DNA from: Candidatus Latescibacterota bacterium
GTDB taxonomy: Bacteria; Latescibacterota; UBA2968; GCA-2709665
DNA: 64,000 bases
Reading direction: 5' to 3'
Assembly: GCA_965248435.1 (NCBI GenBank)
Contig: OZ252100.1
Coordinates: 5,088,001 to 5,152,000 of the forward strand
Shown: positions 1 through 64,000 of the stretch, piece after piece
How the letters are laid out: every line of letters begins with the position of its first letter
Numbering within the stretch: the stretch's first letter is position 1
Translations under genes and position numbers: made by a program
The notes under the pieces: model-generated
Databases searched by the model: none
Told to the model about the DNA's origin: nothing
Seen by the model: the letters and a program-made list of their open reading frames with translations, nothing else

Positions 1-1537
1 AGACGGATCGTATCTTTTCCTCAGGATCCTCATCCTCGACCGTCCAGATGGACGATACACCGCAGGCGGTGGCGATGTCGTGGATCCCTATCGTCGGGCC
101 TCTTCGTCCATCACGTAGAAGCCCTCGGTCGGGCGTCTGCTGTCCGCCCGTCGTGTGTGACCCTCCGTTGTCGAACAGGAGCATCAGGAGGTCTGTCTCG
201 GTCACCCTGGCCTGCATCAGGGCGTTGACTCCGCCGTGATAGAAGGCGGAATCTCCGAAGGCCGCGACCGCTTTCTGTGCAAAACCCGTACGTTTGACCC
301 CCGCAGCAACGCTGATCGCGGATCCCATGGAATGTTTGGCGTCGAGGTGGCGCATGCCGGCGACGACGCAGCCTGGATCGGCCGCGATGAAGGGGTTCTG
401 ACCGAGCGCCTCCGCCTCTTCCCTGAACACCCCTAGAATCTGCTCAAACGGGCAGCCCGCGCACGGATTCTTCCTCTCCGGTTTTTCCTTTTCCCATTCC
501 GCTTCGGTGTATCGCCTGTCCGGAGAGAACCCCGGAAGATAGCTGCCCAGGGTCTCCTGGATGTGCCAGCGAAAGAGCTCCCCCTCCCAGTTGACGTGTC
601 CCGTGCGCTTGCCCAGGACCTTCGACGTGGCGCCCGCGTCGTAGCCGATCCATTTGATCGCGTCCTCGAGGTACGGCGACACCTCTTCGAGGACCAGCAC
701 CTCATCACAGCCCTTCAGGAATCGAGCGATGAGGTCCTTCGGAAGCGGGTAGAGCGCGCCGAGCTTGAGCCAGCAGATCTCCGATAGATCCGCTCCGGAG
801 ACGGCGTCCAGAAATTTGGTGTGGGCGAATCCGCCGGTCAAGACGCCCCGGGTGCCGGAACCTGAGATCTCGTTGAACGGGAGGTCCCCGAATCGCTCCT
901 CCGCGATCTCGAGGGCCCTATGGCGCCTGCGGTCATTCTCCACCGTGTTGATCGCCGTGGAGATCCAGCGCATCGGCTCCCGATCTATCGGACGCGCCGG
1001 CCGCTCTGCCGGGGCCTCGATTTCGGGCAGATCCTCGACCCGCTGCGTGAAACCCCGGGTCACCCGAACGATGACGAGGGTGCCGAGATCCTCGGAAAGA
1101 TCGAAGGCGAACCGCATCATCCGGCGTCCCTCGTCCGGGGTCGCCGGTTCGAGGATAGACACTTCCGCCAACGGGCCCTGGAGACGAGAATCCTGCTCGT
1201 TCTGAGAGCCCCAGGCGCCCGGATCATCCCCGATCATGACGACCAACCCGGGCGCTCCCGTCATGTTCAGGGTCATCAGGGTATCCGAGGCGACGTTCAT
1301 TCCGACGCTTTTGATACAGACGAGGACCCTGCGGCCTCCCTGCACCGCCCCCGCGGCCACGTCGAGCGCGACCTTCTCGTTCGTGCACCATTCGGTCTGA
1401 TGGCCATAAACTTCGGCGGTTTCGGTAAGCGTGTTGAACACACCGGTTCCTGGAGAACCCGGATAGCCGGTCACAAGGCTGACGCCCGCTTCAACTGCGC
1501 CCCAGGCAAGGGCGTGATCACCATCAATCTCTGGCAT
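1..1537 (-). CDS. iorA: Indolepyruvate ferredoxin oxidoreductase alpha subunit (partial, runs off the left end)
   Basis: Manual translation from ATG at 1537: MPEIDGDHALAWGAVEAGVSLVTGYPGSP...NEKVALDVAAG...KSVGMNVASD...DDPGAWGSQNEQDSR...CAGCP...DPGC...FDNGGSHTTGGQ. Not in the ORF track, consistent with no stop in the window. Confidence 0.9.
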   Translation of the reverse strand, partial: MPEIDGDHALAWGAVEAGVSLVTGYPGSPGTGVFNTLTETAEVYGHQTEWCTNEKVALDVAAGAVQGGRRVLVCIKSVGMNVASDTLMTLNMTGAPGLVVMIGDDPGAWGSQNEQDSRLQGPLAEVSILEPATPDEGRRMMRFAFDLSEDLGTLVIVRVTRGFTQRVEDLPEIEAPAERPARPIDREPMRWISTAINTVENDRRRHRALEIAEERFGDLPFNEISGSGTRGVLTGGFAHTKFLDAVSGADLSEICWLKLGALYPLPKDLIARFLKGCDEVLVLEEVSPYLEDAIKWIGYDAGATSKVLGKRTGHVNWEGELFRWHIQETLGSYLPGFSPDRRYTEAEWEKEKPERKNPCAGCPFEQILGVFREEAEALGQNPFIAADPGCVVAGMRHLDAKHSMGSAISVAAGVKRTGFAQKAVAAFGDSAFYHGGVNALMQARVTETDLLMLLFDNGGSHTTGGQQTPDRGLLRDGRRGPTIGIHDIATACGVSSIWTVEDEDPEEKIRSV

Positions 1538-1633
1538 CGTCTCAATCCTTTCTATGCGTCGTTTACGAATCTTTTACGATCGTGATGGTACAGCCCCGTT
1601 CGTGCATTGTCAAGGGGTTGAACCTTCTCTGGC

Positions 1634-3001
1634 CTAGATGAATCCGATCAGGGTCCAGTAGAGCAGGTTGAGGGGCAGCAGGAGAAAGAGGGTGACCAGG
1701 GAGATCAGGGTCATGACGATGACGAACTGACCGAGGCGTACATATCGAAAGCCGTAAGCGACGACGAAGGGCGCGGACTGATAGGGTAAGAAGATCGTAC
1801 CTGCGGCGGTCGCGATGCTGAGCGCGACAGGAAGGGCCGGCAGGCCGGCTCCCTCGGCGAAGTCAAGGATCGCGTGGCTGAGGATTCCGGCCACCGTCGC
1901 GGTGTCCATAAGGAAGTCGAACGGGACGACCATGAAGGTGACCGCGGCCAGTTGGAAAATCGTTTTCCCCCCAAGAAGTTCCAGCCAGCCCGTGGCGAGG
2001 GCGGCCAGATGTGTGTTCAGGCCGGTGCTCTCCATGGCGTAGCCCAGGGAGAAGAAGGCGGCGATGTAGATAAGCATGGGGAAGTTGGCGGTCTTCAGGT
2101 GTTCCGGCTTCAGGGGACCCCAGCCCGGAAGGGTGCAAAGCAGGACCAGGAGGAGGCCGATGTAGGCCGGATGGATGCCGTGAACGGCGTCGGAGGCCCA
2201 GAGGAGGACCCCGAGGACCAGGAGGAAAGCCATCTTCTTTTCACCCGTCGTAAGGGAATCGGAAAAGCCCCGCGAGTCGGGGGAGGGGATGGGCTCCCGG
2301 GGCAGCGGGAAGATGAGACGGATCAAGAGGTAACAGCAGGCGACCCTCAGGAGGCCGAAGACGGGATACATCAGGACGGCCCAACTGCCCCAGTAGATCG
2401 TAGAGCCCCGGGATTCCATAATCCCCAGGATGACCAGATTCGGGACGGAGGCAGTGAGGATCCCGGTGCCTGCGTAATAGGTCGAGCAGACGACGCCAAG
2501 GATCAGGGCGGCACAGACGGGCGATCCTGGCTTCTGATTTGTGGTCTTGATGAGCTGGACGACGATGGGCATCAGGAGAAGGACACGGACGAAGCCCGAA
2601 GGGATCAGGATGGCCATTCCGGCTCCGAGCAGGTGCAGGCCAAGGAGCAACCTGGTGTAGTTGCCCGTGCGGGCAATGACCCACCGCCCTACACGCTCGC
2701 TGAGCGCGGTCTCTTTCAGGCCATGGCTCAAAACCAGACCTGAGAAGACGAGCCAGATCGCCTTCTCGGAGAATGCGGCGAAGGCGCGAGGGAAGGGGAT
2801 CACTTCCAGAAGGGGGAAGAGCAGGAGGACCAGAAGGGAGGTGTATTCGACCGGGACGGGCTCGAAGGTCCAGAAGAAGACCGTAAAGAGCGTAATGCCC
2901 AGGGCGAGGCGGGCCGGCAGGTCGAGGTCGAGCGGAAGGAGCAGCGCGGCAGACACTCCAAGCGTGGCCAGGACGAGGCCGACTGTCTGTTTTAGATGCA
3001 T
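1634..3001 (-). CDS. SLC13/DASS family anion:sodium symporter
   Basis: 455 aa polytopic membrane protein; IPSGFVR, GILTASVPN and LPYQSAP motifs. Confidence 0.85.
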   Translation of the reverse strand: MHLKQTVGLVLATLGVSAALLLPLDLDLPARLALGITLFTVFFWTFEPVPVEYTSLLVLLLFPLLEVIPFPRAFAAFSEKAIWLVFSGLVLSHGLKETALSERVGRWVIARTGNYTRLLLGLHLLGAGMAILIPSGFVRVLLLMPIVVQLIKTTNQKPGSPVCAALILGVVCSTYYAGTGILTASVPNLVILGIMESRGSTIYWGSWAVLMYPVFGLLRVACCYLLIRLIFPLPREPIPSPDSRGFSDSLTTGEKKMAFLLVLGVLLWASDAVHGIHPAYIGLLLVLLCTLPGWGPLKPEHLKTANFPMLIYIAAFFSLGYAMESTGLNTHLAALATGWLELLGGKTIFQLAAVTFMVVPFDFLMDTATVAGILSHAILDFAEGAGLPALPVALSIATAAGTIFLPYQSAPFVVAYGFRYVRLGQFVIVMTLISLVTLFLLLPLNLLYWTLIGFI

Positions 3002-3198
3002 GGAACCGTCTGGTTTATGAGATAGGGGGAATCAAAGAGGAACAAGATACCTAAGTCCCTTGAAGTTTCCAATCCTTCCCATCATCTTACACGGGAGCAC
3101 CGGACCCTTGACAATCGAAGATGCGAGCGTGATATTCAGAGCCTCGAAACCTTTTTTGCAAGCCGGATTCGGCAGGATTCAAGGACGGAGGACGGAGG

Positions 3199-4200
3199 AT
3201 GAAAGCGGTGCGCTTCCTGGGAGACCGGAACCTGGAAATCGCTGAGTTTCCGGATCCGAGCGCAGGACAGGGCGAAGTCGTCGTCCAGATGAAGGCAGCC
3301 GCGGTCTGCGGCAGCGACCTGCACGGCTACCGGAGCGAGCAGGCCTGGCCGGTTATTCCTGGACACGAACCGTGTGGTGTGGTGGCAGAGACCGGTCCCG
3401 GGGTGACGAGATTCCAGGAAGGGGATCGGGTGATCGTCTACCACATCCAGGGGTGCGGCTTCTGCGGCACGTGCCGAAAAGGGTATCCGATGTATTGCAA
3501 AGAGAAGCAGGGCTACGGCGGGGACCGACACGGATCGGATGCCGACCTTGTCCTTGCGGCGGAACGGAACGTGTTTCTCCTGCCGGACGACATGACGTTC
3601 GCAGAGGGGGCATTTCTTGCGTGCAATGCGGGCACGGCTTACCAGTCGGCCCTGGAGCTTGACCTGACCGGGGAAGATACGGTGGTCATTTACGGGCTGG
3701 GTCCTGTCGGACAGTGTGAGATCGTGGTGGCCAAAGCGTTCGGGGCGAGGGTGATCGCCGTCGACCCCGTGGCCGAACGACGCAGGCTTGCAGAGGCGGT
3801 GGGTGCGGACGAGGTGCTGGACGGCTCGAAGGAGGACGTCGTCGACAGGGTGAAGGCGCTAACCGGCGGGGAAGGCCCCCCAGCGGCCTTCGATTTCACG
3901 GGCGTCCCTCAGGCACGGCAGAACGCGCTCGATTCCGTGTGCCCGTTCGGGCGAGTCGGGCTGATCGGTATGCCCTGGTCGCCCGAGATTTCCTACCGGG
4001 GTCACGGATACATCAAGGTTACGGCGAACTGGATCTTTCCCTCGACTGCCTACGAGGAGATCGTGGCGTTTTTCAGGAGAAACCGACTGCCGTTGGACAG
4101 GATCATCACGGATCGTTACCCGATTTCCGAGGCCGAGCGGGCGTTTGAAGTCTATGACCGGCACGGAACGGTGGGTAAGGTTTTGTTTGAATGGCCGTAG
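3199..4200 (+). CDS. Zinc-binding (MDR) alcohol dehydrogenase
   Basis: CGSDLH, GHE, CGFCGTC...C and GLGPVG motifs; GGAGG RBS. Confidence 0.92.
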   Translation: MKAVRFLGDRNLEIAEFPDPSAGQGEVVVQMKAAAVCGSDLHGYRSEQAWPVIPGHEPCGVVAETGPGVTRFQEGDRVIVYHIQGCGFCGTCRKGYPMYCKEKQGYGGDRHGSDADLVLAAERNVFLLPDDMTFAEGAFLACNAGTAYQSALELDLTGEDTVVIYGLGPVGQCEIVVAKAFGARVIAVDPVAERRRLAEAVGADEVLDGSKEDVVDRVKALTGGEGPPAAFDFTGVPQARQNALDSVCPFGRVGLIGMPWSPEISYRGHGYIKVTANWIFPSTAYEEIVAFFRRNRLPLDRIITDRYPISEAERAFEVYDRHGTVGKVLFEWP

Positions 4201-4438
4201 GTAAGTGATTCGTGGATCGTGAATCGTCGTTCGCAATCCAGACATCGTAGAGGCATGCCCTACAGGTCATTTGGATCGCGAGTAATTGGGTTCGAATAGG
4301 GAACCACGATACCCGCTTTTACGGTACCCGGTACCCGTGTTTTGGTTCCCCGGTACCCGGTTCTTACGATCCACGCGATCACTAGAAATGGCGCGGTATA
4401 CTTCGGAGTGAAGATCGGAAGATAGGCCAGGAAGAAAC

Positions 4439-5098
4439 TCACTCAACAGGCCGATGGTCCGGAGGCGGCGAGTAGGGCCGCGTGACCTCGACTTCGTACT
4501 CCGAATCTGCGATGAGCCCGGCCCGGTTCATGAGAGACAGAAGACGATTCCTGGCCCGCAGAGCGGGGTCTGGATCACTCAGGCGGGGCGCATTCTGCGG
4601 GCTCAGGGCGAGATGACACAGGAGGAGGGCCTCGCCCAGGTTCAATCGGTCGTGTGCGATGCCGAAGTAGACGCGGGCCGCTTCGGCGAAGCCCTGGATG
4701 GGGCTGCCATTCACGCTGCCCACGAAAGCCCGGTTGAGGCAGAACGCAGCCAGGGTTTTCCTGGAATAGCCGTGTGCGAGGAGTGCAGCGTAGCCGATCC
4801 TCCTTGTGGTCTGTTCGACCTCGCTTCCTTGCTCGACGATCAGCCTGGCGAAGGTCCCGCTTAAGTCGGGGAGACCGAGACGCGGGCTTCCCATCGCCCT
4901 GGCGAAGCCTGGATGATGGAAGGCCTCCAGCGCACGCAAGAGGGGCCCCGCGAAGGCGGAATAGGGGAGGTCGTTCGGGGCGGGCTCCAGCACACGGTCC
5001 AGTTCCTGAGAAAAACTCAACAGGACGAGACCGACGAACAGGGAGAAGATGATCACGAACGCAAGAAGAAATGCGAAACGGGTCGCGTTGTTTCTCAT
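4439..5098 (-). CDS. Membrane-anchored transglycosylase-domain protein (degenerate motifs)
   Basis: N-terminal TM; GFAEAARVYFG, LNLGEALLL...SP and ARNRLLSLM...GLI resemble the GT51 C-terminal motifs. Confidence 0.65.
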   Translation of the reverse strand: MRNNATRFAFLLAFVIIFSLFVGLVLLSFSQELDRVLEPAPNDLPYSAFAGPLLRALEAFHHPGFARAMGSPRLGLPDLSGTFARLIVEQGSEVEQTTRRIGYAALLAHGYSRKTLAAFCLNRAFVGSVNGSPIQGFAEAARVYFGIAHDRLNLGEALLLCHLALSPQNAPRLSDPDPALRARNRLLSLMNRAGLIADSEYEVEVTRPYSPPPDHRPVE

Positions 5099-5152
5099 TA
5101 TTGCTTGGAGTCCCTTTTGGCTTGAACCTTCTCAGTCAGGGATCATTGGCCG

Positions 5153-5743
5153 ATGAACAGGCGCAGGCAAGGGTTGGATCCACAGGTTGACGAAGAGTGG
5201 GGAATCGTGTCGGCGGACACCCTCCAGGGTGAGCGCGAGGACACGCGGTCAGTCTTGGCTGGTGTCCAGGTCTTTGAGTCGTTGTCTCCAGAGGAACTCG
5301 GCCTGGTTGACCGGATCGTCCACCGGCGGGTCTACAACCCCATGGAGGTGATCGTCAATCAGGGCGTACCTGGCGTCGGCATGTACATCATAGAAAGCGG
5401 GAGCGCAGAGGTGGTTCTGGATGCAGACGACGGTCGGCGAACACGGCTGGCGACGCTTACCGATGGAAACTTTTTCGGAGAGATGTCTCTGCTGGATGGA
5501 TCCGCTCGAGCTGCCTCAGTCGTCGCCACAGAGAGATCGCAACTTATCGGGTTTTTTCGTGCAGATTTGATGGACCTAATCGCTCGGAGTCCGAGGCTCG
5601 GCTTCAAGATCGTTTCTCACATCACGCAGCTGCTGGCGGAGCGACTGAGGAGCACGGTGAAGGAGTACCGCAGCCTCGAAGCTTCGCTTGGGGATCTTGA
5701 AGTGCACGAACAGGAGGACGAATTGGATCCGAGTCAGGTCTGA
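5153..5743 (+). CDS. Cyclic nucleotide-binding domain protein
   Basis: FFGEMSLLDGSARAASVVA phosphate-binding cassette; no HTH seen. Confidence 0.88.
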   Translation: MNRRRQGLDPQVDEEWGIVSADTLQGEREDTRSVLAGVQVFESLSPEELGLVDRIVHRRVYNPMEVIVNQGVPGVGMYIIESGSAEVVLDADDGRRTRLATLTDGNFFGEMSLLDGSARAASVVATERSQLIGFFRADLMDLIARSPRLGFKIVSHITQLLAERLRSTVKEYRSLEASLGDLEVHEQEDELDPSQV

Positions 5744-5802
5744 CGTGTTCGTTTATTCGTTCACCCAATAACGGGATAGGTCAAGCTTAATGAAAGAGAG
5801 AG

Positions 5803-6903
5803 TTGTTCGTGGATAAAGAGGCCTGGAAGACGTGGGGCCAGGTGATCCTGCTGGCCTGTGTGCTCTACGTCTTTCTTGTGAGCATTGGTCTGATGGGCGG
5901 GGCCTTCAAGCTGTTTGGTAAGGGATTTGCACAGCAGCTCGTCGCCGCGACTTCCAATCCCTTCGTCGGTCTATTTTCAGGCATCCTGGCCACGACCCTC
6001 GTACAGAGTTCATCCACGACGACGTCGATTACCGTGGGACTCGTGGCCGCTGGGGGCCTCACGATAGAGGGCGCTATCCCCATCGTCATGGGGGCCAACA
6101 TCGGCACGAGCGTCACGAACACGCTCGTTTCCATGGGTCACATCACGCGCCGTGAAGAGTTCAGGAGAGCGCTTGCAGGCGCGACGGTGCACGACTTTTT
6201 TAACTTGATCAGCGTGGTCGTACTGTTTCCCCTCGAGCTCTTCACGGGCTACATGAGAACCGTTTCCAGTTACGTCGCCCAGGGTTTTATCGGGGTCGGC
6301 GGGCTTCAGTTTACCAGTCCAATTAAAACGGCCGTAAAACCGTCCGTGAACCTGCTGATCGGTCTCATGGAAAGTAACGGCACGCTGATCCTCATCGTTT
6401 CCTTGGTGATGATGTATTTGGCCCTCAAATTCCTCGTAGACCTTGCCAGAGGGCTGGTGGTTCAAAAGGCGGAGCGGTTCCTTCACAAGTACATGTTCGG
6501 GGCTCCACTCCTGGCCATGCTGTTTGGAGCGGTGTTGACGGTTCTGGTTCAGAGCAGCTCGATTTCAACCTCGTTGATCATCCCACTCGTGGGAGCGGGC
6601 ATCATTACTCTCGAGCAGATCTTTCCGTATACTCTGGGGGCCAACGTCGGAACGACGGTTACCGCCATGCTGGCGGCCCTCTCTACGGCCAACGTCGCAG
6701 CGATCACGATCGCCTTCGCCCATCTCTTTTTCAATCTGAGTGGCATTGTTCTGGTTTACCCCGTGAGGCTCATCAGAAAGATTCCAATCAAGATGGCCAC
6801 CCTGCTCGCCGAGGTCACGAGCCGCAAAAGGGCACTGGCGGTGGCGTATATCGTGCTGGTTTTCTATATTATTCCTCTGGGCGTCGTTTTTTTGTGGAGG
6901 TAA
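5803..6903 (+). CDS. nptA: Na+/phosphate cotransporter (NptA/SLC34 family)
   Basis: Two QSSS repeats, GANIGTSVT and GANVGTTVT. Confidence 0.9.
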   Translation: MFVDKEAWKTWGQVILLACVLYVFLVSIGLMGGAFKLFGKGFAQQLVAATSNPFVGLFSGILATTLVQSSSTTTSITVGLVAAGGLTIEGAIPIVMGANIGTSVTNTLVSMGHITRREEFRRALAGATVHDFFNLISVVVLFPLELFTGYMRTVSSYVAQGFIGVGGLQFTSPIKTAVKPSVNLLIGLMESNGTLILIVSLVMMYLALKFLVDLARGLVVQKAERFLHKYMFGAPLLAMLFGAVLTVLVQSSSISTSLIIPLVGAGIITLEQIFPYTLGANVGTTVTAMLAALSTANVAAITIAFAHLFFNLSGIVLVYPVRLIRKIPIKMATLLAEVTSRKRALAVAYIVLVFYIIPLGVVFLWR

Positions 6904-6910
6904 AAGCGGG

Positions 6911-7564
6911 ATGCTAAGAAGAATCTGGAAGGGTGAAGAGACGAGTGGGCTGATCTATGACGCGCTCGAGGAAGTCTATGCCATGCTGGAGCGCGAGGAG
7001 TCTATGTTCAAGGCCGTTTGCGATCTTCTATTCCTGGGCAAGGAACTTACGGTGGACGTCCTCCTTCAAGACGAAGATATCAACATGGGTGAACGGATGG
7101 TGCGCCGTATGGTATTCGAGCATCTTTCCCTGAATCCGAAACGAGACCTCCCAGCCAGCGTGTCCCTCATCAGCGTCGTCCACGACGCGGAGCGGATCGG
7201 CGATTACACCAAGAGCCTTTTGGAGTTGGTCAAGTGGCGTTCAGAATCGGTTTCCGGACAGAAGTATTGCCCCAGCTGTTCAGAAATCAGGGAGAAGATC
7301 GAGCCGCTGTTTGGAATGACACTCGAAGCATTCAGGGAAGGCGATTCAGAACTGGCGCGGGAGGTGATGCGACGGCACCGAGAGATCAAGACTCAAACAG
7401 ACGTCTACGTCGAATCCATGATGCAGGATCCCGAAGTCGGCCGTGAGGGCATCGTTTTCAGCTTCGCATCGCGTTTTCTGAGGCGAATCAGCGCTCACCT
7501 TTCGAACATCTCATCCAGCATTGCCAATCCGTTTGACCGGATTGGGAAAGACGACGAGCCTTAA
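6911..7564 (+). CDS. PhoU-domain protein
   Basis: DAERIGDY motif; helical; directly after nptA. Confidence 0.85.
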   Translation: MLRRIWKGEETSGLIYDALEEVYAMLEREESMFKAVCDLLFLGKELTVDVLLQDEDINMGERMVRRMVFEHLSLNPKRDLPASVSLISVVHDAERIGDYTKSLLELVKWRSESVSGQKYCPSCSEIREKIEPLFGMTLEAFREGDSELAREVMRRHREIKTQTDVYVESMMQDPEVGREGIVFSFASRFLRRISAHLSNISSSIANPFDRIGKDDEP

Positions 7565-7565
7565 A

Positions 7566-8492
7566 TCAGCGGAGTTCCCCGACTTCATCGGCTTCCAAAA
7601 AGGCCGATACATATTCTGCCTTGGCTTCGCGGGCATCGAGAACAAGACCGTAGAGGGCCCTGAAGGCTGATGTATGCCTTCGGATGCCACGCTTCTCGCT
7701 GCAGAAGTCGACCAGGATATCCTCCAGTACTTCGAGATCGTGCCACTTTCCAAGCGTCTCTTGAAGGACCTTCAGCCTGGAGATCTGTTCCTCTACGTCG
7801 TGGGTTTGAAGGCCTTTCGCGACCTCCAGGATATATCTCAGCCGTTTTGCCGCGATACGCACATTGTGCAGGTCCTTCGGAAGGCGTGTTTTTCGAGCCA
7901 GAGCGGATGCCTCTCGAAATTCCTCTTCTCTGCGGGCCAGTTTCGACGCGATACGCTTGACAACCTTCCCTGTGTCTGGACCGTCCGAGAAGCATTCATC
8001 GAGTAGATCCTCGAGCCGGATTTTCGAATCCCGAAGCTTCAGTCTTTCCAGCCCTTCGCGAAGGTCCGCCTGAATTTCCTCCCGCCTCGATCGCAGATGG
8101 GTCTGCAGGAGCTTTACACCGCGGTCCAGATCGGACGTTGCCTCCTCTTGTTTGCCGTTCCCAATGATCTCTATCACGACGTCCACGTCTCTTGCAAGCG
8201 TCTGAAGGCGGCGGGCCTTGCGGATTTCGCCCAAGACATCCGCCCTGTCGCCCGTCTTCGGCAGGACCACCTGAAGGATTTCCTGAAGACGACGACTCGC
8301 AACACGCATGTCGTGGACCGCGTCGGGGTCATCACCGCGCAGGACGGCATCCAGGGGCGAAAAGAATGCCTGCATCTGGGTCTGCAGCGCCTGCTTCAAC
8401 AGGCTGCTCACCGAGGTCACTTGCTCTGTCATGAACTCTATTCGGAAAGAAATCTGGCCAGGTCCCGTCGACCTGGCCTGGTCTGTTTTCAA
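7566..8492 (-). CDS. CHAD-domain polyphosphate-binding protein
   Basis: VHDMRVASRRL, RDVDV, LHNVRIAAKRLRY and LGKWHD. Start may be 8432. Confidence 0.92.
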   Translation of the reverse strand: MKTDQARSTGPGQISFRIEFMTEQVTSVSSLLKQALQTQMQAFFSPLDAVLRGDDPDAVHDMRVASRRLQEILQVVLPKTGDRADVLGEIRKARRLQTLARDVDVVIEIIGNGKQEEATSDLDRGVKLLQTHLRSRREEIQADLREGLERLKLRDSKIRLEDLLDECFSDGPDTGKVVKRIASKLARREEEFREASALARKTRLPKDLHNVRIAAKRLRYILEVAKGLQTHDVEEQISRLKVLQETLGKWHDLEVLEDILVDFCSEKRGIRRHTSAFRALYGLVLDAREAKAEYVSAFLEADEVGELR

Positions 8493-8513
8493 CCGCTGGG
8501 CTGATTCACGATG

Positions 8514-10676
8514 CTATCGGGACTGTTTCGCTTTCGACCGTTGTCCAGCACCTCGATGCGGTCCGTTTGAAGGCGGCCTGACGAGGGATCCGGAAAAGAA
8601 ATCTGGAATTTCGGGATGCTCACCCAGCGCCAGGGCCATCATCGCATCCTGCAGAGAAATAGGAGACTTGCCGTCGGTGAGGGCCAGGCGTCGGTAAGAT
8701 CCGTCAGTCTGAAGTTCCCAGGCCTGGAGGGTATCGGCGGTACAGCCGGAGAGCATTTGCGTTCGGATCTTCCGTTTGAGGTCCGGGTCCTCGACCGGAC
8801 AGAGGACCTCCACCCGCCTCCGCAGGTTTCGGGGCATCCAGTCGGCACTGCCGATGTAGACCTCCGGGTTTCCACCATTCTCGAACGAGTAGATTCGGCT
8901 GTGTTCCAGGTACCGGCCCACGATGCTTCGGACACGGATCCGATCGCTGACACCCGGAATTCCCGGGCGAAGGCAGCAGATTCCGCGTACGGTCAAGTCG
9001 ATGTCCACACCACTCTGGGATGCCTCGTAAAGTGCGCGGATTACGCTCGAATCCTGCAGGGCGTTCATCTTGGCCACAATCCGCGCGGGCCGACCCCCCT
9101 TTGCGTGCCCTATTTCGCGGTGGATCTTGTCCAGGATTCCGTCGAGCATGGTAAAAGGCGCGACGAGAAACTTTCTGATCTGGGGGTCCGGAGACTGCGT
9201 GGTGAGCAGATTAAAGACCTCTGCCACATCGGCGGTGATATCCTCTCGGGCGGTCATCAGTCCGAGATCGGTGTAGAGTCTGGCCGTGACCGGGTTGTAG
9301 TTTCCGGTGCCGATGTGGGCGTAACGCCGAGGGCCGTCGGCGTCATTTCGGATGACCAGAGAGAGTTTGCAGTGGGTTTTCAGTCCGACCACCCCGTAGA
9401 CGACGCAGACCCCCGCATCCTGAAGTCTCTGCGCCCATCGGATGTTGGACGCCTCATCGAATCGGGCCTTCAGTTCCACCACAACGGTCACTTCCTTGCC
9501 GGCTTCCCCGGCATCGGTCAACGCCTCTATGATGGGTGATTCCTCGTTGGTTCGATAGAGCGTCTGTTTGATCGCCAGGACATCGGGATCCTCTGCAGCG
9601 GAAGTCACAAACTGTTCGACCGATTTGAAGGAGTCAAAAGGATGATGCAGAAGGATATCGCGCTGTCGGATCTCTGCAAACAGGGTGTCCATCTCTTCAC
9701 TGAACTTATGTTCGGCCGGCTGGAATGGAGGATATTTCAGGTCTGGCCGGGAGGTGGCGGTGTAGAGCATCATGAGCCGATTCAGGTTTACGGGTCCTTC
9801 CGCGAGGTAGACCTGGTCTTCTCGGAGGTTGTAGATGGCCTTGAGGCGCCGGACGATCGGTTCGGGTGCATTGGCGTCTATCTCGAGCCGGACCGTCGCC
9901 CCTCTCCGCCTCCTTCTGAGCTCGTCTTCGATGGCCGTCAGCAGGTCCTGGGCCTCTTCTTCGTTCAGGTAGAGGTCGCTGTTCCGTGTGATTCGGAAGG
10001 CCGCCGTCGCCAGAATCCGGTATCCCCGGAAGAGTTCGGGGATGTGTGCCCTCACCAGATCGGCCAGGAAGACGTAATCGACACGACGCCCCTCCTCTTC
10101 CCTGGGCAGGCGGATAATCCGGGGAAGGAGGCGCGGGACGGTGACGACCCCGAAGATCGTCTCATTCTCTTTTCCGCGCAGGAGCACGGCCAGACAGAGC
10201 GCCTTGTTCACGACGCGGGGAAAGGGGTGTGCCGGGTTCACGGTAAGCGGGGTCAGGACCGGGTGGAGCTCCTGTTGACAGTAGTCCTGAATGAATTTTC
10301 GCTCGAATTCGGACAGGCTCTCGAGAGACCTGATGTGAACGTCCGCCTCGCGAAGCTCCGAAAGGAGTTCGTCGTTCCAGCAAGCGTACTGGTCCTGCAC
10401 GAGGCGATGCGCCTCTTCTGAGATCGCCTCCAGCTGTTCCTGGGGGAGCATGCCATCGGAGTGAGACTCGGCCAGGCCGGCCTCCGTCTGTTGAAGCAGT
10501 CCGGCGACACGGACCTCGAAAAACTCGTCCAGGTTGTTGGCCGCGATGGCGAGGAACTTGACGCGTTCCAGAAGGGGATTCCGAAGATTCCGGGCCTCCT
10601 GAAGCACACGCTGGTTGAAGCTCAACCAGGAGAGCTCCCTGTTGATGTAGAGCTGGGGGTCTTGAAGATCTTCCAT
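8514..10676 (-). CDS. ppk1: Polyphosphate kinase 1
   Basis: NRELSWLSFNQRVL, ELKARFDE, KTHCK and SADWMPRNL. Confidence 0.97.
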   Translation of the reverse strand: MEDLQDPQLYINRELSWLSFNQRVLQEARNLRNPLLERVKFLAIAANNLDEFFEVRVAGLLQQTEAGLAESHSDGMLPQEQLEAISEEAHRLVQDQYACWNDELLSELREADVHIRSLESLSEFERKFIQDYCQQELHPVLTPLTVNPAHPFPRVVNKALCLAVLLRGKENETIFGVVTVPRLLPRIIRLPREEEGRRVDYVFLADLVRAHIPELFRGYRILATAAFRITRNSDLYLNEEEAQDLLTAIEDELRRRRRGATVRLEIDANAPEPIVRRLKAIYNLREDQVYLAEGPVNLNRLMMLYTATSRPDLKYPPFQPAEHKFSEEMDTLFAEIRQRDILLHHPFDSFKSVEQFVTSAAEDPDVLAIKQTLYRTNEESPIIEALTDAGEAGKEVTVVVELKARFDEASNIRWAQRLQDAGVCVVYGVVGLKTHCKLSLVIRNDADGPRRYAHIGTGNYNPVTARLYTDLGLMTAREDITADVAEVFNLLTTQSPDPQIRKFLVAPFTMLDGILDKIHREIGHAKGGRPARIVAKMNALQDSSVIRALYEASQSGVDIDLTVRGICCLRPGIPGVSDRIRVRSIVGRYLEHSRIYSFENGGNPEVYIGSADWMPRNLRRRVEVLCPVEDPDLKRKIRTQMLSGCTADTLQAWELQTDGSYRRLALTDGKSPISLQDAMMALALGEHPEIPDFFSGSLVRPPSNGPHRGAGQRSKAKQSR

Positions 10677-10820
10677 AAGTGCTTTGCCTTTAAGTGGGAT
10701 CCGTCCGCTGCCACCCCTCGAAAATACTTGGATATGCCCTCCATGTCAATCTCAAACGAACGTATCCGAGAGCAGAATTATTTTCCTAATGTGTTGTAGA
10801 ACATTTATTTATGGGCATAT

Positions 10821-12401
10821 TCAATTCGAAACCTCCGGCTCTACCTGAACATCCAGTCTTCGCCCAAAGACCTTTTGGAATGCGCTGATATGGTTTTGAA
10901 CGCCCCATATCTCCACCTGACAATCATGATCGGCATCTATGGCCAAAAACACAGGTCCGGATTTCTCTTGATGGAATCGTGCGTGGCGGACCAGGCCGGC
11001 GTGCGCCCGGTCCAGGTTTTCGGCGATTCTGAGCAGCACACAGAGAATCTGGACGATTTCCCTTGACCTCTTGTCCAGCTGGGCAAACTGGGGATGTCTC
11101 TTGCGCGGAAAGGCCTTCCGGTGGTAATAGGCCGTGGCCGCGATGATCGAGAGCTCGGTCTGATCGAAACCGAGGAGATCGGCGTTTCTGATCAGGTAAT
11201 AGGTGTGCGCGTGGTGATCGCTGTAGGTGAGAAAGGCACCGATGTCGTGCAGGAGCGCTGAATAGTAGAGAAGCTCGCGCTCCCACGCCCCCAACTTGTG
11301 CATTCCCGAAGCTCGCGAACTGTCGAAAAGCTCCACGGCCAGTCGTGAGGCGGTCTTTCCGTGGGCTTCGTCGAAATTGCACGCACGCCCCAGCTGAATC
11401 ACGCTCTGCTCACGGACCGACATTTCCTCCATAAACGGGGCATGCCCCTCTTTCAAAAGGGTGTCGACCAGAAGGCCATCCCTCAGCCCCCGGTCCGTAA
11501 TGCTGATCTCAGAGAGATCCAACTCATCCATGAGTGTATCCAGGATCGCGGCGCCTCCTATGATGATGTCGGCGCGCTCCGGGTTGAGTCCGGGAACTTC
11601 CCTTCTCTTTTTCAGCGAAAGGGAGCAAAGCCCTTTTACGATCTCACGGAGGTGCGACCGGGAAAGGACATCGTCAGGCTGAAGCCGCCGTTCGTGAAAC
11701 TGCCTTGCCGCGATGTCTGCGAGGTTCTCGATCGTGCCGGAGCTGCCGATCGCGAGATCGATTCGATGCTTTTGCGCCCTCAGGATCGTGGGCAGGGCGT
11801 AGTGGCGTACGTAGCGTCGAATCTTTTCGTACTCTGAGTGGGTCAGTGCCTCCTTTTGAGAATCCAGGAAGAGCGAACTTAGTCTTACCGCACCGAGTTT
11901 CAGGGAGTCCAGATACTGATGTTCACGCTGGCTGCCGACGATGATTTCTGTGCTTCCCCCTCCGATATCGATGAAGAGGGCCTGCTTTTCATCCAGGTGA
12001 ACACCGCTGGCAGCCCCGAGGAATATCAGGCGGGCCTCTTCCTTTCCGGAAACCACGCGAATGTCCAGCTTGGCCTGCTGCCACAGGCGTTCGACGAATT
12101 CGGCCTGGTTTTCCGCCTCGCGCGTCGCGGCGGTGGCGACCGCGGTGATCTCGGTGGCCCCATAAGACCTCGCCAGATCCGCGAATTTCTGGAGTACGAG
12201 CGCGGCCCGGTCCATGGCCCGGGGCTGCAGCTTCTGATCCGCGAATTCGCCCTCCCCGAGCCTGACCGTCTGTTTCAGCTGACTCAAAACCGTGGTAGAG
12301 TGGTTCGGGTTTATGCGGACCAGGAGCAGCCGGATCGAGTTGGTCCCCATGTCGATGAAACCGACGATTCGGCCGGGGTCTGGTGACGGATCTGAGGACA
12401 T
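10821..12401 (-). CDS. ppx: Exopolyphosphatase Ppx/GppA with HD domain
   Basis: IDMGTNSIRL, DIGGGSTE, GLRDG and LLHDIG. ATG at 12401 preferred over the TTG at 12464. Confidence 0.93.
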   Translation of the reverse strand: MSSDPSPDPGRIVGFIDMGTNSIRLLLVRINPNHSTTVLSQLKQTVRLGEGEFADQKLQPRAMDRAALVLQKFADLARSYGATEITAVATAATREAENQAEFVERLWQQAKLDIRVVSGKEEARLIFLGAASGVHLDEKQALFIDIGGGSTEIIVGSQREHQYLDSLKLGAVRLSSLFLDSQKEALTHSEYEKIRRYVRHYALPTILRAQKHRIDLAIGSSGTIENLADIAARQFHERRLQPDDVLSRSHLREIVKGLCSLSLKKRREVPGLNPERADIIIGGAAILDTLMDELDLSEISITDRGLRDGLLVDTLLKEGHAPFMEEMSVREQSVIQLGRACNFDEAHGKTASRLAVELFDSSRASGMHKLGAWERELLYYSALLHDIGAFLTYSDHHAHTYYLIRNADLLGFDQTELSIIAATAYYHRKAFPRKRHPQFAQLDKRSREIVQILCVLLRIAENLDRAHAGLVRHARFHQEKSGPVFLAIDADHDCQVEIWGVQNHISAFQKVFGRRLDVQVEPEVSN

Positions 12402-12675
12402 CGGATGGTATCCAATTAGCAGGTTCTTAATGGATCTTATTCGTCCAAATAGACGTAGTAACAAAGCAACTCGCTCGCTCGCCTAATTCAATGGCAAATC
12501 CTGTAAATGTCCAGTACTTTTCCTTGTCTATTCAGGGTTGTGATCCGAAAATAGGTTGACGCCACTCTACGCATAAGGCACATTTTCTCGATGTGCTGGA
12601 TGCGTTACAGGGAGGTCAGGCTCGTATGAGAAGGGGATCAGGTCTGGTTTCATCCCACTTTGTTCGGAGGTCGAT

Positions 12676-13644
12676 ATGAAGTTGATGTGGGTGAGCTTTT
12701 GGGGCGTGGTTCTGGTTTGCTCAAGACTGGCAGGACTGGCTGAGGGCGCCGAGGGGAAGTTGAAGGGTCTCATGTTCGGCGACTACTATTACGTCGTCAG
12801 CGGGACAGAGAAAGAGCAGAACGGGTTTCGATTTCGCAGGGTATACCTGACGTATGATCTGAAATGGGACGAGCAGTTCTCCGGCCGTCTTCGACTGGAG
12901 GCAAAGGATGCGGGTTTCGGGAAAAGCGACAAGATGGAACCTTTCGTGAAACACGCCTACCTGTGCTATCACAAGAATGGCCGAGAGGTCTACTTCGGAC
13001 TTGCCGGTACGCCTACGTGGAACGTTTCGGAACGCGTGTGGGGCTATCGCCCAATTTCGAAGACGATTATAGATCTGGCCAAGGCCGGTTCCTCCGCGGA
13101 CATCGGCATCGCCTTCAAGGGGAAGCTGGACGAATCGGGGAAAGTCAACGCTCAGGTCACGCTGGGCAACGGGAGCGGCCAGAGTCCGGAGGTGGATGAG
13201 GGGAAAAAGATCTACGCCTTGTTGCATTTAAAGCCTGCGGGGACGTTCGAGGCGACCGCCTACGCAGACTGGGAGGGCAAAGCTGGAGGGGAAGACCGGA
13301 TCACGTATGCCGGCTTTCTGGGCACATCGGGTAAGAGATTTCACGGGGGGGTTGAAGGTTTTATGCGGACGAACAAGGACCCGGGCGGAGACGTCAAAGT
13401 GAAAGGCATCTCTCTGTTCGGAGCGGGTCGGGTGAGCCCGAAAGCCAAGCTGTTCGGGAGGGTGGATCTTACCGATCCGAGCGACCGGGCCGCGGACGAT
13501 CACGAGATTATGGTCATCGGTGGGGTGGATCTGGTCCCGGCAAAAGACATCCACATTATGCCGAACCTGCTCGCAACATCGTTCCAGGCCGAAGGAGTGG
13601 ACACCGAAGTGATTCCAAGGGTCACGGTCTACTATAAATTCTGA
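12676..13644 (+). CDS. Putative outer-membrane porin (possibly phosphate-selective)
   Basis: Signal peptide, FRFRRVYLTY beta-strand pattern, C-terminal YYKF, GGAGG RBS; divergent from ppx. Confidence 0.65.
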   Translation: MKLMWVSFWGVVLVCSRLAGLAEGAEGKLKGLMFGDYYYVVSGTEKEQNGFRFRRVYLTYDLKWDEQFSGRLRLEAKDAGFGKSDKMEPFVKHAYLCYHKNGREVYFGLAGTPTWNVSERVWGYRPISKTIIDLAKAGSSADIGIAFKGKLDESGKVNAQVTLGNGSGQSPEVDEGKKIYALLHLKPAGTFEATAYADWEGKAGGEDRITYAGFLGTSGKRFHGGVEGFMRTNKDPGGDVKVKGISLFGAGRVSPKAKLFGRVDLTDPSDRAADDHEIMVIGGVDLVPAKDIHIMPNLLATSFQAEGVDTEVIPRVTVYYKF

Positions 13645-13831
13645 TGGAATCGATCTTTCACGATCGTCTCCGTTTTGTCCCACGGCTGTAACCTCCTCGG
13701 CCACATTATCATCCTAAGAGAATCGTGAATCGTAGTTGGGTTGATCGAAATTCGTTTCAACGCGTGAATTCTGGTCTTGCGATCTCAAAAAGGTCTTTCT
13801 GTATTGGCAGAAACCCTTACATTTAAACTGC

Positions 13832-14392
13832 TTGAGCGCTTATCAAGGACTCCAGAGACAGGAAATGATCAAGAGGGAACCCCACCCCCACGACGTCAGG
13901 GCCAGGTTTTGTGAACGCTGCGGGCAGGGGCTTGACGGGAAGTTGATCGAGGGGATCGAACGGGCCTTCTGCCCAGCCTGCGGTTTTGTCGTCTACCGGG
14001 ACCCGAAGGTTGCCTCAGGCACGATCTTCGCCCTGGATGGACGGGTCGTGCTGCTGAAACGAGGCATCGAGCCTTCCATCGGAAAATGGGTGTTCCCCGG
14101 CGGCTACGTGGACCGCGGAGAGCCGGTCCATCTCGCGGCGATACGGGAGACGCGGGAAGAGGTCGGGCTGGATGTCCAGATCGAGGACCTCCTGGGTGTC
14201 TTCTCCTACGAAGGGGTCCCGGTCGTGCTCGTCGTTTACGCCGGCCGTGTGATCGGTGGGGAACTGAAGGGGAACGAGGAGACCCTGGAGGTGCAAAGCT
14301 ATCGCGAGAGCGAGATTCCGTGGACTGAACTGGCATTCCAGAGTACCGAAGACGCGCTCCGGCTGTGGTTGGAACGGAACGGAAAATCGTAG
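13832..14392 (+). CDS. NUDIX hydrolase with N-terminal zinc ribbon
   Basis: CERCG...CPACG and the Nudix box GGYVDRGE...AAIRETREEVG. Start probably 13865. Confidence 0.92.
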   Translation: MSAYQGLQRQEMIKREPHPHDVRARFCERCGQGLDGKLIEGIERAFCPACGFVVYRDPKVASGTIFALDGRVVLLKRGIEPSIGKWVFPGGYVDRGEPVHLAAIRETREEVGLDVQIEDLLGVFSYEGVPVVLVVYAGRVIGGELKGNEETLEVQSYRESEIPWTELAFQSTEDALRLWLERNGKS

Positions 14393-14400
14393 GCGGACGA

Positions 14401-15345
14401 ATGGACAGAAAGAGAGATATGTTTAAATCGATCGAAGAGGTGGAAACGCAGTTCGCCCGGAACGGCTACATCGCCGATCGCACGCTCGCGACGACGATCT
14501 ACCTGGCGTCCGTGTTGAAGAAGCCGGTGTTTCTGGAGGGGGAGCCCGGGGTCGGGAAGACGGAAGTCGCGAAGGTCATGGCCCAGATCCTGCAGACCGA
14601 CCTGATCCGGCTCCAGTGCTATGAAGGGCTGGATGCCAACACCGCGCTCTACGAGTGGAATTATCCGCGACAGATGCTGGAGCTGCGTCTGGAGGAGGCG
14701 CGCGGAACCGCGAAGGAGGAGATCGGACGCAACATCTTCAGCGAGGACTTCCTTCTCAAGCGGCCGCTCCTGCAAGCCATCCAGAGCGACGGCGCAAACG
14801 TTCCCGTCCTGCTCGTGGACGAAGTCGACCGTACGGATGAGGAGTTCGAGGCCTTCCTCCTGGAGGTCCTCTCCGATTTTCAGATCACGATCCCCGAGAT
14901 CGGGACGATCCGGTCGAAGTCGATCCCGTTCGTCGTACTGACCTCCAACCGGACCCGCGAGCTCCACGATGCGCTCAAGCGGCGATGTCTTTACCTCTGG
15001 ATCGACTATCCAACGTTCGAGAAGGAGCTGAGGATCATCAAGACGCGTGTTTCAGGAATCGGGGAGGGACTTGCCCACGAGGTCTGCGGGTTTATGCAGC
15101 TCATGCGCACCCGGGACTTCTACAAGCGACCGGGAATCGCGGAGACGATCGACTGGGGGCTTGCCCTGATGTCGCTCGATGTCGAAGACCTGGATTCCGA
15201 GACTGTGGACGCCACACTGGGGTGCATCCTGAAGTATAAAGAGGATATCCAAAAGCTCCAGGAGGACGGCCTGCCACAGATCCTGGAGCGGGCCCGGATG
15301 ATGAAGGCAGGGAGGGCTGCCCAACCCAAGGCGGTCAAGGTCTAG
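14401..15345 (+). CDS. MoxR-family AAA+ ATPase (CoxD-like)
   Basis: GEPGVGKT, LQCYEGLD, LLVDEVD and DALKRRC. Confidence 0.92.
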   Translation: MDRKRDMFKSIEEVETQFARNGYIADRTLATTIYLASVLKKPVFLEGEPGVGKTEVAKVMAQILQTDLIRLQCYEGLDANTALYEWNYPRQMLELRLEEARGTAKEEIGRNIFSEDFLLKRPLLQAIQSDGANVPVLLVDEVDRTDEEFEAFLLEVLSDFQITIPEIGTIRSKSIPFVVLTSNRTRELHDALKRRCLYLWIDYPTFEKELRIIKTRVSGIGEGLAHEVCGFMQLMRTRDFYKRPGIAETIDWGLALMSLDVEDLDSETVDATLGCILKYKEDIQKLQEDGLPQILERARMMKAGRAAQPKAVKV

Positions 15346-15347
15346 CC

Positions 15348-16499
15348 ATGGTCACAACCGCAGGGCGTCGCAACATGCTCGAACAGGTCGTCGCCTTCTC
15401 AAGGGCGCTTCACGGGGCGGGTGTAGAGGTGAATTCGGGAAACCTGATCGATCTCTGCCAGAGCCTCCGATACGTGAATCTGTCCGATCGAAGGGACTTC
15501 TATGCGGCCGCCCGCGCCACGCTGGTGTCCCGGTATGACGACCTTGACACTTTCGACGAGGTGTTTCGTTTCTTCTGGGAGGCAGCAGACCGGGTCTTCG
15601 TTGAAGAGCCGGACGAGACGGCGGACCTGAATCAGGAGAGCGAGGTCGAAGGCGAGCTGGACTGGATGGAGAACGCCGAGGACGCGGACGAAAGCTCCGA
15701 GGACGGTGAAGAGGAGTCTGACGCGGTCAGTTACAGTCCGGAAGAAGCGTTGATGGGCAAGGACCTGGCCGGGATGTCGGACAAGGAGGTCGAGAAGGCC
15801 AGGCGCATCATCTCGGAGATCGTCGCGATCCTGGCCAACCGGCGGAGCCGACGGCGAGTACCCGAGAGACGCGGTCCGGAGCTCGATTTTCGGAGGACGT
15901 GGCGGAAGAACGCGCTCTACGGTCGAGACGGCTTGGCACTGGCCATGCGTCGTCGCCGGATCAAGAAGACGAAGCTCATGGTCCTGTGTGACGTGAGCGG
16001 TTCGATGGATTGTTACAGCCAGTTCTTGATCCAGTTTATCTACGCCATGAAGCGGGAAATCCGAGACGTCGAGGTGGGTGTATTTTCGACGCGGCTGACC
16101 GTCATCTCCAGGCTGTTGAAATCGAAGGGCGTGGAGGAATCGCTGCGTCAGGTGTCGAAGACCGTGCAGGACTGGGCCGGAGGTACGGACATCGGGGGTT
16201 GCCTGCGCGAGTTCAACGACCGCTTCGCGAGAGATATGTTGAGGTCGCGCACCGTCATGATCATCGTAAGTGACGGCTGGGACCGCGGAGATGCGGACCT
16301 CATGCGCCTGGAGATGGAACGACTTCAGAGGCGTGCCCACAAGCTGATATGGTTGAACCCCCTGCTGGGCAGCCCGGGCTATCAGCCGCTCTGCCTGGGG
16401 ATGAAGACCGCACTGCCCTATCTCGACTATTTTCTGCCCGCTCATAACCTTGAAAGCCTGATACAGCTCGCGAAGACGCTTCGATCGGTCTGGCACTGA
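15348..16499 (+). CDS. VWA-domain protein (CoxE-like)
   Basis: DVSGSM MIDAS motif, GGTDIG, SDGWDRG and WLNPL. Confidence 0.92.
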   Translation: MVTTAGRRNMLEQVVAFSRALHGAGVEVNSGNLIDLCQSLRYVNLSDRRDFYAAARATLVSRYDDLDTFDEVFRFFWEAADRVFVEEPDETADLNQESEVEGELDWMENAEDADESSEDGEEESDAVSYSPEEALMGKDLAGMSDKEVEKARRIISEIVAILANRRSRRRVPERRGPELDFRRTWRKNALYGRDGLALAMRRRRIKKTKLMVLCDVSGSMDCYSQFLIQFIYAMKREIRDVEVGVFSTRLTVISRLLKSKGVEESLRQVSKTVQDWAGGTDIGGCLREFNDRFARDMLRSRTVMIIVSDGWDRGDADLMRLEMERLQRRAHKLIWLNPLLGSPGYQPLCLGMKTALPYLDYFLPAHNLESLIQLAKTLRSVWH

Positions 16500-16526
16500 G
16501 GCGCAGCGAACAAGGAGGTTCTGCAG

Positions 16527-17624
16527 ATGCAGGACGTATTCAAAGAGGCGCTTGGCCTGATCTCGGGCGGAGCGCGTGGAGCGCTTTCGACGATCGTATC
16601 GAGCACGGGGTCTCTGCCGATGAGCAAGAAGGCCAAGATGCTGGTCCTTCCGGATGGGAAGATTCTGGGGACCGTCGGGGGGGGGTGCCTGGAGGCGGAC
16701 GTATGGGCCGAGGCAAAAAGCGTGATGGATTCAGGGGAGCCGACGCTGCAGAAATTTATCCTGACCGAGGAACACGCGGGGGAGGGTGGACTGAACTGCG
16801 GGGGAAATGTAGAAATCTTTACGGAGCCGTTGTTCCCGGGACAATCGGAAGAGATTCTGGGCGAAATCGCAGCGATCAATGAAAGACGGGAATCGGCGGT
16901 GTTGGCCACGCTCGTTTCGGGAGATGAAATGGAGAGGTTGGGTCGTAAGCTCCTGATCCGTCCTGACCTCACGACGCTCGGCAGCCTGGGTGACGCCAAG
17001 GCCGATGGGGCGGTGCTGCGAGAAGTGAAAGATCTGGAGTCGATCCCCGAGGACCTGCTCGAGGTGATCGACCTGGAGCTTGAGCACAAAAAGATCAAGG
17101 TTTTTCTGGAATCGACCTGCCCCCCGCCAACGCTTTACCTGTTCGGGGGCGGACACGTCTCGCTGGCGATCGCCCGAATCGCGTCTACGGTAGGGTTCCG
17201 GATCGTCGTTGTGGACGACCGGCCCATGTTTGCGAGTCCGGAGCGATTTCCCATGGCCGATGAGACGCTTGTCCTGGAGATGGAAACCGCGTTCGAACAG
17301 ATCAACGTCGACGACAGGTCTTACGTCCTGGCCATCACGAGAGGACACCAGCACGACAAACCGGTGGTCGAGCAGGCCCTGCGAACAGACGCTGCATTTA
17401 TCGGGATGATCGGCAGCAGGCGAAAGATCGCGTTGATGTGGAAGGAACTCGAGGCGAAGGGGATCCCGCGTGAACGTCTGCATGCGGTACACGCACCCCT
17501 CGGTCTGGACATTGGAGCGGACAATCCCGAGGAGATCGCCGTGAGCGTTGTCGCCGAACTGATCAGCAACCGGAGATCCGGCGGCAAGCCCGCGCACGAA
17601 GTGCGATCGATGTCGGCGAAGTGA
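16527..17624 (+). CDS. XdhC/CoxI family molybdoenzyme accessory protein
   Basis: GTVGGGCLEA, CGG, FGGGHV, IGMIGS and PEEIAVS. Confidence 0.93.
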   Translation: MQDVFKEALGLISGGARGALSTIVSSTGSLPMSKKAKMLVLPDGKILGTVGGGCLEADVWAEAKSVMDSGEPTLQKFILTEEHAGEGGLNCGGNVEIFTEPLFPGQSEEILGEIAAINERRESAVLATLVSGDEMERLGRKLLIRPDLTTLGSLGDAKADGAVLREVKDLESIPEDLLEVIDLELEHKKIKVFLESTCPPPTLYLFGGGHVSLAIARIASTVGFRIVVVDDRPMFASPERFPMADETLVLEMETAFEQINVDDRSYVLAITRGHQHDKPVVEQALRTDAAFIGMIGSRRKIALMWKELEAKGIPRERLHAVHAPLGLDIGADNPEEIAVSVVAELISNRRSGGKPAHEVRSMSAK

Positions 17625-17803
17625 GCAGGGCAGTTCACGGGCAGAACCGGAAAGATCTTCCGCTGCGAAACCCGTCAGAAGGCGCATCAGGCTCGCAAAA
17701 AGGGGACCGTTCGTGGTCGTAGAGGCCGCATCCAGAATGGCCCGGGGTTTGCTTAATGACTAGGTCATCACACAGACAGATCTGCACGCCTTCGGAGGAC
17801 GCG

Positions 17804-18148
17804 ATGAACCTGGGACCCCTTCACGATGACAAGAAACGACCCTATCTCGATGCCGACATCCTGGGCGATCTCAGGACCAAGCAGCAGCTCATCACGGCCG
17901 CTTGCCAGTGTCTTGAGGATCACGGCGCGTATATCTTTTTTGATGGGCTTGCTTCTCTTGCGAAAATGGAGCCTGATACCCGAGAGCAGTTCTTGAATCG
18001 ATTCGAAAATTCGGGGACCTATCGAGCCGACGAGCTGGCAGCGCTGAGGAGGCTCGTGATGAGCGGGGGCGCGAGCGCATTCAAGGAGTTCATTGACCAT
18101 ATCAGGGAGATAAAGATCGAACAAGAGATTCAGGAGATGGCTTCGTAA
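17804..18148 (+). CDS. Hypothetical protein (114 aa)
   Basis: GGAGGA RBS before ATG at 17804; followed by a terminator. Confidence 0.7.
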   Translation: MNLGPLHDDKKRPYLDADILGDLRTKQQLITAACQCLEDHGAYIFFDGLASLAKMEPDTREQFLNRFENSGTYRADELAALRRLVMSGGASAFKEFIDHIREIKIEQEIQEMAS

Positions 18149-18214
18149 AGCCCGTCGATCGTAAGGACCGGGCACCGTGAAAGCGAAACACGGGTACCGC
18201 AAATTCAGGCAAGG

Positions 18215-18251
18215 GGCAGGGCGTTTATAGACGCTCTGCCTTTTTTTATTT
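18215..18251 (+). terminator. Intrinsic terminator
   Basis: GGCAGGGCGT-ttatag-ACGCTCTGCC hairpin followed by TTTTTTTATTT. Confidence 0.85.
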
Positions 18252-18341
18252 TGCCAATCTAATCAAATTATATATGTGGTAGGAGCCAACTCCTGTTGGC
18301 GAAGGTGAAAATCGCGCTCTTTCAGAGGCCGTATCGGGACG

Positions 18342-18489
18342 CGTATCTCGTATCTCGCGGGCCCGTGATCCTGCCGGTTCATAAGTTTCGCAGAATTCGT
18401 GTCCTACTTTCTTGCCCGTCTTTCTCAACTACAGGATACATGCTACGAGATACGCTTCACGGGATCCGAGATACGTTTCACGAGATACG
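18342..18489. repeat. Heptamer (CGAGATA) intergenic repeat patches in inverted arrangement
   Basis: cgtatctcgtatctcg at 18342-18357; cgagatacgcttcacg...cgagatacg at 18446-18489. Confidence 0.75.
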
Positions 18490-19551
18490 TTAATCAGGGA
18501 CGTCTTCTCTCACAGCGCGGTCGAGGAGTTCCTTTTCGGCAGCCTCTCTTGCCCGCGGTGTGCCTATCGGCGTTACCGTGACTCCTGGACCCGGTTCTGG
18601 AATCAGGATCCTCGAGGCCCCGGCTTCGCGGAGCGCGCTGACGATCGGTTCCGGATCCAGAGTCAGGGCGATAATGGTCCCACCCTTGCCTGCGCCGGCG
18701 AGCTTCGCTCCGAGTGCACCGGCACTCAGAGCGGCCTGGATCAGGCTGTCGACCCGGTCGCCCGCCCCGCCCAGGTCGCTCTGGATCTTGTGATTTTCCA
18801 CCATCAGCCGCCCGAGGTGTTCCCAGTCTTCTCGCAGGAGGGCGCGCTTGCCCTCACGCGCGAGCTGGGCGATGCGTCGGTAGCCGTCCACGACTTTTCG
18901 CTCTCCACGAAGCCAGCGTTCCCTGATCGGATTGTGCACGCTTCCCGAGTCTCGTCTCGTCCCCGTGTGCGCGATCACATAAGGGTGTTTTTCCACGAGG
19001 GTGTGTAGCGGTTCCATCGTAGCGAAAGGATCCTCCCCGAAGTCACTGAAGGACTCTTTGTCCCGAAAGTCCATGTAGTTCAGTCCCCCGAAGGTACACA
19101 TATAGGCATCCTGGTAGCCACAAAAGACGAGATGCCGCAGTTCGGCGTGGCGCGCCATCTCTGCACGCACGAAGATGTGTTCCGAGCGACCGACGAAGGC
19201 AAGCACGGCATTCATGATGGCGACGACCATCGCGGAAGAACTGGATAGACCTGCGCTGAAGGGGATGTCGCACGACCACTTGATCGAGAAGCGGGGAGCG
19301 TCAGGGTCGAGGAAGGCGAGGACCGCCTTTGCGACGTCAAAGACGCCCCCGTCGATCGTCAGGTCCCGGGGGTCCCTGACGACGCACTTCCGGCCCGCGA
19401 CCTCGAAACTCAGATGCTCCGCCGCCTCGATCAGGACGGCCGCCCGCTCCTTCGTGGAGCAGGAAATTACGCTGCCTCCATACATATCGGTGGGGTTTCC
19501 GATGATACTGGACCGCCCGGGGGCTGTCGATAAGAAGGTCTCTGTCGTCAC
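18490..19551 (-). CDS. GHMP-family sugar kinase (glucuronokinase-like)
   Basis: APGR..IGNPTDMYGG, PFSAGLSSS and GAKLAGAGKGG. Confidence 0.85.
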   Translation of the reverse strand: MTTETFLSTAPGRSSIIGNPTDMYGGSVISCSTKERAAVLIEAAEHLSFEVAGRKCVVRDPRDLTIDGGVFDVAKAVLAFLDPDAPRFSIKWSCDIPFSAGLSSSSAMVVAIMNAVLAFVGRSEHIFVRAEMARHAELRHLVFCGYQDAYMCTFGGLNYMDFRDKESFSDFGEDPFATMEPLHTLVEKHPYVIAHTGTRRDSGSVHNPIRERWLRGERKVVDGYRRIAQLAREGKRALLREDWEHLGRLMVENHKIQSDLGGAGDRVDSLIQAALSAGALGAKLAGAGKGGTIIALTLDPEPIVSALREAGASRILIPEPGPGVTVTPIGTPRAREAAEKELLDRAVREDVPD

Positions 19552-19658
19552 GTTTCCTCTCAGCCCTTGCTCCTTTTAAGGATCAGACTTGACTATTTTG
19601 ATCTCAACGTTTAAAGTTTTCCAGGGATACCGTTTCGCGGCCAATCAGAGGGAAGGTT

Positions 19659-20216
19659 ATGGCGGAAGAAGATCCGGAACAGGAAGAAGGTGGGGAGGAG
19701 GAGGAAGAACCCAAAGGGTCACGGCTAAAGCAGTTCATCATTTTGGCCATCATCGTCCTTCTGGGTCAAAGCGCGATCGCCTACGTCGTGGTTACCCGGC
19801 TTATTCTCCCCAAGCAGGAGGTTTCAAACGGCGAAGGAGAGGGACAAGTCGTGAGCCGGGTGTCCTCGGGCGAACGCGAGGAAATTCCGATCGAAGATCC
19901 CCTGTTGTTCCGGTTCGACAGGATCCTTGTTAATTTGCAGGATGAATATGCGCTGCGATACCTCAGCACCAAAGTCGCAATCGAACTGGAAAACCTGGAA
20001 ACGTTCGACGAACTGGTTGCGGAAGATGGGATTGTCATGGTGGAGGTCAAAGACCTGATCTACCGAACCTTGAACCAGATGCCCGTCAGCCAGACGGACG
20101 AGGCGCACGAACGGAAAAAGGTCCGCGACATCCTGAGGAGGAGGATAAATGCATCAGGCCTCCTGGAGAACGGGGAAGTCACGGCCGTCTACTTCGAGGT
20201 CTTTGTGGTTCAATAA
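19659..20216 (+). CDS. fliL: Flagellar basal body-associated FliL family protein
   Basis: Acidic N-terminus, single TM, LVNL...RYL and C-terminal VTAVYFEVFVVQ. Confidence 0.85.
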   Translation: MAEEDPEQEEGGEEEEEPKGSRLKQFIILAIIVLLGQSAIAYVVVTRLILPKQEVSNGEGEGQVVSRVSSGEREEIPIEDPLLFRFDRILVNLQDEYALRYLSTKVAIELENLETFDELVAEDGIVMVEVKDLIYRTLNQMPVSQTDEAHERKKVRDILRRRINASGLLENGEVTAVYFEVFVVQ

Positions 20217-20237
20217 TAACCTGAGATAGCCTATAGA

Positions 20238-20277
20238 AAACAGCAGGGAGAGGAATCTCCCTGCTGTTTCTGTTTTC
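20238..20277. terminator. Bidirectional intrinsic terminator between fliL and trxA
   Basis: AAACAGCAGGGAGA-ggaa-TCTCCCTGCTGTTT. Confidence 0.85.
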
Positions 20278-20293
20278 GTGAAGCGTGAGTGGA

Positions 20294-20626
20294 TCAGTTC
20301 GTCTGAAGTACTGCCTCGACCTTTTCCACCAGGTGGTTTTTTGGAACTGCGCCAGTTATCTGATCTGCCAGTTTGCCGTCCTTGAAGATCAAAAGCGTGG
20401 GAATGCTCCTGATACCGAATTCTGAGGCCACCTTCTGTTCGGAATCGACGTCCACCTTCCCCACTTTCAGCCGACCTTCGTATTCCTGAGACAGCTCGTC
20501 CACGATCGGGGCCACCATGCGGCAGGGTCCGCACCACGTTGCCCAGAAATCGACCAGTACGGGCACCGCCGATTGGATGACTTCGGCTTCAAAGCTTTCA
20601 TCAGTCAGGGCTACAGGACCTGCCAC
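20294..20626 (-). CDS. trxA: Thioredoxin
   Basis: WCGPC active site and SIPT. Confidence 0.96.
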
Positions 20627-20725
20627 TTTTTCACCGCCTTTCTATGCATTATTTCTGAGTAAGAATTCTGACGCGAAAATCTACTAAGTTTCTCGAACCT
20701 TGTCAAGTCGGCCGCCGGAAAGCGC

Positions 20726-21781
20726 TTAGGCGTAGCGTTTCCATTCGGATGCGTGGGATTCCGGCGTCTTCCCGCAGATCTGGTGGACCAGCCTGGACAG
20801 GATGACGTGCGCCGAGCTGGAACGCCATTTGAGTCGGTCGTCTGCTTCGAAGAGTGCCCGAAAGGCTGCCCAAAGGGTATCGTCGTCAAATCGCGAGGCC
20901 TGGTCCAGGTACTTCGAAAGGAAGTAGGGTGGGACCTTCAGCTGTCCGGCCAGCTGCCCCCTGGGTAGCCGCATGCCCTGCAGGGATCGTGCCTTCCTGA
21001 GGATCGAGAGGTGCCGGCCGAGGATGGCAAGGACGCCGATCGCGTTTTCCCCTCGATCCATCAGCCGTTTCAAGATGGCCAGGGCCTCGTCCCGTTGCTG
21101 GCTTCCGACCGCGTCCGCGAACTCGAAAGCAGAGGCACCCCTCGAAGCGTTTACAACAAAAGCGACATCATCGGCAGAGATGGTCTTTCTGCCGCCCGTG
21201 TAGATCGCGAGTTTTTCCAGCTCATTAGCCAGATCTCTCGGTTGCGGGCCTACACTCAAGTGCAGCAGATGCGCAGCCTCTGGTTCCATCTCTTTTTCGA
21301 GCGCCCTGGTGAGCTTTTCGATCCACTCCGGAATCTGGTTCTCGTAGGGGGTCTTGAACTCGAGAGAAAGGGCGGCCTTGCGGAGTTCCCGGAAGGTCTT
21401 CTTGCGCGCATCTACTTTATTCGCGGTGTAAATCTGGACTGTCGTCTCGGGCGGGGACAGAATGATGGGGAGCAGGGCCTGGGCCGAGGAATCGTGCAGC
21501 CGATCGACTCGCTTGATCACGATCACTCGGCGAGCGGCCATCATAGGGAAGGCGATGGCCCGGGCGAGGACGTCGGCGACGTCAAGGTCCTCGGAATGCA
21601 GCACATCCAGGTTGAAGGCCCGAGAGGCGGGATCGGTAGCCCGGTCGATGAGCTCTCTCAGCACCTCTTCTTTTTTAAACTCTTCGGGGCCGTGTAGAAA
21701 GTAGACCGACGCGAAGTCGCCCTTCCGGATTTGGGCAAGGGCCTTTGACAGCGGTGTGGGTGAAGCGGAACGCTTACTCAA
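20726..21781 (-). CDS. holA: DNA polymerase III delta subunit
   Basis: VYFLHGPE, FN..., FPMMA.RRVIV and ELEKL. Confidence 0.9.
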   Translation of the reverse strand: MSKRSASPTPLSKALAQIRKGDFASVYFLHGPEEFKKEEVLRELIDRATDPASRAFNLDVLHSEDLDVADVLARAIAFPMMAARRVIVIKRVDRLHDSSAQALLPIILSPPETTVQIYTANKVDARKKTFRELRKAALSLEFKTPYENQIPEWIEKLTRALEKEMEPEAAHLLHLSVGPQPRDLANELEKLAIYTGGRKTISADDVAFVVNASRGASAFEFADAVGSQQRDEALAILKRLMDRGENAIGVLAILGRHLSILRKARSLQGMRLPRGQLAGQLKVPPYFLSKYLDQASRFDDDTLWAAFRALFEADDRLKWRSSSAHVILSRLVHQICGKTPESHASEWKRYA

Positions 21782-21837
21782 GGCAGGAATCCACTTTGAG
21801 ACCGTGGAAAATTGCGAGGGGATCGAAAAAGGGGAGG

Positions 21838-22557
21838 TCAGCTAAACTTGTAGACTTTGTGCTGCTCTGCCCATCGCACGCCGGCCTTCTTCGCCTGACT
21901 GCGGAAGTTTCCGTGGTCGTCGGGGTAGTGCATCAGATAGATCTTCTTGCGGATCTCCTTGGGCAGCGTGGCGAGTTCATCCAGGCTTGCGTGGATCCCC
22001 CCCTTGAAGAACTGGCAGTCGTGGAAGATCGCCTCTGCCGTCGAACCGTAGCCTCGTAGCATGCTCGGCATGAACTGAGTGTCACCCGAAAAGAGGATGC
22101 GATTGTCGATCATCAGACCGCAGCAAAACTTTTTCGGCACGTGGAAGGTCGGGATGATCTCGAACCTCGTGCTCTCAATCTCAAATTCAGTCGGTTCCTC
22201 TATCACATGAAAATACCCGTCGAGCTCCATTTTTCCGCTGTCGATATCCTCGAGGCCTCCACGGAGAGAGTTTTCCCACAGCGTGTCGATCAGCTCGTGG
22301 GGAAGATGGAGCTTCGGTTTTCTCCCCCCGAAGAAAAACCGGTTCAAGAAAGCGCATTCTTCGAGTCCGCCGATGTGATCAGCGTGCGTGTGCGTGATGA
22401 AGATGTGATCGATGTCTTTGAACGAGCGCCCGGTATCGTGGAGGCTGCGCCCGGCAGAGGCCCCGCAGTCGATCAGGATATTGCCGTTGACGAGAAGGTT
22501 GGTCTGGTAATGTTTCTTCGCAAAGGCGCTGCCAACGCCGAGGAATTCTAGCGTCAT
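21838..22557 (-). CDS. MBL-fold metallo-hydrolase
   Basis: THTHADHIGG, SGDT and LMHY. Confidence 0.9.
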   Translation of the reverse strand: MTLEFLGVGSAFAKKHYQTNLLVNGNILIDCGASAGRSLHDTGRSFKDIDHIFITHTHADHIGGLEECAFLNRFFFGGRKPKLHLPHELIDTLWENSLRGGLEDIDSGKMELDGYFHVIEEPTEFEIESTRFEIIPTFHVPKKFCCGLMIDNRILFSGDTQFMPSMLRGYGSTAEAIFHDCQFFKGGIHASLDELATLPKEIRKKIYLMHYPDDHGNFRSQAKKAGVRWAEQHKVYKFS

Positions 22558-22593
22558 CCTGTACCTCTTCGTTTCACGCGGGCAAAAGATTTT

Positions 22594-22788
22594 TCAAGCG
22601 TCCAGATCCTTGAATTCGGCGTCCCGAACCTGTTCGTCCTGAGCCCACGCGGACTCCTCGGGCTTGTGCGAGGTGCTTGTCCGGTGAAGTCGTGTCCAGG
22701 ACTTTAAATTGCGGATCTTCTTCCTGACGATTGCGTAAGCCAGAACAAGAAGCAAACCAAGAATGAGAAGACGTAAGAGCATGGGCAC
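22594..22788 (-). CDS. Small membrane-anchored hypothetical protein
   Basis: N-terminal TM and C-terminal VRDAEFKD; operonic with purM. Confidence 0.7.
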   Translation of the reverse strand: MPMLLRLLILGLLLVLAYAIVRKKIRNLKSWTRLHRTSTSHKPEESAWAQDEQVRDAEFKDLDA

Positions 22789-22791
22789 GAT

Positions 22792-23835
22792 CTACACAAT
22801 CTGGACGGCGTGATCGGGATCTTCAACAATCTCACCTAAATGAAATGCGGACTCTCCTGCCCTTGAAAGGCTTTCCAATGCTCTTTCCTGTTGCCCGGCA
22901 GGGACGATCAAGGCCAAACCGACCCCCATGTTGAAGGTCTGAAACATTTCCAGATCCTCGATTTGTCCGACCTCCTGCAACAACGAAAAGATGGGCGGCT
23001 CCTCCCACGCGCCACGCCGGATTCGTGCTCCCAACGGCTCCGGCAGGGCTCTGGGCAGGTTGTCGATGAGCCCCCCTCCGGTGATGTGCGCCATTGCTTT
23101 TACATCCGTGGACGCCAACAGCGGCAGCACGGATGGGACATAACAGCGGTGCGGCGCCATCAGGCCCTCCCCCACGGTCGCGCCCAGCTGCTCGACGTGG
23201 GTGTCGACTGTCAAACCTGCTGTTTCAAACAAAAGTTTGCGTGCGAGGCTGTATCCGTTCGTATGGAGGCCCGTAGACGCGAGTCCGATCAAGAGGTCGC
23301 CGGGACGAACGCGGGATTCGTCTATCAACTTCTCCCTTTCCGCGATCCCGACAATCGTTCCGGCCAGGTCGTATTCTCCCTCCGCATAGATCCCCGGAAG
23401 TTCGGCCATCTCCCCCCCGAGGAGCGCACATCCGCACGTCTTACAGCCCTCGGCAATACCTCTGATGACCTCCTCGACTGTCTCGGGGTCGTGGCGGCCC
23501 ATGCCCAGATAATCCAAGAAAAAAAGGGGCCTGGCCCCCTGGACGAGAATATCATTTGCACAATGCGCGACGATATCTGCTCCGACGACGTCGTGGTCGC
23601 CCGTGATAAATGCGATCTTCAACTTTGTCCCCACACTGTCTGTACTTGCCACGAGAGCAGGTTCCGTGTAATCCTTCCAGGGGGGGACGTAGATGCCGCC
23701 GAAACTTCCGATGTTGGACAGCACCTCTGAGCCGAGTGTAGATCGAACGACCTCACCGATCCGCTTCTTGGTTCGGTTCGCAGCATCGATATCCACACCC
23801 GCTGCTGCGTAGGCCTTCTGTCTGACCACGTGCAC
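22792..23835 (-). CDS. purM: Phosphoribosylformylglycinamidine cyclo-ligase
   Basis: YAAAGVDI, DSVGTK, GGEMAE, HTNGYSL, HITGGG and FNMG. Confidence 0.97.
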   Translation of the reverse strand: MHVVRQKAYAAAGVDIDAANRTKKRIGEVVRSTLGSEVLSNIGSFGGIYVPPWKDYTEPALVASTDSVGTKLKIAFITGDHDVVGADIVAHCANDILVQGARPLFFLDYLGMGRHDPETVEEVIRGIAEGCKTCGCALLGGEMAELPGIYAEGEYDLAGTIVGIAEREKLIDESRVRPGDLLIGLASTGLHTNGYSLARKLLFETAGLTVDTHVEQLGATVGEGLMAPHRCYVPSVLPLLASTDVKAMAHITGGGLIDNLPRALPEPLGARIRRGAWEEPPIFSLLQEVGQIEDLEMFQTFNMGVGLALIVPAGQQERALESLSRAGESAFHLGEIVEDPDHAVQIV

Positions 23836-23946
23836 CTCGGAGGTATATCAGGAGGGGGCCTTGGGGAAGGAAAGGTGAGTGACCCACAATCGCGTGACAG
23901 GCAATGCTGCTGCCCCGAGTGATCAGGTCAGCGGCTTCGTTGTGTA

Positions 23947-25680
23947 TCAGGAAGGGACCTTGTCGACGTGCACTTCGATCGGACTGCCATTGTGTTTAGC
24001 CGTGTCAAGGGCGCTTATTCCCTGGGAGTACAGGGCCCGCTGAAGGTCTTTCGGCGTAATCCCCTTGAGATTGTCCAGACCGGAAATCCCGATGTTGACC
24101 TTGATGGAGACGGTATCACCTTGTAGATCGAAGCGTCTGGAAGTGAGGTCTTTGTGCAAGGCTTCCGCGCGTTTGCGGAGCTGACGTTGGGGCATGCCCG
24201 GGACGACCAGGGCAAAACTGGTCCCTTCAAGGTGGCAGAGACGTTCGCCGCGCTTGATCGATTCTTTGATGCATTCCGAGAATTTCTTGATCAGAAGGTC
24301 TCCCTTCGATCGACCCAGTTTTCCATTGATCTCGATCATGCCCTCTGGAGAGATAAAGATACATCCCAGCGGCTGTCTGTTTGCGACGGCCTGTTTGAAT
24401 GCACCGGGAAGCATGACTTTGAACAGCATCACCTTGTTAGGCAGGCCGCTCACCTCAGAGATTCCCGCGAGCCTCATCCAGCGTTTGTTTTCCTCGTCCA
24501 GATGCGCAATCTTTTCCTGAAGATTACCGGACCCCGAAGCAGAAGGCGCGGGCTCAGTCACGGCAACCGGCGCCCCGGACGGAGCAGGCTCGGAAGCCTC
24601 CTCTGCGACCTGGACTTCGGTCGCCACGGAAGGGCTGGCCGCCGGTTCCTGGGCCTCGGGCGCAGGAGCGGAACTCGGCGCTTGAGGGGGGAGCCCCTCG
24701 GCGGATTGTGGTCTATCTTCGAGGCCTTTTTCCCGACGTTCTTTCAGCGCGCGCAGCTCTCTGCCCCGATCTCCCGCTTTTTCCAGAAAATCCTTGGCGC
24801 GGTTGACGGCTCCACCGACGATGTTCTTGTCGTTGATGACACTCATGCACTTCGCCATCGCCCCGCTGAAGAGACTCAGTGCTTTCTTGAAGTCCTCTTC
24901 CTGGTCCGTCAATTCGTAGACGCGATATCCGATCTCCGCGATGAGGGTCATCAACCGCATTTCGTCATCGAGACTGGCTTCCTGCAGCGAGGAGAAATTC
25001 CACTCGAAGCACGCCAGCGTCAACCGGAGTGCCCCTATCTCATCGACCGCGATCTCGGGAACCAGGGGATAGTCGCTGTTTGGTGGGAGGCCTTCTTTCC
25101 AGGGGCCGGAGGCCCTGGACAGGCAGTCGCGAATCGTTGAGCTGCCCGCGGACACGCCGAAGAGACGTTCTTCATCCCGTAAGATCCAGGCGACCCTCAA
25201 GTAGGAACGGGCGAGAATGCTCGGGGCGGGGGAACTCTTCAGGCATTCGGTAAAGATACCGAGATAGAATTGTGCCAGGAGGGTCCCGAAGACGTCTTGA
25301 GGCTGAATGCCCTTTCCCAGGGCCTGGGCGGCGTTCTGGCCGGTGTCGGCGCCCCTGGACAGGCTTTCGAGCGCATCATCGTGATACATCGCGAGATACT
25401 TGGCCGTCCCCTTTTTCTTCCACTGCCGGTAAACGGCATCGTCCAGCTGTGCCGTGTAGTAACATCGGCTGCAGCTGGCCCAGAAGTAGCTCAGCGGTGT
25501 CAGCTCGATGGGATAGTCACCCTTCTCAATCCAGGAGTATTCGAGAGGATGGCCGTCCGGTTCCTGGCTCTTTACCCGGTATATGTCCATCTTCAGCCGC
25601 GGATACCGGTTGTCGGTACCACAGGCGGGACAGGGTATGGTATAAACCCTACAGAGCTTTTGTTCTATCTCTTCGGTCAC
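23947..25680 (-). CDS. DUF2225-like Zn/TPR domain fused to a degenerate GGDEF-like domain
   Basis: CPAC...CSRCYY and LRVAWILR, then a Pro/Ala linker, SGLPNK, INGKLGRSKGD and HLEGTSF. Confidence 0.7.
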   Translation of the reverse strand: MTEEIEQKLCRVYTIPCPACGTDNRYPRLKMDIYRVKSQEPDGHPLEYSWIEKGDYPIELTPLSYFWASCSRCYYTAQLDDAVYRQWKKKGTAKYLAMYHDDALESLSRGADTGQNAAQALGKGIQPQDVFGTLLAQFYLGIFTECLKSSPAPSILARSYLRVAWILRDEERLFGVSAGSSTIRDCLSRASGPWKEGLPPNSDYPLVPEIAVDEIGALRLTLACFEWNFSSLQEASLDDEMRLMTLIAEIGYRVYELTDQEEDFKKALSLFSGAMAKCMSVINDKNIVGGAVNRAKDFLEKAGDRGRELRALKERREKGLEDRPQSAEGLPPQAPSSAPAPEAQEPAASPSVATEVQVAEEASEPAPSGAPVAVTEPAPSASGSGNLQEKIAHLDEENKRWMRLAGISEVSGLPNKVMLFKVMLPGAFKQAVANRQPLGCIFISPEGMIEINGKLGRSKGDLLIKKFSECIKESIKRGERLCHLEGTSFALVVPGMPQRQLRKRAEALHKDLTSRRFDLQGDTVSIKVNIGISGLDNLKGITPKDLQRALYSQGISALDTAKHNGSPIEVHVDKVPS

Positions 25681-25725
25681 TGCCTGGCTCCATACATAAG
25701 CTTAGGAAAGGGGCGATCGTCCCTT

Positions 25726-25950
25726 CTACCTTCTACCCCGCTTTGCCGACAGGAGTTCTTCCGCACGTCGCTGGGCCGCCGTCTTGGTCTGGGAGTCTGA
25801 AGGGGCCTGACCGAGGAAACGACTGGCGTTATGCAAATCCTGGGCCGAAAAGGTCCTGACGCGACCGTCTCCGAATTCCACGGCCACGGACTGCTGCGCC
25901 CCATCGTTGATCAATCTGACGTCCCGAATCTGCAGGTGTGGCGCGTCCAT
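25726..25950 (-). CDS. Hypothetical protein (74 aa)
   Basis: AAGGAG RBS; fills the gap between folP and the DUF2225 gene. Confidence 0.6.
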   Translation of the reverse strand: MDAPHLQIRDVRLINDGAQQSVAVEFGDGRVRTFSAQDLHNASRFLGQAPSDSQTKTAAQRRAEELLSAKRGRR

Positions 25951-26001
25951 TCGGCTCTCCTTGAGTGCTTTTCACAGGGTTCTGGACTGCCATGCAATCT
26001 A

Positions 26002-26913
26002 TTATCTCGGTTTGGCCTTGTCAAGTAGGTTTTGGGAGAAAGGCTTGCAGCGAACGATCTCTTCGGCCACCCGAATGGCCCGAATGGCCTCGCCTACATC
26101 GTGTACTCGAAGGATGTGGGCCCCACCCGCTACGCAAAACGCAAGCGCGGCAAGCGTGCCCTCGAGACGGTCCTTTGGCGGAAGATCCAGCGGGGCCCCG
26201 ACAAAGGTCTTTCGGGAAGGACCGAGCAGGAGCGGACGCCCCAGGGAATGAAACTCGGAGAGGCGGGAAAGGATCTCATAGTTGTGTTTGGGATGTTTGG
26301 CAAATCCAAGCCCAGGGTCCAGGATGATCTGTTCGGGTGCGATTCCGAGCGACCTGGCAGCGTCGCGGCGCTCGGCCAGAAAGCCAATGACCTCGCCGAT
26401 CAAGTCCTTATAACAGGGGTTGCTGTGCATCGTTTTGGGAGTGCCCTTCGTGTGCATCAGTACGACCGGTACTTCGGCCTCTGCCACGGTTTCTGCCATG
26501 TCCGGGTCGAACCTCAATGCGCCGATGTCGTTCACCATGGATGCACCGGCATCGAGTGCCCTCCGGGCCACTTCCGCTTTTGTGGTGTCGATGGAAATCG
26601 GGACGTGGACTCGGGATGCGACGCTTTCGACGACCGGGACGATCCGGCGGATTTCCTCTTCGGTCGATACGGGTTCTGCCCCTTCCCCGTAGGGCCCTGC
26701 CGGCCGTGTGGATTCTCCGCCCACGTCAATCAGGTCCGCTCCGGCCCCTGCCATACGTTCCGCGTGGCCAACTGCGTCTTCGACAGAGAGGTACCGACCC
26801 CCGTCCGAGAAGGAATCGGGGGTTACATTCAGGATGCCCATGACGAGGGTCCGGTCTCCGAGTTGGAGACGTCTTCCCCGGCAGGAAACTGAGTAGTGTG
26901 CTTTTGCATCCAA
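26002..26913 (-). CDS. folP: Dihydropteroate synthase
   Basis: MGILNVTPDSFSDGG, GGESTRP, DPGLGF, SRK and RVHDV. Confidence 0.97.
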   Translation of the reverse strand: MDAKAHYSVSCRGRRLQLGDRTLVMGILNVTPDSFSDGGRYLSVEDAVGHAERMAGAGADLIDVGGESTRPAGPYGEGAEPVSTEEEIRRIVPVVESVASRVHVPISIDTTKAEVARRALDAGASMVNDIGALRFDPDMAETVAEAEVPVVLMHTKGTPKTMHSNPCYKDLIGEVIGFLAERRDAARSLGIAPEQIILDPGLGFAKHPKHNYEILSRLSEFHSLGRPLLLGPSRKTFVGAPLDLPPKDRLEGTLAALAFCVAGGAHILRVHDVGEAIRAIRVAEEIVRCKPFSQNLLDKAKPR

Positions 26914-27026
26914 CTGTCTGTCGTTCTCCGGAATGGATCGGACTCAGGCTTTGAAACTAAAAAAGGATGCCAACAGCGACTCTGCCGCCCTGCCATCCTT
27001 TCCTGGAAAGATTGTTGAGGTCGGCG

Positions 27027-29225
27027 CTACTGGTTTGAGGTAGGCTCCTCTCTAAGCGGGGGAGTGCCAGGGGACTTCGTTTCCCCATCCGATTTTCCGT
27101 CTCCTGAGATCTCACGTTCAGGCCGCGTCTCCGTGCTCTGAGATGTTTCCGTCTTCTTTGGCTGCCCATCACGCCTGCGCCCCCTGTTCCTGCGAGGTCG
27201 GGGCTTCTCTATCTTTTCACCACCTAACAGTTTATCCAGCTGCGAGGCGTCGAGGACTTCAAACTCGAGCAGCGTTTCCGCGAGCGTGTGGAGCATCTCG
27301 AGATTTTCCTCGAGCAGCTTTTCAGCCCGGTGCTCTGCGTTCAGCACCAGAGATTTTACTTCCGTATCGATCGTCTCCGCGGTCGTTTCGCTGTAGTCAC
27401 GACGCTGCGCCAATTCTCGCCCCAGGAAGATTTCCTCCTGGTTTTGCCCGTAGGAGAGCGGGCCCAGCCTGTCACTCATTCCCCAATCGCAGACCATATG
27501 CCTCGCGAGGGCCGTGGCCTGATTGTAGTCATTTGCGGATCCCGTCGTCACTTCCCCGAACACGATCCTCTCGGCTACCCGTCCACCCAGCGCATACGCG
27601 AGCCTGGCCAGGCAGTAACTTTTAGGATAGGTATGACGTTCGTCAATCGGCAGGTAGCTTGTGACGCCGAGCGCGCGACCCCGCGGAATGATCGTGACTT
27701 TGTGGACCGGGTCGCTTTCCGGAATGAGCCTCGCAACGAGCGCGTGTCCGGTTTCGTGGTAGGCGAGGAGTCTCTTTTCCTCGTCTGAAATCACCAGGCT
27801 GCGTCGCTCGGCCCCCATCATTACTTTGTCCTTGGCGTTTTCGAAATCATCCATCGTCACACGGGATCGATTGTAACGGGAGGCGAGGAGGGCCGCCTCG
27901 TTGACCAGGTTCGCAAGATCTGCCTGGGACAAGCCGGGGGTACCGCGCGCAAGGACTTTTACGTTGACATTTCTGGCGAGAGGGATGTTTCTCGTGTGGA
28001 CCTTCAAAACGCCCTCTCGACCCCGGATGTCGGGTCGGTCCACCACGACCTGGCGGTCGAAGCGGCCCGGCCTCAGTAGTGCCGGATCGAGCACATCGGG
28101 GCGGTTGGTTGCCGCGATGAGGATCACACCTTCCTTGGAGTCGAAGCCATCCATTTCCACGAGGAGCTGATTGAGCGTCTGTTCCCGCTCATCGTGTCCG
28201 CCACCGATGCCGGCACCGCGGTGGCGTCCTACCGCGTCGATTTCGTCGATAAAGATGATGCAGGGGGCGTTTCCCTTTCCCTGTTCGAACAGGTCCCTGA
28301 CTCTGGAGGCCCCCACGCCCACGAACATTTCAACAAAGTCGGATCCGCTCATGCTGAAGAAGGGCACGGCTGCTTCCCCTGCAACAGCCTTTGCCATGTA
28401 GGTCTTCCCGGTACCGGGAGGACCTACCAGGAGTACACCCTTGGGAATCCGCCCTCCCAGCCGCTGAAATTTTCTAGGGTCGCTCAGGAATTCGATGATT
28501 TCCTGAAGTTCCTGTTTGGCCTCTTCAGAACCCGCAACGTCTTTGAACGTGACGGTTGGTTTGTCCTCGGAGAAGAGCTTTGCCTTGCTCTTGCCAAAGC
28601 TGAACGCGCCCTTGGGGCCTCCCTGCATCTGCCGCAGAATGAAAAGCCAAAGGCCGATGAACAACAGCCAGGGCAGAAAGTTGAAGAAGACGTTCAGCCA
28701 GTTGAAGGGCTTGTCCTGAAAGCGGAAATCGACATCGTTTTCCTCCCATTCCGCGCGTGCCTCCGCGTCTACGACCCCAAGGTTGACGACGAAGGTCTCG
28801 TAGGACCGCTCAACTCCCCTTTCCACGCCATAGTAGACAGTGTCCCTCAACTTTCCGTGGAACTCGCTTTCGATGATGACGGCACTTTCGATCTTTCCAC
28901 CCTTAAGATGCTCTTTGTACTCTTTGTAGCTGATTTCTTTGATCCCAGAACTCGTGTCGCTTCCGACGAATTTGGAAGCGAGGATGGCCACGAGGAGAAA
29001 GAAGATCCAGAATGCGAGCGTTTTGGAGAACCGGCGCCAGGGTCGACCTCCACCGTCGTCAGGGGCGTCTTCGATCTTGGGAAGGTCCTGCCTCTGCGGG
29101 CGCCGGGGCCGTCCACGCCGAGGGCCTTCGCCCTCTTTGGACTCCGGCTTTCCCTGATCCTTCTGGGGCCTGGGCTTTTTCGACTGCGGTTCTTCGCCTT
29201 CCTTCTTTCTGTCCTTCTGATCCAT
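27027..29225 (-). CDS. ftsH: ATP-dependent zinc metalloprotease FtsH
   Basis: Two TMs, [21 protein letters not shown] and HETGH. Confidence 0.98.
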
Positions 29226-30715
29226 CAGAAATTCACCTTTTTATTTTTCGGAAACAGGTCCGTGGCTTGAAGCCATCCCCCTTTGAATCCAACCTCGAGG
29301 ACCTTCCTGGTCTGGTTCGTTATCGGGAAAGGTTGCGCCCTCCGAACACCCACAACCCAGAATATCGTATTCCCGCTGACCAGAAGGGGGATTTCGTCTC
29401 GGAGGGGTTCCGGAATCTTGGCGTCGATCAGGAGATCACTCAACTTTCTCGTCCCCGACATACCGTATGGGTGGAAGCGATCTCCCGACTTCCGATTCCT
29501 CAGCAGCAGGCCTTCGGGAACGGTTGAGGCATCGAAAAAGGCCCGAAGCGGTCCGGGATTGTCCAGCTGGTCCCTCACGGCATCGAGGGGCAAAACGCGG
29601 GTCTCGAGGGTGGCGCCCAGGGAGGGGATCTCCGTTTCGCCGGGAACCGAGATTTGAACCTCGAAAGGGACGGTCGGACTGGAAAGGATCAGCCAATCAG
29701 CGTTCCGACTCGCCTTGATCTCGGGCGTCACCTGGAGCGATCCCGACGGCAAAGATTGCAATTCAAAAAGGCGTTGAATGGTCTTAAAGGAGATGTCTTC
29801 TGCGGGCAGCCCGAGCCCCCGAAAAGCCTTTTGAAGCAGACGCCGCTGAATCGATATATGATAACCGAAAATCGTTGTTATATCAAGAATTATTTTCTGT
29901 TTACCGCTGTGTTCAAGCGCGTTTCTGAAGGCCTCTTCCGATAGCCCATCCAGTAGTTCATCTTCGTGTCGGAAGATGTCGGCCGTCCTCGAAAGAACCT
30001 TCTCGATCGCCGGTGAACCGTGTGCCTCGAGTCGTGGAATCAGGTCGTGTCGGATCCAGTTTCGGATGAAACGCCGGTCAAAGTTCGTCGCGTCCTGGCG
30101 CGCCTGGATACCCCTGAAGGCAACGTAGTTCTCGACCTCATCTCGGGAGGTCTGCAGCAGCGGACGGATCCAGATCCCATCACGAACCGGCCTCATCGCG
30201 CCCAGGCCCCTCCGGCCCGCCCCGCGCAGCAGCCGAAAGAGGACAGTTTCCGCCTGGTCGCTGCGGGTGTGGCCGAGTGCGATGCGCGCGCATCCGGTCT
30301 TTTCCCGGACGGTGCGGAGGAAGCGATGCCGGGCCATCCTTGCGGCCTCTTCCGGTGAACGCCCCTTGAGCGAACCATCATTCAAATCGGCCAAGCCGCT
30401 GTGACAGGGGAGGCTGAGCCGTCTGGCGAGTTCGGATACGAACTCGGCGTCTTTCTCCGACTGCTCACCTCTCAGGCCGTGATTCAGGTGGGCGATGTGC
30501 AGCGTGTGCTCAAACCGGTCTTTGAGCCTGCAGAGGAGGTCCAGCAGCGCCACTGAGTCGGGACCCCCGGAAACGGCCACGAGGACGCCTTCTCCGGGAG
30601 AGATCATCTGGTGGCCGTTGACGAACTCGCCCACTTCGACCAAGAGATCCCGTCTGTCCAGATCTGTCTGGTGTTCCCGGCTCATTTGTGGCTCTTCACT
30701 CCGGCGGCCGCACAA
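29225..30715 (-). CDS. tilS: tRNA(Ile)-lysidine synthetase
   Basis: [22 protein letters not shown] and RNWIRH. Start probably 30685. Confidence 0.95.
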
Positions 30716-30766
30716 TTGCGGATTTGGGATTGCGGAATGATGGCTACTTCGACGTTCGCTATAATT

Positions 30767-30849
30767 GTTTCTAGTTTCTAGTTTCTAGTTCATATCAAAT
30801 CCGTCGCGAATACGCTTAACGGTTTGTCTTTCAACTCGAAACTCGAAAC
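30767..30849. repeat. Heptamer tandem repeats (GTTTCTA)x3 and inverted-related AACTCGA x2
   Basis: gtttctagtttctagtttctag at 30767; aactcgaaactcgaaac at 30833. Confidence 0.7.
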
Positions 30850-30852
30850 GCT

Positions 30853-31901
30853 GGATTCAATGACTAAGTGCAACACTTGGACTTGAAGACTTCAGCTGGT
30901 GTTTTGAAGTTAAGACATTTTCTTGGTCGGTTGTTGATCCGGTTCTGAATTTTCTTTAACTCGTGTTTGCTGACCTTTGAGAAGTCTGTCTTCTTGGGGA
31001 GGTATCTGCGGACCAGACCGATAGCGTTTTCCACAGCGCCTCGCTCCCAGCTGTGGAACGGTTTGCAGAAATAGGATTTGGTGCCAAGCACCTCGTTGAC
31101 CCGTTGATGTTGGCCGTTTTCGGATCCGTTGTCATATGTGATGCTCTTCCTCATGTGGGGAGGATGTCGCCCAAGGCGTCGATTAATCGCTTCGGCGACC
31201 TCCGAGGGTCCGTTCTTTGCCAGCTTAGCCAGGTGTAGGTATCTCGACGATCGCTCAAGACAAGCGCCAACGGCCTGTTTGCTCTCACGAGAGATGATGG
31301 TGTCGGATTCCCAGTGGCCAGGTTGTTTCCGTTTTTCGATGTAACGGGGACGTCGATCGATCGAAATACGGCCTGGAATGTGGCTTTCCCGGTGTTTTCG
31401 GGTATGCCACCGCGGCTTTCGTTTTTTGTGAGCTCGGGATAAGCAAGCAACCAGATCCCGCTGCTTGTGCACCTTTGGATCGTAGATATACTGGTAGATG
31501 GCTTCGTGGCTGATACCCGCGCTCGGACGCTCCTCGGGAAGCCTCCCAGCGATCAACTCGGGAGACCATCCTTGCTTGAGTTTGGTCTCGACATATCGCC
31601 GGATAACCGGATTCTTCAGCCGTTTCCGCTTGCCGGCCTCCCGCTTACGTTTCTCAGCCCTTCTGTGAGCCTGGAGGCCCGAGTAACTCTCAGCTATCGG
31701 GGACGGATTACGTTTCAACTCTCTTGAAATCGTGCTGGCGCTCCGGTCAAGGGCCTTGGCAATATCTCTAAGGCTTGCACCAGTGGCTCGACAAAGCGCA
31801 ATCTGCTCGCGTTCGTCTATCGTAAGATGCTTGTAATTGTTTCCCATACACTTAGGATAGGACAGTTGCTACCCTAAGTGTTGCACTTCCTTATTGAACT
31901 C
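30853..31901 (-). mobile_element. IS30-family insertion sequence
   Basis: 26-bp imperfect terminal inverted repeats: GGATTCAATGACTAAGTGCAACACTT (30853-30878) and the reverse complement of 31876-31901, GAGTTCAATAAGGAAGTGCAACACTT. Confidence 0.9.
30864..31847 (-). CDS. IS30 transposase
   Basis: STISRELKRN HTH, WSPELI, GHWESDT, ITYDNGSE and WERGAVEN. Confidence 0.96.
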   Translation of the reverse strand: MGNNYKHLTIDEREQIALCRATGASLRDIAKALDRSASTISRELKRNPSPIAESYSGLQAHRRAEKRKREAGKRKRLKNPVIRRYVETKLKQGWSPELIAGRLPEERPSAGISHEAIYQYIYDPKVHKQRDLVACLSRAHKKRKPRWHTRKHRESHIPGRISIDRRPRYIEKRKQPGHWESDTIISRESKQAVGACLERSSRYLHLAKLAKNGPSEVAEAINRRLGRHPPHMRKSITYDNGSENGQHQRVNEVLGTKSYFCKPFHSWERGAVENAIGLVRRYLPKKTDFSKVSKHELKKIQNRINNRPRKCLNFKTPAEVFKSKCCT

Positions 31902-31915
31902 GGGAACTGCCTTTG

Positions 31916-31938
31916 CGAGATACGAGATACGAGATACG
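31916..31938. repeat. (CGAGATA)x3 heptamer repeat
   Basis: cgagatacgagatacgagatacg. Confidence 0.75.
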
Positions 31939-32010
31939 TTCCTTGTCCAGTGAGACTCCGGCTGCCCCCGAGCGGTTTCGTTAAAATCTGGTCTTGCGGC
32001 CGAGCGTGGA

Positions 32011-33309
32011 CTACAACACGAGACGGTCGAACGACTTGACGAAGACCAGAAAGTCCAGGAAGTCGACGCGACCGCTGTTGTCGAAGTCGAAGGCCGGAGC
32101 GCTGCCGTTGAATGCAAGGGTAAAGGCGATGAAATCCAGAAAGTCGACCTTCCCGCTGTTGTCGAAATCGGTCCGCGGATCGGCGAATATCTGGACGCCG
32201 GTTCCGGATATCGGGAGTTCGATGACCTCTCGCTCGGGATCGTTAGTGAAGATGCTGAGCGTACCCTGAAACTCACCTTCTGCGCCGGGTGAAACCGCGA
32301 CCTTGAGGTCATAAGATGCACCGGCCTGTATTTCAAAGGAAGATTCCGACGGGGTAACGTTCTCCAGGTCCGATTCCACACCGGTGACGACCAGCTTGCC
32401 CTCACCCGAATTCGTGATCCTGACGGTCCTTCGCATCGTGCGGCCCACCTCCGAATCCCCGAAGTCGACCCGGTCGACCGCGAGTTCGATCGCAGGGGGC
32501 AGGGCGACGACCGCTATGGCCGGGATCGTGATCTCGAGGCTGGGCTGGTCGGTGTCGTTACTCGTCAGCGTCAGGCGGCCGGAGAGACTTCCATCCCGAA
32601 CCGGCATCAACGTGATCTGAATCGTACCGGTTTCGCCCGGTTCGACCGTCAGTTCGGTAACGTCGACGGAGATCTCGTCCAGGTCCGAGCTGATTCCACT
32701 GATGTCCAGCGTTCCGGTCCCGGTGTTCACGATATCGAGAGAGAGGGTACGTGAATCTCCGGGCTGGATCTCCGGCCCGAAGTCGAGCGTGTCGGCCGCC
32801 TGGATCATGGGGGTCGAGATCAGCTGCTGAATGACTTCGGCGGCCTTTTGCCGGTCGAACCTTCCCGAGCCGCTCTTGTGCCGGACGACACCCTCCCGGT
32901 CCACGACCAGCATCGCGTCGACCGAGCCGGCGGCGTTGACGCCGAGGGCGGTCACCCTTGAGGCCTGGAGGAGCAGTGGAAAGGAGACACCGGTCGTGTT
33001 TTCAAAGGCGTTTACCCCGGCCAGGCTGCCGTCCCACATGTCCAGCCCCAGGACCTGAACACCCTGATCTTCGAAGACCTGCCAGATTTCTGTTTCAATG
33101 GACGGACCCGTCCCGAAGCAGACACTTCAGTTGAATCCGAAGAAGTAGAGGACGAGCACGCCGTTTCTGAAATCGGTCGGAGCGTAATTCCTCCCATCGT
33201 GGCCGAGCAGCGAAAAATCAGGCAGTGCATCGCCCACGTTCAAGGCCTTGGCCTCGAGCGGCAGGGCAAGAAGACCCAGGATCAACCAAACCTTCGGTAC
33301 TCGTTCCAT
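32011..33309 (-). CDS. Predicted selenoprotein: signal peptide, AhpC/TSA-like redoxin (UxxC), two Ig-like domains and dockerin/EF-hand; 432 aa, Sec61
   Basis: ORFs 33127-33330 and 32011-33039 are in frame across TGA 33127-33129: YFFGFN-U-SVC-FGTGPSIETEIWQ. This aligns with FGFR-C-PVC-YGTGP of the adjacent paralog. Confidence 0.88.
33100..33113 (-). promoter_or_regulatory. Candidate bacterial SECIS hairpin
   Basis: GGACG-GGUC-CGUCC starting 13 nt after the UGA; G-led apical loop; identical in the second Sec gene. Confidence 0.75.
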
Positions 33310-33373
33310 TCCTTGCGCTCCTATGATCACTCCCGGCTGTTCGATTGCGGATTTCGGATTGCAGATTGCGGAT

Positions 33374-34078
33374 TCAGTTCAAGGGCTGGCCGAACGAGGA
33401 AGCGAAGACCAGGAAATCGCCGAAATCGACGCGGCCGCTGGCGTCCAGGTCGTAGGCCGTTTCATCGGTGTCGTAGGCCTGAGCGAAAAGGACGAAATCC
33501 AGGAAGTCGACGCCGCCGCTCTGGTCAAAATCGGCCCGCGGATCGGCGAGGGCGGAGTCGCTGTCCAAAAGTCCGGAGATGACGTTGGCCGCCCTTCTGA
33601 CATCCTCAGGCTGGGAAGTGCTGATGTGACGGATCACTCCCCCCTGGTCGATGACCATCAACGCGTCGATCTGACCCACAATATTCACCTCGAACCTGTT
33701 CACAGCCGTTTGGGCGGTCCCATTCAACAGCAACGGAAATGTCGTGCCGGTGATCCTGCTGAAATTCAAAACTCCGGACTCACTCCCGTTCCACATCTCG
33801 ATGCCGAGCACCTGAAGGTCACGGTCTTTGAAGGCCTGCCATATTTCACGCTCGACGAACGGGCCCGTTCCATAACATACGGGACAGCGGAATCCGAAGA
33901 AATAGAGGACGAGGACCCTCCCGCTGAAGTCGTCAGATTCATACGTCCCTCCTCCGAGCGCGTCCAGGGCGAAACCGGGCGCCTGATCGCCGACGTTGAT
34001 CGCGGAGATCAGGGTGGGCAGTGAAAGGGATGCAGCGAGGACCCAAAGAATAAGATAAGCTGACGGCCGTCTTTTCAT
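33374..34078 (-). CDS. Secreted AhpC/TSA-like redoxin (CxxC) with dockerin/EF-hand; Cys paralog
   Basis: Signal peptide, VGDQAPGF, FGFRCPVC and two DFDxSGxVDF repeats. Confidence 0.88.
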   Translation of the reverse strand: MKRRPSAYLILWVLAASLSLPTLISAINVGDQAPGFALDALGGGTYESDDFSGRVLVLYFFGFRCPVCYGTGPFVEREIWQAFKDRDLQVLGIEMWNGSESGVLNFSRITGTTFPLLLNGTAQTAVNRFEVNIVGQIDALMVIDQGGVIRHISTSQPEDVRRAANVISGLLDSDSALADPRADFDQSGGVDFLDFVLFAQAYDTDETAYDLDASGRVDFGDFLVFASSFGQPLN

Positions 34079-34105
34079 CCAGGTCTGTGCCTCGGATCAA
34101 ACGTT

Positions 34106-35125
34106 TCAGCCCAGAGGCCTGTTGAAGGATGTGGCAAAGATGATGAGATCTCCGAAATCGACCCGGCCGCTGGCGTCCAGGTCGAACGCCGGGTCCGTGG
34201 TGTCGAAGGCCTGCGAGAAGCGGACGAAGTCCAGGAAATCGACCTCGCCGCTCCCGTCAAAGTCGGTTCGGGGATCGGCGAAGCGGACGACCGTCTCTCC
34301 GGAGAAGGGGATCATCAGCTCAGGCGTGGCAGGGTCGTTGCTCAAGACGCTCAACGTCCCGGAGAAGGGCCCCTCCTCGGCCGGCGTTACCGTGACGTTG
34401 ATCTCGTGACTCTCTCCGGGGGGGATACTTATCCCTGAGATGTTTGTCGTGATCTCAGACAGGTCGGACCGGACCCCCGTGATATCGAGAGGGGCCGTGC
34501 CAGAGTTGATGACTTCCAAAGTGAAGGTCCTGGATACGCCCGACTCGAGTTGCGAGCCGAGGGTCAGGGCGTTAACGCGCGTCTCAATCGCGGGCTTGTC
34601 GAGAAGCTCCGTAATGGTTTTCGCCGCGACGTCTATCGATTCCCCCGCGAAACGGATGATGCCCTGCTGGTCCGCGACGATGATGTCATCGATGCGACGC
34701 AAAACGCCACTGTAATCGGTCGCGTAGAGGTAGTTTTCGAGGGGCATACCATTCGCATCGAAATTCGTCCTGCTGGCGGCGCGCAGTAGAAGCGGAAAGG
34801 TCACGCCCGTGATCGCCCTGAAGTTGTCCACGCCCGTCGCGCTCCCGTTCCAGATGTCCAGGCCGAGAACCTGCACGCCCTGGTCCTCGAACGCCTTCCA
34901 TAGTTCTTTTTCGATGGACGGACCCGTCCCGTAGCAGATCGTTCAGTCGAAGCCGAAGTGATACAGGACGATGACCTTACCCTCGAAGTCCGCCGACCTG
35001 TAGGTGTCGCCAATGCCGTCATGCAGGGCAAAGGGGGTAAGCGGTCTTCCCACCTCGGCCGTCACGCTGGCAAAGCCGAGGCACAGGAGGACCGCTGTCA
35101 GGGCCGGTTTGGCAAGCTTGAACAA
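34106..35125 (-). CDS. Predicted selenoprotein: signal peptide, redoxin (UxxC), one Ig-like domain and dockerin/EF-hand; 339 aa
   Basis: ORFs 34943-35125 and 34106-34876 are in frame across TGA 34943-34945: YHFGFD-U-TIC-YGTGPSIEKELWKAF. Confidence 0.88.
34916..34929 (-). promoter_or_regulatory. Candidate bacterial SECIS hairpin
   Basis: GGACG-GGUC-CGUCC 13 nt after the UGA. Confidence 0.75.
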
Positions 35126-35164
35126 TTCTGTTCTGGCTCCTTCCCTCTTGAGGCTCGGCGTACA

Positions 35165-36712
35165 TCAGAAATGAGTGGTCAGCCGCATCTCCATCCCGCG
35201 GAACGGGAGCACCTGATAGCACGTCCCGGAGGTGCACGCCGTGCCTCCGCGACGTTTCCCCGCGAACAGGATGGCGTCGTGTCGTCCGAAAAACTGCGCG
35301 TTCAGATTTATCCCCCACCACGTCACCGGGTCGGTCTCGCGCTCGAAGGTCTCAGGCCTGTCCACTTCCACAGGGTCGGAGGACCGGTCTGTTTGTAAGG
35401 CCGCGCCGAAGCCTGCAGGGTGCTGCCAGGAGAGGGAGGCGTAGGTTTCCGTAAAAAGGGCAGACCCTTCGGGAGGATGAGCTGCCCGCTGCAGCTGGAA
35501 ATCGAATTCAAATCGGTGATCTGTCGGCGTGGAGGTGCCCAGGGTAAACCCCCCGACCCGTCGCCTTGAAATGCCTCGCAGCTCATCCTTGCCCCAGTCG
35601 AAAAAGGCGGTCGCGGTGAACTCGGGATAGAATCTATCGAAGTCCATCTCCAGGTATTGCTCTTCGAAGTCCCTGCTGATGTCGGCGATGTCGTTGCGCC
35701 CCCGGCTCAAGTTGGCCGTAAACGTGGCGAGCCCGGGCTGGTTGTAGGTCGCCTCTATCTGGTAGCCCCTTTCGTTCTGCGGGAAGAGGACGTGTGTGGC
35801 CCGGTTGAGCAGGTATGCGCTATGTTCTCTGACCAGGGACGGCGGATCGTTGACCTGCGAAGAGAGAAGATCGTCGGTCCTGAGTGAAAATCCGTCATAG
35901 TCCTTGTACTCGAAGCCGAATCCCAATCGGGTTCCGCCGAGGTCTCCGGACAGGTAGAAAGCCCGACCCTCTTCTTCCACTCCGGCCCGGTTGGCGATCT
36001 CTCCGTACAGACTCGCGTAAATGTCCTGAATCCCGGAGCGCTCGATCAGGGGGGTCAGTTCGATGCTCCCGATGCCCGACCAGACCCAGTTCGAATCCAG
36101 ACGCCCCGGATCGAGTGCGACCCACGTCCCGCCTACCCTCAGAGGATCCAGGAGCCGGACAGAGAGTTCGCCGCCCGCGACCCAGTCCTGTCTCCGATCC
36201 AGCCCCGATATGTCCGGTGGGACATCCGCCCTCACGGGTCGCCCCACGAGGGCCTTCGCCTCCGCCCGATTGCCGATCCAGGAGACTATTCCCCCTTCCA
36301 GGTCCTGGGAGGGGGTGTAGCGCCTGCGAAAATTGTTGTCTTCGAGGATGACGCCCGGAAGCTCGAAGGCCCTGAGGGTGAGTCCGCGGCCAAGGATGGC
36401 GTAGTAATTACCTGCCACGACCTCGGCGGAACCCAACGTCCAGCGCGCATATTTTTGGGACAGGTTGAGGATGCGTCGATCCTCGCCCAGGGCCTCGAAG
36501 ATTTCGGCGCGGAGTCCGACCTGGATCCTGCTGCTCGGGGCATACTCGAGATTGAACTGCTCGTAGACGGTCGAGATGTCCTCGGCATCCGAACCCGGCA
36601 CCTTGCCCCGCTGCACCTCCGTGACGCTGGACAGGACCACCTGGGCGCCCGCCTTCGCGAAAGAGAGCAGCAGGCCCAGGACCATCAGGCTACATTTCAG
36701 CACGATCAACAT
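35165..36712 (-). CDS. DUF6029-like outer-membrane beta-barrel protein
   Basis: Signal peptide, GNYYAILGRGLTLR, EYKDY and C-terminal GG.ACTSGTCYQV.PFRG...F; adjacent to tlpA. Confidence 0.7.
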   Translation of the reverse strand: MLIVLKCSLMVLGLLLSFAKAGAQVVLSSVTEVQRGKVPGSDAEDISTVYEQFNLEYAPSSRIQVGLRAEIFEALGEDRRILNLSQKYARWTLGSAEVVAGNYYAILGRGLTLRAFELPGVILEDNNFRRRYTPSQDLEGGIVSWIGNRAEAKALVGRPVRADVPPDISGLDRRQDWVAGGELSVRLLDPLRVGGTWVALDPGRLDSNWVWSGIGSIELTPLIERSGIQDIYASLYGEIANRAGVEEEGRAFYLSGDLGGTRLGFGFEYKDYDGFSLRTDDLLSSQVNDPPSLVREHSAYLLNRATHVLFPQNERGYQIEATYNQPGLATFTANLSRGRNDIADISRDFEEQYLEMDFDRFYPEFTATAFFDWGKDELRGISRRRVGGFTLGTSTPTDHRFEFDFQLQRAAHPPEGSALFTETYASLSWQHPAGFGAALQTDRSSDPVEVDRPETFERETDPVTWWGINLNAQFFGRHDAILFAGKRRGGTACTSGTCYQVLPFRGMEMRLTTHF

Positions 36713-37283
36713 CAGGTGGCTCTTCGGTCTCCTGCTCAGCGGGGAGCGCGGCCTCGATTGCGTTGAGCAGGTCCTTGTGTTGACTGGGCCTGAATCCGGA
36801 TAAACGAAGCAGGATTTCCCCGTCGGGGGCGACCAAAAGCGTGGCAGGCAGGGAAGTCACCTGGAACCGGCGCATGACCCCGCCATCGCTGTCGATCACG
36901 ACCGGAATGGTGATCTTTCTCGCCCTGATGAACGGTTTTACTTTCGTCCGACTGCGCGGTCCGTCTTCGTTGACCCCGAGTACGGTGAGACCGCGATCCT
37001 TGAAGCGTTCGTGGAGCCCCACCAGTTTCGGCATCGCCTTGAGACAGGGTTTGCACCAGGTTGCCCAAAAATCGATCAGGACGGGTCCGTTCTTCCGCAG
37101 TGCGGACAGCCTGATCTGTTTCCCCTCCGGAGTTGGGAGGCTGAAGTCGGGCGCCTGGGTCCCGGAGGTGGGTTGCGGCAGCAGCAGCCCGCATAGCACC
37201 AACAGGACCACGGGGGTGCCCCATTTTTGTGTGGACTTCAATTCTGAGGTACACATAAGGGCCTCCGGTCTCCGATGTCCCAC
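36690..37283 (-). CDS. TlpA-family disulfide reductase (exported)
   Basis: APDFSL, DFWATWCKPC and SLPAT. Confidence 0.9.
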   Translation of the reverse strand: MGHRRPEALMCTSELKSTQKWGTPVVLLVLCGLLLPQPTSGTQAPDFSLPTPEGKQIRLSALRKNGPVLIDFWATWCKPCLKAMPKLVGLHERFKDRGLTVLGVNEDGPRSRTKVKPFIRARKITIPVVIDSDGGVMRRFQVTSLPATLLVAPDGEILLRLSGFRPSQHKDLLNAIEAALPAEQETEEPPDVDRAEM

Positions 37284-37608
37284 AGGTTGGCTAAGTCTTT
37301 AAATGTCAAAATAAACAACGTGTTCTCTAATATATGTAAAGCGAGCTCCCCTGACAATATCCGAGGCGGGCGCAAATCTGCCCGTCAGGAATCGGGATTA
37401 GAAAATAGCCAAATGCGTGCCGCGATTCGAGTTTCGCTGCATGGCATTTATTTACAGTGGGATATAGCTGATTGTCAGGTTTTACGGATGGCCAGGGTCG
37501 GCCCGTGTGGTCGCAGGTGGGCTGCACGGTCTCACGATGACGTAAGAGGACCTACCTTTTAAAAGACGGGATGCAGCCGAGGGGTGGCGCTTTGGGTGTA
37601 GACCCTGA

Positions 37609-38436
37609 TCAGAGATTCGCACTCAGCCAGCTCAGGATTTCTTGAACCGGGTCGGCTTCACGCAGCAGGAAGTATCCGGAGGCCGCCCCCTGATAGCCCG
37701 TGAGTCGAACCGGACTCGCCGTCTGCTGCGCCATGGACTCGGCGGAGGTATAAGAGAAGCCGTCTCCGAAGGCGGCCAGAAACAGGACGGAGCTTGGCCG
37801 AAAGTTGGACAGGCCCTGAACATACTGCGGCCCGAGGCTGGGTTGCCCTTCCCTGTATTGTGGGGAGATAGAAACGGCCGTCTTGACCTCAGGATAGATG
37901 GACGAGCTTAGAAAGGCGAGGTTTCCGCCGATCTCGACCCCGATGACCGCGATCCGCCCGCTGTCCGCATCCTGGCGGGTCTTGATAAAGCCGATCGCGG
38001 ACCGGACGTCATCCAGCATCTGATTCACTTCGTCCGCCGTAAAAACGCTGAAGGGAGAGTAAACGCCGTTCTTGTCCGTACTCTGACCGTGTCCGCGCAT
38101 GTCGATGGCCAGGGTCAGGTAGCCGCTCCGGACCAACTTCGGGATGAATTCGGGGATAAGGGAGAACCACTGCGTGTGGTTCCCTGAGAACCAGTGGAGC
38201 AGGAGCACGACCGGCCGGGTGCCGCTCTGGTTGCCAGGGGTAAACCAGGTGCCGAAGATCGTGTAGCCATCGTCGGTGGCAAAGCTGGCCGGCTCCATCC
38301 TGACGATCTCGGCGGTTGTGTTCGTCTCTCCGCCTGTGGGCGAATCCTCTCCACAGCCTGCGCCGAACAGGAACAGAAGCAATAAGAAACAGTAACGGTA
38401 CGTGGTCATGGGGCTCTCCTGTTGGATGGTCAGCAA
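37609..38436 (-). CDS. Alpha/beta-hydrolase-fold lipoprotein (catalytic residues altered)
   Basis: Lipobox GAGC, VLLLH, IDMRGHGQS and GVEIG. Start probably 38409. Confidence 0.8.
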   Translation of the reverse strand: MLTIQQESPMTTYRYCFLLLLFLFGAGCGEDSPTGGETNTTAEIVRMEPASFATDDGYTIFGTWFTPGNQSGTRPVVLLLHWFSGNHTQWFSLIPEFIPKLVRSGYLTLAIDMRGHGQSTDKNGVYSPFSVFTADEVNQMLDDVRSAIGFIKTRQDADSGRIAVIGVEIGGNLAFLSSSIYPEVKTAVSISPQYREGQPSLGPQYVQGLSNFRPSSVLFLAAFGDGFSYTSAESMAQQTASPVRLTGYQGAASGYFLLREADPVQEILSWLSANL

Positions 38437-38618
38437 TACCTCAAAGAATTAACCAAATTGCCGGCAGGGCGGCAAGCGAGAAGGTGCGAAATGAGTCATA
38501 AATGCCCGAGCTAAGGTTGCCCTATTCCTCCTTGACTTCTCGCACTGCCGGCCTCATACTATTGTTTAAAATCAATGACATGCTTCAATAAACGACCCAA
38601 CCCACCATCGGTTCCACC

Positions 38619-38987
38619 ATGGCTGAAGCCGAGCAATTCACAGATCCGACAGGCAGAGCCTGGGTCGCCGTACCTGCCCCGGACTATGTCGACGGTCAGC
38701 GCGGACAGAGGCTCCTGGAAGTCTGCCTCCAGCTTATGGAAAAGGGCGTGAACCACGTTGCGCTGAATCTCGAACAGACGCGCGTGGTAAACAGCGTGGG
38801 CGTGTCGCGGCTGATCGAGCTTGTGGAGGCCTTCGCCAAGCAGTCCGGAACCTCGGTCGCTTTCTGCACGTCGAATCCGGTTATTTCCAAGACCTTTCGT
38901 ATTATGGGGCTTGCGCAAAAGGCGTCGCTTCTGGACAGTGTCGCGACGCTCAAAAACATGGGCCCCGGGCCTCAGGAGGATGTTTGA
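38619..38987 (+). CDS. STAS anti-sigma factor antagonist
   Basis: VNSVGVSRL phosphoserine motif and KTFRIMGL. Confidence 0.85.
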   Translation: MAEAEQFTDPTGRAWVAVPAPDYVDGQRGQRLLEVCLQLMEKGVNHVALNLEQTRVVNSVGVSRLIELVEAFAKQSGTSVAFCTSNPVISKTFRIMGLAQKASLLDSVATLKNMGPGPQEDV

Positions 38988-39841
38988 GGATGAACGAGAG
39001 GCCTCAGCTGTTCGCGGTGGGGGTACCCCTCCCCGAACTGGAGACCATCCGTTCGAATCTGCCTGCGCTGGAGTTGACTTCGGCCGATGACGCCGCCAGT
39101 GCGGCGGAGACCCTCCGCAAGCGGGAACATCATTACGGGGTGGTCCTGCTTGACCCCCAGGCCCTGGGGGAGGGCGTCGATGCATTTGTGGCATACCTCC
39201 GCGGCTCCTTCGCCGACGTTTCTCTCGCTGCGCTGGGACAAATTCCTGAAGAGGAACGGAAGCGACTCAAACTGTTGGGGGTGTCACATTTTTTTGAGAC
39301 TCCGCTCAACGAAGAATCGGTGGAGCTTTTGTCGCAGATCTCATCCGAACCGAGGAGAAGGCGTGGGACCATGACCGACTGGTCCGTCACGATCGACAAG
39401 AGTAATTGGATCGAAGTCACCGTGCCCAGCAAGGAAGACTACGTATCGAGGATACAGCAGCTGATCGACGTGCTCGAGCAGAGCCGGTTGGATCAGGACA
39501 CGCGCGACGAACTACAGCTTGCAGTGGATGAGCTCGTTCGAAACGCGATCGAGTGGGGCAACCGCCGCGACGCGGAAAAGCAAGTGCGTATCAGCTATTA
39601 CTGTGCGGAGGACCGGGTGATTCTGAAAGTGGAGGATGAGGGTGAAGGGTTCAACGCCGCGGCATTGAGAGATCCGACCGAAGATCTGGAAAAGCATATG
39701 GCAGATCGCGCCGCCGCAGGAAAACGCATGGGGGGGCTGGGTCTTCATTTGATTCGTAATCTGATGGATGAGGTGATTCACAACGACTCCGGAAACGTGG
39801 TGATGTTGACGAAGTATCTGGACCAGGGAAAAAGATCTTAA
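38984..39841 (+). CDS. Receiver-like domain plus RsbW-type Ser kinase (HATPase_c)
   Basis: ELVRNAIEWG, VEDEGEGF and GGLGLHLI.NLMDEV. Confidence 0.85.
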   Translation: MRMNERPQLFAVGVPLPELETIRSNLPALELTSADDAASAAETLRKREHHYGVVLLDPQALGEGVDAFVAYLRGSFADVSLAALGQIPEEERKRLKLLGVSHFFETPLNEESVELLSQISSEPRRRRGTMTDWSVTIDKSNWIEVTVPSKEDYVSRIQQLIDVLEQSRLDQDTRDELQLAVDELVRNAIEWGNRRDAEKQVRISYYCAEDRVILKVEDEGEGFNAAALRDPTEDLEKHMADRAAAGKRMGGLGLHLIRNLMDEVIHNDSGNVVMLTKYLDQGKRS

Positions 39842-39844
39842 CGT

Positions 39845-42321
39845 ATGGATGCCCCTGCGGTGTCTCCGGAAGACCGGACCGACAGACTGCTCTACAGCAT
39901 GAGTTCCCTCTACGAGATGGGCGACCTGATCGCATCGGAAGCGGATATCGAAGAGGTCGCCGAGACGGCTTTGCGGGGCATCATGGGGGCGGTCGCTGTT
40001 TCGTCGGGGGCGCTGCTTATCGACGATGCCAAAGACGGGTGTCTCCGGACCTCGGCGGTCCGGGGGGTTAAGGTGGGTCTGTCCCCGGTTTCGATCGACG
40101 CGTCTGCTCGATCGTTTTTGGCTCGGAAGAAGCGCCCGATCCTTTTCGAGGCGGGCGAATGGCCGAGTGAGCTCAACTGCTGCCGCGAGTCGCTGATGCG
40201 CCTGAACCCTCGCGTCTGGATTCCACTCGTTTTTCGAAACGAGGTCCAGGGGATCCTGAGTCTCGGCGAAAAGTTCCTGGGGGTCGACTACTCGAAGATG
40301 ACGTCCAGCTCCTGTGGACGACGGGGCGACACCTTTCCATCGGCCTCTACAATCAGCGGCTGATTTCCGAGATTCGAAACGCAACATTTCAAGTGAACCG
40401 AAAGGTCGTGGAGCTCGAAACCCTCTACGACGCCGGACTGGCCTTAGGGTCTTCCCTTCAGGTAAAGGAAGTCATCGAGGAGGTGCTGCTGCTGTCGGTC
40501 GGCATCGTGGATGCCCGGGGCGGCTGTTTGATTCTGAAAGACGAACAAACCGGGCGATTTGGGCTCGAGCATTCTGTAGGACTCACGTCCGAGGCGTGTG
40601 AGGTGATGGGTGAGACTTCCTTCCGCCGCAAGATCGCCAGGATGATCAGCTCCAGGAAACCGCTCGAGCCTAGCTCGAAAGATTTCTCGCGTGAGCCGGA
40701 TTTCGAGTTTGCGCTTGCCGCTCCCGTCGGCGAAGTAGGCGGAATCGTTGTCGTCGACAAAGAGACACACGAAGGCATTCAGGCGTTCACGGAAGCGGAC
40801 GCCCATCTTCTGGAACTGATGGGCCAGCAGGCCGGGGCCGCGATCGCGAATGCGCGGCTCTACAAGAGTATGGTGGAGGTCAAGAACTACCAGCAGAACG
40901 TTCTTACAAGCATCGGCAATGGTGTGATTTCAACCGACCTGAAGGGCCGGATCGTGCAGGTGAATCCGTCTGTCAGGAGGATCTTTGGAATCGAAGAGAG
41001 TCTGCGCGGCAAGTCGTGCGCACGGTTTTTTCAAAGGAGCGGATGCAGAGAGATCGCACAGGCCGTAGCGGCCTCTCTAAAGGATGGTGAAGACCGAACG
41101 GTCGTCGGCGAGAACGTCCAGGAACGGGAGATCGCGCTGGACGCCAGCATCACGAGCCTCAGGAACGAACAGGATGAAGTCCAGGGCCTGGTGATCGCGC
41201 TCGAGGATCTGAGCCGAGAGACCCGGATGCGGACGATGTTCAAACAGTATGCGAGCGATCAGGTCGTGGACCTGCTCCTTGCCGACAACAACAGGCCGGT
41301 TCTGGGCGGGGAAATACGGGACGTCACCATCCTCTTCGTGGATGTGCGCGGGTCGACCGCGCTGCTGAGCCGGATCGGCCCGGAAGAGATGGTGCTGCTT
41401 CTCAACGAATGCTTTTCCCGTTTGAACGAGATCATCTTCGGATACAACGGCACGTTCGATAAGTATACAGGCGACGGTTTCATGGTGGTCTATGGCGCAC
41501 CGGTCGCGTTTCCTGACGACAGCGAGCGCGCCGTGATGTCGGCCCTGGCCATGCACCAGGAGATGGAGCGGTTCAATCGGGATCGAGGCGACGCACTCGG
41601 GCTTGGCTACGGGATTACTCGTGGAAAGGTGCTGGCCGGGAACATCGGCTCGATTCGGCGAATGGAGTACACGGTCATCGGACCGGCCGTCGGACTTTCG
41701 GCACGTCTCTGTGACGCGGCCCGCGGCGGAGAGATCTGGACCGGTCCGGAGATACACGCGGAGTTGAAGGACCGTTTTGACTTCGAATCCCGCGGGATTC
41801 AGAGGTTTAAGGGTCTGGATCCGACACACGTCTACGAGGTTTTCGGACCCCGGGGTACGCGTCGGCGCCCGACCAGGAAAGGAGGTGGGAAGATGGTGGA
41901 ACGCAGATCCAAGGCAGAGCCCAAAATAGATCTGACGATCCCCATGATTCCGGACATGGAGCTTGCGGCCAGCAAGACGGCGGAGGGGGTCGGCGAGTTT
42001 ATGGGGTTGGACCAGAATAAGGTCGAAGAAGTGAAAATGGCTTTGATCGAGGCGTGCATCAATGCCTTCGAACACAGCCAGAGCAAGGACCGCCGTGTCT
42101 TCCTGGATTTCGATGTGGGAAACGATGCACTCACGATACGGATTTCTGACCGGGGTCAGGGATTCGATCCGGAGCGTGCACAGGAAATTGCGATCGAGCG
42201 GAGGGAGCGGCACGAGAGCCGCCGCGGGTGGGGGTTGAAGATCATAGAAGAGTTGATGGACGAAGTGGACATCAAATCCGACGAGAACGGTACGGTCATT
42301 ACCATGGTGAAGCGTCACTGA
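39845..42321 (+). pseudogene. GAF-GAF-PAS-class III cyclase-RsbW kinase gene with a 1-nt frameshift near 40293
   Basis: Restoring one base in GAC TAC TCG AAG gives DYSEDDVQLLWTTGRHLSIGLYNQRL...QVNRKVVELETLYD, joining ORFs 39845 and 40393. Cyclase motifs ILFVDVRG and DKYTGDG. Confidence 0.75.
41893..42321 (+). CDS. RsbW-type anti-sigma/Ser kinase domain with its own in-frame start
   Basis: AAGGAGGT (41879-41886) before ATG 41893; EACINAFEHS, DRGQGFD and GWGL.II.ELMD. Confidence 0.6.
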   Translation: MVERRSKAEPKIDLTIPMIPDMELAASKTAEGVGEFMGLDQNKVEEVKMALIEACINAFEHSQSKDRRVFLDFDVGNDALTIRISDRGQGFDPERAQEIAIERRERHESRRGWGLKIIEELMDEVDIKSDENGTVITMVKRH

Positions 42322-42336
42322 GGACAGGAGTCGGCA

Positions 42337-42687
42337 ATGTCAGAGAGTCTGCAGGTACGGGTTCGGCGGGAGGGAGAGATCGGGGTCCTCGAGACCGACG
42401 GCTACATCAATAATCTTGGGGCCGAAAAGGTCGCGGAAATGTGCGAAGGGTTGATTCAGGAGGGCGTCAAGGACTTCGTGATCAACCTCGAGAAGTCGCG
42501 GATCATCAACAGCATCGGGATCTCGATCCTGATCGAGGTCATCGAGAAGGTCAGGGGCCTGGAGGGAAACGTCGCGTTTTGCTGTGTGACGCCCACCATC
42601 GCGAAGACGTTCAAGATTATGGGGCTTCTGAAGGCGTCGAGCATCCACGATGACGAGAGCGCGGCGGTTGCCGCCTTGGCCGGGTGA
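42337..42687 (+). CDS. STAS anti-sigma factor antagonist
   Basis: INSIGISIL and KTFKIMGL; paralog of 38619. Confidence 0.9.
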   Translation: MSESLQVRVRREGEIGVLETDGYINNLGAEKVAEMCEGLIQEGVKDFVINLEKSRIINSIGISILIEVIEKVRGLEGNVAFCCVTPTIAKTFKIMGLLKASSIHDDESAAVAALAG

Positions 42688-42740
42688 GTTGAAGATCGGG
42701 TACCGGGGTTCGGGTACCGGGTACCGGAACTGTGGATCGT

Positions 42741-42789
42741 GTAGAGACGCCCCGGTGGCGGTAGAGACGCCCCGCTGGGGCGTCTCTAT
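42741..42789. repeat. REP-like GTAG palindromes (one half copy, one full copy)
   Basis: GTAGAGACGCCCCG...GGGGCGTCTCTA; same family as 49199 and 49481. Confidence 0.85.
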
Positions 42790-42890
42790 GCCGACGCAGA
42801 TACATTGCCAGGGTGGGCGGCGACCGGTGTCTGCATCGGCCGGGGTGGGATCGTTGGAAAACGCGCGGGAGAATCACCTATAATTAATGT

Positions 42891-42928
42891 AAAGGCCCCG
42901 AGGCCAGCCCCCGGGGCCTTTCTGTTTT
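42891..42928. terminator. Bidirectional terminator
   Basis: AAAGGCCCCG...CGGGGCCTTT-ctgtttt between convergent genes. Confidence 0.75.
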
Positions 42929-45900
42929 ATGATCGGCGACGCTTTGTCTTGTCCATCCGGACCACGACGCAGGTGATGTCGTCGGCCTGAGGCGCCGCTC
43001 CTCGGAACGCGTCCATCCGTTTCATGATGAAGTCTATGGTTTCCGACGCCGACAGGTCCTCTTTACACGCAGATCGGATCGTTTCCATCGTGGCTTCGAA
43101 CCCGAATTGATCTCCCGCTCCGTTTTCGGCTTCCGGGATGCCGTCCGAATAGAAGACGAGCCGATCTCCATCCTGGAGTTTGGCCTCTACAACAGGAAAC
43201 TCGGTGTCGGGCCGAACGCCGAGCGGGTAGGCGTCCATCACGATCTCTCTCAACTCTCCGGATGATGCGCTGAAATGGGTGGGATATGGACATCCCCCGT
43301 TCGTGAGCCGCACATCTCCGGTGGACAGATTCAGCTCGCCGATTTCGAGACAGATGAACGTCTCCTTCGGGAGCATTCTGCATAGGGCCCGGTTGAGGCG
43401 GTCGAAAACCTCTTCCAGGGTCCCGCCCATTCTCATGTGCGTATCGAGCATCCCGCTGAACATGAGCATGGGCACCGCCGCTTCCATGGCGTGACCCGTG
43501 ACATCGGCCATCACCCCGGCCACGCGACTCTTCGAAAGCGCAAAGTACTGGAAGAAGTCTCCGCCGACGTGATTCGCCGGCACGCAGCGGCCGGCGATGT
43601 CGAACCCTTTGATGCGAAGACTTTCCCTGGCCATCAGGCTCTTCTGCAGGTCGTGGGCGGTCTGGAGTTCATCTTCCGCCTCCGCGATGAGCCTTCGGTC
43701 GCGACGGATCACCCGAACGGTCTGCCAGATCGTCAAGGCGATGAAGAGACTCAGCGCAGAGATCCAGCCGATTCGTTCATAGGGCAGATGCACGTGGAGT
43801 AGAACGGTGGCCGGTGTCTCGGAGTAGACCATGTCCCGGTCGACGGCCTGCACTTCGAACGTATACGAGCCCACGGGAAGATCCTGAACCTCCCAGCGAC
43901 GATCCCGAGTCGTCTTCCAGTCGTCGTCATAGCCCTTGAGGCGGTGTCTGTATACCATGGCGTCCGGCCGGGTCTTGAAGCTCATCCCGTGGAACTCGAA
44001 GCCAACGACTCCGACCGTGGATGGGATCGAAAGTTCGTCCTCGCGTTCGTAGCGGTGGTCGGCCACGACGGCATCGATAACGATCGGCGGGCGGAGCGGG
44101 GCGGGCGAGCGAAACCGCGTTACGCCCTTGTTGGTCCCGATCCAGATGTCGCCGTCCCTGCTCTCCAGAATTCCGCCTCCACTTACGTAGTTGCCCGCCA
44201 GTCCATCGTCGCTGGTCAAGGTCTGAAAGACGTCCCCGTCAAACCGGCTTAAGCCCCCGCCAGAAGTGCCGAACCAGAGATGCCCGTTCCGATCCTTTAG
44301 AATATGGGTCACCTCGTTGGACGCCAATCCGTCCTTTGTCGTGAACGTGGTCCACGCCTGCTCGGGACTTGATCCGGGGTCGAACCGGCTCACCCCTCCC
44401 CCGAACGTGCCAAACCAGATCTCCCCCTCGGGACCTTCCAGCATCGCGAGCACCTCATCTTGAGCCAGCCCGTCTTCTATCGTGAACGTCTCCCAACCCT
44501 TGCACTCCGAAGAAGGATCGTATCGGCTCGCTCCGCGCTTTGTGCCGAACCAGAGATGTCCATCCCGGTCCTGGATTATGGACGATCGAACGGCATTGTC
44601 CGCCAGCCCGTCATCCGTGGTAAAGGTAGCCCAGGTCTGGCCATCGAAGCGGCTGGCACCCCCATCCGTGGCGAACCAGATGTGCCCGACCCGATCCTGG
44701 AAAATCGCGTGTACGTCATCGTTCCCCAGCCCGTCTTTTGTCGTGAAAGTGGTCCACGTCTTCCCATCGTAGTGACTCACTCCGCCCCTCTGCGTGCCGA
44801 ACCAGAAGACTCCGTCCCGATCCTGGAGGATCGAAGACACCCGTTGTCCCACGAGCCCGTCTTCTGCGGTGAAGGTGGTCCACGACTGCCCCGCCTGCCC
44901 TGAGCCCCGTCGAAGGGGACTCGATCCGGAGTCAAACCGGCTCACTCCGCCGGGCGTGCCGAACCAGAGATGCCCGTCCCGGTCCTGGTGGACCGATTCC
45001 ACACGGTCGTTCACCAGCCCGTCTTCTGTCGTGAAGGTGATCCACGTTCGACCGCCATACCGGCTCAGTCCAGTGTAGGTGCCGACCCAAAGGTCACCCT
45101 CCCGATCCTGAAGGAGTGAGATGACGGTGTCGTCAGGCAGGCCGTCTTCTGTGGTGAAGGTGGTCCAGGCAGCCTGTCCCGGGCTTGACCCGGGATCATA
45201 CCTGCTCACGCCGCCCGAGGTGCCGAACCAGGGGTGTCCTTCTCGGTCCTGGAGGAGCGAAGTCACGTGATTGTGCGCCAGCCCGTCTTCTGTGGTAAAG
45301 GTGGTCCAGGCTTGCCCCGGACTCGATCCGGGGCCTGTCCCGCCTGCCCTGAGCTCTGTCGAAGGGGCCTCCGAGCCGGGATCATACCGACTCACACCCC
45401 CCCACGTGCCGAACCAGAAGGCTCCCTCCTGATCCTGGAAGATTGAGGACACATCATTGTGTGCCAGCCCATCTTTTGTGGTGAAGGTGACCCATGACTT
45501 CCCCGGACCTGATCCGGGGTCGTATCGGCTCACACCGTCGTTGGTTCCAAACCATAGATTGCCCTCTCGATCCTGGAGGATCGACCCCACGCTGTCGTTC
45601 GCCAGGCCATCTTCTGTGGTGAGGGTGGTCCACGAGTCGCCATCGTACCGGCTCACGCCGGCGGAGGTGCCGAACCAGAAATGCCCCTCCCGATCCTGAA
45701 GGATCCGTGCCGATCGGTCGTGCGCCAGGCCATCTTCTGTGGTGAACGTGGTCCACGCCACCTGTCCCGAGCCCGGTCCCTGCGTACGCAGGGAGGGATC
45801 GTACCGGCTCACGCCAGAAAAGGTGCCAAACCAGAAACGACCTTCCCGATCCTGGAAGATCGATCTCACCCTGTTGTCGGCGAGACCGTCTTCCGTGTCG

Positions 45901-46178
45901 AGCGTCGTAAAGGTCTGTCCGTCATAGCGAATGACGCCGCTGGCCCTGCTGCAGAGCCAGAGGACGCCATCGCGATCCTGATAGATGCACGGAATAAAGC
46001 CGCTGACGAGGCCGTCGGTGACGTCGTAGGTCCGCCACACGCCCTTCATGGAAGGGGGTGACGAGGCTTGCTGGCCCGTCGACTCGAGAGGGAAAGCGAG
46101 GAATAGGGTGAGGGCTAAGATGTGAAGAACGGGGGTGAGGCGTCTGCGCATAGGCGAGCACCAACACGAAAGGGGCAC
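42927..46178 (-). CDS. Membrane sensor: beta-propeller repeats, Y_Y_Y, TM and SpoIIE/PP2C phosphatase
   Basis: About 14 FTTxDGL...QDRxG..WFGT repeats; GSYTFEV; GGDFF, ADVTGH, YSDGI.E and DDIT. Confidence 0.92.
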   Translation of the reverse strand: MPLSCWCSPMRRRLTPVLHILALTLFLAFPLESTGQQASSPPSMKGVWRTYDVTDGLVSGFIPCIYQDRDGVLWLCSRASGVIRYDGQTFTTLDTEDGLADNRVRSIFQDREGRFWFGTFSGVSRYDPSLRTQGPGSGQVAWTTFTTEDGLAHDRSARILQDREGHFWFGTSAGVSRYDGDSWTTLTTEDGLANDSVGSILQDREGNLWFGTNDGVSRYDPGSGPGKSWVTFTTKDGLAHNDVSSIFQDQEGAFWFGTWGGVSRYDPGSEAPSTELRAGGTGPGSSPGQAWTTFTTEDGLAHNHVTSLLQDREGHPWFGTSGGVSRYDPGSSPGQAAWTTFTTEDGLPDDTVISLLQDREGDLWVGTYTGLSRYGGRTWITFTTEDGLVNDRVESVHQDRDGHLWFGTPGGVSRFDSGSSPLRRGSGQAGQSWTTFTAEDGLVGQRVSSILQDRDGVFWFGTQRGGVSHYDGKTWTTFTTKDGLGNDDVHAIFQDRVGHIWFATDGGASRFDGQTWATFTTDDGLADNAVRSSIIQDRDGHLWFGTKRGASRYDPSSECKGWETFTIEDGLAQDEVLAMLEGPEGEIWFGTFGGGVSRFDPGSSPEQAWTTFTTKDGLASNEVTHILKDRNGHLWFGTSGGGLSRFDGDVFQTLTSDDGLAGNYVSGGGILESRDGDIWIGTNKGVTRFRSPAPLRPPIVIDAVVADHRYEREDELSIPSTVGVVGFEFHGMSFKTRPDAMVYRHRLKGYDDDWKTTRDRRWEVQDLPVGSYTFEVQAVDRDMVYSETPATVLLHVHLPYERIGWISALSLFIALTIWQTVRVIRRDRRLIAEAEDELQTAHDLQKSLMARESLRIKGFDIAGRCVPANHVGGDFFQYFALSKSRVAGVMADVTGHAMEAAVPMLMFSGMLDTHMRMGGTLEEVFDRLNRALCRMLPKETFICLEIGELNLSTGDVRLTNGGCPYPTHFSASSGELREIVMDAYPLGVRPDTEFPVVEAKLQDGDRLVFYSDGIPEAENGAGDQFGFEATMETIRSACKEDLSASETIDFIMKRMDAFRGAAPQADDITCVVVRMDKTKRRRS

Positions 46179-46312
46179 ACTGAAGACCCGACGTATGCCC
46201 CTTTTTAAATCCCTCGGTTTGAGAGGCCCCGACCCTCAAACAGGATTTGCTGTCAACATCTTATGCTGCAATAAGATCTGCAATGGCAAAATAGGCCACG
46301 GCACCGTAAAAG

Positions 46313-46372
46313 ACAAGGGAAATCACGAAAGGGATCACGAAATGCGCGAAGGAGCACGAAAACGCACGAAAC
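46313..46372. repeat. CACGAAA-type short intergenic repeats
   Basis: tcacgaaa, tcacgaaa, gcgcgaag, gcacgaaa and gcacgaaa within about 55 bp. Confidence 0.6.
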
Positions 46373-46580
46373 CCTACGGCGGCGACCGGTGTCTGCCTCG
46401 GACAGGGTGGGATCGTTCGCGAAGTGCGCGGGGAAATCGTGTGACGGGAATAGCACGGGAATGAATTCCCGCGCGGGAGAATCACAAAGTCCGCCCTCTG
46501 ACGGACTCGCTCTTTCCGGTAAAAAATCCCCACCAGAAAGACTCTGACAGGGAGACTCAACACACAGCTCGACACTTTGT

Positions 46581-46796
46581 TTAAGCTGGTTCTACGTCCA
46601 TGTAGTCGGCTTCGGAGCTTGGCTAGGGAATGGGTTGGCCATCTTCCTTGAGCCCCTCCAAGTGAAATTCAATCGCTTCCTGAATCAGTTTTCTAACTTC
46701 CTCTCTGGTCTCGGCCGCTGCAACACAACCCGGGAGATCGGGAACGTATGCGCCGTAGGAGGCTTCGCCTTTTTCAATGATGATTGCGTATTTCAT
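46581..46796 (-). pseudogene. hicB: HicB-family antitoxin with premature TAG at codon 58
   Basis: MKYAIIIEKGEASYGAYVPDLPGCVAAAETREEVRKLIQEAIEFHLEGLKEDGQPIP*PSSEADYMDVEPA*. Absent from the ORF track. Confidence 0.8.
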
Positions 46797-47089
46797 AGCT
46801 TCGATCCCGCCACTTTTAGTCTTCGAATTTTTCTATCTGGTTTGCTCACTGCGAGTTCGTAAGAGGTCTGAAGGTTCAACCAGAACCGGGGCGTATTGCC
46901 AAACGCGCCGGAGAAAAGCCAGGCCGTTTGCGGCGTGATCCCCCTCTTTCCTTTTACGACCTCGTTGACTCTTTGAATGGGCATGCCAATGTGCTCGGCG
47001 AATGCCACCTGAGTCATCTCCATCGGCTTCAGGAATTACTCAAGAAGAATCTGTCCTGGATGTGTCGGGATTCGGTTCTGTGGGGTCAT
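46793..47089 (-). pseudogene. higA: HigA-family antitoxin with premature TAA at codon 18
   Basis: MTPQNRIPTHPGQILLE*FLKPMEMTQ...RGITP...FWLNLQ; GGAGG RBS before 47089. Confidence 0.85.
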
Positions 47090-47223
47090 GCTATCCTCCC
47101 AGTGATAGTCGGTCAATGAGACATCGTATCCTGAGTTTTACTCAGAAATATACACTTTGTCAAGATGTCACGGCTTCTTCCGCGGATATCCCATCGAAAC
47201 TAAGCCCATGCTGAATTCACACG

Positions 47224-47898
47224 CTATGTCGCTCGATCGCTCTCTAACTGACCATCTTTGAGGGTCACGACCCTTTGCGCGCGTCCGGCGATCGATTCGT
47301 CGTGCGTGACGAGGAGGATCGTCTGACCCCGCTCGTGGAGGTCCTCGAGTATCTGCATAATCTCGTCGCCAGTACGGCTGTCCAGGTTGCCTGTGGGCTC
47401 ATCGGCTAGGATGATCGAGGGATCATTAACGAGCGCACGTGCTATAGCGACGCGCTGGTGCTGACCTCCAGAGAGTTCGCTGGGTCGGTGCGACATTCGG
47501 TCTTTCAGGCCCACCATCTCAAGTACGATCTGTGCTCGATCACGGCGGTTCTTTCTGGGGGATGCCGAATAGATGAGCGGTAATTCAACGTTCTGAAGGG
47601 CGGTGGCCCGGTTTAGCAGGTTGAAGGTCTGAAATACGAACCCGATCCTCCGGTTCCGGATCTCTGCAAGGACATCGCCGTTCATTCTGTTAACACGCTC
47701 ACCGCCCAATTCATAGCATCCAGAAGTAGGGGTATCGAGACATCCGAGGATGTTGAGGAGCGTGGACTTGCCCGATCCGGACGGCCCCATTAAGGCGACA
47801 TACTCGTTCTGGGAGACGTTCAGATCGATCCCCTTGAGGGCGTGGATGGACTCGACGCCCATTCTATAGGTCTTCTGTATCTTTTCGAGACGGATCAT
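47224..47898 (-). CDS. ABC transporter ATP-binding protein (LolD/MacB type)
   Basis: [14 protein letters not shown] and ADEPTGNLD. Confidence 0.95.
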
Positions 47899-47908
47899 TC
47901 TTGAGGTG

Positions 47909-49135
47909 TCAATCGTATCGCAGCGCCTCGACAGGGTGGAGGCTCGATGCCCGGGCAGCGGGGTAGACTCCGAAGAATACGCCGATGCCCCCCGAGAAGA
48001 GGATGGCCAGTCCGATAGAACTCAACGAGACTACACTTGAAAACGATGCCTCGGAAAAATGCGCTATTGTCGCAGAACTCCCAAATCCGAGCCCCAGGCC
48101 GCAAACAACACCGAGGAGACCGCCGAATAGGCTGAGGACAGCGGACTCGACGATAAACTGTAGAAGAATGTGCCTCCGTTTAGCGCCAAGAGCTTTGCGT
48201 ATGCCGATCTCTCTCGTGCGTTCCGTGACGGAGAAAAGCATCACATTCATGATTCCGATCCCGCCGACCAACAGGGAAATGCCCGCTACCCCGCCGGCCA
48301 CCAGCTTTAGGACCAGAACGATGCGTTCCAGATTCTCAAGGATGCTCTCGCCGGTCACGATCAAGAATTCGTCGCCGTGTCTATGGAACCGTTCGAGCAC
48401 CATCCGGATGTCCTGAGCAACGCGGTGAACCTCGGCTCCATTGTTCAAGTAGACAAACACTACATCATAGTGGTCATTTCCCGTGATTCGTTTTTGGATC
48501 GTACTCACAGGAACAACGATCTGTTTGCCCCAATCCTCTCCGAAGAGCGTTCTGGGTTTCATCACGCCGATAACGGTATAGCGTTCGCCGTTAAGCTTGA
48601 TCTCTCGGCCAATGGCTTCCTGCTCCCCAAACAGTTCCTCGTCAACCTTGTTGCCGATCACACAAACCCTGCGCCACTCCCTCACGTCCCGGTTGGAGAG
48701 GAACCTGCCCTTGCTCAGGGCCCAGTCCATCATCCGGTGATAGCCCGGTAGGGTTCCCAGGATCTTCAAGGTGGTCGACGCTTTCTGGTAATGCACCTGG
48801 GCATTCCAACTGACCAGAGGAAAGGCCGCATCGATTTCGTCCGATCCGGCAGTGATCGCTTCAATGTCTCCGACTGTCAGCGTCTCCCGCCAGGCACGTC
48901 GAACCCGCCGCCCACCCTTGATGGCCCAGGGACCTGGCGGCTGTACGAGTATGAGGTTCGCGCCGCTGACCTGGACAAATTGCGACACGACGCTGTAGCG
49001 GAGCCCCTCACCGATCGACACGACGCCGACAACGGAGCCTATGCCGATTGTGATACCGAGAATCGTCAAGAGGGAGCGTAACGCGTTGGCATGCAGTTGG
49101 GAAAGCGCTACGGCAATAAGCTCAAGAATGTTCAA
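47909..49135 (-). CDS. MacB/FtsX-type ABC permease
   Basis: [20 protein letters not shown]...[17 protein letters not shown] and PVEALRY. Confidence 0.95.
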
Positions 49136-49198
49136 CAGGGTCTCTTCGTTTCGAATGATTGGTTTCTTTGTGACATTGCTGTGGTCTGATTCTACACA

Positions 49199-49225
49199 AG
49201 AGACGCCCTGCCATGGCGTCTCTAC
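49199..49225. repeat. REP-like palindrome at the RAYT 3' end
   Basis: Minus strand reads GTAGAGACGCC-atggcag-GGCGTCTCT. Confidence 0.8.
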
Positions 49226-49841
49226 AGCAACATCACCGTCGGTGGTGGTGGGTTTGGATAATGCTCATTCTGTTGCCACGTCATCGGATTATTCGCGATG
49301 TACCTTCTGAGAGTGTCCAATGAATCTTGATTCCAAATGATCCGATCATAAAACCCGGGTTGCCACGCGAAATGGTGATATCCCATCTTGCGAATTCGTT
49401 TTGTACAATTCGATTTAAATTGACCGACGATCGATCCCGGCGAATTTGGCATCCAAAATCGTGATGATCGAACGCCATTTGTAGAGACGCCCCGCCGGGG
49501 CGTCTCTAAGGTGGGTCGGGCGCCGGGGGGCGGCGGCCGGTTTCTGCATCGGCCGGGGTGGTATCACTCAGGATCTGTATGATCCCGTGCATATGGTTCG
49601 GCATAACGACCCAAGCGTCCAATTCTACTTTCGGCCGTATCCGCTCCGTTCTTTTCCACTCGTCCGCGACGATTTCACCGATTTCTGAAAATCGAATCTC
49701 TCCATTTGAGATGTCTCCAAGGAGACAGGCATGATCCTTCGTGCAGTTCGTGACGAAATACAAACCGGCCTTTGAGTAATCCCATCCGTGGAGACGTGTC
49801 GACTGGATCCGATATTTTTGACTGAAAAGATCATCCTTCAT
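49222..49841 (-). mobile_element. REP-associated tyrosine transposase (RAYT, Y1 HUH), frameshifted
   Basis: RL.GWDYS.AG.YFVT and MPNHMHGI in one frame; LETPRRGVST...SIVGQFKS...WQPGFYDRII...YIANNP in another. Internal REP at 49481-49508. Confidence 0.88.
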
Positions 49842-49864
49842 CGTTGGTTCTTGTCTTGTCCTTT

Positions 49865-51073
49865 CTACCTCTCCTCGGTTTTTTCTCTGTAGATTTTCCC
49901 GGCGTTCGCAGCGACCTCATCATCCAGGACAAGGCCGGACAGGATCTCAAAGCGCACCTCCGACCTCAGGCCAAATTGAATCTCCTCCTCGATAAATCCC
50001 TTGGCCTCTTTTCGGTAGACGATCGAACGGCCGCGTGTGCCTTTTTTGTCGCTTTTTCTCGCCTCCACGCCGAAGTCCTCGTACACTGCCTCGATGGGCA
50101 GATAGAGTGTTGAGTCGCGCTCCGCCAAGATGATGTCGATGTCGCAGGACATGCCCTGCCGGAAACGGGGCTCGCGGTCCAGGATGCGGATCTCGGTGTG
50201 GAAGGTGATGATGTTGGTGCCCTGCAGGATCTCACCGACGGGTACAATCCTGTGGACCTCTCCTGTGTAGCTCGTGTCGGGATAGGCGCCTACGATGATC
50301 TTGACCCGCTGCCCGGGCTTCAATCTGCCCACATCGACTTCGCTGATGTCTGCTTTGACTGTCATCTGGCTCGGGTCCCCGATCTCGAATATCTTTTTAC
50401 CCGTTACCGTAGAGAGGGTGCCTGATACGACGACCTCACCGACTTCGACAGGACGACTAATCACGATTCCAGGAACGGGTGAGGGCAGGCGGACGTAATC
50501 CAGCTTCTGATCTTTCTTTGCCGGAGGAGCACCGTTCGTGTGCCGAATATTCGTTCGGGTCTCGATTATTTCTAGTTCAAGCTTCGCAAGTCTGTAGGCG
50601 TTTTGTGACTTTTGGAACTCATCCCGTACGCTTTCGACTTCTTCCTTCGAAATTAACCGGCGTCCAAGCAGCCGTTCCTTTCGGACTAGCCTCTTCTGGT
50701 TCTGCTCCAGGTCGATTCGCACCTGATCAACGGCGGCACGTTTGTTGTAGAGCTGTAGCGTCTGGTTGGGATCGGGTTCGATGATGGCGAGGATATCTCC
50801 ATCCTCTACCACATCGCCAGCTTCCGCGAGGAGCTGGACGATTTCACCGGATACGGTCGATTTGACCTCCACGGTTCGCACGAACTCGATCCGTCCGGTC
50901 TCTTTTAGCTGTTCGATGACCACGCCTCGTTTAACTCTGGTCGTCGCCACGTCTTCTACTGGATCCTTTCTTCTTTCCTCCCGGGTCAGGTTGAGGGTAA
51001 CGATACCCGAGACCAGAACGACGCCAAGGAGACCGAAGAGGAGCTTGCGCTTTCGGGACCACGTTTTCGCCAT
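49865..51073 (-). CDS. Periplasmic adaptor (MFP/MacA-like)
   Basis: N-terminal TM, lipoyl halves (VKSTVSGEI, SPVPGIV), coiled coil and ISEVDV. Confidence 0.92.
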   Translation of the reverse strand: MAKTWSRKRKLLFGLLGVVLVSGIVTLNLTREERRKDPVEDVATTRVKRGVVIEQLKETGRIEFVRTVEVKSTVSGEIVQLLAEAGDVVEDGDILAIIEPDPNQTLQLYNKRAAVDQVRIDLEQNQKRLVRKERLLGRRLISKEEVESVRDEFQKSQNAYRLAKLELEIIETRTNIRHTNGAPPAKKDQKLDYVRLPSPVPGIVISRPVEVGEVVVSGTLSTVTGKKIFEIGDPSQMTVKADISEVDVGRLKPGQRVKIIVGAYPDTSYTGEVHRIVPVGEILQGTNIITFHTEIRILDREPRFRQGMSCDIDIILAERDSTLYLPIEAVYEDFGVEARKSDKKGTRGRSIVYRKEAKGFIEEEIQFGLRSEVRFEILSGLVLDDEVAANAGKIYREKTEER

Positions 51074-51114
51074 CCATTTGCCTTTACGCCGAGGTGAGAT
51101 CGAAGGGTTGTTGT

Positions 51115-51867
51115 TCAGTTCCCCAATCTACCCATCATGCCACCGAGCAGATTCTGGGCGGCGGCAGAAACCAGGAGGTAGATGACCCACAGACCGAAAA
51201 CGAAGTATGCCGCGTGTCTAGTCTCAACACCCGAGGTTATTCCGAGGCCGACAGAGACGAGTGCGAACTGCCAGATCGAAAACACGTTAACCAATGAAAG
51301 GAAGGTGAACAGAAAGCTGCCATGCATCGACTCAGGCAGGAGTAGGCCGGGGCCAAGTTGGACCACTATCGACTTTCTGGCCAATACGAGCGGTACGGTG
51401 ATGATGGCGGCGGGAATGCCCACAAGAGCGCCATAGCTGACAACAGCGAGGGTCTTCTTGTATGTGCCTCGACCGCCGAGCAGGAAGTTGGTAAGCACTA
51501 GAAAGATGCCCGCCTGAATAAAGAGGTTCGCAGCCGAGCCGATTGGAGCGCCAACAAGAGCAGTAATGCCCCCGGCATTCGTCACGCCTTCCAGAACTTG
51601 TGCCCGCTGTTCTTCCGAGAGGTCAGGGTTCTCTTGAAGCTGTTTGCTCATGGCCTCCAGCCCCTCGGTTTGGACAACTGGCATGATCAGGTAGGCAGAC
51701 AGTGCACCTGCAATGGTGACCAGTATCAGCGGGACCAGCCAGTCCTTAAGTCCGACGAACTCGTTGAGCGAACCGAAAGTATTTGCAGGAGAGGTGAACA
51801 CGTTCATCCCCAGTTCAAAAACGCCCATCTGTTGACTGTTTCCTTGAGTTTCTCTCGATTCTTCCAT
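51115..51867 (-). CDS. Yip1-family membrane protein
   Basis: FTSP..TF, five TMs, GTYKKTLAV..Y and NVFSIW. Confidence 0.82.
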   Translation of the reverse strand: MEESRETQGNSQQMGVFELGMNVFTSPANTFGSLNEFVGLKDWLVPLILVTIAGALSAYLIMPVVQTEGLEAMSKQLQENPDLSEEQRAQVLEGVTNAGGITALVGAPIGSAANLFIQAGIFLVLTNFLLGGRGTYKKTLAVVSYGALVGIPAAIITVPLVLARKSIVVQLGPGLLLPESMHGSFLFTFLSLVNVFSIWQFALVSVGLGITSGVETRHAAYFVFGLWVIYLLVSAAAQNLLGGMMGRLGN

Positions 51868-52340
51868 GCCATATCCCCTTGTGTGTGACGACGATCCTTC
51901 GTGGCGCTAGCAGTCTCTATCAAGCAATTGACGTACCCCTCGGCTTGCTAGGCGGTCCGTGTGCTTACCGATACGGGTGACACGGTTGTGAGAGGGATGA
52001 AACTCACCGGCGAGGAGAGCGCCTGTCATAAAAGGGATGCGGTATGGATCTTTCACTCTTACAGATTCAAACGAAAGGCTTTTTCACCTTCAAGTGAGCG
52101 GCAGGTTGCATTACACGACGTGCCGGGGTGTCTATCAAGGGGAACGAGTGCACTTCTTTTCAACAGTTAATTAGACTTCTGGGGAACAAATACAGACCAC
52201 AGAAGGAGGTTCAAGAGCCGGCGGTACGGTGATTGCAGGAATAGTTCTCGAGTTATCTGCAGTGGAAGTGAAGAGGGTGACGCATTCGAGGAGGTGATCG
52301 TGTAGGTAGCACGGTCAATAAGGCGTGGGGAGATGCAGTT

Positions 52341-52955
52341 GTGGACTACGAAGATGACTATCTGATTCTAAACTTGACCCCCTATTTCAATAGTGATGGA
52401 ATTTCTTCCGATGAAGACCGTGCCGACGGATTCTTTACGGCTAACGGATATACCTATGCGGAAGAAGATTTGCCAGCGTCGAATTCGATCCTGGAATGCG
52501 ATGACGTTGTGTTCCGATTTCCTGACAAAAGCGCAGGCCGAGATAATAACATCTCCTTAGAGGGCCAGAAAATTCCGGTTCCTGAGGATCTGTACGACAC
52601 GGTCTACTTCCTTGGCGCGGCTGAAGAGATCAGTTTACGAGAAAACATTCAGTTCGTTTTTTCAGACGGTGGGCGGGAGGAGGCTTTGTTAGGACTAAGC
52701 GGGTGGGGGCTGGGGCGCGAACTCGAATACGGAGAGCGCGCGGCGATTCAATGCGAGGGATACCATATCGTGCGCCCCGTGTCCTACCATCGCTATACGG
52801 ACACCCTCGGTCTTGATCACGGTATTTGGATGCAGAGCGTGTCCATCTCAGACAGACCGTTGGTTGGGATTGAGCTTCCGGATCTTCCGCCGATGCACAT
52901 TTTTGCAATGACACTTCACCGTACAGAGATCGGAAAGTTCCAGAGGAAACAGTGA
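52341..52955 (+). CDS. Hypothetical beta-sandwich-like protein
   Basis: 204 aa acidic protein (LTPYFNSDGIS...FRFP...DNNI.LEGQ.I...YFLGA...HIFAMTL); stop overlaps the next start. Confidence 0.7.
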   Translation: MDYEDDYLILNLTPYFNSDGISSDEDRADGFFTANGYTYAEEDLPASNSILECDDVVFRFPDKSAGRDNNISLEGQKIPVPEDLYDTVYFLGAAEEISLRENIQFVFSDGGREEALLGLSGWGLGRELEYGERAAIQCEGYHIVRPVSYHRYTDTLGLDHGIWMQSVSISDRPLVGIELPDLPPMHIFAMTLHRTEIGKFQRKQ

Positions 52956-53956
52956 AGCGGCTAATTTCAGGTATACCGTTCTGCAATTATCATTATTACA
53001 ACTGCGAACATAGAACATTCGATGTGCTCGTCAGATTTTATGGTTACGAAACGCCGCTCATCCTTCACGCGAATTGGTACTTTTCGTTCCGCAGGCGGGG
53101 CGATGAGAATTTTCAGCTCAGTTCCGGATCGCAGGCCCTCTTTCAAAGTTTGGCAAGATGCGGTATTCAGGTTGTCGTGCATCAGGAGCCCACGATCCAA
53201 GCTGCCTGGGAGCGTGTGGTTTCACAGATTCTGGAAGGACATCCCGTTCCAATCCTGGCAGACCAGAGGCATCTCGAGGACTACTATTTGGTCCGTCAGG
53301 GAGTAGACGGAGGGCACTACGTGATCCTGGACGGTTTTGATGAGGAAAGGAAGACGGTGCACGTCATCGATCCTTCACCCGGGAGAAAGTTTCGAGGAGA
53401 GTTGCCATTTTCCGGTTTCTTCGCAGAGAACGGCAGGATCGATGATGACCGGCCTGGACCTAACTGGTATGAGCTCCGTCTCTCAGAGCCGCGTTGGGCT
53501 CTTTCTGTTGAAGAGGCCGTTAAAACCCTGAGGCAAAACGTTCGTCAAATGCTGCGAGGGAGTGCTTATCTGTCCGATACACTTGTCGGGCTGCAAGGAC
53601 TGCAGATGCTGGCGGAGCAGACGATAGAATGGAGAGATCTAGAGAGCGACGAGGCGCGGTTGCGGCTGAAACACCTGTCAAAATCTCTTAATAATGTCCT
53701 TATGGAACGGGAAGGGCACAGTGATTATCTCAAGCTGGTGGCCCAAGAGATGGATCACCCCGAAGTTGGTATCGTCAGTGAGCAGCTTCGCCACATTGTG
53801 CAAAAGTGGTACGTGTTACGAAATGTCTGTTTAAAGGGCCAGATCAAGGGTCTAGAACAAACGGTCGAGAAACTTTCTGATCGGTTGCGGGAAATCTCAT
53901 GCCTTGAGGAACAGGCGCTGAATCAGTTGAATGGAGTGGTCGGACACTCACGGTAA
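52952..53956 (+). CDS. BtrH N-terminal/DUF4872-like papain-fold (C39-like) protein
   Basis: N-terminal NC, G.PV.I..D, HYVILDGFD and VIDP (putative Cys-His-Asp); helical C-terminus with GLQGL. Confidence 0.72.
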   Translation: MKRLISGIPFCNYHYYNCEHRTFDVLVRFYGYETPLILHANWYFSFRRRGDENFQLSSGSQALFQSLARCGIQVVVHQEPTIQAAWERVVSQILEGHPVPILADQRHLEDYYLVRQGVDGGHYVILDGFDEERKTVHVIDPSPGRKFRGELPFSGFFAENGRIDDDRPGPNWYELRLSEPRWALSVEEAVKTLRQNVRQMLRGSAYLSDTLVGLQGLQMLAEQTIEWRDLESDEARLRLKHLSKSLNNVLMEREGHSDYLKLVAQEMDHPEVGIVSEQLRHIVQKWYVLRNVCLKGQIKGLEQTVEKLSDRLREISCLEEQALNQLNGVVGHSR

Positions 53957-54125
53957 GTTTCCCCGCATTTTGAGACAGCTATAGTACTTGGGTACACGAT
54001 CTTTAGAATGTTTCGTGGGAACAAAGCATGCTTTCAACGGCAGGTTCACTGGATGTTTAAAACCCCCAGATCTGCCCGAAAGCCATAAGCGTATGATGGT
54101 ATGATCAAGAAAGGAGGTGATCAAT

Positions 54126-54350
54126 ATGCCGAAGATGAAACCGAAGCTCATCAAACCCCGGAGACGTGATTGCTCAAATGCGGTAGATGCGTATCTGAGC
54201 GAGTCTCAGCAGTGTATGTTAGGTGCCGCAGCATTGGGCACAGCTACGGCTTTAATGGTAGTTATGACTGGAGGGGCCGGCCTTGCCGTTTTCCTTGCTG
54301 CAAATGCGATAGGCGGCCTTGCGCAGGTATCCTATGTTGTTGCCTGCTAG
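54126..54350 (+). CDS. Putative bacteriocin/RiPP precursor peptide (74 aa)
   Basis: AAGGAGGTGA RBS; basic N-terminus, then an uncharged Gly/Ala-rich segment from Cys30 to the terminal Cys74. Confidence 0.7.
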   Translation: MPKMKPKLIKPRRRDCSNAVDAYLSESQQCMLGAAALGTATALMVVMTGGAGLAVFLAANAIGGLAQVSYVVAC

Positions 54351-54582
54351 GATTCCAGAAATCGGTTGCGAATAGCTTTTCGGTTGTAGATCTGGGGGGA
54401 TTAACTTGCGTTTCTCGGAAATTCGTGACATGTATGGAAAGGCTCGTCCAAAAAAAATAGAGAATGGGCCCGATCGGCTTCGAAGAAGTAAGAAGTGCGA
54501 CATCGGAATGAATGTTCGTCCCAAGGAGCCTTCTTATCGCTTGTCAACAGTCATCCAGAACTGACGATGGAAGCGTCGTACG

Positions 54583-55368
54583 ATGAGATCAACACATCAG
54601 TTTCATTCGCAAAGCGCCAGAACTGCGTTACTCAGCAGTAAGAAGATCTGCATTCTTCTCAAGACGAACTTCCTCCTGGGTAAACGACTTACAGAGTCTA
54701 CTTATGTAACAATCCTACTGTATGCTTTGTTTGGATTCTGCACAGCTATTCTAGGAATGCTCTCTCTAATTGCAAAGCCTTGTTTCTTACACGCCACAGT
54801 TTTTTATATAACCTTGCTTGCTCTGGTGCAGGTACTTGCATTGAGTATTTACCAGTCACGATCGGGTATTTACCTAAGTAGATATAAATTGGGGATCTAT
54901 CCTGTATCTAATCACGCTGTCCTATGGTTTTTGTGGCTCAATGAATTTATCGATCTTAAGCTCATAACACTTCTGTTTCCAATATCCACATGTCTGGCGT
55001 TTCTCATCTATCTTCATCGATTAGGGGCAATTTATTATGCAATTCTCATCGCTATTGTTTACGCCACCTTCTGTTTGTTTCTTTTAATCGTAAGATTGAT
55101 TACTGCGGAATTTGAATGGACGCGAACCCCTGTTTCAATTGGAAGTATCGCTCTCTTTCTGGCAATGGCAGTATATTCTAGTCCAGAGAGAAATCGCCAT
55201 CTAATCCACATTGAAAATTCTTTGAGTGGGCAGACTTTCTTCATCAGTATTTTCGGCGTATTTATTCTAGCCTGGCTATTTCTATATGCATGTGCCTACT
55301 ATCTGATTTCTGCTGAACATTTCAAGGAAATGCAAGCACAAGAAACCTACCACGAAGTGTTCGAATGA
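54583..55368 (+). CDS. Polytopic membrane protein (putative ABC permease/immunity)
   Basis: About 6 TMs, AT-rich; coupled to the next gene. Confidence 0.65.
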   Translation: MRSTHQFHSQSARTALLSSKKICILLKTNFLLGKRLTESTYVTILLYALFGFCTAILGMLSLIAKPCFLHATVFYITLLALVQVLALSIYQSRSGIYLSRYKLGIYPVSNHAVLWFLWLNEFIDLKLITLLFPISTCLAFLIYLHRLGAIYYAILIAIVYATFCLFLLIVRLITAEFEWTRTPVSIGSIALFLAMAVYSSPERNRHLIHIENSLSGQTFFISIFGVFILAWLFLYACAYYLISAEHFKEMQAQETYHEVFE

Positions 55369-56090
55369 GTGCCTGTATGACAAGCCCACGAACAGCGAAT
55401 ATAAACATTCCGTATCTCTTGCGTCTTTTAAGCTCAAACTTGCGTTTGACCTGTCGATATTCGGGAATGAGATTTCCTTTACTTTGGATTTCAGCATATT
55501 GCATTCCTTACCTGGCATATGAAACAACGGGCGTCCCAAACCCTGCGTTTAATTTTATTGCCTTGATCGCTTTAATGTTTTCATGCGAACCGTTTCTTGT
55601 GGATGCCTTAAACGGCGAGGTAAACACGCTTGTTCGATACATTGCCAGCGGCGTGGATCTGGTTTATGTCATCCTTATGAACAATACCATCTCGATCTGT
55701 ATTCTTTGCACCTCCTTTTTGCTCCTCGCCTTGGAGATAGAAATCATCAGCGTGCACTCCGGGAATCCTGAAATTTCCGAGACGACACGGTTTATGGGTA
55801 TGTACCTTTTTGCTGCCATCTTTCCTCTGCTGGTCCTTGGAAACTACGCATCGGTTCTTAGACATTCTCTGGGCATTCGGAGAAACGGAACGCTTTTGCG
55901 TCGAGTAGTATTGAGCACAATTCTAATCAGTTTGGCATCGATTCCCTTTGTGATTTGTGAACTCTTCTTTGACACAGTTTTTGTTACCCTGACTGTGATT
56001 TGTTTGAGTATCGGAACGTGGTATATCGTCAGCATTAGGCACGTAGCCCTTATCGCCCGACAACAGATATTCGATTTGATGGAGCTCTGA
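55365..56090 (+). CDS. Polytopic membrane protein (putative ABC permease)
   Basis: About 6 TMs; abuts the ABC ATPase. Confidence 0.65.
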   Translation: MSACMTSPRTANINIPYLLRLLSSNLRLTCRYSGMRFPLLWISAYCIPYLAYETTGVPNPAFNFIALIALMFSCEPFLVDALNGEVNTLVRYIASGVDLVYVILMNNTISICILCTSFLLLALEIEIISVHSGNPEISETTRFMGMYLFAAIFPLLVLGNYASVLRHSLGIRRNGTLLRRVVLSTILISLASIPFVICELFFDTVFVTLTVICLSIGTWYIVSIRHVALIARQQIFDLMEL

Positions 56091-56879
56091 ATGGCAACAA
56101 ATGCGCTACAGGTAGAGAAATTGAGTAAGCATTATCGCAAGGGTGCCGTCAAGGCGCTGGATCTGCTTTCACTGGATGTCAAGAGAGGACGGATGTTCGG
56201 GGTGGTTGGGCAGAATGGTGCTGGCAAGACAACACTAATTTATATCATCGCAGGCCTTATCCGTCAGACAAAGGGCAGGTTTTTTATTTTTGATGAGGAG
56301 GTCGAACAGACTGATTATCACTATCGCCGCCGCATCGGTTTCGTGTTGGAGCGTCCGATGTATTTCAATAAGCTCACAGTTAAGGAGTATCTAGAGTTCG
56401 TTGCGGGGATGTACGACATTCCAAAGCAGGAAACGCGCCTAAAGATTGAAGAATTGATCGAATTTTTTGATCTACGCCAAATGGCGGATAGATACATCGA
56501 AACCTACTCAAAGGGAATGAAACAAAAGGTATCTCTCGCCGCTGCTATTATTCACGAACCTGATTTATTGATCCTGGATGAACCGTTTGACGGCATCGAC
56601 TTTGCGTCTTCTGAGGAGATCAAGAACCTTCTTTTACAGATGAATGCCAAGGGCATTACGAGTGTTATTACTTCCCACATTTTGGAGCTTGTCGAATCGC
56701 TATGTGATGAGTGCGCCATTATTCACGAAGGACGAGTGGTGTTTCAAAGCACGATGCAAGATCTTGAGGTGCAGCTCCGGAATACTTCCGATGGTACGCC
56801 GAAGTCTTCTCTGAGGGATATTTTTATGCAGATCACGGCGGCTGATCGGAAGCACAAGTCTCTTTCATGGTTGTCGTGA
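56091..56879 (+). CDS. ABC-2-type exporter ATP-binding protein
   Basis: GQNGAGKTT, YSKGMKQK, LDEPFDGID and TSH. Confidence 0.95.
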   Translation: MATNALQVEKLSKHYRKGAVKALDLLSLDVKRGRMFGVVGQNGAGKTTLIYIIAGLIRQTKGRFFIFDEEVEQTDYHYRRRIGFVLERPMYFNKLTVKEYLEFVAGMYDIPKQETRLKIEELIEFFDLRQMADRYIETYSKGMKQKVSLAAAIIHEPDLLILDEPFDGIDFASSEEIKNLLLQMNAKGITSVITSHILELVESLCDECAIIHEGRVVFQSTMQDLEVQLRNTSDGTPKSSLRDIFMQITAADRKHKSLSWLS

Positions 56880-56916
56880 GAATCCATTCGCTTGTTGGAA
56901 TGCCATAACCAATCTA

Positions 56917-58404
56917 TTGAAAATGACCATGTTAAAAGGGATAAAGAACTGCTTCCTCGGCGAATACACTAAGAGCCGTAATGCCTTTGAGCACATATGC
57001 CTTCCGGATGAAGGAAGGGAGTTTCTGAAGCCGTCCATAGAAATCTTTACCCAGGAGGTTTACGACGCCTGTGAGGGCCAAAGAGAGAGGGCAACCTGTG
57101 AATTTCAAATAGGAAATAGGGAATTTGAAGACTCCAAGTTTCGTAAGGCAGCGGCTTCGTACTCGGACTCCTTGGTGGCCCTAGAGAGTTTGTCCGGCTA
57201 TATATCTCGTGGCGTTTCTCTGGTGATGCTTTCGGAGCTTTGCGAAGCGGCCAGGATGTTTGAGAAAGGGTGGGATCTGGCACTTCAACAGCGCTCTCAT
57301 CGGTTTAAAGCAGCAATTGGAATCAACTTGGGCCAGGTTTATGTCGATTTGGGTAGGTTAGATTGTTCCCACAAAATCCTAAGGGACGTTGTTGAGGATT
57401 GTCGCGAGACCGGAGATCTTGATTTAAAAGCGATGGCGCTTGCTCATCTCGCCCTAATGATGTTTGTCAGGGGGTCATACGACGAGGGAATTGAGAGCTG
57501 CAACCTCGCGAGTGAGATTTGTCAAGGAGGAGAAGATGACGCTCGAGCCCTTTTTGCTAAGGGCGTCCTGTTTATGGCAAAAGGGGACCTTGAGGAGGCA
57601 CAAACTGTCTTGCAAGAAGGAACAAGATTGCTCAAGGACCTCAAGTATTCTTACACTGACGCCCGAATTCGGTTACAGCTGGCACATCTCCAGTTGCTTA
57701 AGGGAAAGGGGCAGGAGGCATTGGAGGTTTCTAAGGGCGCCCTTCACGGTTTTCAACGGATCCTAAGTCCACAAGGCGAAGCTCGAACCATAGGATTGAT
57801 TGCGATTATTCGTTCTTCCATGGGGGACACTGAACAAGGACGTCAGCTGTTCCGAAAGGCTCTGGCATTAGACCGCCAGACCGGATATCGACGTGGTGAG
57901 ATCAGACAGCTTCTCAATTGGAGCAAGATCAGCCTTCAACTAGGCGATATTGAAAATGCCTGTACCTTATCGCAGGAGGCTGAGAGGCTTGCTCTGATGA
58001 TCGGTCATACTATCGCGCTTCTGGAAGCTACGCCTTTGCGTGCATTGTCGTCAGGGAATATCTCGGAAATAGATAAGAATACCACTTTGAAAGAATGTTT
58101 GGAATTAAGCAGAACCACTTGTATCTCCGTCGGTGAAATCCAGATCCAGCAGTTTCTTAGTTCCGATTACCTGGGCTGTGGACAGCTGGATGAAGCGCTG
58201 GACTGTTGTCGAAAAGCAGTGGATTTGAGCCGAGATTTGGGAAATCGCGTCGAGCAAGCGAAGTCTCACGGCTTCCTGGCCCAGCTATTGGATCAGAAAG
58301 GGGAGCATCAGCTCGCGGCTGAGCAGGTAGGAATCGCCGAGGCAATGCTGCAAAGTATGGGCATTCCGATACAGCCGAGAGGTCAGGTCCCGTTTCCGAA
58401 CTGA
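56917..58404 (+). CDS. Tetratricopeptide-repeat protein
   Basis: Repeated NLG.VY..LG and A...F.KAL.L TPR patterns. Confidence 0.85.
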   Translation: MKMTMLKGIKNCFLGEYTKSRNAFEHICLPDEGREFLKPSIEIFTQEVYDACEGQRERATCEFQIGNREFEDSKFRKAAASYSDSLVALESLSGYISRGVSLVMLSELCEAARMFEKGWDLALQQRSHRFKAAIGINLGQVYVDLGRLDCSHKILRDVVEDCRETGDLDLKAMALAHLALMMFVRGSYDEGIESCNLASEICQGGEDDARALFAKGVLFMAKGDLEEAQTVLQEGTRLLKDLKYSYTDARIRLQLAHLQLLKGKGQEALEVSKGALHGFQRILSPQGEARTIGLIAIIRSSMGDTEQGRQLFRKALALDRQTGYRRGEIRQLLNWSKISLQLGDIENACTLSQEAERLALMIGHTIALLEATPLRALSSGNISEIDKNTTLKECLELSRTTCISVGEIQIQQFLSSDYLGCGQLDEALDCCRKAVDLSRDLGNRVEQAKSHGFLAQLLDQKGEHQLAAEQVGIAEAMLQSMGIPIQPRGQVPFPN

Positions 58405-58435
58405 ACCAGATCCCTCCGGAATACTATTCATCCAA

Positions 58436-58463
58436 CGAGATACGCTTCACGAGATACGAGATA
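58436..58463. repeat. CGAGATA heptamer repeat patch
   Basis: cgagatacgcttcacg is identical to 18446-18461. Confidence 0.75.
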
Positions 58464-58499
58464 TGATTTGGATAACGCGCAGAACTGCGGAAGGGCGGG

Positions 58500-58880
58500 C
58501 TAACTCACCTGTTCTGAATCGTTCTTCTCGAGCAGGCGCTCGATCCGTTGGGCGAGGGCATCCATCCGAACAGGTTTGGTCAGGTACTCATCGGCTCCGG
58601 ATTCGTAGAGCAGGTCGGCGATTCTGTAGTCGTTGAGGGCGGTGACGACGATCACCGGTGTGTCGGGTGCCACAGTCTTTATGCGGGGGAGGAGTTCCAG
58701 GCCGTTCACATCGGGCATCTTGATGTCCAGCAGGACGACGTCGGGACGGGTTCTCTGGATGGATGCGAGTCCCTTCTCCGCTTCAAAGGCCACACTGACT
58801 TTGTGTCCCTTTGCCTCGAGGAAGGTCTTTACGACGTCGCAGAAGTCGGGTTCGTCGTCGATAACGAGGATGTTGGGCAC
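58500..58880 (-). CDS. Single-domain response regulator
   Basis: ILVIDDE, LLDIKMP, VTA and KP. Confidence 0.93.
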   Translation of the reverse strand: MPNILVIDDEPDFCDVVKTFLEAKGHKVSVAFEAEKGLASIQRTRPDVVLLDIKMPDVNGLELLPRIKTVAPDTPVIVVTALNDYRIADLLYESGADEYLTKPVRMDALAQRIERLLEKNDSEQVS

Positions 58881-59270
58881 GTCTACTTGCCTTTCTGATG
58901 CGATTGAAGAGTCAACTGGTGGAGGGCCGCGGAGACAAGGAACTTTCCCCCGAATTCCTCAAGACCTGGCTCACCTGCCCGCCGCGGCCCGCGCTCCATC
59001 AGTTCAGCAACACCTGGCAGCTGCATACTGTAAACGCAAAGGTTATGCCACAGGAGCAGAGTCGAGGCGGGTTTACGCCAGGTGTCAGATTATCAATGTC
59101 TTAGTCCCATCGGGCAGGTCTCGACACGCGACTCCCTCCTGGATTTGTCCTCCCGGCATGTTATAGAATGTTATATTCTGACTGCCGTTTCATCCTGTTT
59201 GTGACCCGGGTGAAGGCCCGCGATCGCAGCCAAGAAACGACTTATCTGGATCTCTTAGAGGAAGTTTCCG

Positions 59271-60062
59271 ATGGGCATCGTGACCGTGACGCTCACGACC
59301 GACTTCGGTCTCCGAGACGCCTACGTGGGCGCCGTAAAGGGGGTCATTCTCGGCATCTCCCCTGAGGCCCGTCTGGTGGACATTTCACACGAGGTCCCGC
59401 CCCAGGATGTGGAGGCCGGGGCCTTCCTCCTGGCGGGTGCCACTTCCTACTTCGCCGACGGGACGGTGCACCTCGCCGTCGTGGACCCGGGCGTGGGCAG
59501 CGACCGAAGGGGACTGATTGTCGAGACCTCCCGCCATCATTTCGTCGGACCTGACAACGGCATCTTCAGCCCGGTCTTTGCCGCCGAGGAAATCAAGAAG
59601 ATCGTGGAGATCCAGAATCGAGACCTGGCCCTTCCGAACGTGAGCGACACGTTTCACGGGCGGGATCTGTTCGCCCCGGCGGCCGCACATCTGTGCAACG
59701 GCGTCCACGTGGACGCGTTCGGTCCCGAGATAACGGACCCAAAGACCCTGGACCTCTGGGAGACGAAACAGAGCGAGGCGCGGCTGACCGGGAAGGTCGT
59801 CTCCGTAGATACGTTCGGAAACGGGATTACGAATCTTTCCAGGAGAGAGATCGAGGTATGGGCCAAGGGACGCCCGTTTCGGGTCGAGATCGGGAGGTGG
59901 ACGTTCGACAGCATCTCCCGGACCTACGCTGATGAGGCGGTGGGTGAGGCGCTGGTCCTCTACGGGAGCAGGGACACGCTGGAGGTCTCCATCTGCAGCG
60001 GAAGCGCGGAAGCGGTGATGGGACTTTCGCGCGGCAGCGAGGTGAATTTGGTCAAAGCGTAG
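59271..60062 (+). CDS. SAM hydroxide adenosyltransferase (DUF62; chlorinase/fluorinase family)
   Basis: TDFG, VVDPGVGS.R, GPDNG, TFHGRDLFAP and DTFGN. Confidence 0.93.
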   Translation: MGIVTVTLTTDFGLRDAYVGAVKGVILGISPEARLVDISHEVPPQDVEAGAFLLAGATSYFADGTVHLAVVDPGVGSDRRGLIVETSRHHFVGPDNGIFSPVFAAEEIKKIVEIQNRDLALPNVSDTFHGRDLFAPAAAHLCNGVHVDAFGPEITDPKTLDLWETKQSEARLTGKVVSVDTFGNGITNLSRREIEVWAKGRPFRVEIGRWTFDSISRTYADEAVGEALVLYGSRDTLEVSICSGSAEAVMGLSRGSEVNLVKA

Positions 60063-60089
60063 TCGATTACGGTTTGGATTCCACGACGG

Positions 60090-60773
60090 CTACGGAAGGA
60101 TGTCGAGCAGGTCTGAGATCTGATCGATCTTGTAGTCCGCCTGCTCCTCAGCGTTCTTCGGGGTGCGGGTAGCGTCTCTGCCGTGACGGATGTGCGCCGT
60201 CGACATGCCGAGCCGGTTTGATGCGGCGATCTCGGCATCCAGCTTGTCACCGACGGAGAGGATCTGATCCGGGGGGAGTTCCAGCCGCGCCGCGGACTGC
60301 CGCAGGGCGGCGTCCTTCAAAGGGCCGTCAGCATCGTCGTGCAGGGTCAGTGTCCCCTGTTCTTCGTTGAAGTATCCGTCGAGCGCGAGTCGGCTGACCT
60401 TTTCGCGCTGCCGAAGAGGTCGACCCGCGGTCACGACCGCAAGCAGATAGCCCCTTTCCCGGAGTGTATCGAGCGTTTGCTCCACTCCAGGAAAGGGGTG
60501 AATTGTTTCCACCTCCGGCCTGTTGTAGGCCTCGAGTGCGAGATCGGCGACGTAGGGGGAAAGTTTATAGCGCTCGCAAATCTCTCTGATGGCCCCGGTC
60601 GAGCCGTGTTCCAGAGCGAGTTCAGCCTGAAGGCTGCAGAGCGCGTCCACTTCAAGATCCGAGGCTTCCGACACGATGCTTTCGGCAGCCCTCCGGCGAG
60701 CCGGTTCGGTCAGCTGCCCGGTACAGTCGAAGAGGGTGTCGTCCAGATCGAAGATGACTGCCTTGATGGGCAT
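60090..60773 (-). CDS. HAD-family hydrolase
   Basis: FDLDDTL, VVT.G, K and VGD...EI. Confidence 0.9.
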   Translation of the reverse strand: MPIKAVIFDLDDTLFDCTGQLTEPARRRAAESIVSEASDLEVDALCSLQAELALEHGSTGAIREICERYKLSPYVADLALEAYNRPEVETIHPFPGVEQTLDTLRERGYLLAVVTAGRPLRQREKVSRLALDGYFNEEQGTLTLHDDADGPLKDAALRQSAARLELPPDQILSVGDKLDAEIAASNRLGMSTAHIRHGRDATRTPKNAEEQADYKIDQISDLLDILP

Positions 60774-60809
60774 GCTGGGATCGATGTCACGGAGGTTGTT
60801 TACCGGAGT

Positions 60810-62765
60810 TCACGATTCGCCCGAGGCACCGGGCAGGTCGAGTCCGCAGTAGATTCTGCAGATCGCGTCGGCCACCTTTTCGGGGCTGTGACTGATGAAG
60901 TCGCCGACGCCGCGGTTCATCGCCTCGGTTTGATAATCCTCTGTCAGGTCTGCCTGCGTCCAGTGTGCGAGTCCGTCGAGTTGGTTGCTGTCGCACTCGA
61001 CGAGTTCTTTCTTGTCCTTCCTGTAGCGATCGAGCAGCCGCTTCCAGACCTTTCCTGAAGGTGTCTGAAAGAAGGTTTCATCCTGTACGAGAACGTGGTC
61101 CAGAATCTGATTTCCCCTGGCATCCGGAAGATGACGAAGCAGCAGCCTGAGGTGATCGGAAGCCGCGAACCCATCGGTTTGACCGGGCTGGGTCATGATG
61201 TTGCACACATACACCGTCAGTCCGTCGGTGCGGTCGAGCAGCGCGTTTTGGATGTCGGGGACCAGCAGGTTAGTGATGACGCTCGTGAAGAGGCTGCCCG
61301 GTCCCAGGACGACGATGTCGGCTTCAGCGATCGCACGCGCGGCCTCCTTGGATGCCCGAGCGCGATTCTTCGACGGGCGAAACGTCTTTCCCTTTCTTGC
61401 GTGGATCTCGACCTGACCGCTGCCCAGATCTTCGTGGCGTTCGAGGGTCCCGTTTTTCCGTTCGACCTCCCTCAGAATATCGTCGTTCAACACGAGGTAG
61501 GCGCGTTTCAACGGGGGCTTCGCCGGTTTTCTCACCATCCATTCCGTGTAGCGGTGCTCTCCGTTTTCGAGCTCGGCACAGAGGTGGACGTTGTCGGTCG
61601 ACGCCGGAAAGATGGTTCCTTTGACGTGCAGCATCTCACTCGCCGTTCGAATCGCTTCCTGGAAGTCCCCGCTCTGCTGGGTGAGCGCCGCGACGAGAAA
61701 ATTTCCGATGTGGTCATTCTTGAAGATTCCGGCTTCCTGCTCGTTATCGGGAAAGCGGTGCTGAAACACACTGTGGAGACCGGGTGGGATGTGACGAGGG
61801 TCCGCGAGGGCAATCAGGGCGTTGCGGACGTCTCCCGGCGGCTGCACGCCGAGATTCCAGCGGATTCGACCCGAAGAGGCGCCGGTATCCGTCACCGAAA
61901 CGACGGCCGAAGGGCTGTTCGTGTAGGTCTGCATGCCGGTGAGGACGGTCGGAAGCCCCGTGCCGCCACCGATGGCCACGACTTTCAGGTTGTCTCGGTC
62001 TTTTCCGAGCCTGGCGAGCTTGAGCAGCGTGGGCAATTGGGCAAGGTAGCGGATCTGGTAGTCGGGTCGATCTCCCTCCGCCGGTTCTTCTTCAGCGAAC
62101 CGTCCCTTTTTCAGCCACACCGTCGTCAGACCCATCCTGTTTCCGGTTCGGATTTCGTCCTGTGCGCGGTCCCCGACGCAGGCGACCTCCCCGGTGCTGA
62201 GGTCGTGTTCCTTCAACAGCTCCCGGAACCAGTAGTCGTGGGAGCGTGGGCCTTCGTTTACGATTTTGTCGAAGTGAGGTGCAAGCCCGAGCCGATCGAT
62301 CTTGTTTCTCTGGCGAGCGGGTCTTCCGAGGGTGACCAGAAAGAGCAGGATGCCGTCGTTCCGGAGCGCCTTCAGGGTCTCAAAGGCATCGGCAAACGGC
62401 CTGAGGTCCTCCACATCTTCGACGTTGTAGATTTGCTCGAGATCTTCCACGAGGCTTTCGACCGGATCGGCGTCCGACTTCTTCCCTTTCGTGCGAGTCT
62501 TGAGGTAGCGACGAAAGGCATCCGGTTTGTCTTTGAGCAGGCCCTTGGCGATGTCGTAGAACGCGAAGTAGAACGGAGAGGAGGAATAGTAGGGGCCGTG
62601 TCGGCGTTCCAGGTCGTTGATGCGCCTCAGCGCGTAGTCTCTGGACGAGAAGAAACCGTTGCCGTAGAGGTAGTCGGCAACGCGGCCTCGCGCGGCGTGT
62701 ACGAGTGGCGTCAGATCAAACAGCGTCCCGTCAAGGTCGAAGATTATGGCTCGAACATCTTTCAT
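60810..62765 (-). CDS. HAD hydrolase fused to YvcK/GlmR (UPF0052) domain
   Basis: FDLDGTL...VGDR..DEI, then IGGGTGL, SSGR, PPGDVRN, H.GN, GPGSLFTS and CNIMTQPGQTDG. Confidence 0.9.
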   Translation of the reverse strand: MKDVRAIIFDLDGTLFDLTPLVHAARGRVADYLYGNGFFSSRDYALRRINDLERRHGPYYSSSPFYFAFYDIAKGLLKDKPDAFRRYLKTRTKGKKSDADPVESLVEDLEQIYNVEDVEDLRPFADAFETLKALRNDGILLFLVTLGRPARQRNKIDRLGLAPHFDKIVNEGPRSHDYWFRELLKEHDLSTGEVACVGDRAQDEIRTGNRMGLTTVWLKKGRFAEEEPAEGDRPDYQIRYLAQLPTLLKLARLGKDRDNLKVVAIGGGTGLPTVLTGMQTYTNSPSAVVSVTDTGASSGRIRWNLGVQPPGDVRNALIALADPRHIPPGLHSVFQHRFPDNEQEAGIFKNDHIGNFLVAALTQQSGDFQEAIRTASEMLHVKGTIFPASTDNVHLCAELENGEHRYTEWMVRKPAKPPLKRAYLVLNDDILREVERKNGTLERHEDLGSGQVEIHARKGKTFRPSKNRARASKEAARAIAEADIVVLGPGSLFTSVITNLLVPDIQNALLDRTDGLTVYVCNIMTQPGQTDGFAASDHLRLLLRHLPDARGNQILDHVLVQDETFFQTPSGKVWKRLLDRYRKDKKELVECDSNQLDGLAHWTQADLTEDYQTEAMNRGVGDFISHSPEKVADAICRIYCGLDLPGASGES

Positions 62766-62864
62766 GGTCGACCCTGGAGTGCTACGCGATCACCGGGTAA
62801 GCTTGGCAACAGCGGAGGATGAATATGATGGAATGTGGAGGGATGCAGAGAGATGGAGGGAGCG

Positions 62865-63236
62865 TCAAACTCGGCAGGCGGCAGCGTCTTCGACTGCTTG
62901 TACGATGTCCGAGAGGTCTGAGGGTTTCTCGAGGACGTGGTGAATACCCAATTCTTTGAGTTCGCCGTTGACCAGATTGTCTACGTATCCCGAAATGACG
63001 AGCACAGGGGTCGTCAGGCCTGATTCCTTGAACAGCCGGGCCACTTCCAATCCATCCAGGCCGGGCATTCGCAGGTCCAGCGTGACGAGGTCGTAATCTC
63101 CGGAGAGGGCGTCCCCGATAGCTGTCGCCAGGTAGGGGGAGCCGTCGACTTCAAAGCCGGCTCCAGACAAGATTTCCTGGAGGGTACTGCGGAAGTTTTC
63201 CTCGTCTTCGATCACCAGAATTCGTTTCGCCATCAC
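62865..63236 (-). CDS. Single-domain response regulator
   Basis: ILVIEDE, LDLRMPGLDG, ISG and KP. Confidence 0.92.
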   Translation of the reverse strand: MMAKRILVIEDEENFRSTLQEILSGAGFEVDGSPYLATAIGDALSGDYDLVTLDLRMPGLDGLEVARLFKESGLTTPVLVISGYVDNLVNGELKELGIHHVLEKPSDLSDIVQAVEDAAACRV

Positions 63237-63355
63237 AGCTATCCCGCACGACGAGTGGGAGTGAATTTATTTTAAAATTACCAATTTGCAAGGACTTTTT
63301 AGTGACCCAGGTCACGTTGATGTAAGAGATCGGCAAAAAAATGGGGGGCTGTGTG

Positions 63356-64000
63356 ATGCAGATCACGCGTGGGTGGAAGAAATCACAGCTACAGGGATCC
63401 CTGGGACTGTTCTGGGGGGCGGTTCTGGATTTCGTCTACCCTCCTCACTGCCTGCTGTGCGATGCACCGCTGGCGTCTGCCCCCGGGCTCTGCCAGGGCT
63501 GTCGCGCCTGCCTGGGCACGATCGAGGGACCGCGCTGTTCGCGGTGCGGCTGCCCGACGGATTCGCGACAGCGCAGCTGCGGCAACTGTGCCGATAAGCG
63601 CTTTCGGTTCTGCAGACTGCGAACTCTCGCCTCCTTCAACCCGCAGATGCAGCGAATGATCCATCTTTTGAAATATCAGGGTAAATGTCTGGCGGGACGG
63701 GTTCTGGGAGACGCCCTCGGAAGGACACTCAGAGAAGACCCGATGCACGCCGTGATCGAGACAGTGGTTCCGGTTCCTCTGCACGCGAGCCGCGAGCGTG
63801 AAAGGGGATTCAACCAGAGTGCGATTATCGCATCGGCCGCCGATGCGCATCTGGGCCTGGGCGTGAGAGGGGATATCCTGAAGCGTGTCCGGCCGACAAA
63901 GACCCAAACGACCCTGGACCTTTCTCAGAGAGAGGCGAACGTGTCGGGCGCCTTCCGCGTCCGGAAGCCCGCGCTGGTTGAAGATCGCTCGCTGCTCCTG
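63356..64000 (+). CDS. comF: ComF family double zinc ribbon/PRTase protein (partial, runs off the right end)
   Basis: Manual translation: LDFVYPPHCLLC...CSRCG...CGNC...IHLLKYQG...VPVPLHASRERERGFNQS. Confidence 0.9.
   Translation, partial: MQITRGWKKSQLQGSLGLFWGAVLDFVYPPHCLLCDAPLASAPGLCQGCRACLGTIEGPRCSRCGCPTDSRQRSCGNCADKRFRFCRLRTLASFNPQMQRMIHLLKYQGKCLAGRVLGDALGRTLREDPMHAVIETVVPVPLHASRERERGFNQSAIIASAADAHLGLGVRGDILKRVRPTKTQTTLDLSQREANVSGAFRVRKPALVEDRSLLL

Follow-up and report, generated by a model that had tools for sequence, protein, structure and literature searches.

The window analysed here is a stretch of 64,000 nucleotides from the genome of a Candidatus Latescibacterota bacterium, and the locus of interest consists of five closely spaced minus-strand genes that form one operon (32011-37283). 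The first gene (36690..37283) encodes a TlpA-like thiol:disulfide oxidoreductase of 197 aa with the motif WATWCKPC, and it overlaps by 23 nt with the second gene (35165..36712), which encodes a DUF6029 outer-membrane beta-barrel of 515 aa having a signal peptide and a C-terminal Phe. These are followed by three paralogs, here named A, B and C, which form one clade in a tree (86/93, moderate support). A (34106..35125; 339 aa, TTG start, TGA stop) and C (32011..33309; 432 aa from the ATG at 33309, with a GTG at 33330 also open) each contain an in-frame TGA, located at 34943..34945 in the context FGFD-U-TIC and at 33127..33129 in the context FGFN-U-SVC, respectively, and B (33374..34078; 234 aa) has FGFRCPVC. 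As had been pointed out in the original prediction, translation table 11 splits both TGA-containing genes, A into ORFs of 60 and 256 aa and C into ORFs of 67 and 342 aa, the second ORF beginning at an internal codon. A promoter-like site (37329..37357, minus strand; TTGTCA-17-TATATT) is located ~46 nt upstream of tlpA; with 10/12 matches, and one site found against 1.0 expected by chance, it is weak.

The original prediction interpreted A and C as unannotated selenoproteins and B as their Cys paralog, and this interpretation is borne out by the genome and by comparison with homologs. A profile search of the genome identified selA (569 bits), selB (371 bits) and selD (372 bits, itself containing one in-frame TGA), all above their cut-offs, and in the same cluster a tRNA-Sec gene (74 bits, also above cut-off); ARAGORN reports a tRNA-SeC with anticodon tca. 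Homologs of the family are present in 98 of 168 Latescibacterota genomes. Among the 150 homolog matches listed across the phylum, 144 have kept an in-frame TGA (142 with one TGA only and two with a TGA plus another stop), five contain no stop and one contains only a TAA. The TGA falls on the UxxC column in each of the 62 Sec-type loci extracted (25/25, 24/24 and 13/13 in three sets that overlap partly in species), so that it does not reflect a chance pattern. The TGA of A aligns with a TGA or a Cys codon in all homologs. Homology extends to either side of the TGA, and the thioredoxin fold requires both halves. Judged by these comparisons, A and C are almost certainly true selenoprotein genes.

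Both UGA codons are followed by a bSECIS-type hairpin, GGACG-GGUC-CGUCC, which begins 13 nt 3' of the UGA (34916..34929 in A and 33100..33113 in C). With a 5-bp stem, a GGUC loop, a UGA-to-loop distance of 18 nt and a folding energy of -7.6 kcal/mol, these hairpins satisfy all four of the rules laid down in the published bSECIS model, and the combination of TGA and hairpin is found genome-wide only at these two sites. Among 500 synonymous recodings, only 4 reach the stability of the hairpin of A, and 18 that of the hairpin of C. In all, 11 Sec sequences equal or surpass every one of 500 recodings except for 4-97, and three outside Cys homologs (116, 254 and 354 of 500) lack such a folding advantage. 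B retains a weaker hairpin (GAACG-GGCC-CGUUC). The codons +5 to +9 after the TGA are frozen, with GGT in 24/25 and CCG in 25/25 sequences, a conservation that is partly forced by the G-T/A-G-P-S peptide and concerns related sequences; GGT accounts for only 31 of the 198 Gly codons in the genes of the window, and the four-fold sites flanking these codons are variable. A compensated stem variant (AGACG/CGUCU) and, in another family, a re-registered hairpin (GGCGG-GUC-CCGCC) were also found. The 60 nt downstream of each UGA show no extra stability compared with shuffled sequence (z = -1.29 and -0.27), and the argument for a SECIS element hence depends on the small hairpin and on how well it is conserved. 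An Rfam comparison gave no matching family.

The three paralogs share a redoxin fold and a C-terminal tail, as originally proposed. The Pfam AhpC-TSA domain is recognized in A (38 bits), B (53 bits) and C (48 bits; cut-off 26), and B is also matched by Redoxin. Ig-like domains of the DUF1573/ASH/HYDIN type are present once in A, twice in C and not in B. The AF2 model of C (pLDDT 82) has a redoxin domain that can be superposed on ResA chains with a TM score of 0.78-0.83 on the target (rmsd 2.7-2.9 over ~137 residues), the active site being in the same place. The N-termini of A, B and C are hydrophobic and, as judged from the sequence, resemble signal peptides. Their predicted export, also part of the original interpretation, is strongly supported. 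At the C-terminus all three have a dockerin-like tail with paired EF-hands; in C (32014..32205) it comprises two Ca-loop/helix repeats, D-x-D/N-x-S-G-x-V-D-F-x-D-F, which score 27.7 bits with EF-hand_1 (cut-off 25.4) and 20.2 bits with Dockerin_1. In A, B and C, the Dockerin_1 scores (17-20 bits) lie under the cut-off of 22.9. The 64-aa tail module has 32 matches in the genome, and the dockerin-like module is present on 18 other ORFs examined, including a subtilase, a matrixin and a sulfatase-modifying enzyme.

The two genes that the paralogs follow on the same strand were correctly recognized at the outset. The TlpA-like protein is matched by Pfam AhpC-TSA (94 bits) and Redoxin (67 bits) and scores 102 bits, under the cut-off of 170, with the NCBIfam ResA subfamily; its N-terminus is hydrophobic and probably serves as a signal anchor. 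The barrel is matched by DUF6029 (PF19494; 64 bits, cut-off 27) and by protein-atlas clusters named DUF6029 at 0.97-0.98, and its AF2 model is all-beta with ~24 strands (pLDDT 66). Its only conserved Cys columns are those of the pair C493-x4-C498 (35219..35236; GGTAC-TSGT-CYQVLPF), which is present in 19/19 Latescibacterota/Calditrichales barrels and in 31/31 Bacteroidia DUF6029 proteins. According to the model, the pair would lie in a small hairpin (residues 490-501) in the last loop, extracellular by strand parity, where the local pLDDT is as low as ~36.

A synteny survey, suggested in the original prediction, revealed the order tlpA, barrel, redoxin on one strand, with tlpA directly upstream of the barrel gene, in 19 Latescibacterota loci, and the same three-gene set in a Calditrichales locus. 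In the family to which the window belongs, the barrel gene adjoins the Sec gene in all 19 genomes having both. In a second Latescibacterota family, tlpA is directly upstream of the barrel gene in 5/5 loci and the redoxins are encoded elsewhere; in Bacteroidia, the two genes are paired in 27/31 loci, with tlpA directly upstream in most of those 27. No tailed redoxin is present beside tlpA-DUF6029 in these second-family and Bacteroidia loci, so that the redoxins may have only an accessory role with respect to the pair. Thus, the tlpA-DUF6029 pairing recurs in Latescibacterota, Calditrichota and Bacteroidia, always with a single C-x4-C in the barrel, and a functional role for the barrel cysteines appears more plausible.

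On balance, we slightly favor the following explanation. The UGA at the nucleophilic first position of UxxC is almost certainly read as selenocysteine, and the small hairpin that follows it after 13 nt, within the coding sequence, would direct this decoding. A and C are predicted to encode exported ResA/TlpA-fold thiol(selenol):disulfide oxidoreductases extended by Ig-like spacers, and the C-terminal extension of A, B and C would be a paired Ca-binding dockerin-like module. The paralogs, in agreement with their grouping in one clade, would have arisen by a lineage-specific triplication of the tailed redoxin gene, the third gene of a conserved envelope module that also comprises the TlpA-like reductase and the DUF6029 barrel, with a later change from Sec to Cys in B. 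Reducing power would be brought into the envelope by a DsbD-type membrane protein (the genome contains one DsbD_TM gene) and be passed on to the TlpA-like protein, which may act on or with the single invariant C-x4-C pair of the barrel. The tailed (seleno)redoxins would operate outside the periplasm, most likely on the cell surface, where cohesin scaffolds with a type IX anchor would dock them. There, the Sec would attack disulfides or oxidants, and the selenylsulfide that it then forms with the resolving Cys would be re-reduced. Comparison with homologs shows the Sec coding, the fold, the conservation of the module and the Cys pair, and from these we infer the location, the substrates, the direction of electron flow and the originally proposed relay from TlpA through the barrel Cys pair to surface redoxins.

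The location is the point at which a second reading departs from this surface relay. A and C could be real selenoproteins whose activity is confined to the periplasm, where they would be ordinary ResA/CcmG-like reductases with a tail that is just a Ca-binding stabiliser. The tlpA-DUF6029 pairing would then concern the disulfide of the barrel itself (its folding, isomerisation or gating), with no outward electron path. We consider this unlikely, though far from negligible. It agrees with the closest fold being that of periplasmic ResA/DsbE, with the tail scoring under the dockerin cut-off, with A, B and C having no known outer-membrane export signal (a Pfam scan found no type IX tail in them), and with the tlpA-DUF6029 loci that have no adjoining redoxin. 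However, 31 of the 40 Cys relatives scanned contain a type IX sorting domain above cut-off, as does the second redoxin of the Calditrichales module. Moreover, the genome contains nine cohesin matches above cut-off, in giant proteins, and eight of the ORFs with a cohesin have a type IX tail at their end as well. Since the nearest Cys relatives are thus mostly type IX cargo and the cohesin scaffolds of the genome have type IX tails, a cell-surface location of A, B and C is plausible. Typical exo-enzymes bear the same tail, and Ig-like spacers are typical of surface proteins, which also argues against a purely periplasmic role. The surface docking originally proposed thus gains plausibility from the scaffolds and the type IX relatives, although the Dockerin_1 score of the tail itself is under the cut-off.

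Alternatively, the DUF6029 barrel could serve above all as the pore through which the tailed redoxins are translocated, or as their anchor, much like an usher or a type IX partner dedicated to one cargo, with TlpA only keeping the active site of the cargo reduced during export. The ~24-stranded model belongs to the largest class of barrels and its best structural matches are the usher pores PapC (Z 17.7) and FimD (Z 15.7), which pass folded Ig-like subunits; the redoxins have Ig-like domains, and the adjacency of barrel and redoxin genes in 19/19 genomes would also fit. Nevertheless, this role seems improbable to us: large barrels generally resemble one another in fold (the same list has TonB-dependent receptors, Occ channels and Wzi at Z 12-15), the tlpA-DUF6029 pair is also conserved without an adjoining redoxin gene, and a passive pore would leave the invariant Cys pair unexplained.

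It is very improbable that the TGAs are true stops or errors, that is, that A and C are pseudogenes, pairs of small genes or the result of misassembled bases. The ORFs split under table 11, and the public predicted proteins related to the family, which are mostly fragments, are what such a view would predict. Yet the TGA is kept in nearly all matches listed and is always in the active-site column of the extracted loci, a product of only the downstream piece would have neither the signal peptide nor the first strand of the fold, and a short-read contig of run X1, which may be the source sample, spans the whole stretch with 0 differences. A genome-wide reassignment of TGA to another amino acid (as in code 4 or code 25) can be practically dismissed, as nothing specific favors it beyond the fact that reading TGA as sense opens the frames of A and C, whereas 22/25 family genes terminate in TGA exactly at the conserved C-terminus, TGA as sense elsewhere yields long frames that are rich in odd codons and show no homology, TGA lies only at the catalytic Cys column, and the genome has the full Sec machinery.

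UxxC selenoproteins of the AhpC-TSA, Redoxin and TlpA types are listed in Table 1 of a 2026 catalogue (PMC13188914), and hence the kind of enzyme is known. A and C share with the entries described there the Pfam families (AhpC-TSA in A, B and C, and Redoxin in B) and the UxxC motif with Sec first, all being computational predictions only; judged by those descriptions, the signal peptide, the one or two Ig-like domains, the dockerin-like tail and the tlpA-DUF6029 module are additional. The literature searched contains no report of an architecture combining a signal peptide, a Sec-redoxin, Ig-like domains and a dockerin-like tail, nor of the tlpA-DUF6029 module or of the conserved place of the redoxin behind this pair. 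The original view that the architecture is undescribed thus applies to the multi-domain form and the module, and not to UxxC redoxin selenoproteins as such, which the catalogue (PMC13188914) already includes.

The extracytoplasmic oxidoreductases ResA, TlpA and CcmG (DsbE) have the same fold, active-site place and export as A, B and C, but A and C contain Sec in place of the first Cys and have additional domains; the three paralogs score only 33-44 bits with NCBIfam ResA (cut-off 170), and the locus shows no link to cytochrome c maturation genes. The WAxxUGC selenoproteins are also TlpA-fold envelope proteins, but their motif differs from the FGFxUxxC...GPS found here; their NCBIfam model touches only the Cys-type tlpA of the operon (50 bits, cut-off 300) and does not match A, B or C, for which no NCBIfam selenoprotein model reached its cut-off. 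To our knowledge, no TlpA-barrel partner is known for the protein HBP35 of Porphyromonas gingivalis. HBP35 is described as a type IX cargo of the cell surface that contains a thioredoxin-like motif (PMC2907840); by this description it resembles the type IX Cys relatives in that a C-terminal sorting domain directs it to the cell surface, and it is a Cys protein, unlike the Sec forms A and C. As in cohesin-dockerin systems of the cellulosome type, a duplicated Ca-binding loop-helix module of 60-70 aa is located at the protein end of many exo-enzymes, and giant cohesin-bearing proteins are encoded in the same genome as A, B and C; here, however, the Dockerin_1 match of A, B and C is under cut-off, the cargo is a redox enzyme and the scaffolds have type IX sorting domains at their ends. 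Finally, DsbD/CcdA is an inner-membrane protein whose single essential Cys pair relays electrons between a thioredoxin-fold partner on one side of the membrane and another on the opposite side. For the barrel Cys pair this may serve as a working analogy only, DsbD being helical and located in the inner membrane, and DUF6029 being a beta-barrel of the outer membrane.

In summary, two genes that ordinary callers cut in half at a TGA almost certainly encode, judging by their sequences, exported Sec-containing thiol-disulfide enzymes. They belong to a conserved, unstudied envelope gene set of the uncultured phylum Latescibacterota, in which a TlpA-type reductase is paired with a large barrel containing one invariant Cys pair.

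Five tightly packed genes on the minus strand form the operon at 32011-37283. It begins with a tlpA-like gene (36690-37283, minus strand; active site WCKPC), followed with a 23-nt overlap by the gene for a 515-aa DUF6029 barrel (35165-36712, minus strand), and continues with three paralogous redoxin genes on the same strand, namely paralog A (34106-35125), paralog B (33374-34078) and paralog C (32011-33309, or from a GTG at 33330). Paralog B reads FGFR-C-PVC, and the other two have a TGA at the position of its first cysteine, giving FGFD-U-TIC in A (TGA codon 34943-34945) and FGFN-U-SVC in C (TGA codon 33127-33129), U being selenocysteine (Sec). Under translation table 11 each of the two is split into a 60-67-aa head and a 256-342-aa body. 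Ig-like domains (DUF1573/ASH/HYDIN in Pfam) are present once in A, twice in C and not in B, and all three proteins end in a 60-aa double EF-hand module. The original prediction had described the genes, the TGA sites, the split reading frames and the tails correctly in every detail.

The host genome (5.67 Mb in 2 contigs, 97% complete) has the machinery that Sec coding of A and C calls for: selA, selB, selD and the tRNA-Sec all score above curated cut-offs and lie in one cluster (C1:1062487-1067069, minus strand), and the tRNA-SeC called by ARAGORN has the anticodon tca. The selD gene itself contains an in-frame TGA, so it probably encodes a selenoprotein too. Of 41 close relatives, 39 have homologs of the redoxin domain; in the phylum Latescibacterota as a whole 98 of 168 genomes do, with 1-4 copies each, and these genomes all belong to four families within a single class. 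Among the 150 matches listed, 142 have one in-frame TGA, two have a TGA plus another stop, five have no stop and one has only a TAA. The TGA falls in the UxxC column in 25/25, 24/24 and 13/13 extracted Sec-type loci, sets that overlap partly in species. Cys occupies this column in B and in the relative loci L050a, L084 and L085, as it does in 146 of the 148 distant relatives. Homology is present on both sides of the TGA, and TGA is still used as terminator at the conserved C-terminus in 22 of 25 family genes. This makes errors of sequencing, pseudogenes or a reassigned genetic code very unlikely explanations. The contig of sequencing run X1, possibly the source sample, shows 0 differences over the TGAs and is the only informative one on this point, next to contigs from runs X5 (5 differing letters, covering the TGA of A) and X8 (one, covering the TGA of C). 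At the level of sequence, comparison with the relatives shows A and C to be two real Sec genes and B to be their Cys paralog.

A bSECIS, the bacterial hairpin downstream of the UGA, is defined in PMC13188914 by an apical loop of 3-9 nt, a stem of 4-16 bp, a G in the first two loop positions, 16-37 nt between UGA and loop, and an MFE <= -7.5 kcal/mol. In both A and C, GGACG-GGUC-CGUCC starts 13 nt after the UGA; with its GGUC loop, 5 bp, 18 nt and -7.6 kcal/mol it conforms to these rules, the energy lying barely within the limit. In 25 different Sec sequences the codons that make up the hairpin are frozen (GCG 14/14, GCG 15/15, GGT 24/25, CCG 25/25 and TCC 21/25), GGT being the rarest Gly codon in the genes of the window (31/198), and Val and Leu codons close by are free to vary. 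A compensated stem, AGACG/CGUCU, occurs in one subgroup, and a more distant family with the peptide GAGPAF has a re-registered hairpin, GGCGG-GUC-CCGCC. When sequences were recoded synonymously (500 times each), 11 Sec sequences were matched or beaten in 4-97 cases, and three Cys homologs of other loci were matched in 116, 254 and 354 of 500. The frozen codons, the two variant stems and the recoding test all support the hairpin, with counts that overstate independence because the sequences are related. The 60-nt context downstream of the UGA is no more stable than shuffles (z = -1.29 and -0.27), and an Rfam search of 31800-37400 in evalue mode gave two chance-level matches and no SECIS family. 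In the whole genome the pattern of TGA plus hairpin occurs only at the A and C sites.

In a maximum-likelihood tree of the redoxin domain, A, B and C cluster with moderate support (86/93) inside the set of Sec forms, and relatives have one or two copies of the gene. Paralog B keeps a weaker hairpin (GAACG-GGCC-CGUUC), which 64 of 500 recodings equal in folding. Most simply, these sequences would be read as the result of a lineage-specific triplication, after which B exchanged Sec for Cys. A related protein, P0005 (169 aa, 87-88% identical to B, on a short metagenome contig), reads FGFS-E-PG-C, with Glu in place of B's first Cys, and may be an inactive or differently working copy.

An IS30-type transposase gene (30864-31847, minus strand; HTH_38 69.5 bits, rve 26.6 against a cut-off of 32.6) separates C from tilS; in the relative locus L049, tilS-ftsH-folP directly follows the redoxin gene, and by this comparison the IS30-type gene looks like a local insertion. 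A 7-nt tandem repeat of AATCCGC-like units occurs in the B-C spacer (33343-33374, minus strand) and again upstream of tilS (30714-30738, minus strand). An 11-mer of it has 7 matches, against 1.7 expected. In run X1 the contig depth increases about four-fold over bin 33243-33418, with loose ends of several contigs at 33374; the repeat may be a dispersed intergenic one. On the other side, an alpha/beta hydrolase gene is separated from tlpA by only ~330 nt in the window (37283-37609), compared with ~3 kb in relatives (L048-L062); in L049 an unknown ORF and an oppositely oriented GFO/IDH/MocA oxidoreductase gene occupy this gap.

As to the kind of enzyme, Pfam assigns the N-terminal domains to AhpC-TSA/Redoxin, and all three paralogs exceed the AhpC-TSA cut-off of 26 bits (A 38.3, C 47.6, B 53.2). 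The AlphaFold2 (AF2) model of C (pLDDT 82) consists of a thioredoxin-fold domain, two ASH/HYDIN-type Ig domains and a helical tail. Its redoxin part, modelled at pLDDT 50-80, superposes on Bacillus subtilis ResA, Chlorobium DsbE and a Bacteroides PDI-like protein (TM 0.77-0.83 on the target, rmsd 2.5-2.9), the ResA structures 1su9, 1st9 and 2h1b giving TM 0.80-0.83 on the target and rmsd 2.7-2.9. By comparison of the predicted model, the redoxins are thus shown to have a ResA-like fold. No NCBIfam model reached its cut-off, including the known ResA-like selenoprotein models, and none of the NCBIfam selenoprotein models matched the redoxin domain; the best score was that of a ResA subfamily (33-44 bits, cut-off 170). 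A main role in cytochrome c maturation was rejected, there being no ccm/ccs genes at the locus or at that of a relative. The peroxiredoxin reading was rejected as well, since the peroxidatic motif, PxxxTxxC/U as given in PMC13188914, is absent: VLVLYFFGFN-U and VIVLYHFGFD-U have neither Pro nor Thr at the motif positions. A 2026 catalogue of 119 prokaryotic selenoprotein families lists, in its Table 1 (PMC13188914), UxxC forms of PF00578, PF08534 and cd02966, and the kind of enzyme is therefore already known. Unlike these, the multi-domain form that joins a Sec redoxin to Ig domains and a tail is not listed in that table.

Where the redoxins act was approached through their wider family. The redoxin domain of B, searched against 1.84 billion representatives, gave 238 clusters at E <= 1e-10; CxxC, mostly CPxC, is found in 146 of the 148 listed relatives examined. 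Of 40 relatives scanned with Pfam, 31 have a type IX sorting domain over the cut-off, indicating that the wider family is mainly surface or secreted cargo; the other nine have FlgD-Ig only (four), the Ig plus dockerin-like architecture found in this operon (two) or tandem redoxins without a tail (three). A surface thioredoxin-type cargo of type IX secretion, HBP35 of P. gingivalis, is known (PMC2907840). In A, B and C the Pfam scan gave no match to Por_Secre_tail, which served as the test for type IX cargo, and their tails score 20.2, 17.1 and 17.0 bits for Dockerin_1, below the cut-off of 22.9; the Cys ortholog P0015 scores 22.5. Each tail has two EF-hand stretches, that is, a duplicated Ca-binding loop-helix at the protein terminus, and a PDB sequence search with it returned only weak EF-hand proteins and no dockerin. 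The module has 32 matches in the genome; of the 18 other ORFs examined, 11 have it at the C-terminus and seven near the N-terminus, the carriers including a subtilase, a matrixin, a sulfatase-modifying enzyme and BNR propellers.

Possible partners for such tails are encoded in the same genome, which has 12 cohesin matches, nine of them over the cut-off. Eight cohesin-bearing ORFs end in a type IX sorting domain, examples of cohesin plus type IX tail being C1:1800880-1802241, 1808501-1809856, 3465645-3466322 and 1537672-1539744; there are thus surface-anchored scaffolds to which dockerin-like tails could attach. Cellulosome-like genes have reportedly been found in Latescibacteria. The giant ORFs that join cohesin to type IX domains measure 1366-3116 aa, and their domain content points to cohesin scaffolds anchored on the cell surface by way of type IX secretion. 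The tailed redoxins and selenoredoxins would then act at the cell surface. A purely periplasmic role, with the tails scoring below the dockerin cut-off, may instead account for them.

The first two genes of the operon proved to be part of a wider arrangement. The barrel scores 64.4 bits with the DUF6029 HMM (PF19494; cut-off 27). A survey of tlpA-DUF6029 loci found 19 in Latescibacterota where tlpA, DUF6029 and one or two redoxin copies succeed each other in this order on one strand, with the housekeeping genes tilS-ftsH-folP coming next. In the family to which the window belongs, the barrel adjoins a Sec gene in all 19 genomes that have both. Two genomes of the family lack both: G001, the only other genome of the same genus (97% complete), and G008 (94%) yielded neither the redoxin family nor DUF6029 with the queries used, and the two would seem to have been lost, or to be absent, together. 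In a second Latescibacterota family, tlpA is directly upstream of the barrel in 5/5 loci fetched, with Sec-redoxins elsewhere. One Calditrichales genome combines a Cys redoxin of the family with tlpA, DUF6029 and another redoxin, which terminates in a type IX sorting domain. Of 81 genomes sampled from the class Bacteroidia, 61 encode DUF6029, and at 27 of 31 loci of this class a TlpA-like gene lies no more than 1.5 kb away, in most cases immediately upstream. Another relative locus, L127 (G004:C1:4183000-4191500), contains a second, divergent module in which a redoxin and tlpA accompany a DUF6029 barrel of 25% identity; a TlpA-like redoxin bearing a dockerin-like tail lies further along, and all are Cys forms.

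The only conserved cysteines of the barrel form a C-x4-C motif ~20 residues before the C-terminal Phe, which is invariant in 19/19 barrels and in 31/31 Bacteroidia DUF6029 proteins. Comparison of loci and sequences shows a conserved three-gene module and, across three phyla, an invariant barrel Cys pair linked with a TlpA-type partner. With ~24 strands, the barrel model (pLDDT 66) most resembles single-chain barrels of the largest class, PapC (Z 17.7) and FimD (Z 15.7), with TonB-dependent receptors, Occ channels and Wzi at Z 12-15. Strand parity in the model would place the Cys hairpin, residues 490-501, in the last extracellular loop, where local confidence is low.

The original prediction had proposed an exported electron relay from TlpA through the barrel cysteines to surface-docked seleno-redoxins, an idea with which the comparative results are compatible. 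Electrons would pass from DsbD to TlpA and on to the barrel Cys pair; the genome has one DsbD-type gene, a possible electron source. The C-x4-C pair may instead be a TlpA-dependent structural or gating disulfide. The barrel, likened in its model to PapC and FimD, may also be an export pore. A published HHpred link connects DUF6029 to Wzi-like polysaccharide porins, not to redox. To return to the relay, we consider it rather unlikely, though worth stating, that tlpA-DUF6029 is an outer-membrane thiol-disulfide relay in which DsbD-fed TlpA reduces C-x4-C, which in turn feeds surface redoxins. Just as doubtful, and only jointly with the relay, would these redoxins be type IX-anchored CPxC proteins in Bacteroidota and Calditrichota and cohesin-docked Sec enzymes in Latescibacterota.

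In the literature searched on DUF6029, Latescibacterota selenoproteins and dockerin, no report of this Sec architecture or of the tlpA-DUF6029 module was found; the papers on Latescibacteria and dockerin were off topic by title, and one on Latescibacter and selenoprotein lists no more than a MAG of the phylum. The enzyme class is known, and as far as searched, the Sec family architecture, the near-total reliance on Sec and the tlpA-DUF6029 module appear to be new.

In summary, the prokaryotic selenoproteome gains in these redoxins a large family that depends almost entirely on Sec; its intact Sec forms are nearly invisible in protein databases because of truncation in public gene calls. Should the location be right, they would be cell-surface selenoenzymes on cohesin-dockerin display, a combination that we have not found described. 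If the relay is true, DsbD would have a counterpart in the outer membrane, and protein-thiol reducing power its first dedicated route to the outside of a diderm cell. The tlpA-DUF6029 pair, conserved across three phyla, gives a widespread uncharacterised outer-membrane family a concrete redox hypothesis, which is genetically testable since some Bacteroidia are cultivable.

Follow-up and report, generated by a model that had tools for sequence, protein, structure and literature searches.

The consensus for bacterial SECIS elements used by bSECISearch, in the form given by PMC13188914, has an upper stem of 4-16 bp, a loop of 3-9 nt with G in at least one of its first two positions (pattern G[G|U]N), a distance of 16-37 nt between the UGA and the loop, and a minimum free energy (MFE) threshold of -7.5 kcal/mol. 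The stem usually found in bacteria has been described as "a 6-8 base-pair stem" (PMC4605307), and in the fdhF element of Escherichia coli a bulged U17 is called essential by reviews (PMC8659212). Among the proteins made with such elements, the Prx-like thiol:disulfide oxidoreductases (PF00578, UxxC) are listed in Table 1 of one survey (PMC1794560) and have been "predicted with high confidence" (PMC13188914); for this family Table 1 of the survey gives three Cys-to-Sec events and no Sec-to-Cys event (PMC1794560). That Cys homologs may keep a remnant SECIS is already published, with SECIS-like structures past the Cys codons of Mannheimia succiniciproducens FdhA and a Desulfitobacterium hafniense HesB-like protein as examples (PMC1794560).

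Here we describe a group of redoxin genes in a stretch of 64,000 nucleotides (the window), in which a first-pass annotation had pointed out a hairpin shared by two genes with an in-frame UGA and a Cys-encoding neighbour. It is very likely that the hairpin is the tip of a real bacterial SECIS element in genes for secreted UxxC oxidoreductases, and the Cys neighbour probably carries a weakened leftover of it.

Three tandem redoxin genes and their UGA codons

The sequence and its translations place three tandem paralogs of AhpC/TSA type on the minus strand, with the motifs UxxC, CxxC and UxxC (Table 1). The gene 1 product begins with a signal-peptide-like N-terminus, followed by a TlpA/ResA-like domain of AhpC/TSA type that contains the UxxC, a pair of Ig-like domains (DUF1573/choice-of-anchor-D) and, at the C-terminus, EF-hand/dockerin-like repeats; PF00578 matches residues 32-151 and crosses U68, the aligned counterpart of the first CxxC cysteine of the Cys paralog, and PF07610/PF15780 and NF012200 also match. 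The gene 3 product likewise has a signal-peptide-like N-terminus, UxxC within an AhpC/TSA domain and the EF-hand/dockerin-like repeats, with a single Ig-like domain, and gene 2 combines the AhpC/TSA domain with the C-terminal repeats, without an Ig-like domain. PF00578 scores for the three are 47.6, 53.2 and 38.3 bits (cut-off 26); the nearest NCBIfam model is ResA, at 39.3 bits and under its cut-off of 170. Members of this redoxin family are arrayed in tandem next to a DUF6029 gene, a conserved neighbour with a tblastn match in 23 of 38 loci (about 3.4 kb each).

Table 1. Features of the redoxin locus, in window coordinates
Feature	Position	Strand	Basis or remark
Predicted selenoprotein gene 1	32011..33330	-	TGA=U translation open over 439 residues
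Likely start of gene 1, ATG	33307-33309	-	
Predicted Sec-UGA of gene 1 (U68, FFGFN-U-SVC)	33127..33129	-	in-frame TGA
Putative apical SECIS hairpin of gene 1, GGACG-GGUC-CGUCC	33100..33113	-	sequence and family-wide support
Gene 2, Cys paralog (FGFR-C-PVC)	33374..34078	-	translation, PF00578
Cys codon of gene 2, TGT	33884-33886	-	
SECIS-like hairpin of the Cys gene, GAACG-GGCC-CGUUC	33857..33870	-	13 nt past the TGT
Predicted selenoprotein gene 3	34106..35125	-	translation, Pfam and NCBIfam domain matches
Stop of gene 3, ordinary TGA	34106-34108	-	
Predicted Sec-UGA of gene 3 (U61, FGFD-U-TIC)	34943..34945	-	in-frame TGA
Putative apical SECIS hairpin of gene 3, same letters as gene 1	34916..34929	-	sequence
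DUF6029 gene, immediately upstream of the three paralogs	35165..36712	-	PF19494, E 1e-17
Ordinary Cys-type TlpA-like redoxin (WCKPC), heads the cluster	36690..37283	-	PF00578, 94 bits; ORF translation

Standard gene callers would end genes 1 and 3 at the UGA, and were these codons real stops the two would be pseudogenes or split genes in which the hairpin is irrelevant. The chance of this is negligible, as the frames stay open for 371 codons (gene 1) and 278 codons (gene 3) past the UGA, the Pfam domain spans it, the same codon is TGA in nearly all homologs and the genome has the full Sec machinery. Of 41 genomes of relatives 39 have a homolog, as do 100 of 132 from the class; among the 127 distinct homologous sequences that were fetched, the codon at the first Cys of CxxC is TGA in 120, TGT in five and TGC in two, and these counts span four families of the class.

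The machinery itself lies in one cluster (C1:1062487-1067069), composed of selA (568.6 bits, cut-off 267.9), selB (370.8 bits, cut-off 242.25), selD (371.7 bits, with one in-frame TGA) and tRNA-Sec (74.3 bits, gathering threshold 47). Other Sec genes of this genome have comparable elements: in an FDH-like gene (NCSRA-U-HAPT) GGUC begins 18 nt past the UGA on a 7-bp stem, selD has a 7-bp stem from 13 nt past the UGA with a GGU loop, and GGUUC forms the loop in another Prx-like gene. A loop U is found in all five SECIS loops seen in this genome.

The hairpin in the two Sec genes

On the coding strand GGACGGGUCCGUCC is found at 33113-33100 and again at 34929-34916, in both cases exactly 13 nt past the UGA, which confirms the positions and letters first reported; the loop begins 18 nt past the UGA, and in gene 1 the hairpin encodes (G)TGPS. 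The two genes are 70% identical across 180 nt around the UGA, and over their whole length the longest exact match is the 18-mer CGGGACGGGUCCGUCCAU, with the hairpin inside it. The 14-mer has only two sites in the 5.67-Mb genome, both in these Sec genes, and their identity here exceeds chance; the same 14-mer also occurs in orthologs from other genera (loci L021-L024, L038 and L137).

By folding, each gene on its own is unremarkable. The 14-nt hairpin alone has an energy of -6.2 kcal/mol, and the UGA plus 37 nt gives -11.9 kcal/mol in gene 1 and -8.0 in gene 3. The gene 1 hairpin is present in the 60-nt MFE structure, and in 100-nt folds of the Sec genes the hairpin is absent from the MFE structure; the z-scores for 60 nt are -1.29 and -0.27, and of 200 shuffles 19 and 67 fold equally well or better. 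Below the hairpin, the two window genes have a weak, unconserved lower stem (UUCG/UGAA around a 2-nt bulge in gene 1, CG/CG in gene 3), and the UCUGC/GUAGA lower stem of six of the eight genes with the same 14-mer is absent from both. An Rfam search matched no family, returning just two chance-level matches (E 2.8 and 9.1). When codons were redrawn with the peptide kept, a stem of at least 5 bp appeared at the site in 11% (gene 1) and 8.5% (gene 3) of redraws. As neither the single-gene redraws nor the energies are out of the ordinary, the significance of the hairpin rests on the comparison across homologs.

Synonymous constraint across the family

In 80.8% of the 120 Sec genes a contiguous stem of at least 5 bp has its loop centred 18-20 nt past the UGA; of the other 3-nt bins the next best reach 47% and 33%, and most stay below 20%. 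Redraws that preserve the peptide and take codons at the frequencies of these genes give an expectation of 10.2%, with a maximum of 15.8% over 200 replicate sets. The Sec genes contain 39 distinct stem/loop sequences, 32 of them with at least 5 bp and all 39 with a G in the loop, and the variants encode peptides as unlike as GTGPS, RAAGPRL, TDGPSV, LSRAESF and IAEAAN. Clades without Gly-Pro still have a hairpin at the site, for example CUCUCG-CGUGC-CGAGAG and UCGCGG-AGG-CCGCGA.

Where Gly-Pro does occupy codons 7-8 (55 of 120 Sec genes), its codons are far from ordinary. Gly is written GGT in 49 of the 55, whereas GGT makes up 19.7% of the 701 Gly codons elsewhere in these genes; CCG encodes the Pro in 48, whereas its share of the 233 remaining Pro codons is 37.8%; and the third base of codon 6 is G in 50. 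With the flanks clustered at 70% identity, 18 of the 20 clusters have GGT and 18 have CCG (binomial P of 2.5e-11 for the first and 1.9e-6 for the second, with the proviso that related sequences are only partly independent). Usage is ordinary at codon -3, an invariant Gly (GGC 29, GGG 14, GGA 9, GGT 3).

Compensatory change is less marked. In an alignment of 54 sequences (A1) the pair at columns 27-38 is GC in 40, CG in six and GU in two, the pair at 28-37 is GU in 26, AU in 12 and GC in 12, and the outermost pair (26-39; GC 13, AU 4) is formed at fixed columns in just 17 of the 54. Paired cells amount to 68.3%, as against 64.6 +/- 1.1% after shuffling (none of 500 shuffles reaches the observed value) and 34.0-52.8% when the pairing is slid. 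The covariation check proposed in the first-pass annotation thus came out in part: pairing stands above all 500 shuffles, but the four pairs changed on both sides are equalled in 108 of 500, so that covariation at fixed columns is modest, and RNAalifold predicted zero consensus pairs on A1. Family-wide, the 45-nt MFE compared with synonymous redraws has a mean z of -0.71, and two control windows give -0.30 and -0.25.

The Pro at codon 8 is a trait of the peptide, and a distant Cys redoxin (L059, WCAPCQDEMP) has it too. Together with the 8.5-11% of single-gene redraws, the folding z-scores that fall short of significance and the missing RNAalifold consensus, this could suggest that the hairpin merely follows from the Gly-Thr-Gly-Pro-Ser peptide and codon bias, without RNA function, any read-through relying on signals elsewhere. 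The codon counts, the clusters and the redraws, however, largely refute such a by-product, and the clades that lack Gly-Pro and keep a hairpin at the same site point the same way; we consider it highly improbable. The hairpin structure is conserved past what the encoded peptide demands, and the GTGP peptide does not explain its conservation in full; a full explanation by the peptide, with no synonymous constraint, is what the annotation had itself named as fatal to its proposal.

The original suggestion that the hairpin is a SECIS is thus upheld by the codon bias, by the excess over the redraw null and by the Sec machinery, and from these comparisons we would assign it that function with great confidence. 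While the UGA occupies the A site of the ribosome, SelB loaded with GTP and Sec-tRNA(Sec) would bind the hairpin through its C-terminal winged-helix domains, presumably by way of loop bases G23 and U24 of GGUC (numbered from the U of UGA), the arrangement of E. coli fdhF; selenocysteine would then be delivered at the UGA in place of termination. The element would be a short one, with a 5-bp upper stem and a weak lower stem, its loop and spacing being canonical. The same bases encode Thr-Gly-Pro-Ser just past the redox motif and would hence be under a double constraint, from the peptide and from the RNA.

The Cys copy and the direction of change

Gene 2 carries GAACGGGCCCGUUC at 33870-33857, and three of its 14 bases differ from the Sec copies: a G to A change that is synonymous (Gly), a U to C change in the loop that is synonymous as well (Gly, GGT to GGC), and a C to U change that replaces Ser with Phe. 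As had been claimed, the second stem pair is A-U in place of G-C, and the loop reads GGCC in place of GGUC. What cannot be upheld is the use of this "compensatory change" as evidence, for it is a single event with a possible G-U intermediate, and the whole 5-bp hairpin arises in 17% of peptide-keeping codon redraws (P = 0.17). Given the peptide, neither the Cys hairpin nor its "compensatory" pair is beyond chance expectation. Its energy is -3.8 kcal/mol, as against -6.2 in the Sec copies, and it is absent from the 40-nt and 60-nt MFE structures.

It might still be argued that selection has kept this hairpin, the G-C to A-U exchange being truly compensatory, and that it acts as a SelB regulator or decoy, as a ribosome pause or as an element poised for Sec. 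Two of the three substitutions did hit both partners of one pair and restore pairing, and an independent second Cys copy (genome G043, locus L051), with a Sec neighbour adjoining, has GGACG-GUC-CGUCC intact. Nevertheless we regard this as quite unlikely. Besides resting on one event at P = 0.17, the pair is never broken on the route from G-C through G-U to A-U, so that selection is not needed; the hairpin has weakened and dropped out of the short folds; and the U common to the genome's five SECIS loops has been replaced, the Gly codon now being the commonest one, GGC. Moreover, three of the seven Cys copies (L021, L106 and L059) have a contiguous stem of at most 3 bp at the site, and two others (L054 with 6 bp, L058 with 5 bp) depend on G-U pairs for a stem of at least 5 bp, with loops of 6-7 nt. 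The Cys hairpin is thus likely to be a neutral remnant, and not a maintained structure.

As to the direction of change, the three window paralogs cluster at 93/88 among Sec-only neighbours in a clade supported at 100/99, and the tree does not fix the branching order inside the trio. On a 38-row tree the Cys forms (six rows) need five changes, at least four of them forced by the starred branches; on a 127-row tree they are scattered (seven rows) and need six. With the trio held together inside a family in which 120 of 127 members have Sec, and with Cys forms scattered, Sec-to-Cys is the parsimonious direction. The switch proposed in the first-pass annotation is accordingly favoured by the gene tree, albeit weakly. 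Gene 2 would then probably be a Sec-to-Cys derivative of a lineage-specific duplication, and its hairpin an inherited, weakening remnant that has lost the loop U and fallen from -6.2 to -3.8 kcal/mol; both the direction and the neutrality of its changes we infer.

The opposite course, in which the Cys gene is ancestral, its neighbours turned from Cys to Sec and its hairpin is a peptide-driven "proto-SECIS" that eased the switch, would agree with what is reported of thiol oxidoreductase selenoproteins, which mostly arose Cys-to-Sec (PMC1794560, PMC13188914), and with the three Cys-to-Sec events and no Sec-to-Cys event that Table 1 of the survey gives for the Prx-like family (PMC1794560). It is also compatible with the free branching order of the trio and with the 17% of redraws in which the GTGP peptide yields a 5-bp hairpin. 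For this locus we hold it to be unlikely, as TGA stands at the same codon in the great majority of homologs from four families, the trio is nested among Sec-only neighbours, and at least two extra independent gains would be needed at the same codon, each yielding the very 14-mer of the orthologs from other genera.

Implications

Ordinary annotation would cut genes 1 and 3 at the TGA, and both are predicted to encode full-length secreted selenoproteins. They offer a clean overlap of peptide and RNA constraint, with GGT and CCG at the Gly-Pro site in about 90% of cases as against 20% and 38% elsewhere. Of wider interest than the hairpin itself is the class-wide Prx-like/TlpA-like family to which it belongs, with Sec in 120 of the 127 fetched sequences, 39 variants of the SECIS stem and, by the tree, four or more independent changes between Sec and Cys. 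These changes could add cases in a thiol oxidoreductase, and the natural variants of the hairpin provide material for defining what SelB needs; the known mechanism of Sec insertion is left unchanged.

Tandem Sec/Cys pairs occur in three genomes (G000, G005 and G043). That such pairs maintain the Cys hairpin as a "poised" SECIS, toggling with selenium supply or serving as a SelB decoy or regulator, seems to us quite unlikely; were it true, the four or more Sec/Cys switches would represent an adaptive, reversible switch in place of a one-way loss.

Comparison with known SECIS elements and selenoprotein families

Set against the bSECIS model, as far as PMC13188914 details it, genes 1 and 3 have a 4-nt loop opening with GG and a 5-bp stem in the coding region directly past the UGA, an 18-nt spacing within the range, and energies that pass the threshold when UGA plus 37 nt is folded, the hairpin alone giving -6.2 kcal/mol; their in-frame UGA aligns with Cys in homologs, in a genome with selA, selB, selC and selD. 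The stem is near the short end of the range and the lower stem is weak, and with 5 bp as against the usual 6-8 bp (PMC4605307) the term "minimal" was fairly chosen. "Lineage-specific" was not, as all four bSECIS criteria fit and GGUC also begins 18 nt past the UGA in fdhF and in the FDH-like gene of this same genome.

In E. coli K-12 fdhF the GGUC begins 18 nt past UGA-140, a spacing equal to that of genes 1 and 3, and it occupies positions 22-25 in both the window genes and fdhF, so that G23 and U24 (numbering of PMC8659212) coincide. The bulged U17 of fdhF (PMC8659212), however, is absent here, position 17 being the G with which the unbroken 5-bp stem opens; the extended lower helix of about 40 nt has no clear counterpart in genes 1 and 3, and the element sits in redoxin genes and not in one for a formate dehydrogenase.

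With the Prx-like selenoproteins, in the outline available from PMC13188914 and Table 1 of PMC1794560, genes 1 and 3 share PF00578 and UxxC with U at the first Cys, a likeness of domain and motif; the redox motif is U-SV-C in gene 1, U-TI-C in gene 3 and C-PV-C in gene 2. Unlike those proteins, the present ones are predicted to be exported and to combine several domains, with Ig-like domains (DUF1573/choice-of-anchor-D) and EF-hand/dockerin-like repeats, encoded in tandem arrays beside a DUF6029 gene and belonging to a family that has Sec almost throughout the class. The remnants described in Mannheimia and Desulfitobacterium share with gene 2 a Cys homolog in a Sec-using organism, a hairpin at the SECIS site and a G in the loop; here, in contrast to the cases in PMC1794560, the putative remnant belongs to the Prx-like family, for which the survey's table has no Sec-to-Cys event, and the Cys copy stands between two Sec copies.

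The redoxin paralogs and the predicted selenoprotein genes of the genome

The three paralogs of the window lie head to tail, and the in-frame TGA of genes 1 and 3 is aligned with the first Cys of the CxxC motif of gene 2, the Cys copy; read as selenocysteine (Sec), it is followed by 371 and 278 more open codons, respectively. All three proteins have a hydrophobic, signal-peptide-like N-terminus followed by an AhpC/TSA domain (PF00578; 47.6, 53.2, and 38.3 bits for genes 1, 2, and 3, cut-off 26) and share C-terminal EF-hand/dockerin-like DxDxSGxVDFxDF repeats, with additional Ig-like DUF1573/ASH ("choice-of-anchor D") domains in genes 1 and 3. An alternative genetic code was rejected, as gene 3 itself ends at TGA and the in-frame UGAs are accounted for by the Sec machinery and by their alignment with Cys.

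Features of the redoxin locus (window positions) and Sec-related genes elsewhere in the same genome (prefix C1)
Feature	Location	Strand	Details
IS30-like transposase	30864-31847	minus	HTH_38 + rve; adjoins gene 1 on its downstream side
Gene 1	32011-33330	minus	in-frame TGA; FGFN-U-SVC
Hairpin, gene 1	33113-33100	coding	GGACG-GGUC-CGUCC; 13 nt past UGA
Gene 2 (Cys copy)	33374-34078	minus	CxxC; FGFR-C-PVC
Hairpin, gene 2	33870-33857	coding	GAACG-GGCC-CGUUC; 13 nt past TGT
Gene 3	34106-35125	minus	in-frame TGA; FGFD-U-TIC; own stop TGA
Hairpin, gene 3	34929-34916	coding	GGACG-GGUC-CGUCC; 13 nt past UGA
DUF6029 gene	35165-36712	minus	PF19494, E 1e-17; directly upstream of the paralogs
Cys-type TlpA-like redoxin	36690-37283	minus	WCKPC; PF00578, 94 bits; head of same-strand cluster; ~20 nt overlap with DUF6029 gene start
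selA	C1:1062487-1067069 (cluster)		568.6 bits
selB	C1:1062487-1067069 (cluster)		370.8 bits
selD	C1:1062487-1067069 (cluster)		371.7 bits; one in-frame TGA of its own
tRNA-Sec	C1:1062487-1067069 (cluster)		74.3 bits
selD, Sec site	C1:1063595	minus	SCGG-U-ASK; 7-bp stem from 13 nt past UGA, GGU loop
FDH-like gene	C1:2028907	minus	NCSRA-U-HAPT; GGUUGCC-GGUCU-GGCAGCC, GGU 18 nt after UGA
Second Prx-like gene	C1:3177005	minus	FYRGFW-U-PHC; GGUUC loop

Because selA, selB, selD, and tRNA-Sec are all present in the genome, the organism can, to judge from its gene content, make selenoproteins, and the FDH-like gene, the second Prx-like gene, and selD itself are likely to be further selenoprotein genes outside the window. 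GGU is present in all five SECIS loops seen in the genome (genes 1 and 3 and these three). A genome scan for TGA, 18 nt, and a GGTC loop, with a stem of at least 4 bp and the frame open on both sides, returned six matches for TGA and none for TAA or TAG; two are genes 1 and 3, and the remaining four resemble noise. With a looser GGT loop the counts were 135 for TGA vs 29 for TAA and 48 for TAG, mostly noise because out-of-frame TGA is common; judged by eye, selD, the FDH-like gene, and one more Prx-like gene alone seemed real.

A tblastn match to the DUF6029 gene was found in 23 of 38 homolog loci of ~3.4 kb, among them all loci of one family of the class (f1) and some of another (f4), so that this gene and the redoxin family seem to form a conserved pair. 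An IS30-like transposase sits beside gene 1, and the redoxin-domain query from the Cys copy found no homolog in the only other genome of the same genus (97% complete), so the locus of the three paralogs may be variable. No tRNA was detected by ARAGORN anywhere in the window, and an Rfam scan of 31500-36000 at E values up to 10 gave nothing relevant.

The family across the class

With the redoxin domain of the Cys copy as query, a family match was found in 39 of 41 relatives' genomes and in 100 of the 132 genomes of the class, with one internal TGA in nearly all. Among the matches listed, 38 loci and 80 further regions were fetched, and merging of identical 183-nt stretches gave 127 distinct sequences in which the first Cys position is TGA in 120, TGT in five, and TGC in two. 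On these codons the redoxin family is a predicted selenoprotein family across the whole class. Tandem arrays are the rule: several f1 genomes have two Sec copies separated by ~1 kb (loci L025-L028, in G013, G011, G007, and G016), and Sec and Cys copies stand in tandem in the window, in G005 (L021), and in G043 (L051). Two homologs, L106 (FG*D-C, in G048) and L080 (FG*D-U, in G062), have an additional stop two codons ahead of the Cys/Sec codon, the class-wide search giving the G048 match as "1 TAA" and that in G062 as "1 TGA, 1 TAG"; these may be pseudogenes.

A hairpin constrained beyond its peptide

As judged by comparison of sequences, the hairpin is very probably a genuine bacterial SECIS of the ordinary sort, carried by selenoproteins of a kind already known. 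The first-pass annotation had described an identical GGACG-GGUC-CGUCC at the same offset in both UGA genes, and it was seen at both coordinates. Genes 1 and 3 are 70% identical across 180 nt around the hairpin, their longest exact match anywhere is an 18-mer with the hairpin inside, and the 14-mer has no third site in the 5.67-Mb genome. Gene conversion was rejected as the source of the 18-nt identity, the same 14-mer being found in orthologs of other genera. Taken singly, genes 1 and 3 would carry the hairpin, given their peptides, with P = 0.11 and 0.085 in codon redraws; the folding energy of the whole region is unremarkable, whether compared with dinucleotide shuffles or with synonymous redraws, and the z-scores are small (control windows, -0.25 to -0.30); and covariation is modest. 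The case for a SECIS therefore rests on the family comparison and not on the two genes.

Had the GTGP peptide explained everything, no synonymous constraint would be expected across the family, and this alternative failed when genes were grouped by peptide and not by the GGTC motif. Gly-Pro is found at codons 7-8 in 55 of the 120 Sec genes; its Gly is GGT in 49/55 (background, 19.7% of the 701 Gly codons elsewhere in these genes), its Pro is CCG in 48/55 (37.8% of 233 other Pro codons), and the Ala/Thr codon before it has G as third base in 49/51. When the flanks were clustered by single linkage at 70% identity, GGT was found in 18 of 20 clusters and CCG in 18 of 20, with binomial P values of 2.5e-11 and 1.9e-6 that are overstated, since kin are not independent. 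The contrast with a control, the invariant Gly three codons ahead of the UGA, is nonetheless plain despite kinship, as its codons follow ordinary usage (GGC 29, GGG 14, GGA 9, GGT 3).

As whole-region folding energy was too blunt, a position-specific count of contiguous stems of at least 5 bp, whose loop of 3-6 nt has its centre 18-20 nt past the UGA, was adopted in its place. Of the 120 Sec genes, 80.8% have such a stem, against 10.2% expected (maximum 15.8% over 200 replicate sets) when codons are redrawn with the peptides kept; among the other 3-nt bins over 170 nt the next best reach 47% and 33%, and most fall below 20%. Across the 120 genes the hairpin takes 39 distinct stem/loop sequences, of which 32 have at least 5 bp, and stem lengths of 4 bp (19 genes), 5 bp (15), 6 bp (68), 7 bp (10), 8 bp (5), and 9 bp (3). 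Besides GGACG-GGUC-CGUCC (peptide GTGPS) they include AGACG-GGUC-CGUCU (QTGPS), GAGAGGCG-GGUC-CGUCUCUC, CGCG-GGUC-CGCG with GAG/CUC flanks, and ACGGACG-GUC-CGUCCGU (TDGPSV). Clades that have lost the Gly-Pro peptide still have a hairpin at the same position, examples being CUCUCG-CGUGC-CGAGAG (LSRAESF) and UCGCGG-AGG-CCGCGA (IAEAAN).

Covariation on the fixed columns of the 54-sequence alignment of the Gly-Pro group is modest: 68.3% of cells are paired vs 64.6 +/- 1.1 when shuffled and 34.0-52.8% when slid, the outermost pair first proposed is paired in just 17/54 sequences, and the four pairs with both sides changed are a count reached by 108 of 500 shuffles. RNAalifold returned zero consensus pairs on this alignment, and the register varies among sub-clades of the group (GGUC tetraloop, CGGGU pentaloop, and GUC triloop).

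The Cys copy and a probable Sec-to-Cys switch

The Cys copy does carry GAACG-GGCC-CGUUC at the 13-nt offset, as had been noted, with three of the 14 bases changed relative to the Sec copies; this 14-mer, GAACGGGCCCGTTC (33857-33870), is a perfect DNA palindrome, identical on both strands. The compensatory change once read into it loses its force as evidence. The "compensated" pair consists of a synonymous G-to-A (Gly) and a C-to-U giving Ser-to-Phe, and no selection is needed for G-C to become A-U because the route through G-U never unpairs; moreover, 17% of peptide-preserving redraws give a 5-bp hairpin at this position. The loop change, U to C, turns GGT into GGC, the commonest Gly codon. 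Stability falls from -6.2 kcal/mol in the Sec copies to -3.8, and the hairpin is absent from the 40-nt and 60-nt MFE structures. It is most plausibly an inherited remnant rather than evidence of a maintained structure. Among the other Cys copies (seven Cys sequences in all), that of G043, whose tandem partner is a Sec gene, has GGACG-GUC-CGUCC intact; by the contiguous-stem measure three (L021, L106, and L059) have stems of at most 3 bp at the hairpin position, and L054 (6 bp) and L058 (5 bp) attain at least 5 bp only if G-U pairs and loops of 6-7 nt are counted.

A careful tree was built from 38 rows, six of them Cys, chosen as representatives of the 127 sequences. The three window paralogs group together (branch supports 93/88) inside a clade of support 100/99, in which their other near neighbours are Sec without exception. 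The six Cys rows require five changes, at least four of them forced by well-supported branches, and formed a single group in 0 of 200 bootstrap trees; in a quick 127-row tree, seven Cys rows require six. Because the trio groups among Sec neighbours and the Cys rows need several separate changes, a Sec-to-Cys change after local duplication would be the parsimonious reading. The switch proposed in the first-pass annotation is thus weakly favoured, the tree supporting the grouping of the trio but not a branching order within it.

Comparison with known SECIS elements and selenoproteins

The loop of the E. coli fdhF SECIS, which we took to be GGUC, was checked against the K-12 record, in which the first in-frame stop is a TGA at codon 140 and GGTC follows from 18 nt past it; a GGUC starting 18 nt after the UGA is common to fdhF and genes 1 and 3. 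The E. coli upper stem-loop is described as 17 nt long, beginning 11 nt past the UGA, with U17, G23, and U24 as key bases (PMC8659212); genes 1 and 3 likewise have G and U at positions 23 and 24, but lack the bulged U17. In a consensus model, as given in a figure legend (PMC13188914, Fig. 2), the loop measures 3-9 nt and has G within its first two positions, the stem counts 4-16 bp, the spacing is 16-37 nt, and the MFE does not exceed -7.5 kcal/mol. Genes 1 and 3 agree with the model on all four counts, with a 4-nt loop opening on GG, a 5-bp stem, 18 nt, and MFEs of -11.9 and -8.0 kcal/mol over the UGA and 37 nt. Given this agreement and the same GGUC spacing in fdhF and in the organism's own FDH-like gene, the hairpin is not lineage-specific as had been supposed. 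To call it minimal was fair, as its 5-bp stem is shorter than the usual "6-8 base-pair stem" (PMC4605307) and the lower stem is weak in both genes.

Among the bacterial selenoprotein families already on record is the "Prx-like thiol:disulfide oxidoreductase" with PF00578 and UxxC, which is listed in a table of PMC13188914 and in Table 1 of PMC1794560. Remnant SECIS-like structures past the Cys codon, in Cys homologs derived from selenoproteins, were described in 2006 for one FdhA and one HesB-like protein (PMC1794560, text and Fig. 4 legend), and the available portion of that survey gives zero Sec-to-Cys events for the Prx-like family. In the accessible parts of the literature, no description was found of the multidomain secreted form or of its Sec/Cys turnover. 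Set beside these known systems, the novelty is modest, and lies in three features of the family: the almost exclusive use of Sec throughout the class, the way the domains are combined, and the recurrence of Sec/Cys changes.

Follow-up and report, generated by a model that had tools for sequence, protein, structure and literature searches.

The two-subunit enzyme AziU3/AziU2 of azinomycin B biosynthesis in Streptomyces sahachiroi (PDB 7WUW, 8GS1) is described in a review as a functional aziridine synthase that acts by sulfate displacement (PMC12559475). CtaG, BtrH, CcbD and AsbE are presented in a further study (PMC12865890) as papain-like, carrier-protein-dependent ligases and acyltransferases; the supplementary structural-homolog table of that study lists AziU3 and no protein from Latescibacterota or Gemmatimonadota. 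QhpE acts in the cytoplasm, where it cuts off a leader of 28 residues prior to ABC export (PMC7876137).

Both subunits of AziU3/AziU2 have homologs in the 64-kb window (the whole stretch of DNA that was analysed, from a Candidatus Latescibacterota bacterium), where, as in the azinomycin system, adjacent overlapping genes encode a beta-sandwich subunit and a papain-fold/helical subunit. The open reading frames and family matches recovered every gene that an initial annotation had listed in this region, with the same coordinates. The features are as follows.

47224..47898, minus strand: MacB/LolD-type ABC ATPase, 224 aa (ABC_tran, 5.1e-33)
47909..49135, minus strand: MacB-type permease, 408 aa (MacB_PCD, 2.2e-43; FtsX, 1.5e-20)
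49199..49841, minus strand: broken RAYT/IS200-like gene with palindromes (REP_Tyr_transpos and Y1_Tnp matches)
49865..51073, minus strand: periplasmic adaptor/membrane-fusion protein, 402 aa (HlyD_3, 4.5e-18)
51115..51867, minus strand: Yip1/YknW-like membrane protein, 250 aa (Yip1, 8e-16)
51868..52340, no strand: divergent intergenic region, 473 nt separating the divergent start codons
52341..52955, plus strand: AziU2-like beta-sandwich subunit, 204 aa (PDB profile match, Foldseek)
52952..53956, plus strand: AziU3-like subunit, papain fold plus helical domain, 334 aa (BtrH_N and DUF4872; C18/H122/D140)
54126..54350, plus strand: precursor-like peptide, 74 aa (leader residues 1-26, Cys30, Gly/Ala-rich core, Cys74)
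54583..55368, plus strand: ABC-2/DUF5687-like permease A, 261 aa (nearest atlas clusters)
55365..56090, plus strand: ABC-2/DUF5687-like permease B, 241 aa (nearest atlas clusters)
56091..56879, plus strand: DrrA/ABC-2-type ATPase, 262 aa (ABC_tran, 9.2e-30)
56917..58404, plus strand: cytoplasmic TPR protein, 495 aa (TPR_12, 7.4e-25; TPR_MalT, 5e-15)

The plus arm thus runs in the order pair, peptide, permeases, ATPase and TPR gene, and no terminator-like site was found on the plus strand between 53957 and 54582. By GC3 this arm is a single compositional unit (0.39-0.56, versus 0.63-0.68 in the minus arm and 0.75-0.81 in the right-hand genes), a sharp drop that the initial annotation did not mention. 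The divergent intergenic region presumably holds the promoters for both arms; no strong sigma-70 match was reported within it. A family scan of 58 window proteins (17 from the cluster region and 41 other open reading frames) detected no LanM, YcaO, radical SAM protein or C39-ABC fusion, as the initial annotation had observed.

The 204-aa protein, previously regarded as unknown, matched the AziU2/Azi28 profile in a search against the PDB (E 1e-26), and its AF2 model (pLDDT 91.5) was superimposed by Foldseek on the AziU2 chains of 7wuw/8gs1 (TM 0.84, E 5e-17). It had no Pfam or NCBIfam match, and 25 homologs were found. The 334-aa protein had been called BtrH-like, a description that its Pfam matches bear out (BtrH_N, 3e-10; DUF4872, 1.5e-8; Peptidase_C39_2, 1.1e-5), but it is better placed as an AziU3 homolog: the Azi29/AziU3 profiles matched with E values of 4.6e-30 and 1.5e-29, the PDB sequence search found AziU3 only and neither CtaG nor CcbD, and Foldseek with the AF2 model (pLDDT 91.2) gave TM values of 0.72 for AziU3, 0.62 for CtaG and 0.65-0.68 for CcbD. 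By profile and model, then, the two proteins are AziU2 and AziU3 homologs, and the pair encoded by these genes, which overlap by 4 bp, matches the solved two-subunit enzyme. The window protein shares the BtrH_N plus DUF4872 architecture and the Cys-His-Asp triad with CtaG, BtrH, CcbD and AsbE, and related loci have an adjacent carrier protein; those enzymes, however, act alone, whereas the window enzyme has an AziU2-like partner and the window has no carrier protein. The earlier assignment of a Cys-His-Asp site is well founded, as all 22 sequences have H122 and at least 90% of them have C18 and D140. Because AziU3 also keeps these residues, the triad is as compatible with an aziridine-type activity as with that of a protease or ligase.

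AziU2 and AziU3 are the best matches of the two subunits among all solved structures, and one could envisage a remnant, or a minimal version, of an azinomycin/vazabitide-type pathway in which the pair closes an aziridine on a sulfated amino-acid intermediate just as AziU3/U2 does. We regard this as very improbable. The window pair is just 18-24% identical to AziU2/AziU3, the residues D19, R27, D29 and E42 that are invariant in the AziU2-like family differ in AziU2 itself, and no sulfotransferase, amino-group carrier protein (AmCP), transketolase, NRPS or PKS was found among the 58 window proteins. Unlike the azinomycin genes, the pair in the window is accompanied by a ribosomal peptide and transporters, and the partners conserved in its relatives, an ACP and a subtilase fusion, are not enzymes of the AmCP pathway.

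The peptide gene, whose ribosome-binding site the initial annotation had called perfect, withstood closer inspection. The open reading frame begins at 54117 (77 aa), and the likely start is the ATG at 54126 (74 aa), which stands 7 nt past the Shine-Dalgarno sequence AAAGGAGGTGA. Five members of the family were found among 5.8 billion proteins. Their leader is conserved (K..L.KP…V.AY..E; over about 26 residues, M-x3-K-x2-L-x-K-P … V-x-A-Y-x2-E), their Gly/Ala-rich hydrophobic core is variable, and the core is flanked by one Cys shortly behind the leader and by another, invariant, at the C-terminus. A composition filter applied to the window and 14 related loci passed just three open reading frames, including that of the 74-aa peptide. 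A search of 550,219 six-frame residues gave the leader motif four times, where shuffled sequence gave a mean of 0-0.15; the full pattern had been adjusted after locus L007 was seen, and an untuned 9-residue pattern had a shuffle mean of 0.1. All four leader-bearing open reading frames were preceded by strong Shine-Dalgarno sites. In L007, which also contains the pair, the same motif (KTQLLKNPLHSYRGSPDHVYAYIIE) precedes an unrelated, non-hydrophobic core of about 110 aa, so the leader is modular. It matched none of the families scanned, and no bacteriocin family was matched, the best hit being Bacteriocin_IIc with an E value of 0.6 for the L001 peptide only and nothing for the window peptide. 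The 74-aa open reading frame thus encodes a real, if very rare, peptide. A similar layout is known from class II microcins and from class IIc bacteriocins of the lactobin A/cerein 7B type: a cleavable-looking leader, a hydrophobic core of about 45-57 residues rich in Gly and Ala, a Cys near the core start and another at the very end, and adjoining ABC transport genes. The window differs from them in lacking both a double-glycine leader and a C39-ABC exporter.

The hydrophobic stretch of the peptide, about 43 residues long with TGG at its centre and preceded by a basic N-terminus, could also form a helical hairpin. This feature, the position of the gene, always immediately 5' of the permease genes, and the failure to match known bacteriocin families would suit a two-helix membrane subunit, anchor or regulator of the ABC-2 pump rather than a secreted product, in an island that would then be an efflux and envelope-defence cassette carrying an enzyme pair of unrelated function. 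We consider such a role unlikely. The 26 N-terminal residues are much more conserved than the hydrophobic part in the leader alignment, the opposite of the pattern expected for a structural membrane subunit, and the L007 protein places the same leader on a non-hydrophobic sequence. Cores of the L001 type, with about 45% Gly+Ala (13-16 Gly per 47 residues), would be poor helix formers, and those of the L002 type contain Pro and Arg. An exported, disulfide-bonded peptide would be consistent with the invariant terminal Cys, the second conserved Cys and the ResA/TlpA-like thiol-disulfide oxidoreductases encoded in L001 and L002.

All three peptide members with visible context (the window, L001 and L002) adjoin an AziU2/AziU3-like pair, a count that is independent of the enzyme query; the contigs of the remaining two members are 612 and 1728 bp long. 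The peptide gene is always directly upstream of both permease genes and the ATPase gene, and the TPR gene is present in all three loci. Three gene orders were observed, each tightly packed: in L001 the TPR gene begins at most 16 nt past the AziU3-like stop, and in L002 the largest gap among 13 co-directional genes, from the TPR gene through the AziU3-like gene, is 74 nt. When the window was compared with L001, the AziU2-like (80%), AziU3-like (78%), DrrA-type ATPase (70%) and MacB-type permease (80%) proteins were well conserved, in contrast to the peptide (37%), permeases A and B (37% and 36%) and the TPR protein (38%, and 36% with that of L002), a split of the kind that would be expected of a bacteriocin with specificity partners. 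The initial annotation had proposed a search for small hydrophobic open reading frames beside homologs of the pair. They are present in the window, L001 and L002, but of the 11 loci that contain the pair, 7 have no leader peptide in the sequence covered. Five of these seven (L003, L008, L009, L011 and L012) end upstream of the subtilase or AziU2-like gene, and L010 and L013 have no peptide within 10 kb on either side. The pair thus appears to occur more often without a peptide of the 74-aa type than with one, in a set whose forward co-occurrence count is biased, since the loci were picked by AziU2 homology.

An ACP gene, broken in one case, was found in 7 of the 14 loci; it adjoins the pair in L002, L003, L007, L011 and L012 and lies farther upstream in L008, and L010 has an NRPS module upstream of the pair. 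Since an ACP accompanies most relatives of the pair, a carrier-protein (non-ribosomal) pathway would fit as well, and a serious rival is that two independent systems adjoin. The pair would then belong to a small pathway of this kind whose product, a small reactive or acylated metabolite, needs efflux. The peptide with its permeases, ATPase and TPR protein would be a class II bacteriocin/microcin-like module of its own, without modification, and the two would share an island merely because both are export or resistance cargo. The nearest characterised relatives AziU3/U2, CtaG, CcbD and BtrH all use small-molecule or carrier-bound substrates and not ribosomal peptides, and RND pumps, typical of small-molecule efflux, are embedded in the L008, L011 and L014 loci; the loci with the pair and no leader peptide point the same way. 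We nevertheless hold this arrangement to be possible rather than probable. Beyond the ACP and a subtilase-TIGR04066 fusion, no conserved building-block genes surround the pair (adenylation enzyme, ketosynthase, sulfotransferase and AmCP were not found there), and the window and L001 do not have even the ACP. In L002, L007 and L011, a QhpE-like subtilase (7.8e-46) is fused to a TIGR04066 domain (2.4e-29), both matches being below curated cut-offs, and is followed by a carrier protein. Cassettes with TIGR04066 also contain an ACP-related protein and a bacteriocin-like precursor. The likeness to QhpC/QhpE/QhpF stops at the radical SAM partner, which is missing, and the fusion itself is absent from L001 and from the 64-kb window, where ACP, TIGR04066 domain and subtilase are all missing. 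Together with a CPBP/Rce1-like protease in L007, these partners, named for peptide maturation, point to that function for the pair. Moreover, the peptide module and the pair are tightly packed across the three gene orders in two phyla, and the leader variant of L007 lies once more in a locus with the pair.

The two plus-arm membrane proteins had been described as having about six transmembrane segments, which is roughly right, since each shows about five clear hydropathy peaks. Their genes overlap by 4 bp. Permease A had no Pfam match even at E 10; its nearest atlas clusters were DUF5687/ABC_export (score 0.97) and those of permease B were ABC-2/DUF5687/12TM_1 (score 0.95), so that both look like ABC-2/DUF5687-type permeases. 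The SpoIIM/DUF95 identity raised in the initial annotation found no support. The ABC ATPase and the TPR protein of this arm were upheld by their family matches; the TPR protein has no hydrophobic segment, and the ATPase also matched drrA (5e-61) and the lantibiotic-protection ATPase (8.7e-48), each below cut-off. With its two permeases this ATPase resembles an immunity pump of the LanFEG type. The minus arm (Yip1/YknW-like protein, adaptor, FtsX/MacB permease, ATPase) resembles YknWXYZ and As-48EFGH, and all four of its proteins have Pfam matches. Its membrane-fusion protein also matched RND_mfp (2.8e-31, above cut-off) and MacA (1.8e-34), the Yip1 protein, with five hydropathy peaks, matched YknW_fam (7e-15, below cut-off), and the ATPase, 79% identical to its L001 counterpart, matched MacB (6e-80) and LolD (4e-72), each below cut-off. 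The resemblance to both pump types is limited by scores of 55 against a cut-off of 110 bits for YknW_fam and 163 against 310 bits for the lantibiotic-protection ATPase. In support of the earlier reading, the divergent arm accompanies the plus arm in L001 despite different flanking genes. By analogy of architecture, the window pumps may protect the producer.

A RAYT/IS200-like remnant, which the initial annotation did not remark on, splits the permease gene from the membrane-fusion gene. The broken REP-associated tyrosine transposase spans two frames (49506-49841 and 49222-49452; REP_Tyr_transpos, 1.5e-7 and 1.5e-6; Y1_Tnp, 9e-4) and is accompanied by two copies of a 26-28 nt palindrome (D2/I1; 49199-49226 and 49480-49507). 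The gap between the two genes is 730 nt, compared with about 350 nt in L001.

We give about an even chance that the locus encodes a new, leader-dependent system of bacteriocin/RiPP-like type in which the AziU3/U2-like complex does the tailoring or cleavage, with ABC-2 and MacAB–Yip1 export and immunity. The earlier reading as a novel peptide cluster is supported in part, by the leader peptide, the co-location and the triad, and has been corrected in the AziU2/AziU3 identity of the enzymes and the type of the permeases. The locus would be a horizontally acquired island that produces a rare ribosomal peptide, with a core resembling that of a class II bacteriocin or microcin, and protects its producer. 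We infer that the heterocomplex, made from two translationally coupled genes, recognises the leader and processes the peptide through its papain-like Cys18-His122-Asp140 site to give an antimicrobial product. It may cut off the leader, no other candidate protease having been found in the window, or it may move a group onto the peptide in the manner of the carrier-protein-dependent CtaG, BtrH and CcbD; fuller systems elsewhere would add the adjacent ACP and the QhpE-like subtilase fused to a TIGR04066-like domain. Of the two pumps, the ABC-2 permeases and ATPase would serve either for export of the product or for protection of the producer against it, and the Yip1-MFP-MacB-ATPase pump of the divergent arm would expel it from the envelope over the outer membrane. 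Because it diverges as fast as the peptide and permeases, the TPR protein is probably a specificity or regulatory partner.

The only studied relative of this enzyme pair builds the aziridine ring of azinomycin. The link between enzyme and peptide is a proposal, under which this foreign-looking island may produce a modified peptide of a new type.

ORF calling on the window recovered, with matching coordinates, every gene that the initial annotation had assigned to the island, which consists of a minus arm (47224–51867) and a divergent plus arm (52341–58404).

Genes of the island (minus-arm assignments from Pfam/NCBIfam)
47224–47898, minus strand: MacB/LolD-type ATPase
47909–49135, minus strand: MacB_PCD+FtsX permease
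49865–51073, minus strand: HlyD-type adaptor
51115–51867, minus strand: Yip1/YknW-like protein
52341–52955, plus strand: 204-aa AziU2-like protein (ORF)
52952–53956, plus strand: 334-aa BtrH_N+DUF4872 protein, 4-bp overlap with the 204-aa gene
ATG at 54126, plus strand: 74-aa small ORF
54583–55368, plus strand: first membrane protein (ORF)
55365–56090, plus strand: second membrane protein (ORF)
56091–56879, plus strand: DrrA-type ABC ATPase (ABC_tran family)
56917–58404, plus strand: TPR protein of 495 aa (TPR family)

The plus arm is foreign by composition, a property that had been overlooked: its GC3 is 0.39–0.56, as compared with 0.63–0.68 in the minus arm and 0.75–0.81 in the genes to the right. 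The remainder of the window consists of housekeeping genes. Also overlooked was a broken RAYT/IS200-like tyrosine transposase (49199–49841, in frames 49506–49841 and 49222–49452), which lies inside the MFP-MacB operon, between the permease and adaptor genes, and which may affect expression of that operon. A REP-like palindrome of 26–28 nt (AGAGACGCC…GGCGTCTCT) is present in two copies, one beyond the downstream (C-terminal) RAYT fragment and one between both fragments. At the left island edge (46623–47023), short HicB-like antitoxin (5e-14) and HTH_3 ORFs, beside which no toxin gene was recognized, look like toxin-antitoxin remnants at an insertion junction. Elsewhere in the window, a metallo-beta-lactamase-fold protein (21838–22557; Pfam 'Anti-Pycsar protein Apyc1', 1.1e-47) is encoded amid chromosomal housekeeping genes, and an HTH_38-containing ORF (30864–31847), with a low GC3 of 0.59 amid high-GC3 housekeeping genes, may be an IS30-like transposase.

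The 204-aa protein had been described as unknown, and it has no match in Pfam or NCBIfam; it is, however, a homolog of AziU2, which together with AziU3 forms the two-subunit aziridine synthase of azinomycin biosynthesis. The protein has 25 homologs of 32–97% identity, and the family profile matched AziU2/Azi28 in the PDB with an E value of 1e-26 over residues 5–195. In Foldseek, its model (pLDDT 91.5) matched only the AziU2 chains of 7WUW and 8GS1 (TM 0.84, E 5e-17, rmsd 1.6, 24% identity), the next matches having a TM of about 0.3. The polar residues N17, D19, R27, D29 and E42 are invariant in the AziU2-like family and most are missing from AziU2. The acidic residues 17–32 (consensus NNDGISSDxDRxDGDF) are likewise invariant in the family, have no counterpart in AziU2 and are possibly a metal-binding loop. 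The N-terminus of one distant homolog (P0028) resembles a signal peptide, and another homolog is named 'alpha-L-fucosidase 2' by one source.

The product of the overlapping gene had been called BtrH-like, a description that holds for its domains (BtrH_N, 3e-10; DUF4872, 1.5e-8), but its closest solved relative is AziU3: a profile of 22 relatives matched Azi29/AziU3 in the PDB at E 4.6e-30 (positions 1–298) and nothing else below 0.005. The model (pLDDT 91.2) comprises a mixed alpha/beta N-domain and a helical C-domain, and its best Foldseek match was AziU3 (TM 0.72), followed by CtaG (0.62) and CcbD (0.65–0.68), C39-type peptidases matching only distantly (about 0.3). A word-index search with this protein retrieved 3 proteins, and an exhaustive search 88 representatives at E ≤ 1e-3. 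Given the AziU2 and AziU3 matches, each of the two overlapping genes corresponds to one subunit of the solved enzyme. A Cys-His-Asp triad is conserved across the 22 sequences (C18 and D140 in at least 90%, H122 in 100%); because AziU3 also keeps these positions, the triad is uninformative with regard to the chemistry.

AziU3/AziU2 is characterized in a review (PMC12559475) as an aziridine synthase that acts by sulfate displacement. With regard to CtaG, BtrH and AsbE, which are papain-like ligases dependent on a carrier protein, the CtaG paper (PMC12865890) calls it 'structurally similar but functionally unrelated'. Our AziU3-like protein shares with the CtaG/BtrH ligases a papain-like N-domain, a helical C-domain and the triad, but no carrier protein is encoded in the window. 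The pair resembles AziU3/AziU2 in both subunits, by sequence and by fold, and its genes overlap by 4 bp; in contrast, Pfam detected no sulfotransferase, amino-group carrier protein or NRPS/PKS among the 58 window proteins. To judge from these comparisons, the pair is of the AziU3/AziU2 type but does not lie in the pathway context of aziridine biosynthesis, and we regard a true azinomycin-type pathway as very improbable.

The small ORF had been proposed to encode a 74-aa peptide preceded by a ribosome-binding site, and ATG 54126, located 7 nt after AAAGGAGGTGA and 170 nt downstream of the enzyme pair, proved to be the likeliest start. When all ORFs of 30–130 aa in the window and in 14 loci of related genomes (L001–L014, recovered by AziU2-like homology) were passed through a composition filter, exactly three were retained: the window ORF, L001 13198–13422 and L002 1780–2049 (true start 1798), each followed immediately by homologs of the two permeases. 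A search of 5.8 billion sequences with a profile built from these peptides yielded 3,079 candidates, five of which reached E ≤ 0.01: the three themselves and two closely similar variants, whose contigs are 612 and 1728 bp long. All five carry a leader motif, M-x3-K-x2-L-x-K-P followed by [DN]-x-V-x-A-Y-x2-E, a Cys 1–8 residues past this motif, a Gly/Ala-rich, uncharged core of 47–57 residues, AI[GS]G near the end and a C-terminal Cys. In an alignment of the five, the leader is far better conserved than the core, in which identity is about 37–43%. This layout resembles that of class II microcins and cerein 7B/lactobin-type peptides. Among known bacteriocin families, the best match was Bacteriocin_IIc (PF10439) at E 0.6, for the L001 peptide only, and the window peptide had no match; DUF6861 was likewise matched only by the L001 peptide (E 0.009). 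Judged by its sequence, the peptide appears to behave as a class II bacteriocin or microcin precursor outside any described family; that the small ORF instead encodes a membrane subunit seems to us improbable. Beyond the three peptides and a variant in L007, no further member was found in the 14 loci with the composition filter, a Cys-end/hydrophobic-tail filter, leader and whole-peptide HMMs, and regex motifs.

The 14 loci, obtained by an AziU2-like profile scan of one genome per species, are all from Latescibacterota and Gemmatimonadota MAGs. Ten contain an AziU3-like gene, adjacent to the AziU2-like gene in L001, L002, L003, L007, L009, L011, L012 and L013 and 1.5–3 kb from it in L008 and L010; the gene is absent from L004, L005, L006 and L014. 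The TPR-peptide-permease-permease-ATPase module is present among the 14 only in L001 and L002. L002, L003, L007, L008, L011 and L012 encode an ACP with a GxDS motif (broken in L014; 7 of 14 in all), and the same six encode a Peptidase_S8+DUF1611 fusion, which NCBIfam assigned to a QhpE-like subtilase (7.8e-46) and a 'TIGR04066 family peptide maturation system protein' (2.4e-29, below cut-off). The QhpE-like subtilase is confined to related loci: the window and L001 have no subtilase fusion and no ACP (tblastn with four related ACPs, covering the full 64-kb window and L001). QhpE cuts off a 28-residue leader ahead of ABC export (PMC7876137). The locus gene lists may miss genes, as ORF selection dropped the L007 CPBP gene, where the longest ORF overlapped a transposase gene, and in L013 passed over two ABC exporter genes in favor of a long antisense ORF that is spurious.

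Several loci showed peculiarities of their own. In L007 (6835–7569 and 5363–6811), the gene that immediately precedes the subtilase gene encodes a CPBP/Rce1-like intramembrane protease (3.3e-17) and has a DDE transposase gene inserted just in front of it, and the subtilase-DUF1611 fusion is split in two ORFs. L004 (10001–10606), L005 (9989–10594) and L006 (5322–5927), from three Latescibacterota assemblies, carry a lone AziU2-like gene without an AziU3-like partner, directly after a DDE transposase gene and between two TPR proteins of about 837 aa. L005 and L010, the latter with the pair, belong to the same genome, which thus has two AziU2-like copies. L010 has an NRPS module (44–4525; PP-binding, Condensation, AMP-binding, PP-binding) about 5.5 kb upstream of its AziU2-like gene, and about 1.5 kb of ORF-poor DNA separates its AziU2-like and AziU3-like genes.

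All three members of the peptide family with visible context, detected in a search that was independent of the enzyme, adjoin the enzyme pair. The peptide module and the pair are tightly packed in each of three gene orders. The AziU3-like stop and the start of the TPR gene are at most 16 nt apart in L001, and the L002 array of thirteen co-directional genes, with the TPR gene at one end and the AziU3-like gene at the other, contains no gap longer than 74 nt. A leader variant appears again at a pair locus in L007, where an ORF with a strong SD site lies just after an HlyD-exporter pair and upstream of CPBP-subtilase-ACP-AziU2-AziU3; its N-terminus has the same leader motif, and its other ~110 residues are unrelated and not hydrophobic. 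The motif occurred 4 times in 550,219 six-frame residues as compared with 0–0.15 times in shuffles, the long form of the pattern having been adjusted after L007 was seen and the short form not. These observations argue against plain adjacency, in which a carrier-protein pathway and an unmodified bacteriocin would simply lie side by side. Yet the hydrophobic ORFs anticipated beside homologs of the pair were found in the window, L001 and L002 and not throughout: a leader ORF was missing from the DNA examined for seven of the 11 pair loci, five of them cut off upstream and two (L010 and L013) not. Plain adjacency is also favored by the NRPS module near the pair in L010 and by the fact that every characterised relative works on small molecules or carrier-bound substrates (PMC12865890). 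We consider it a minority possibility, though one of some weight. A predicted complex of the AziU3-like protein, the AziU2-like protein and the peptide, run without controls, gave a score of 0.00 and a mark of 0.32 and is neutral with regard to binding. Comparison of the window with L001 gave 70–80% identity for the enzymes, ATPases and MacB but only 36–38% for the peptide, the two permeases and the TPR protein. Such a split suggests that the machinery is conserved and that the peptide it serves diverges fast, together with its specificity partners.

The Yip1-MFP-ABC module noted in the initial annotation is complete on the minus arm (Yip1/YknW, adaptor, FtsX/MacB permease and ATPase). It resembles YknWXYZ and As-48EFGH as a four-gene set, but its operon is interrupted by the broken RAYT element, and a protective role is putative. 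Efflux genes also lie beside the pair elsewhere: L001, like the window, has MacAB-Yip1 and ABC-2; both L001 and L002 combine ABC-2 with an MsbA/HlyB-like exporter; L007 encodes HlyD and an exporter; L008, L011 and L014 encode RND pumps; and L013 has two exporters. L001 (16052–19929) and L002 (4225–7724) have in common four genes that the window lacks, encoding the MsbA/HlyB-like exporter (71% identical between the two), a ~144-aa protein that has a single membrane segment, an additional Yip1/YknW protein and a ResA/TlpA-like thiol-disulfide oxidoreductase. Unlike those of class IIc/double-glycine systems, these exporters begin with a membrane domain and have no C39 domain or C39-ABC fusion. 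A SpoIIM/DUF95 identity, suggested for the membrane proteins, was rejected, as neither of the two nor their L001/L002 homologs had any Pfam match at E values up to 10; their nearest Atlas clusters are DUF5687/ABC-2/ABC_export, which we treat as leads only to ABC-2/DUF5687 permeases. The island thus differs from circular (As-48-like) bacteriocin clusters in having no DUF95/SpoIIM membrane protein. It resembles RiPP clusters in that a short precursor, conserved in its leader and variable in its core, lies beside candidate tailoring enzymes, but the window has no LanB/C/M, YcaO, radical SAM, RRE-containing protein or dedicated leader protease; the reported absence of LanM, YcaO, radical SAM and C39-ABC fusions was confirmed in the 58 window proteins scanned.

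From gene content, homologies and co-location we infer a leader-dependent, bacteriocin/RiPP-like system in which the AziU3/AziU2-like complex processes the peptide, a reading to which we give an even chance. The conserved leader of the precursor would be recognized by the complex, which would either cut the leader off or modify the peptide by group transfer; where the system is fuller, the transferred group would come from the ACP and the leader would be cleaved by the subtilase domain. The product would be handled by the ABC-2 pump, with MacAB-Yip1 expelling it or keeping it out, and in L001 and L002 the ResA/TlpA-like oxidoreductase could close a Cys-Cys disulfide. More tentatively, and with distinctly less than even confidence, we propose that the heterocomplex is not merely a protease but a leader-guided tailoring enzyme that covalently modifies the ribosomal peptide. 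It might do so by transferring a carrier-protein-borne acyl or aminoacyl group to the peptide, for example onto the conserved Cys that is exposed at the leader-core junction, or by an AziU-type ring-forming displacement on a side chain.

We found no description of this gene combination in the open-access literature, part of which was judged from titles and abstracts, nor of the conserved ACP and subtilase-TIGR04066 context of the pair in open-access full text. Even without a link to the peptide, the 204-aa family, so far 'unknown', now has a relative of solved structure, and AziU2/AziU3 pairing exists far outside actinomycete azinomycin-type clusters. If the link is true, a superfamily of thiotemplated and small-molecule pathways, associated so far with aziridine formation in azinomycin and PCP-dependent amide ligation in closthioamide, butirosin and lincosamides, would be added to the repertoire of ribosomal-peptide tailoring enzymes, and the leader motif would provide a search handle for genome mining outside current RiPP rules. 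If the tailoring reading is true, the system would represent a new class of RiPP, encountered to date only in Latescibacterota and Gemmatimonadota, and the first recruitment of the CtaG/BtrH/AziU3 superfamily to ribosomal peptides. The system would then be among the first defined peptide-antibiotic systems in these two largely uncultured phyla.
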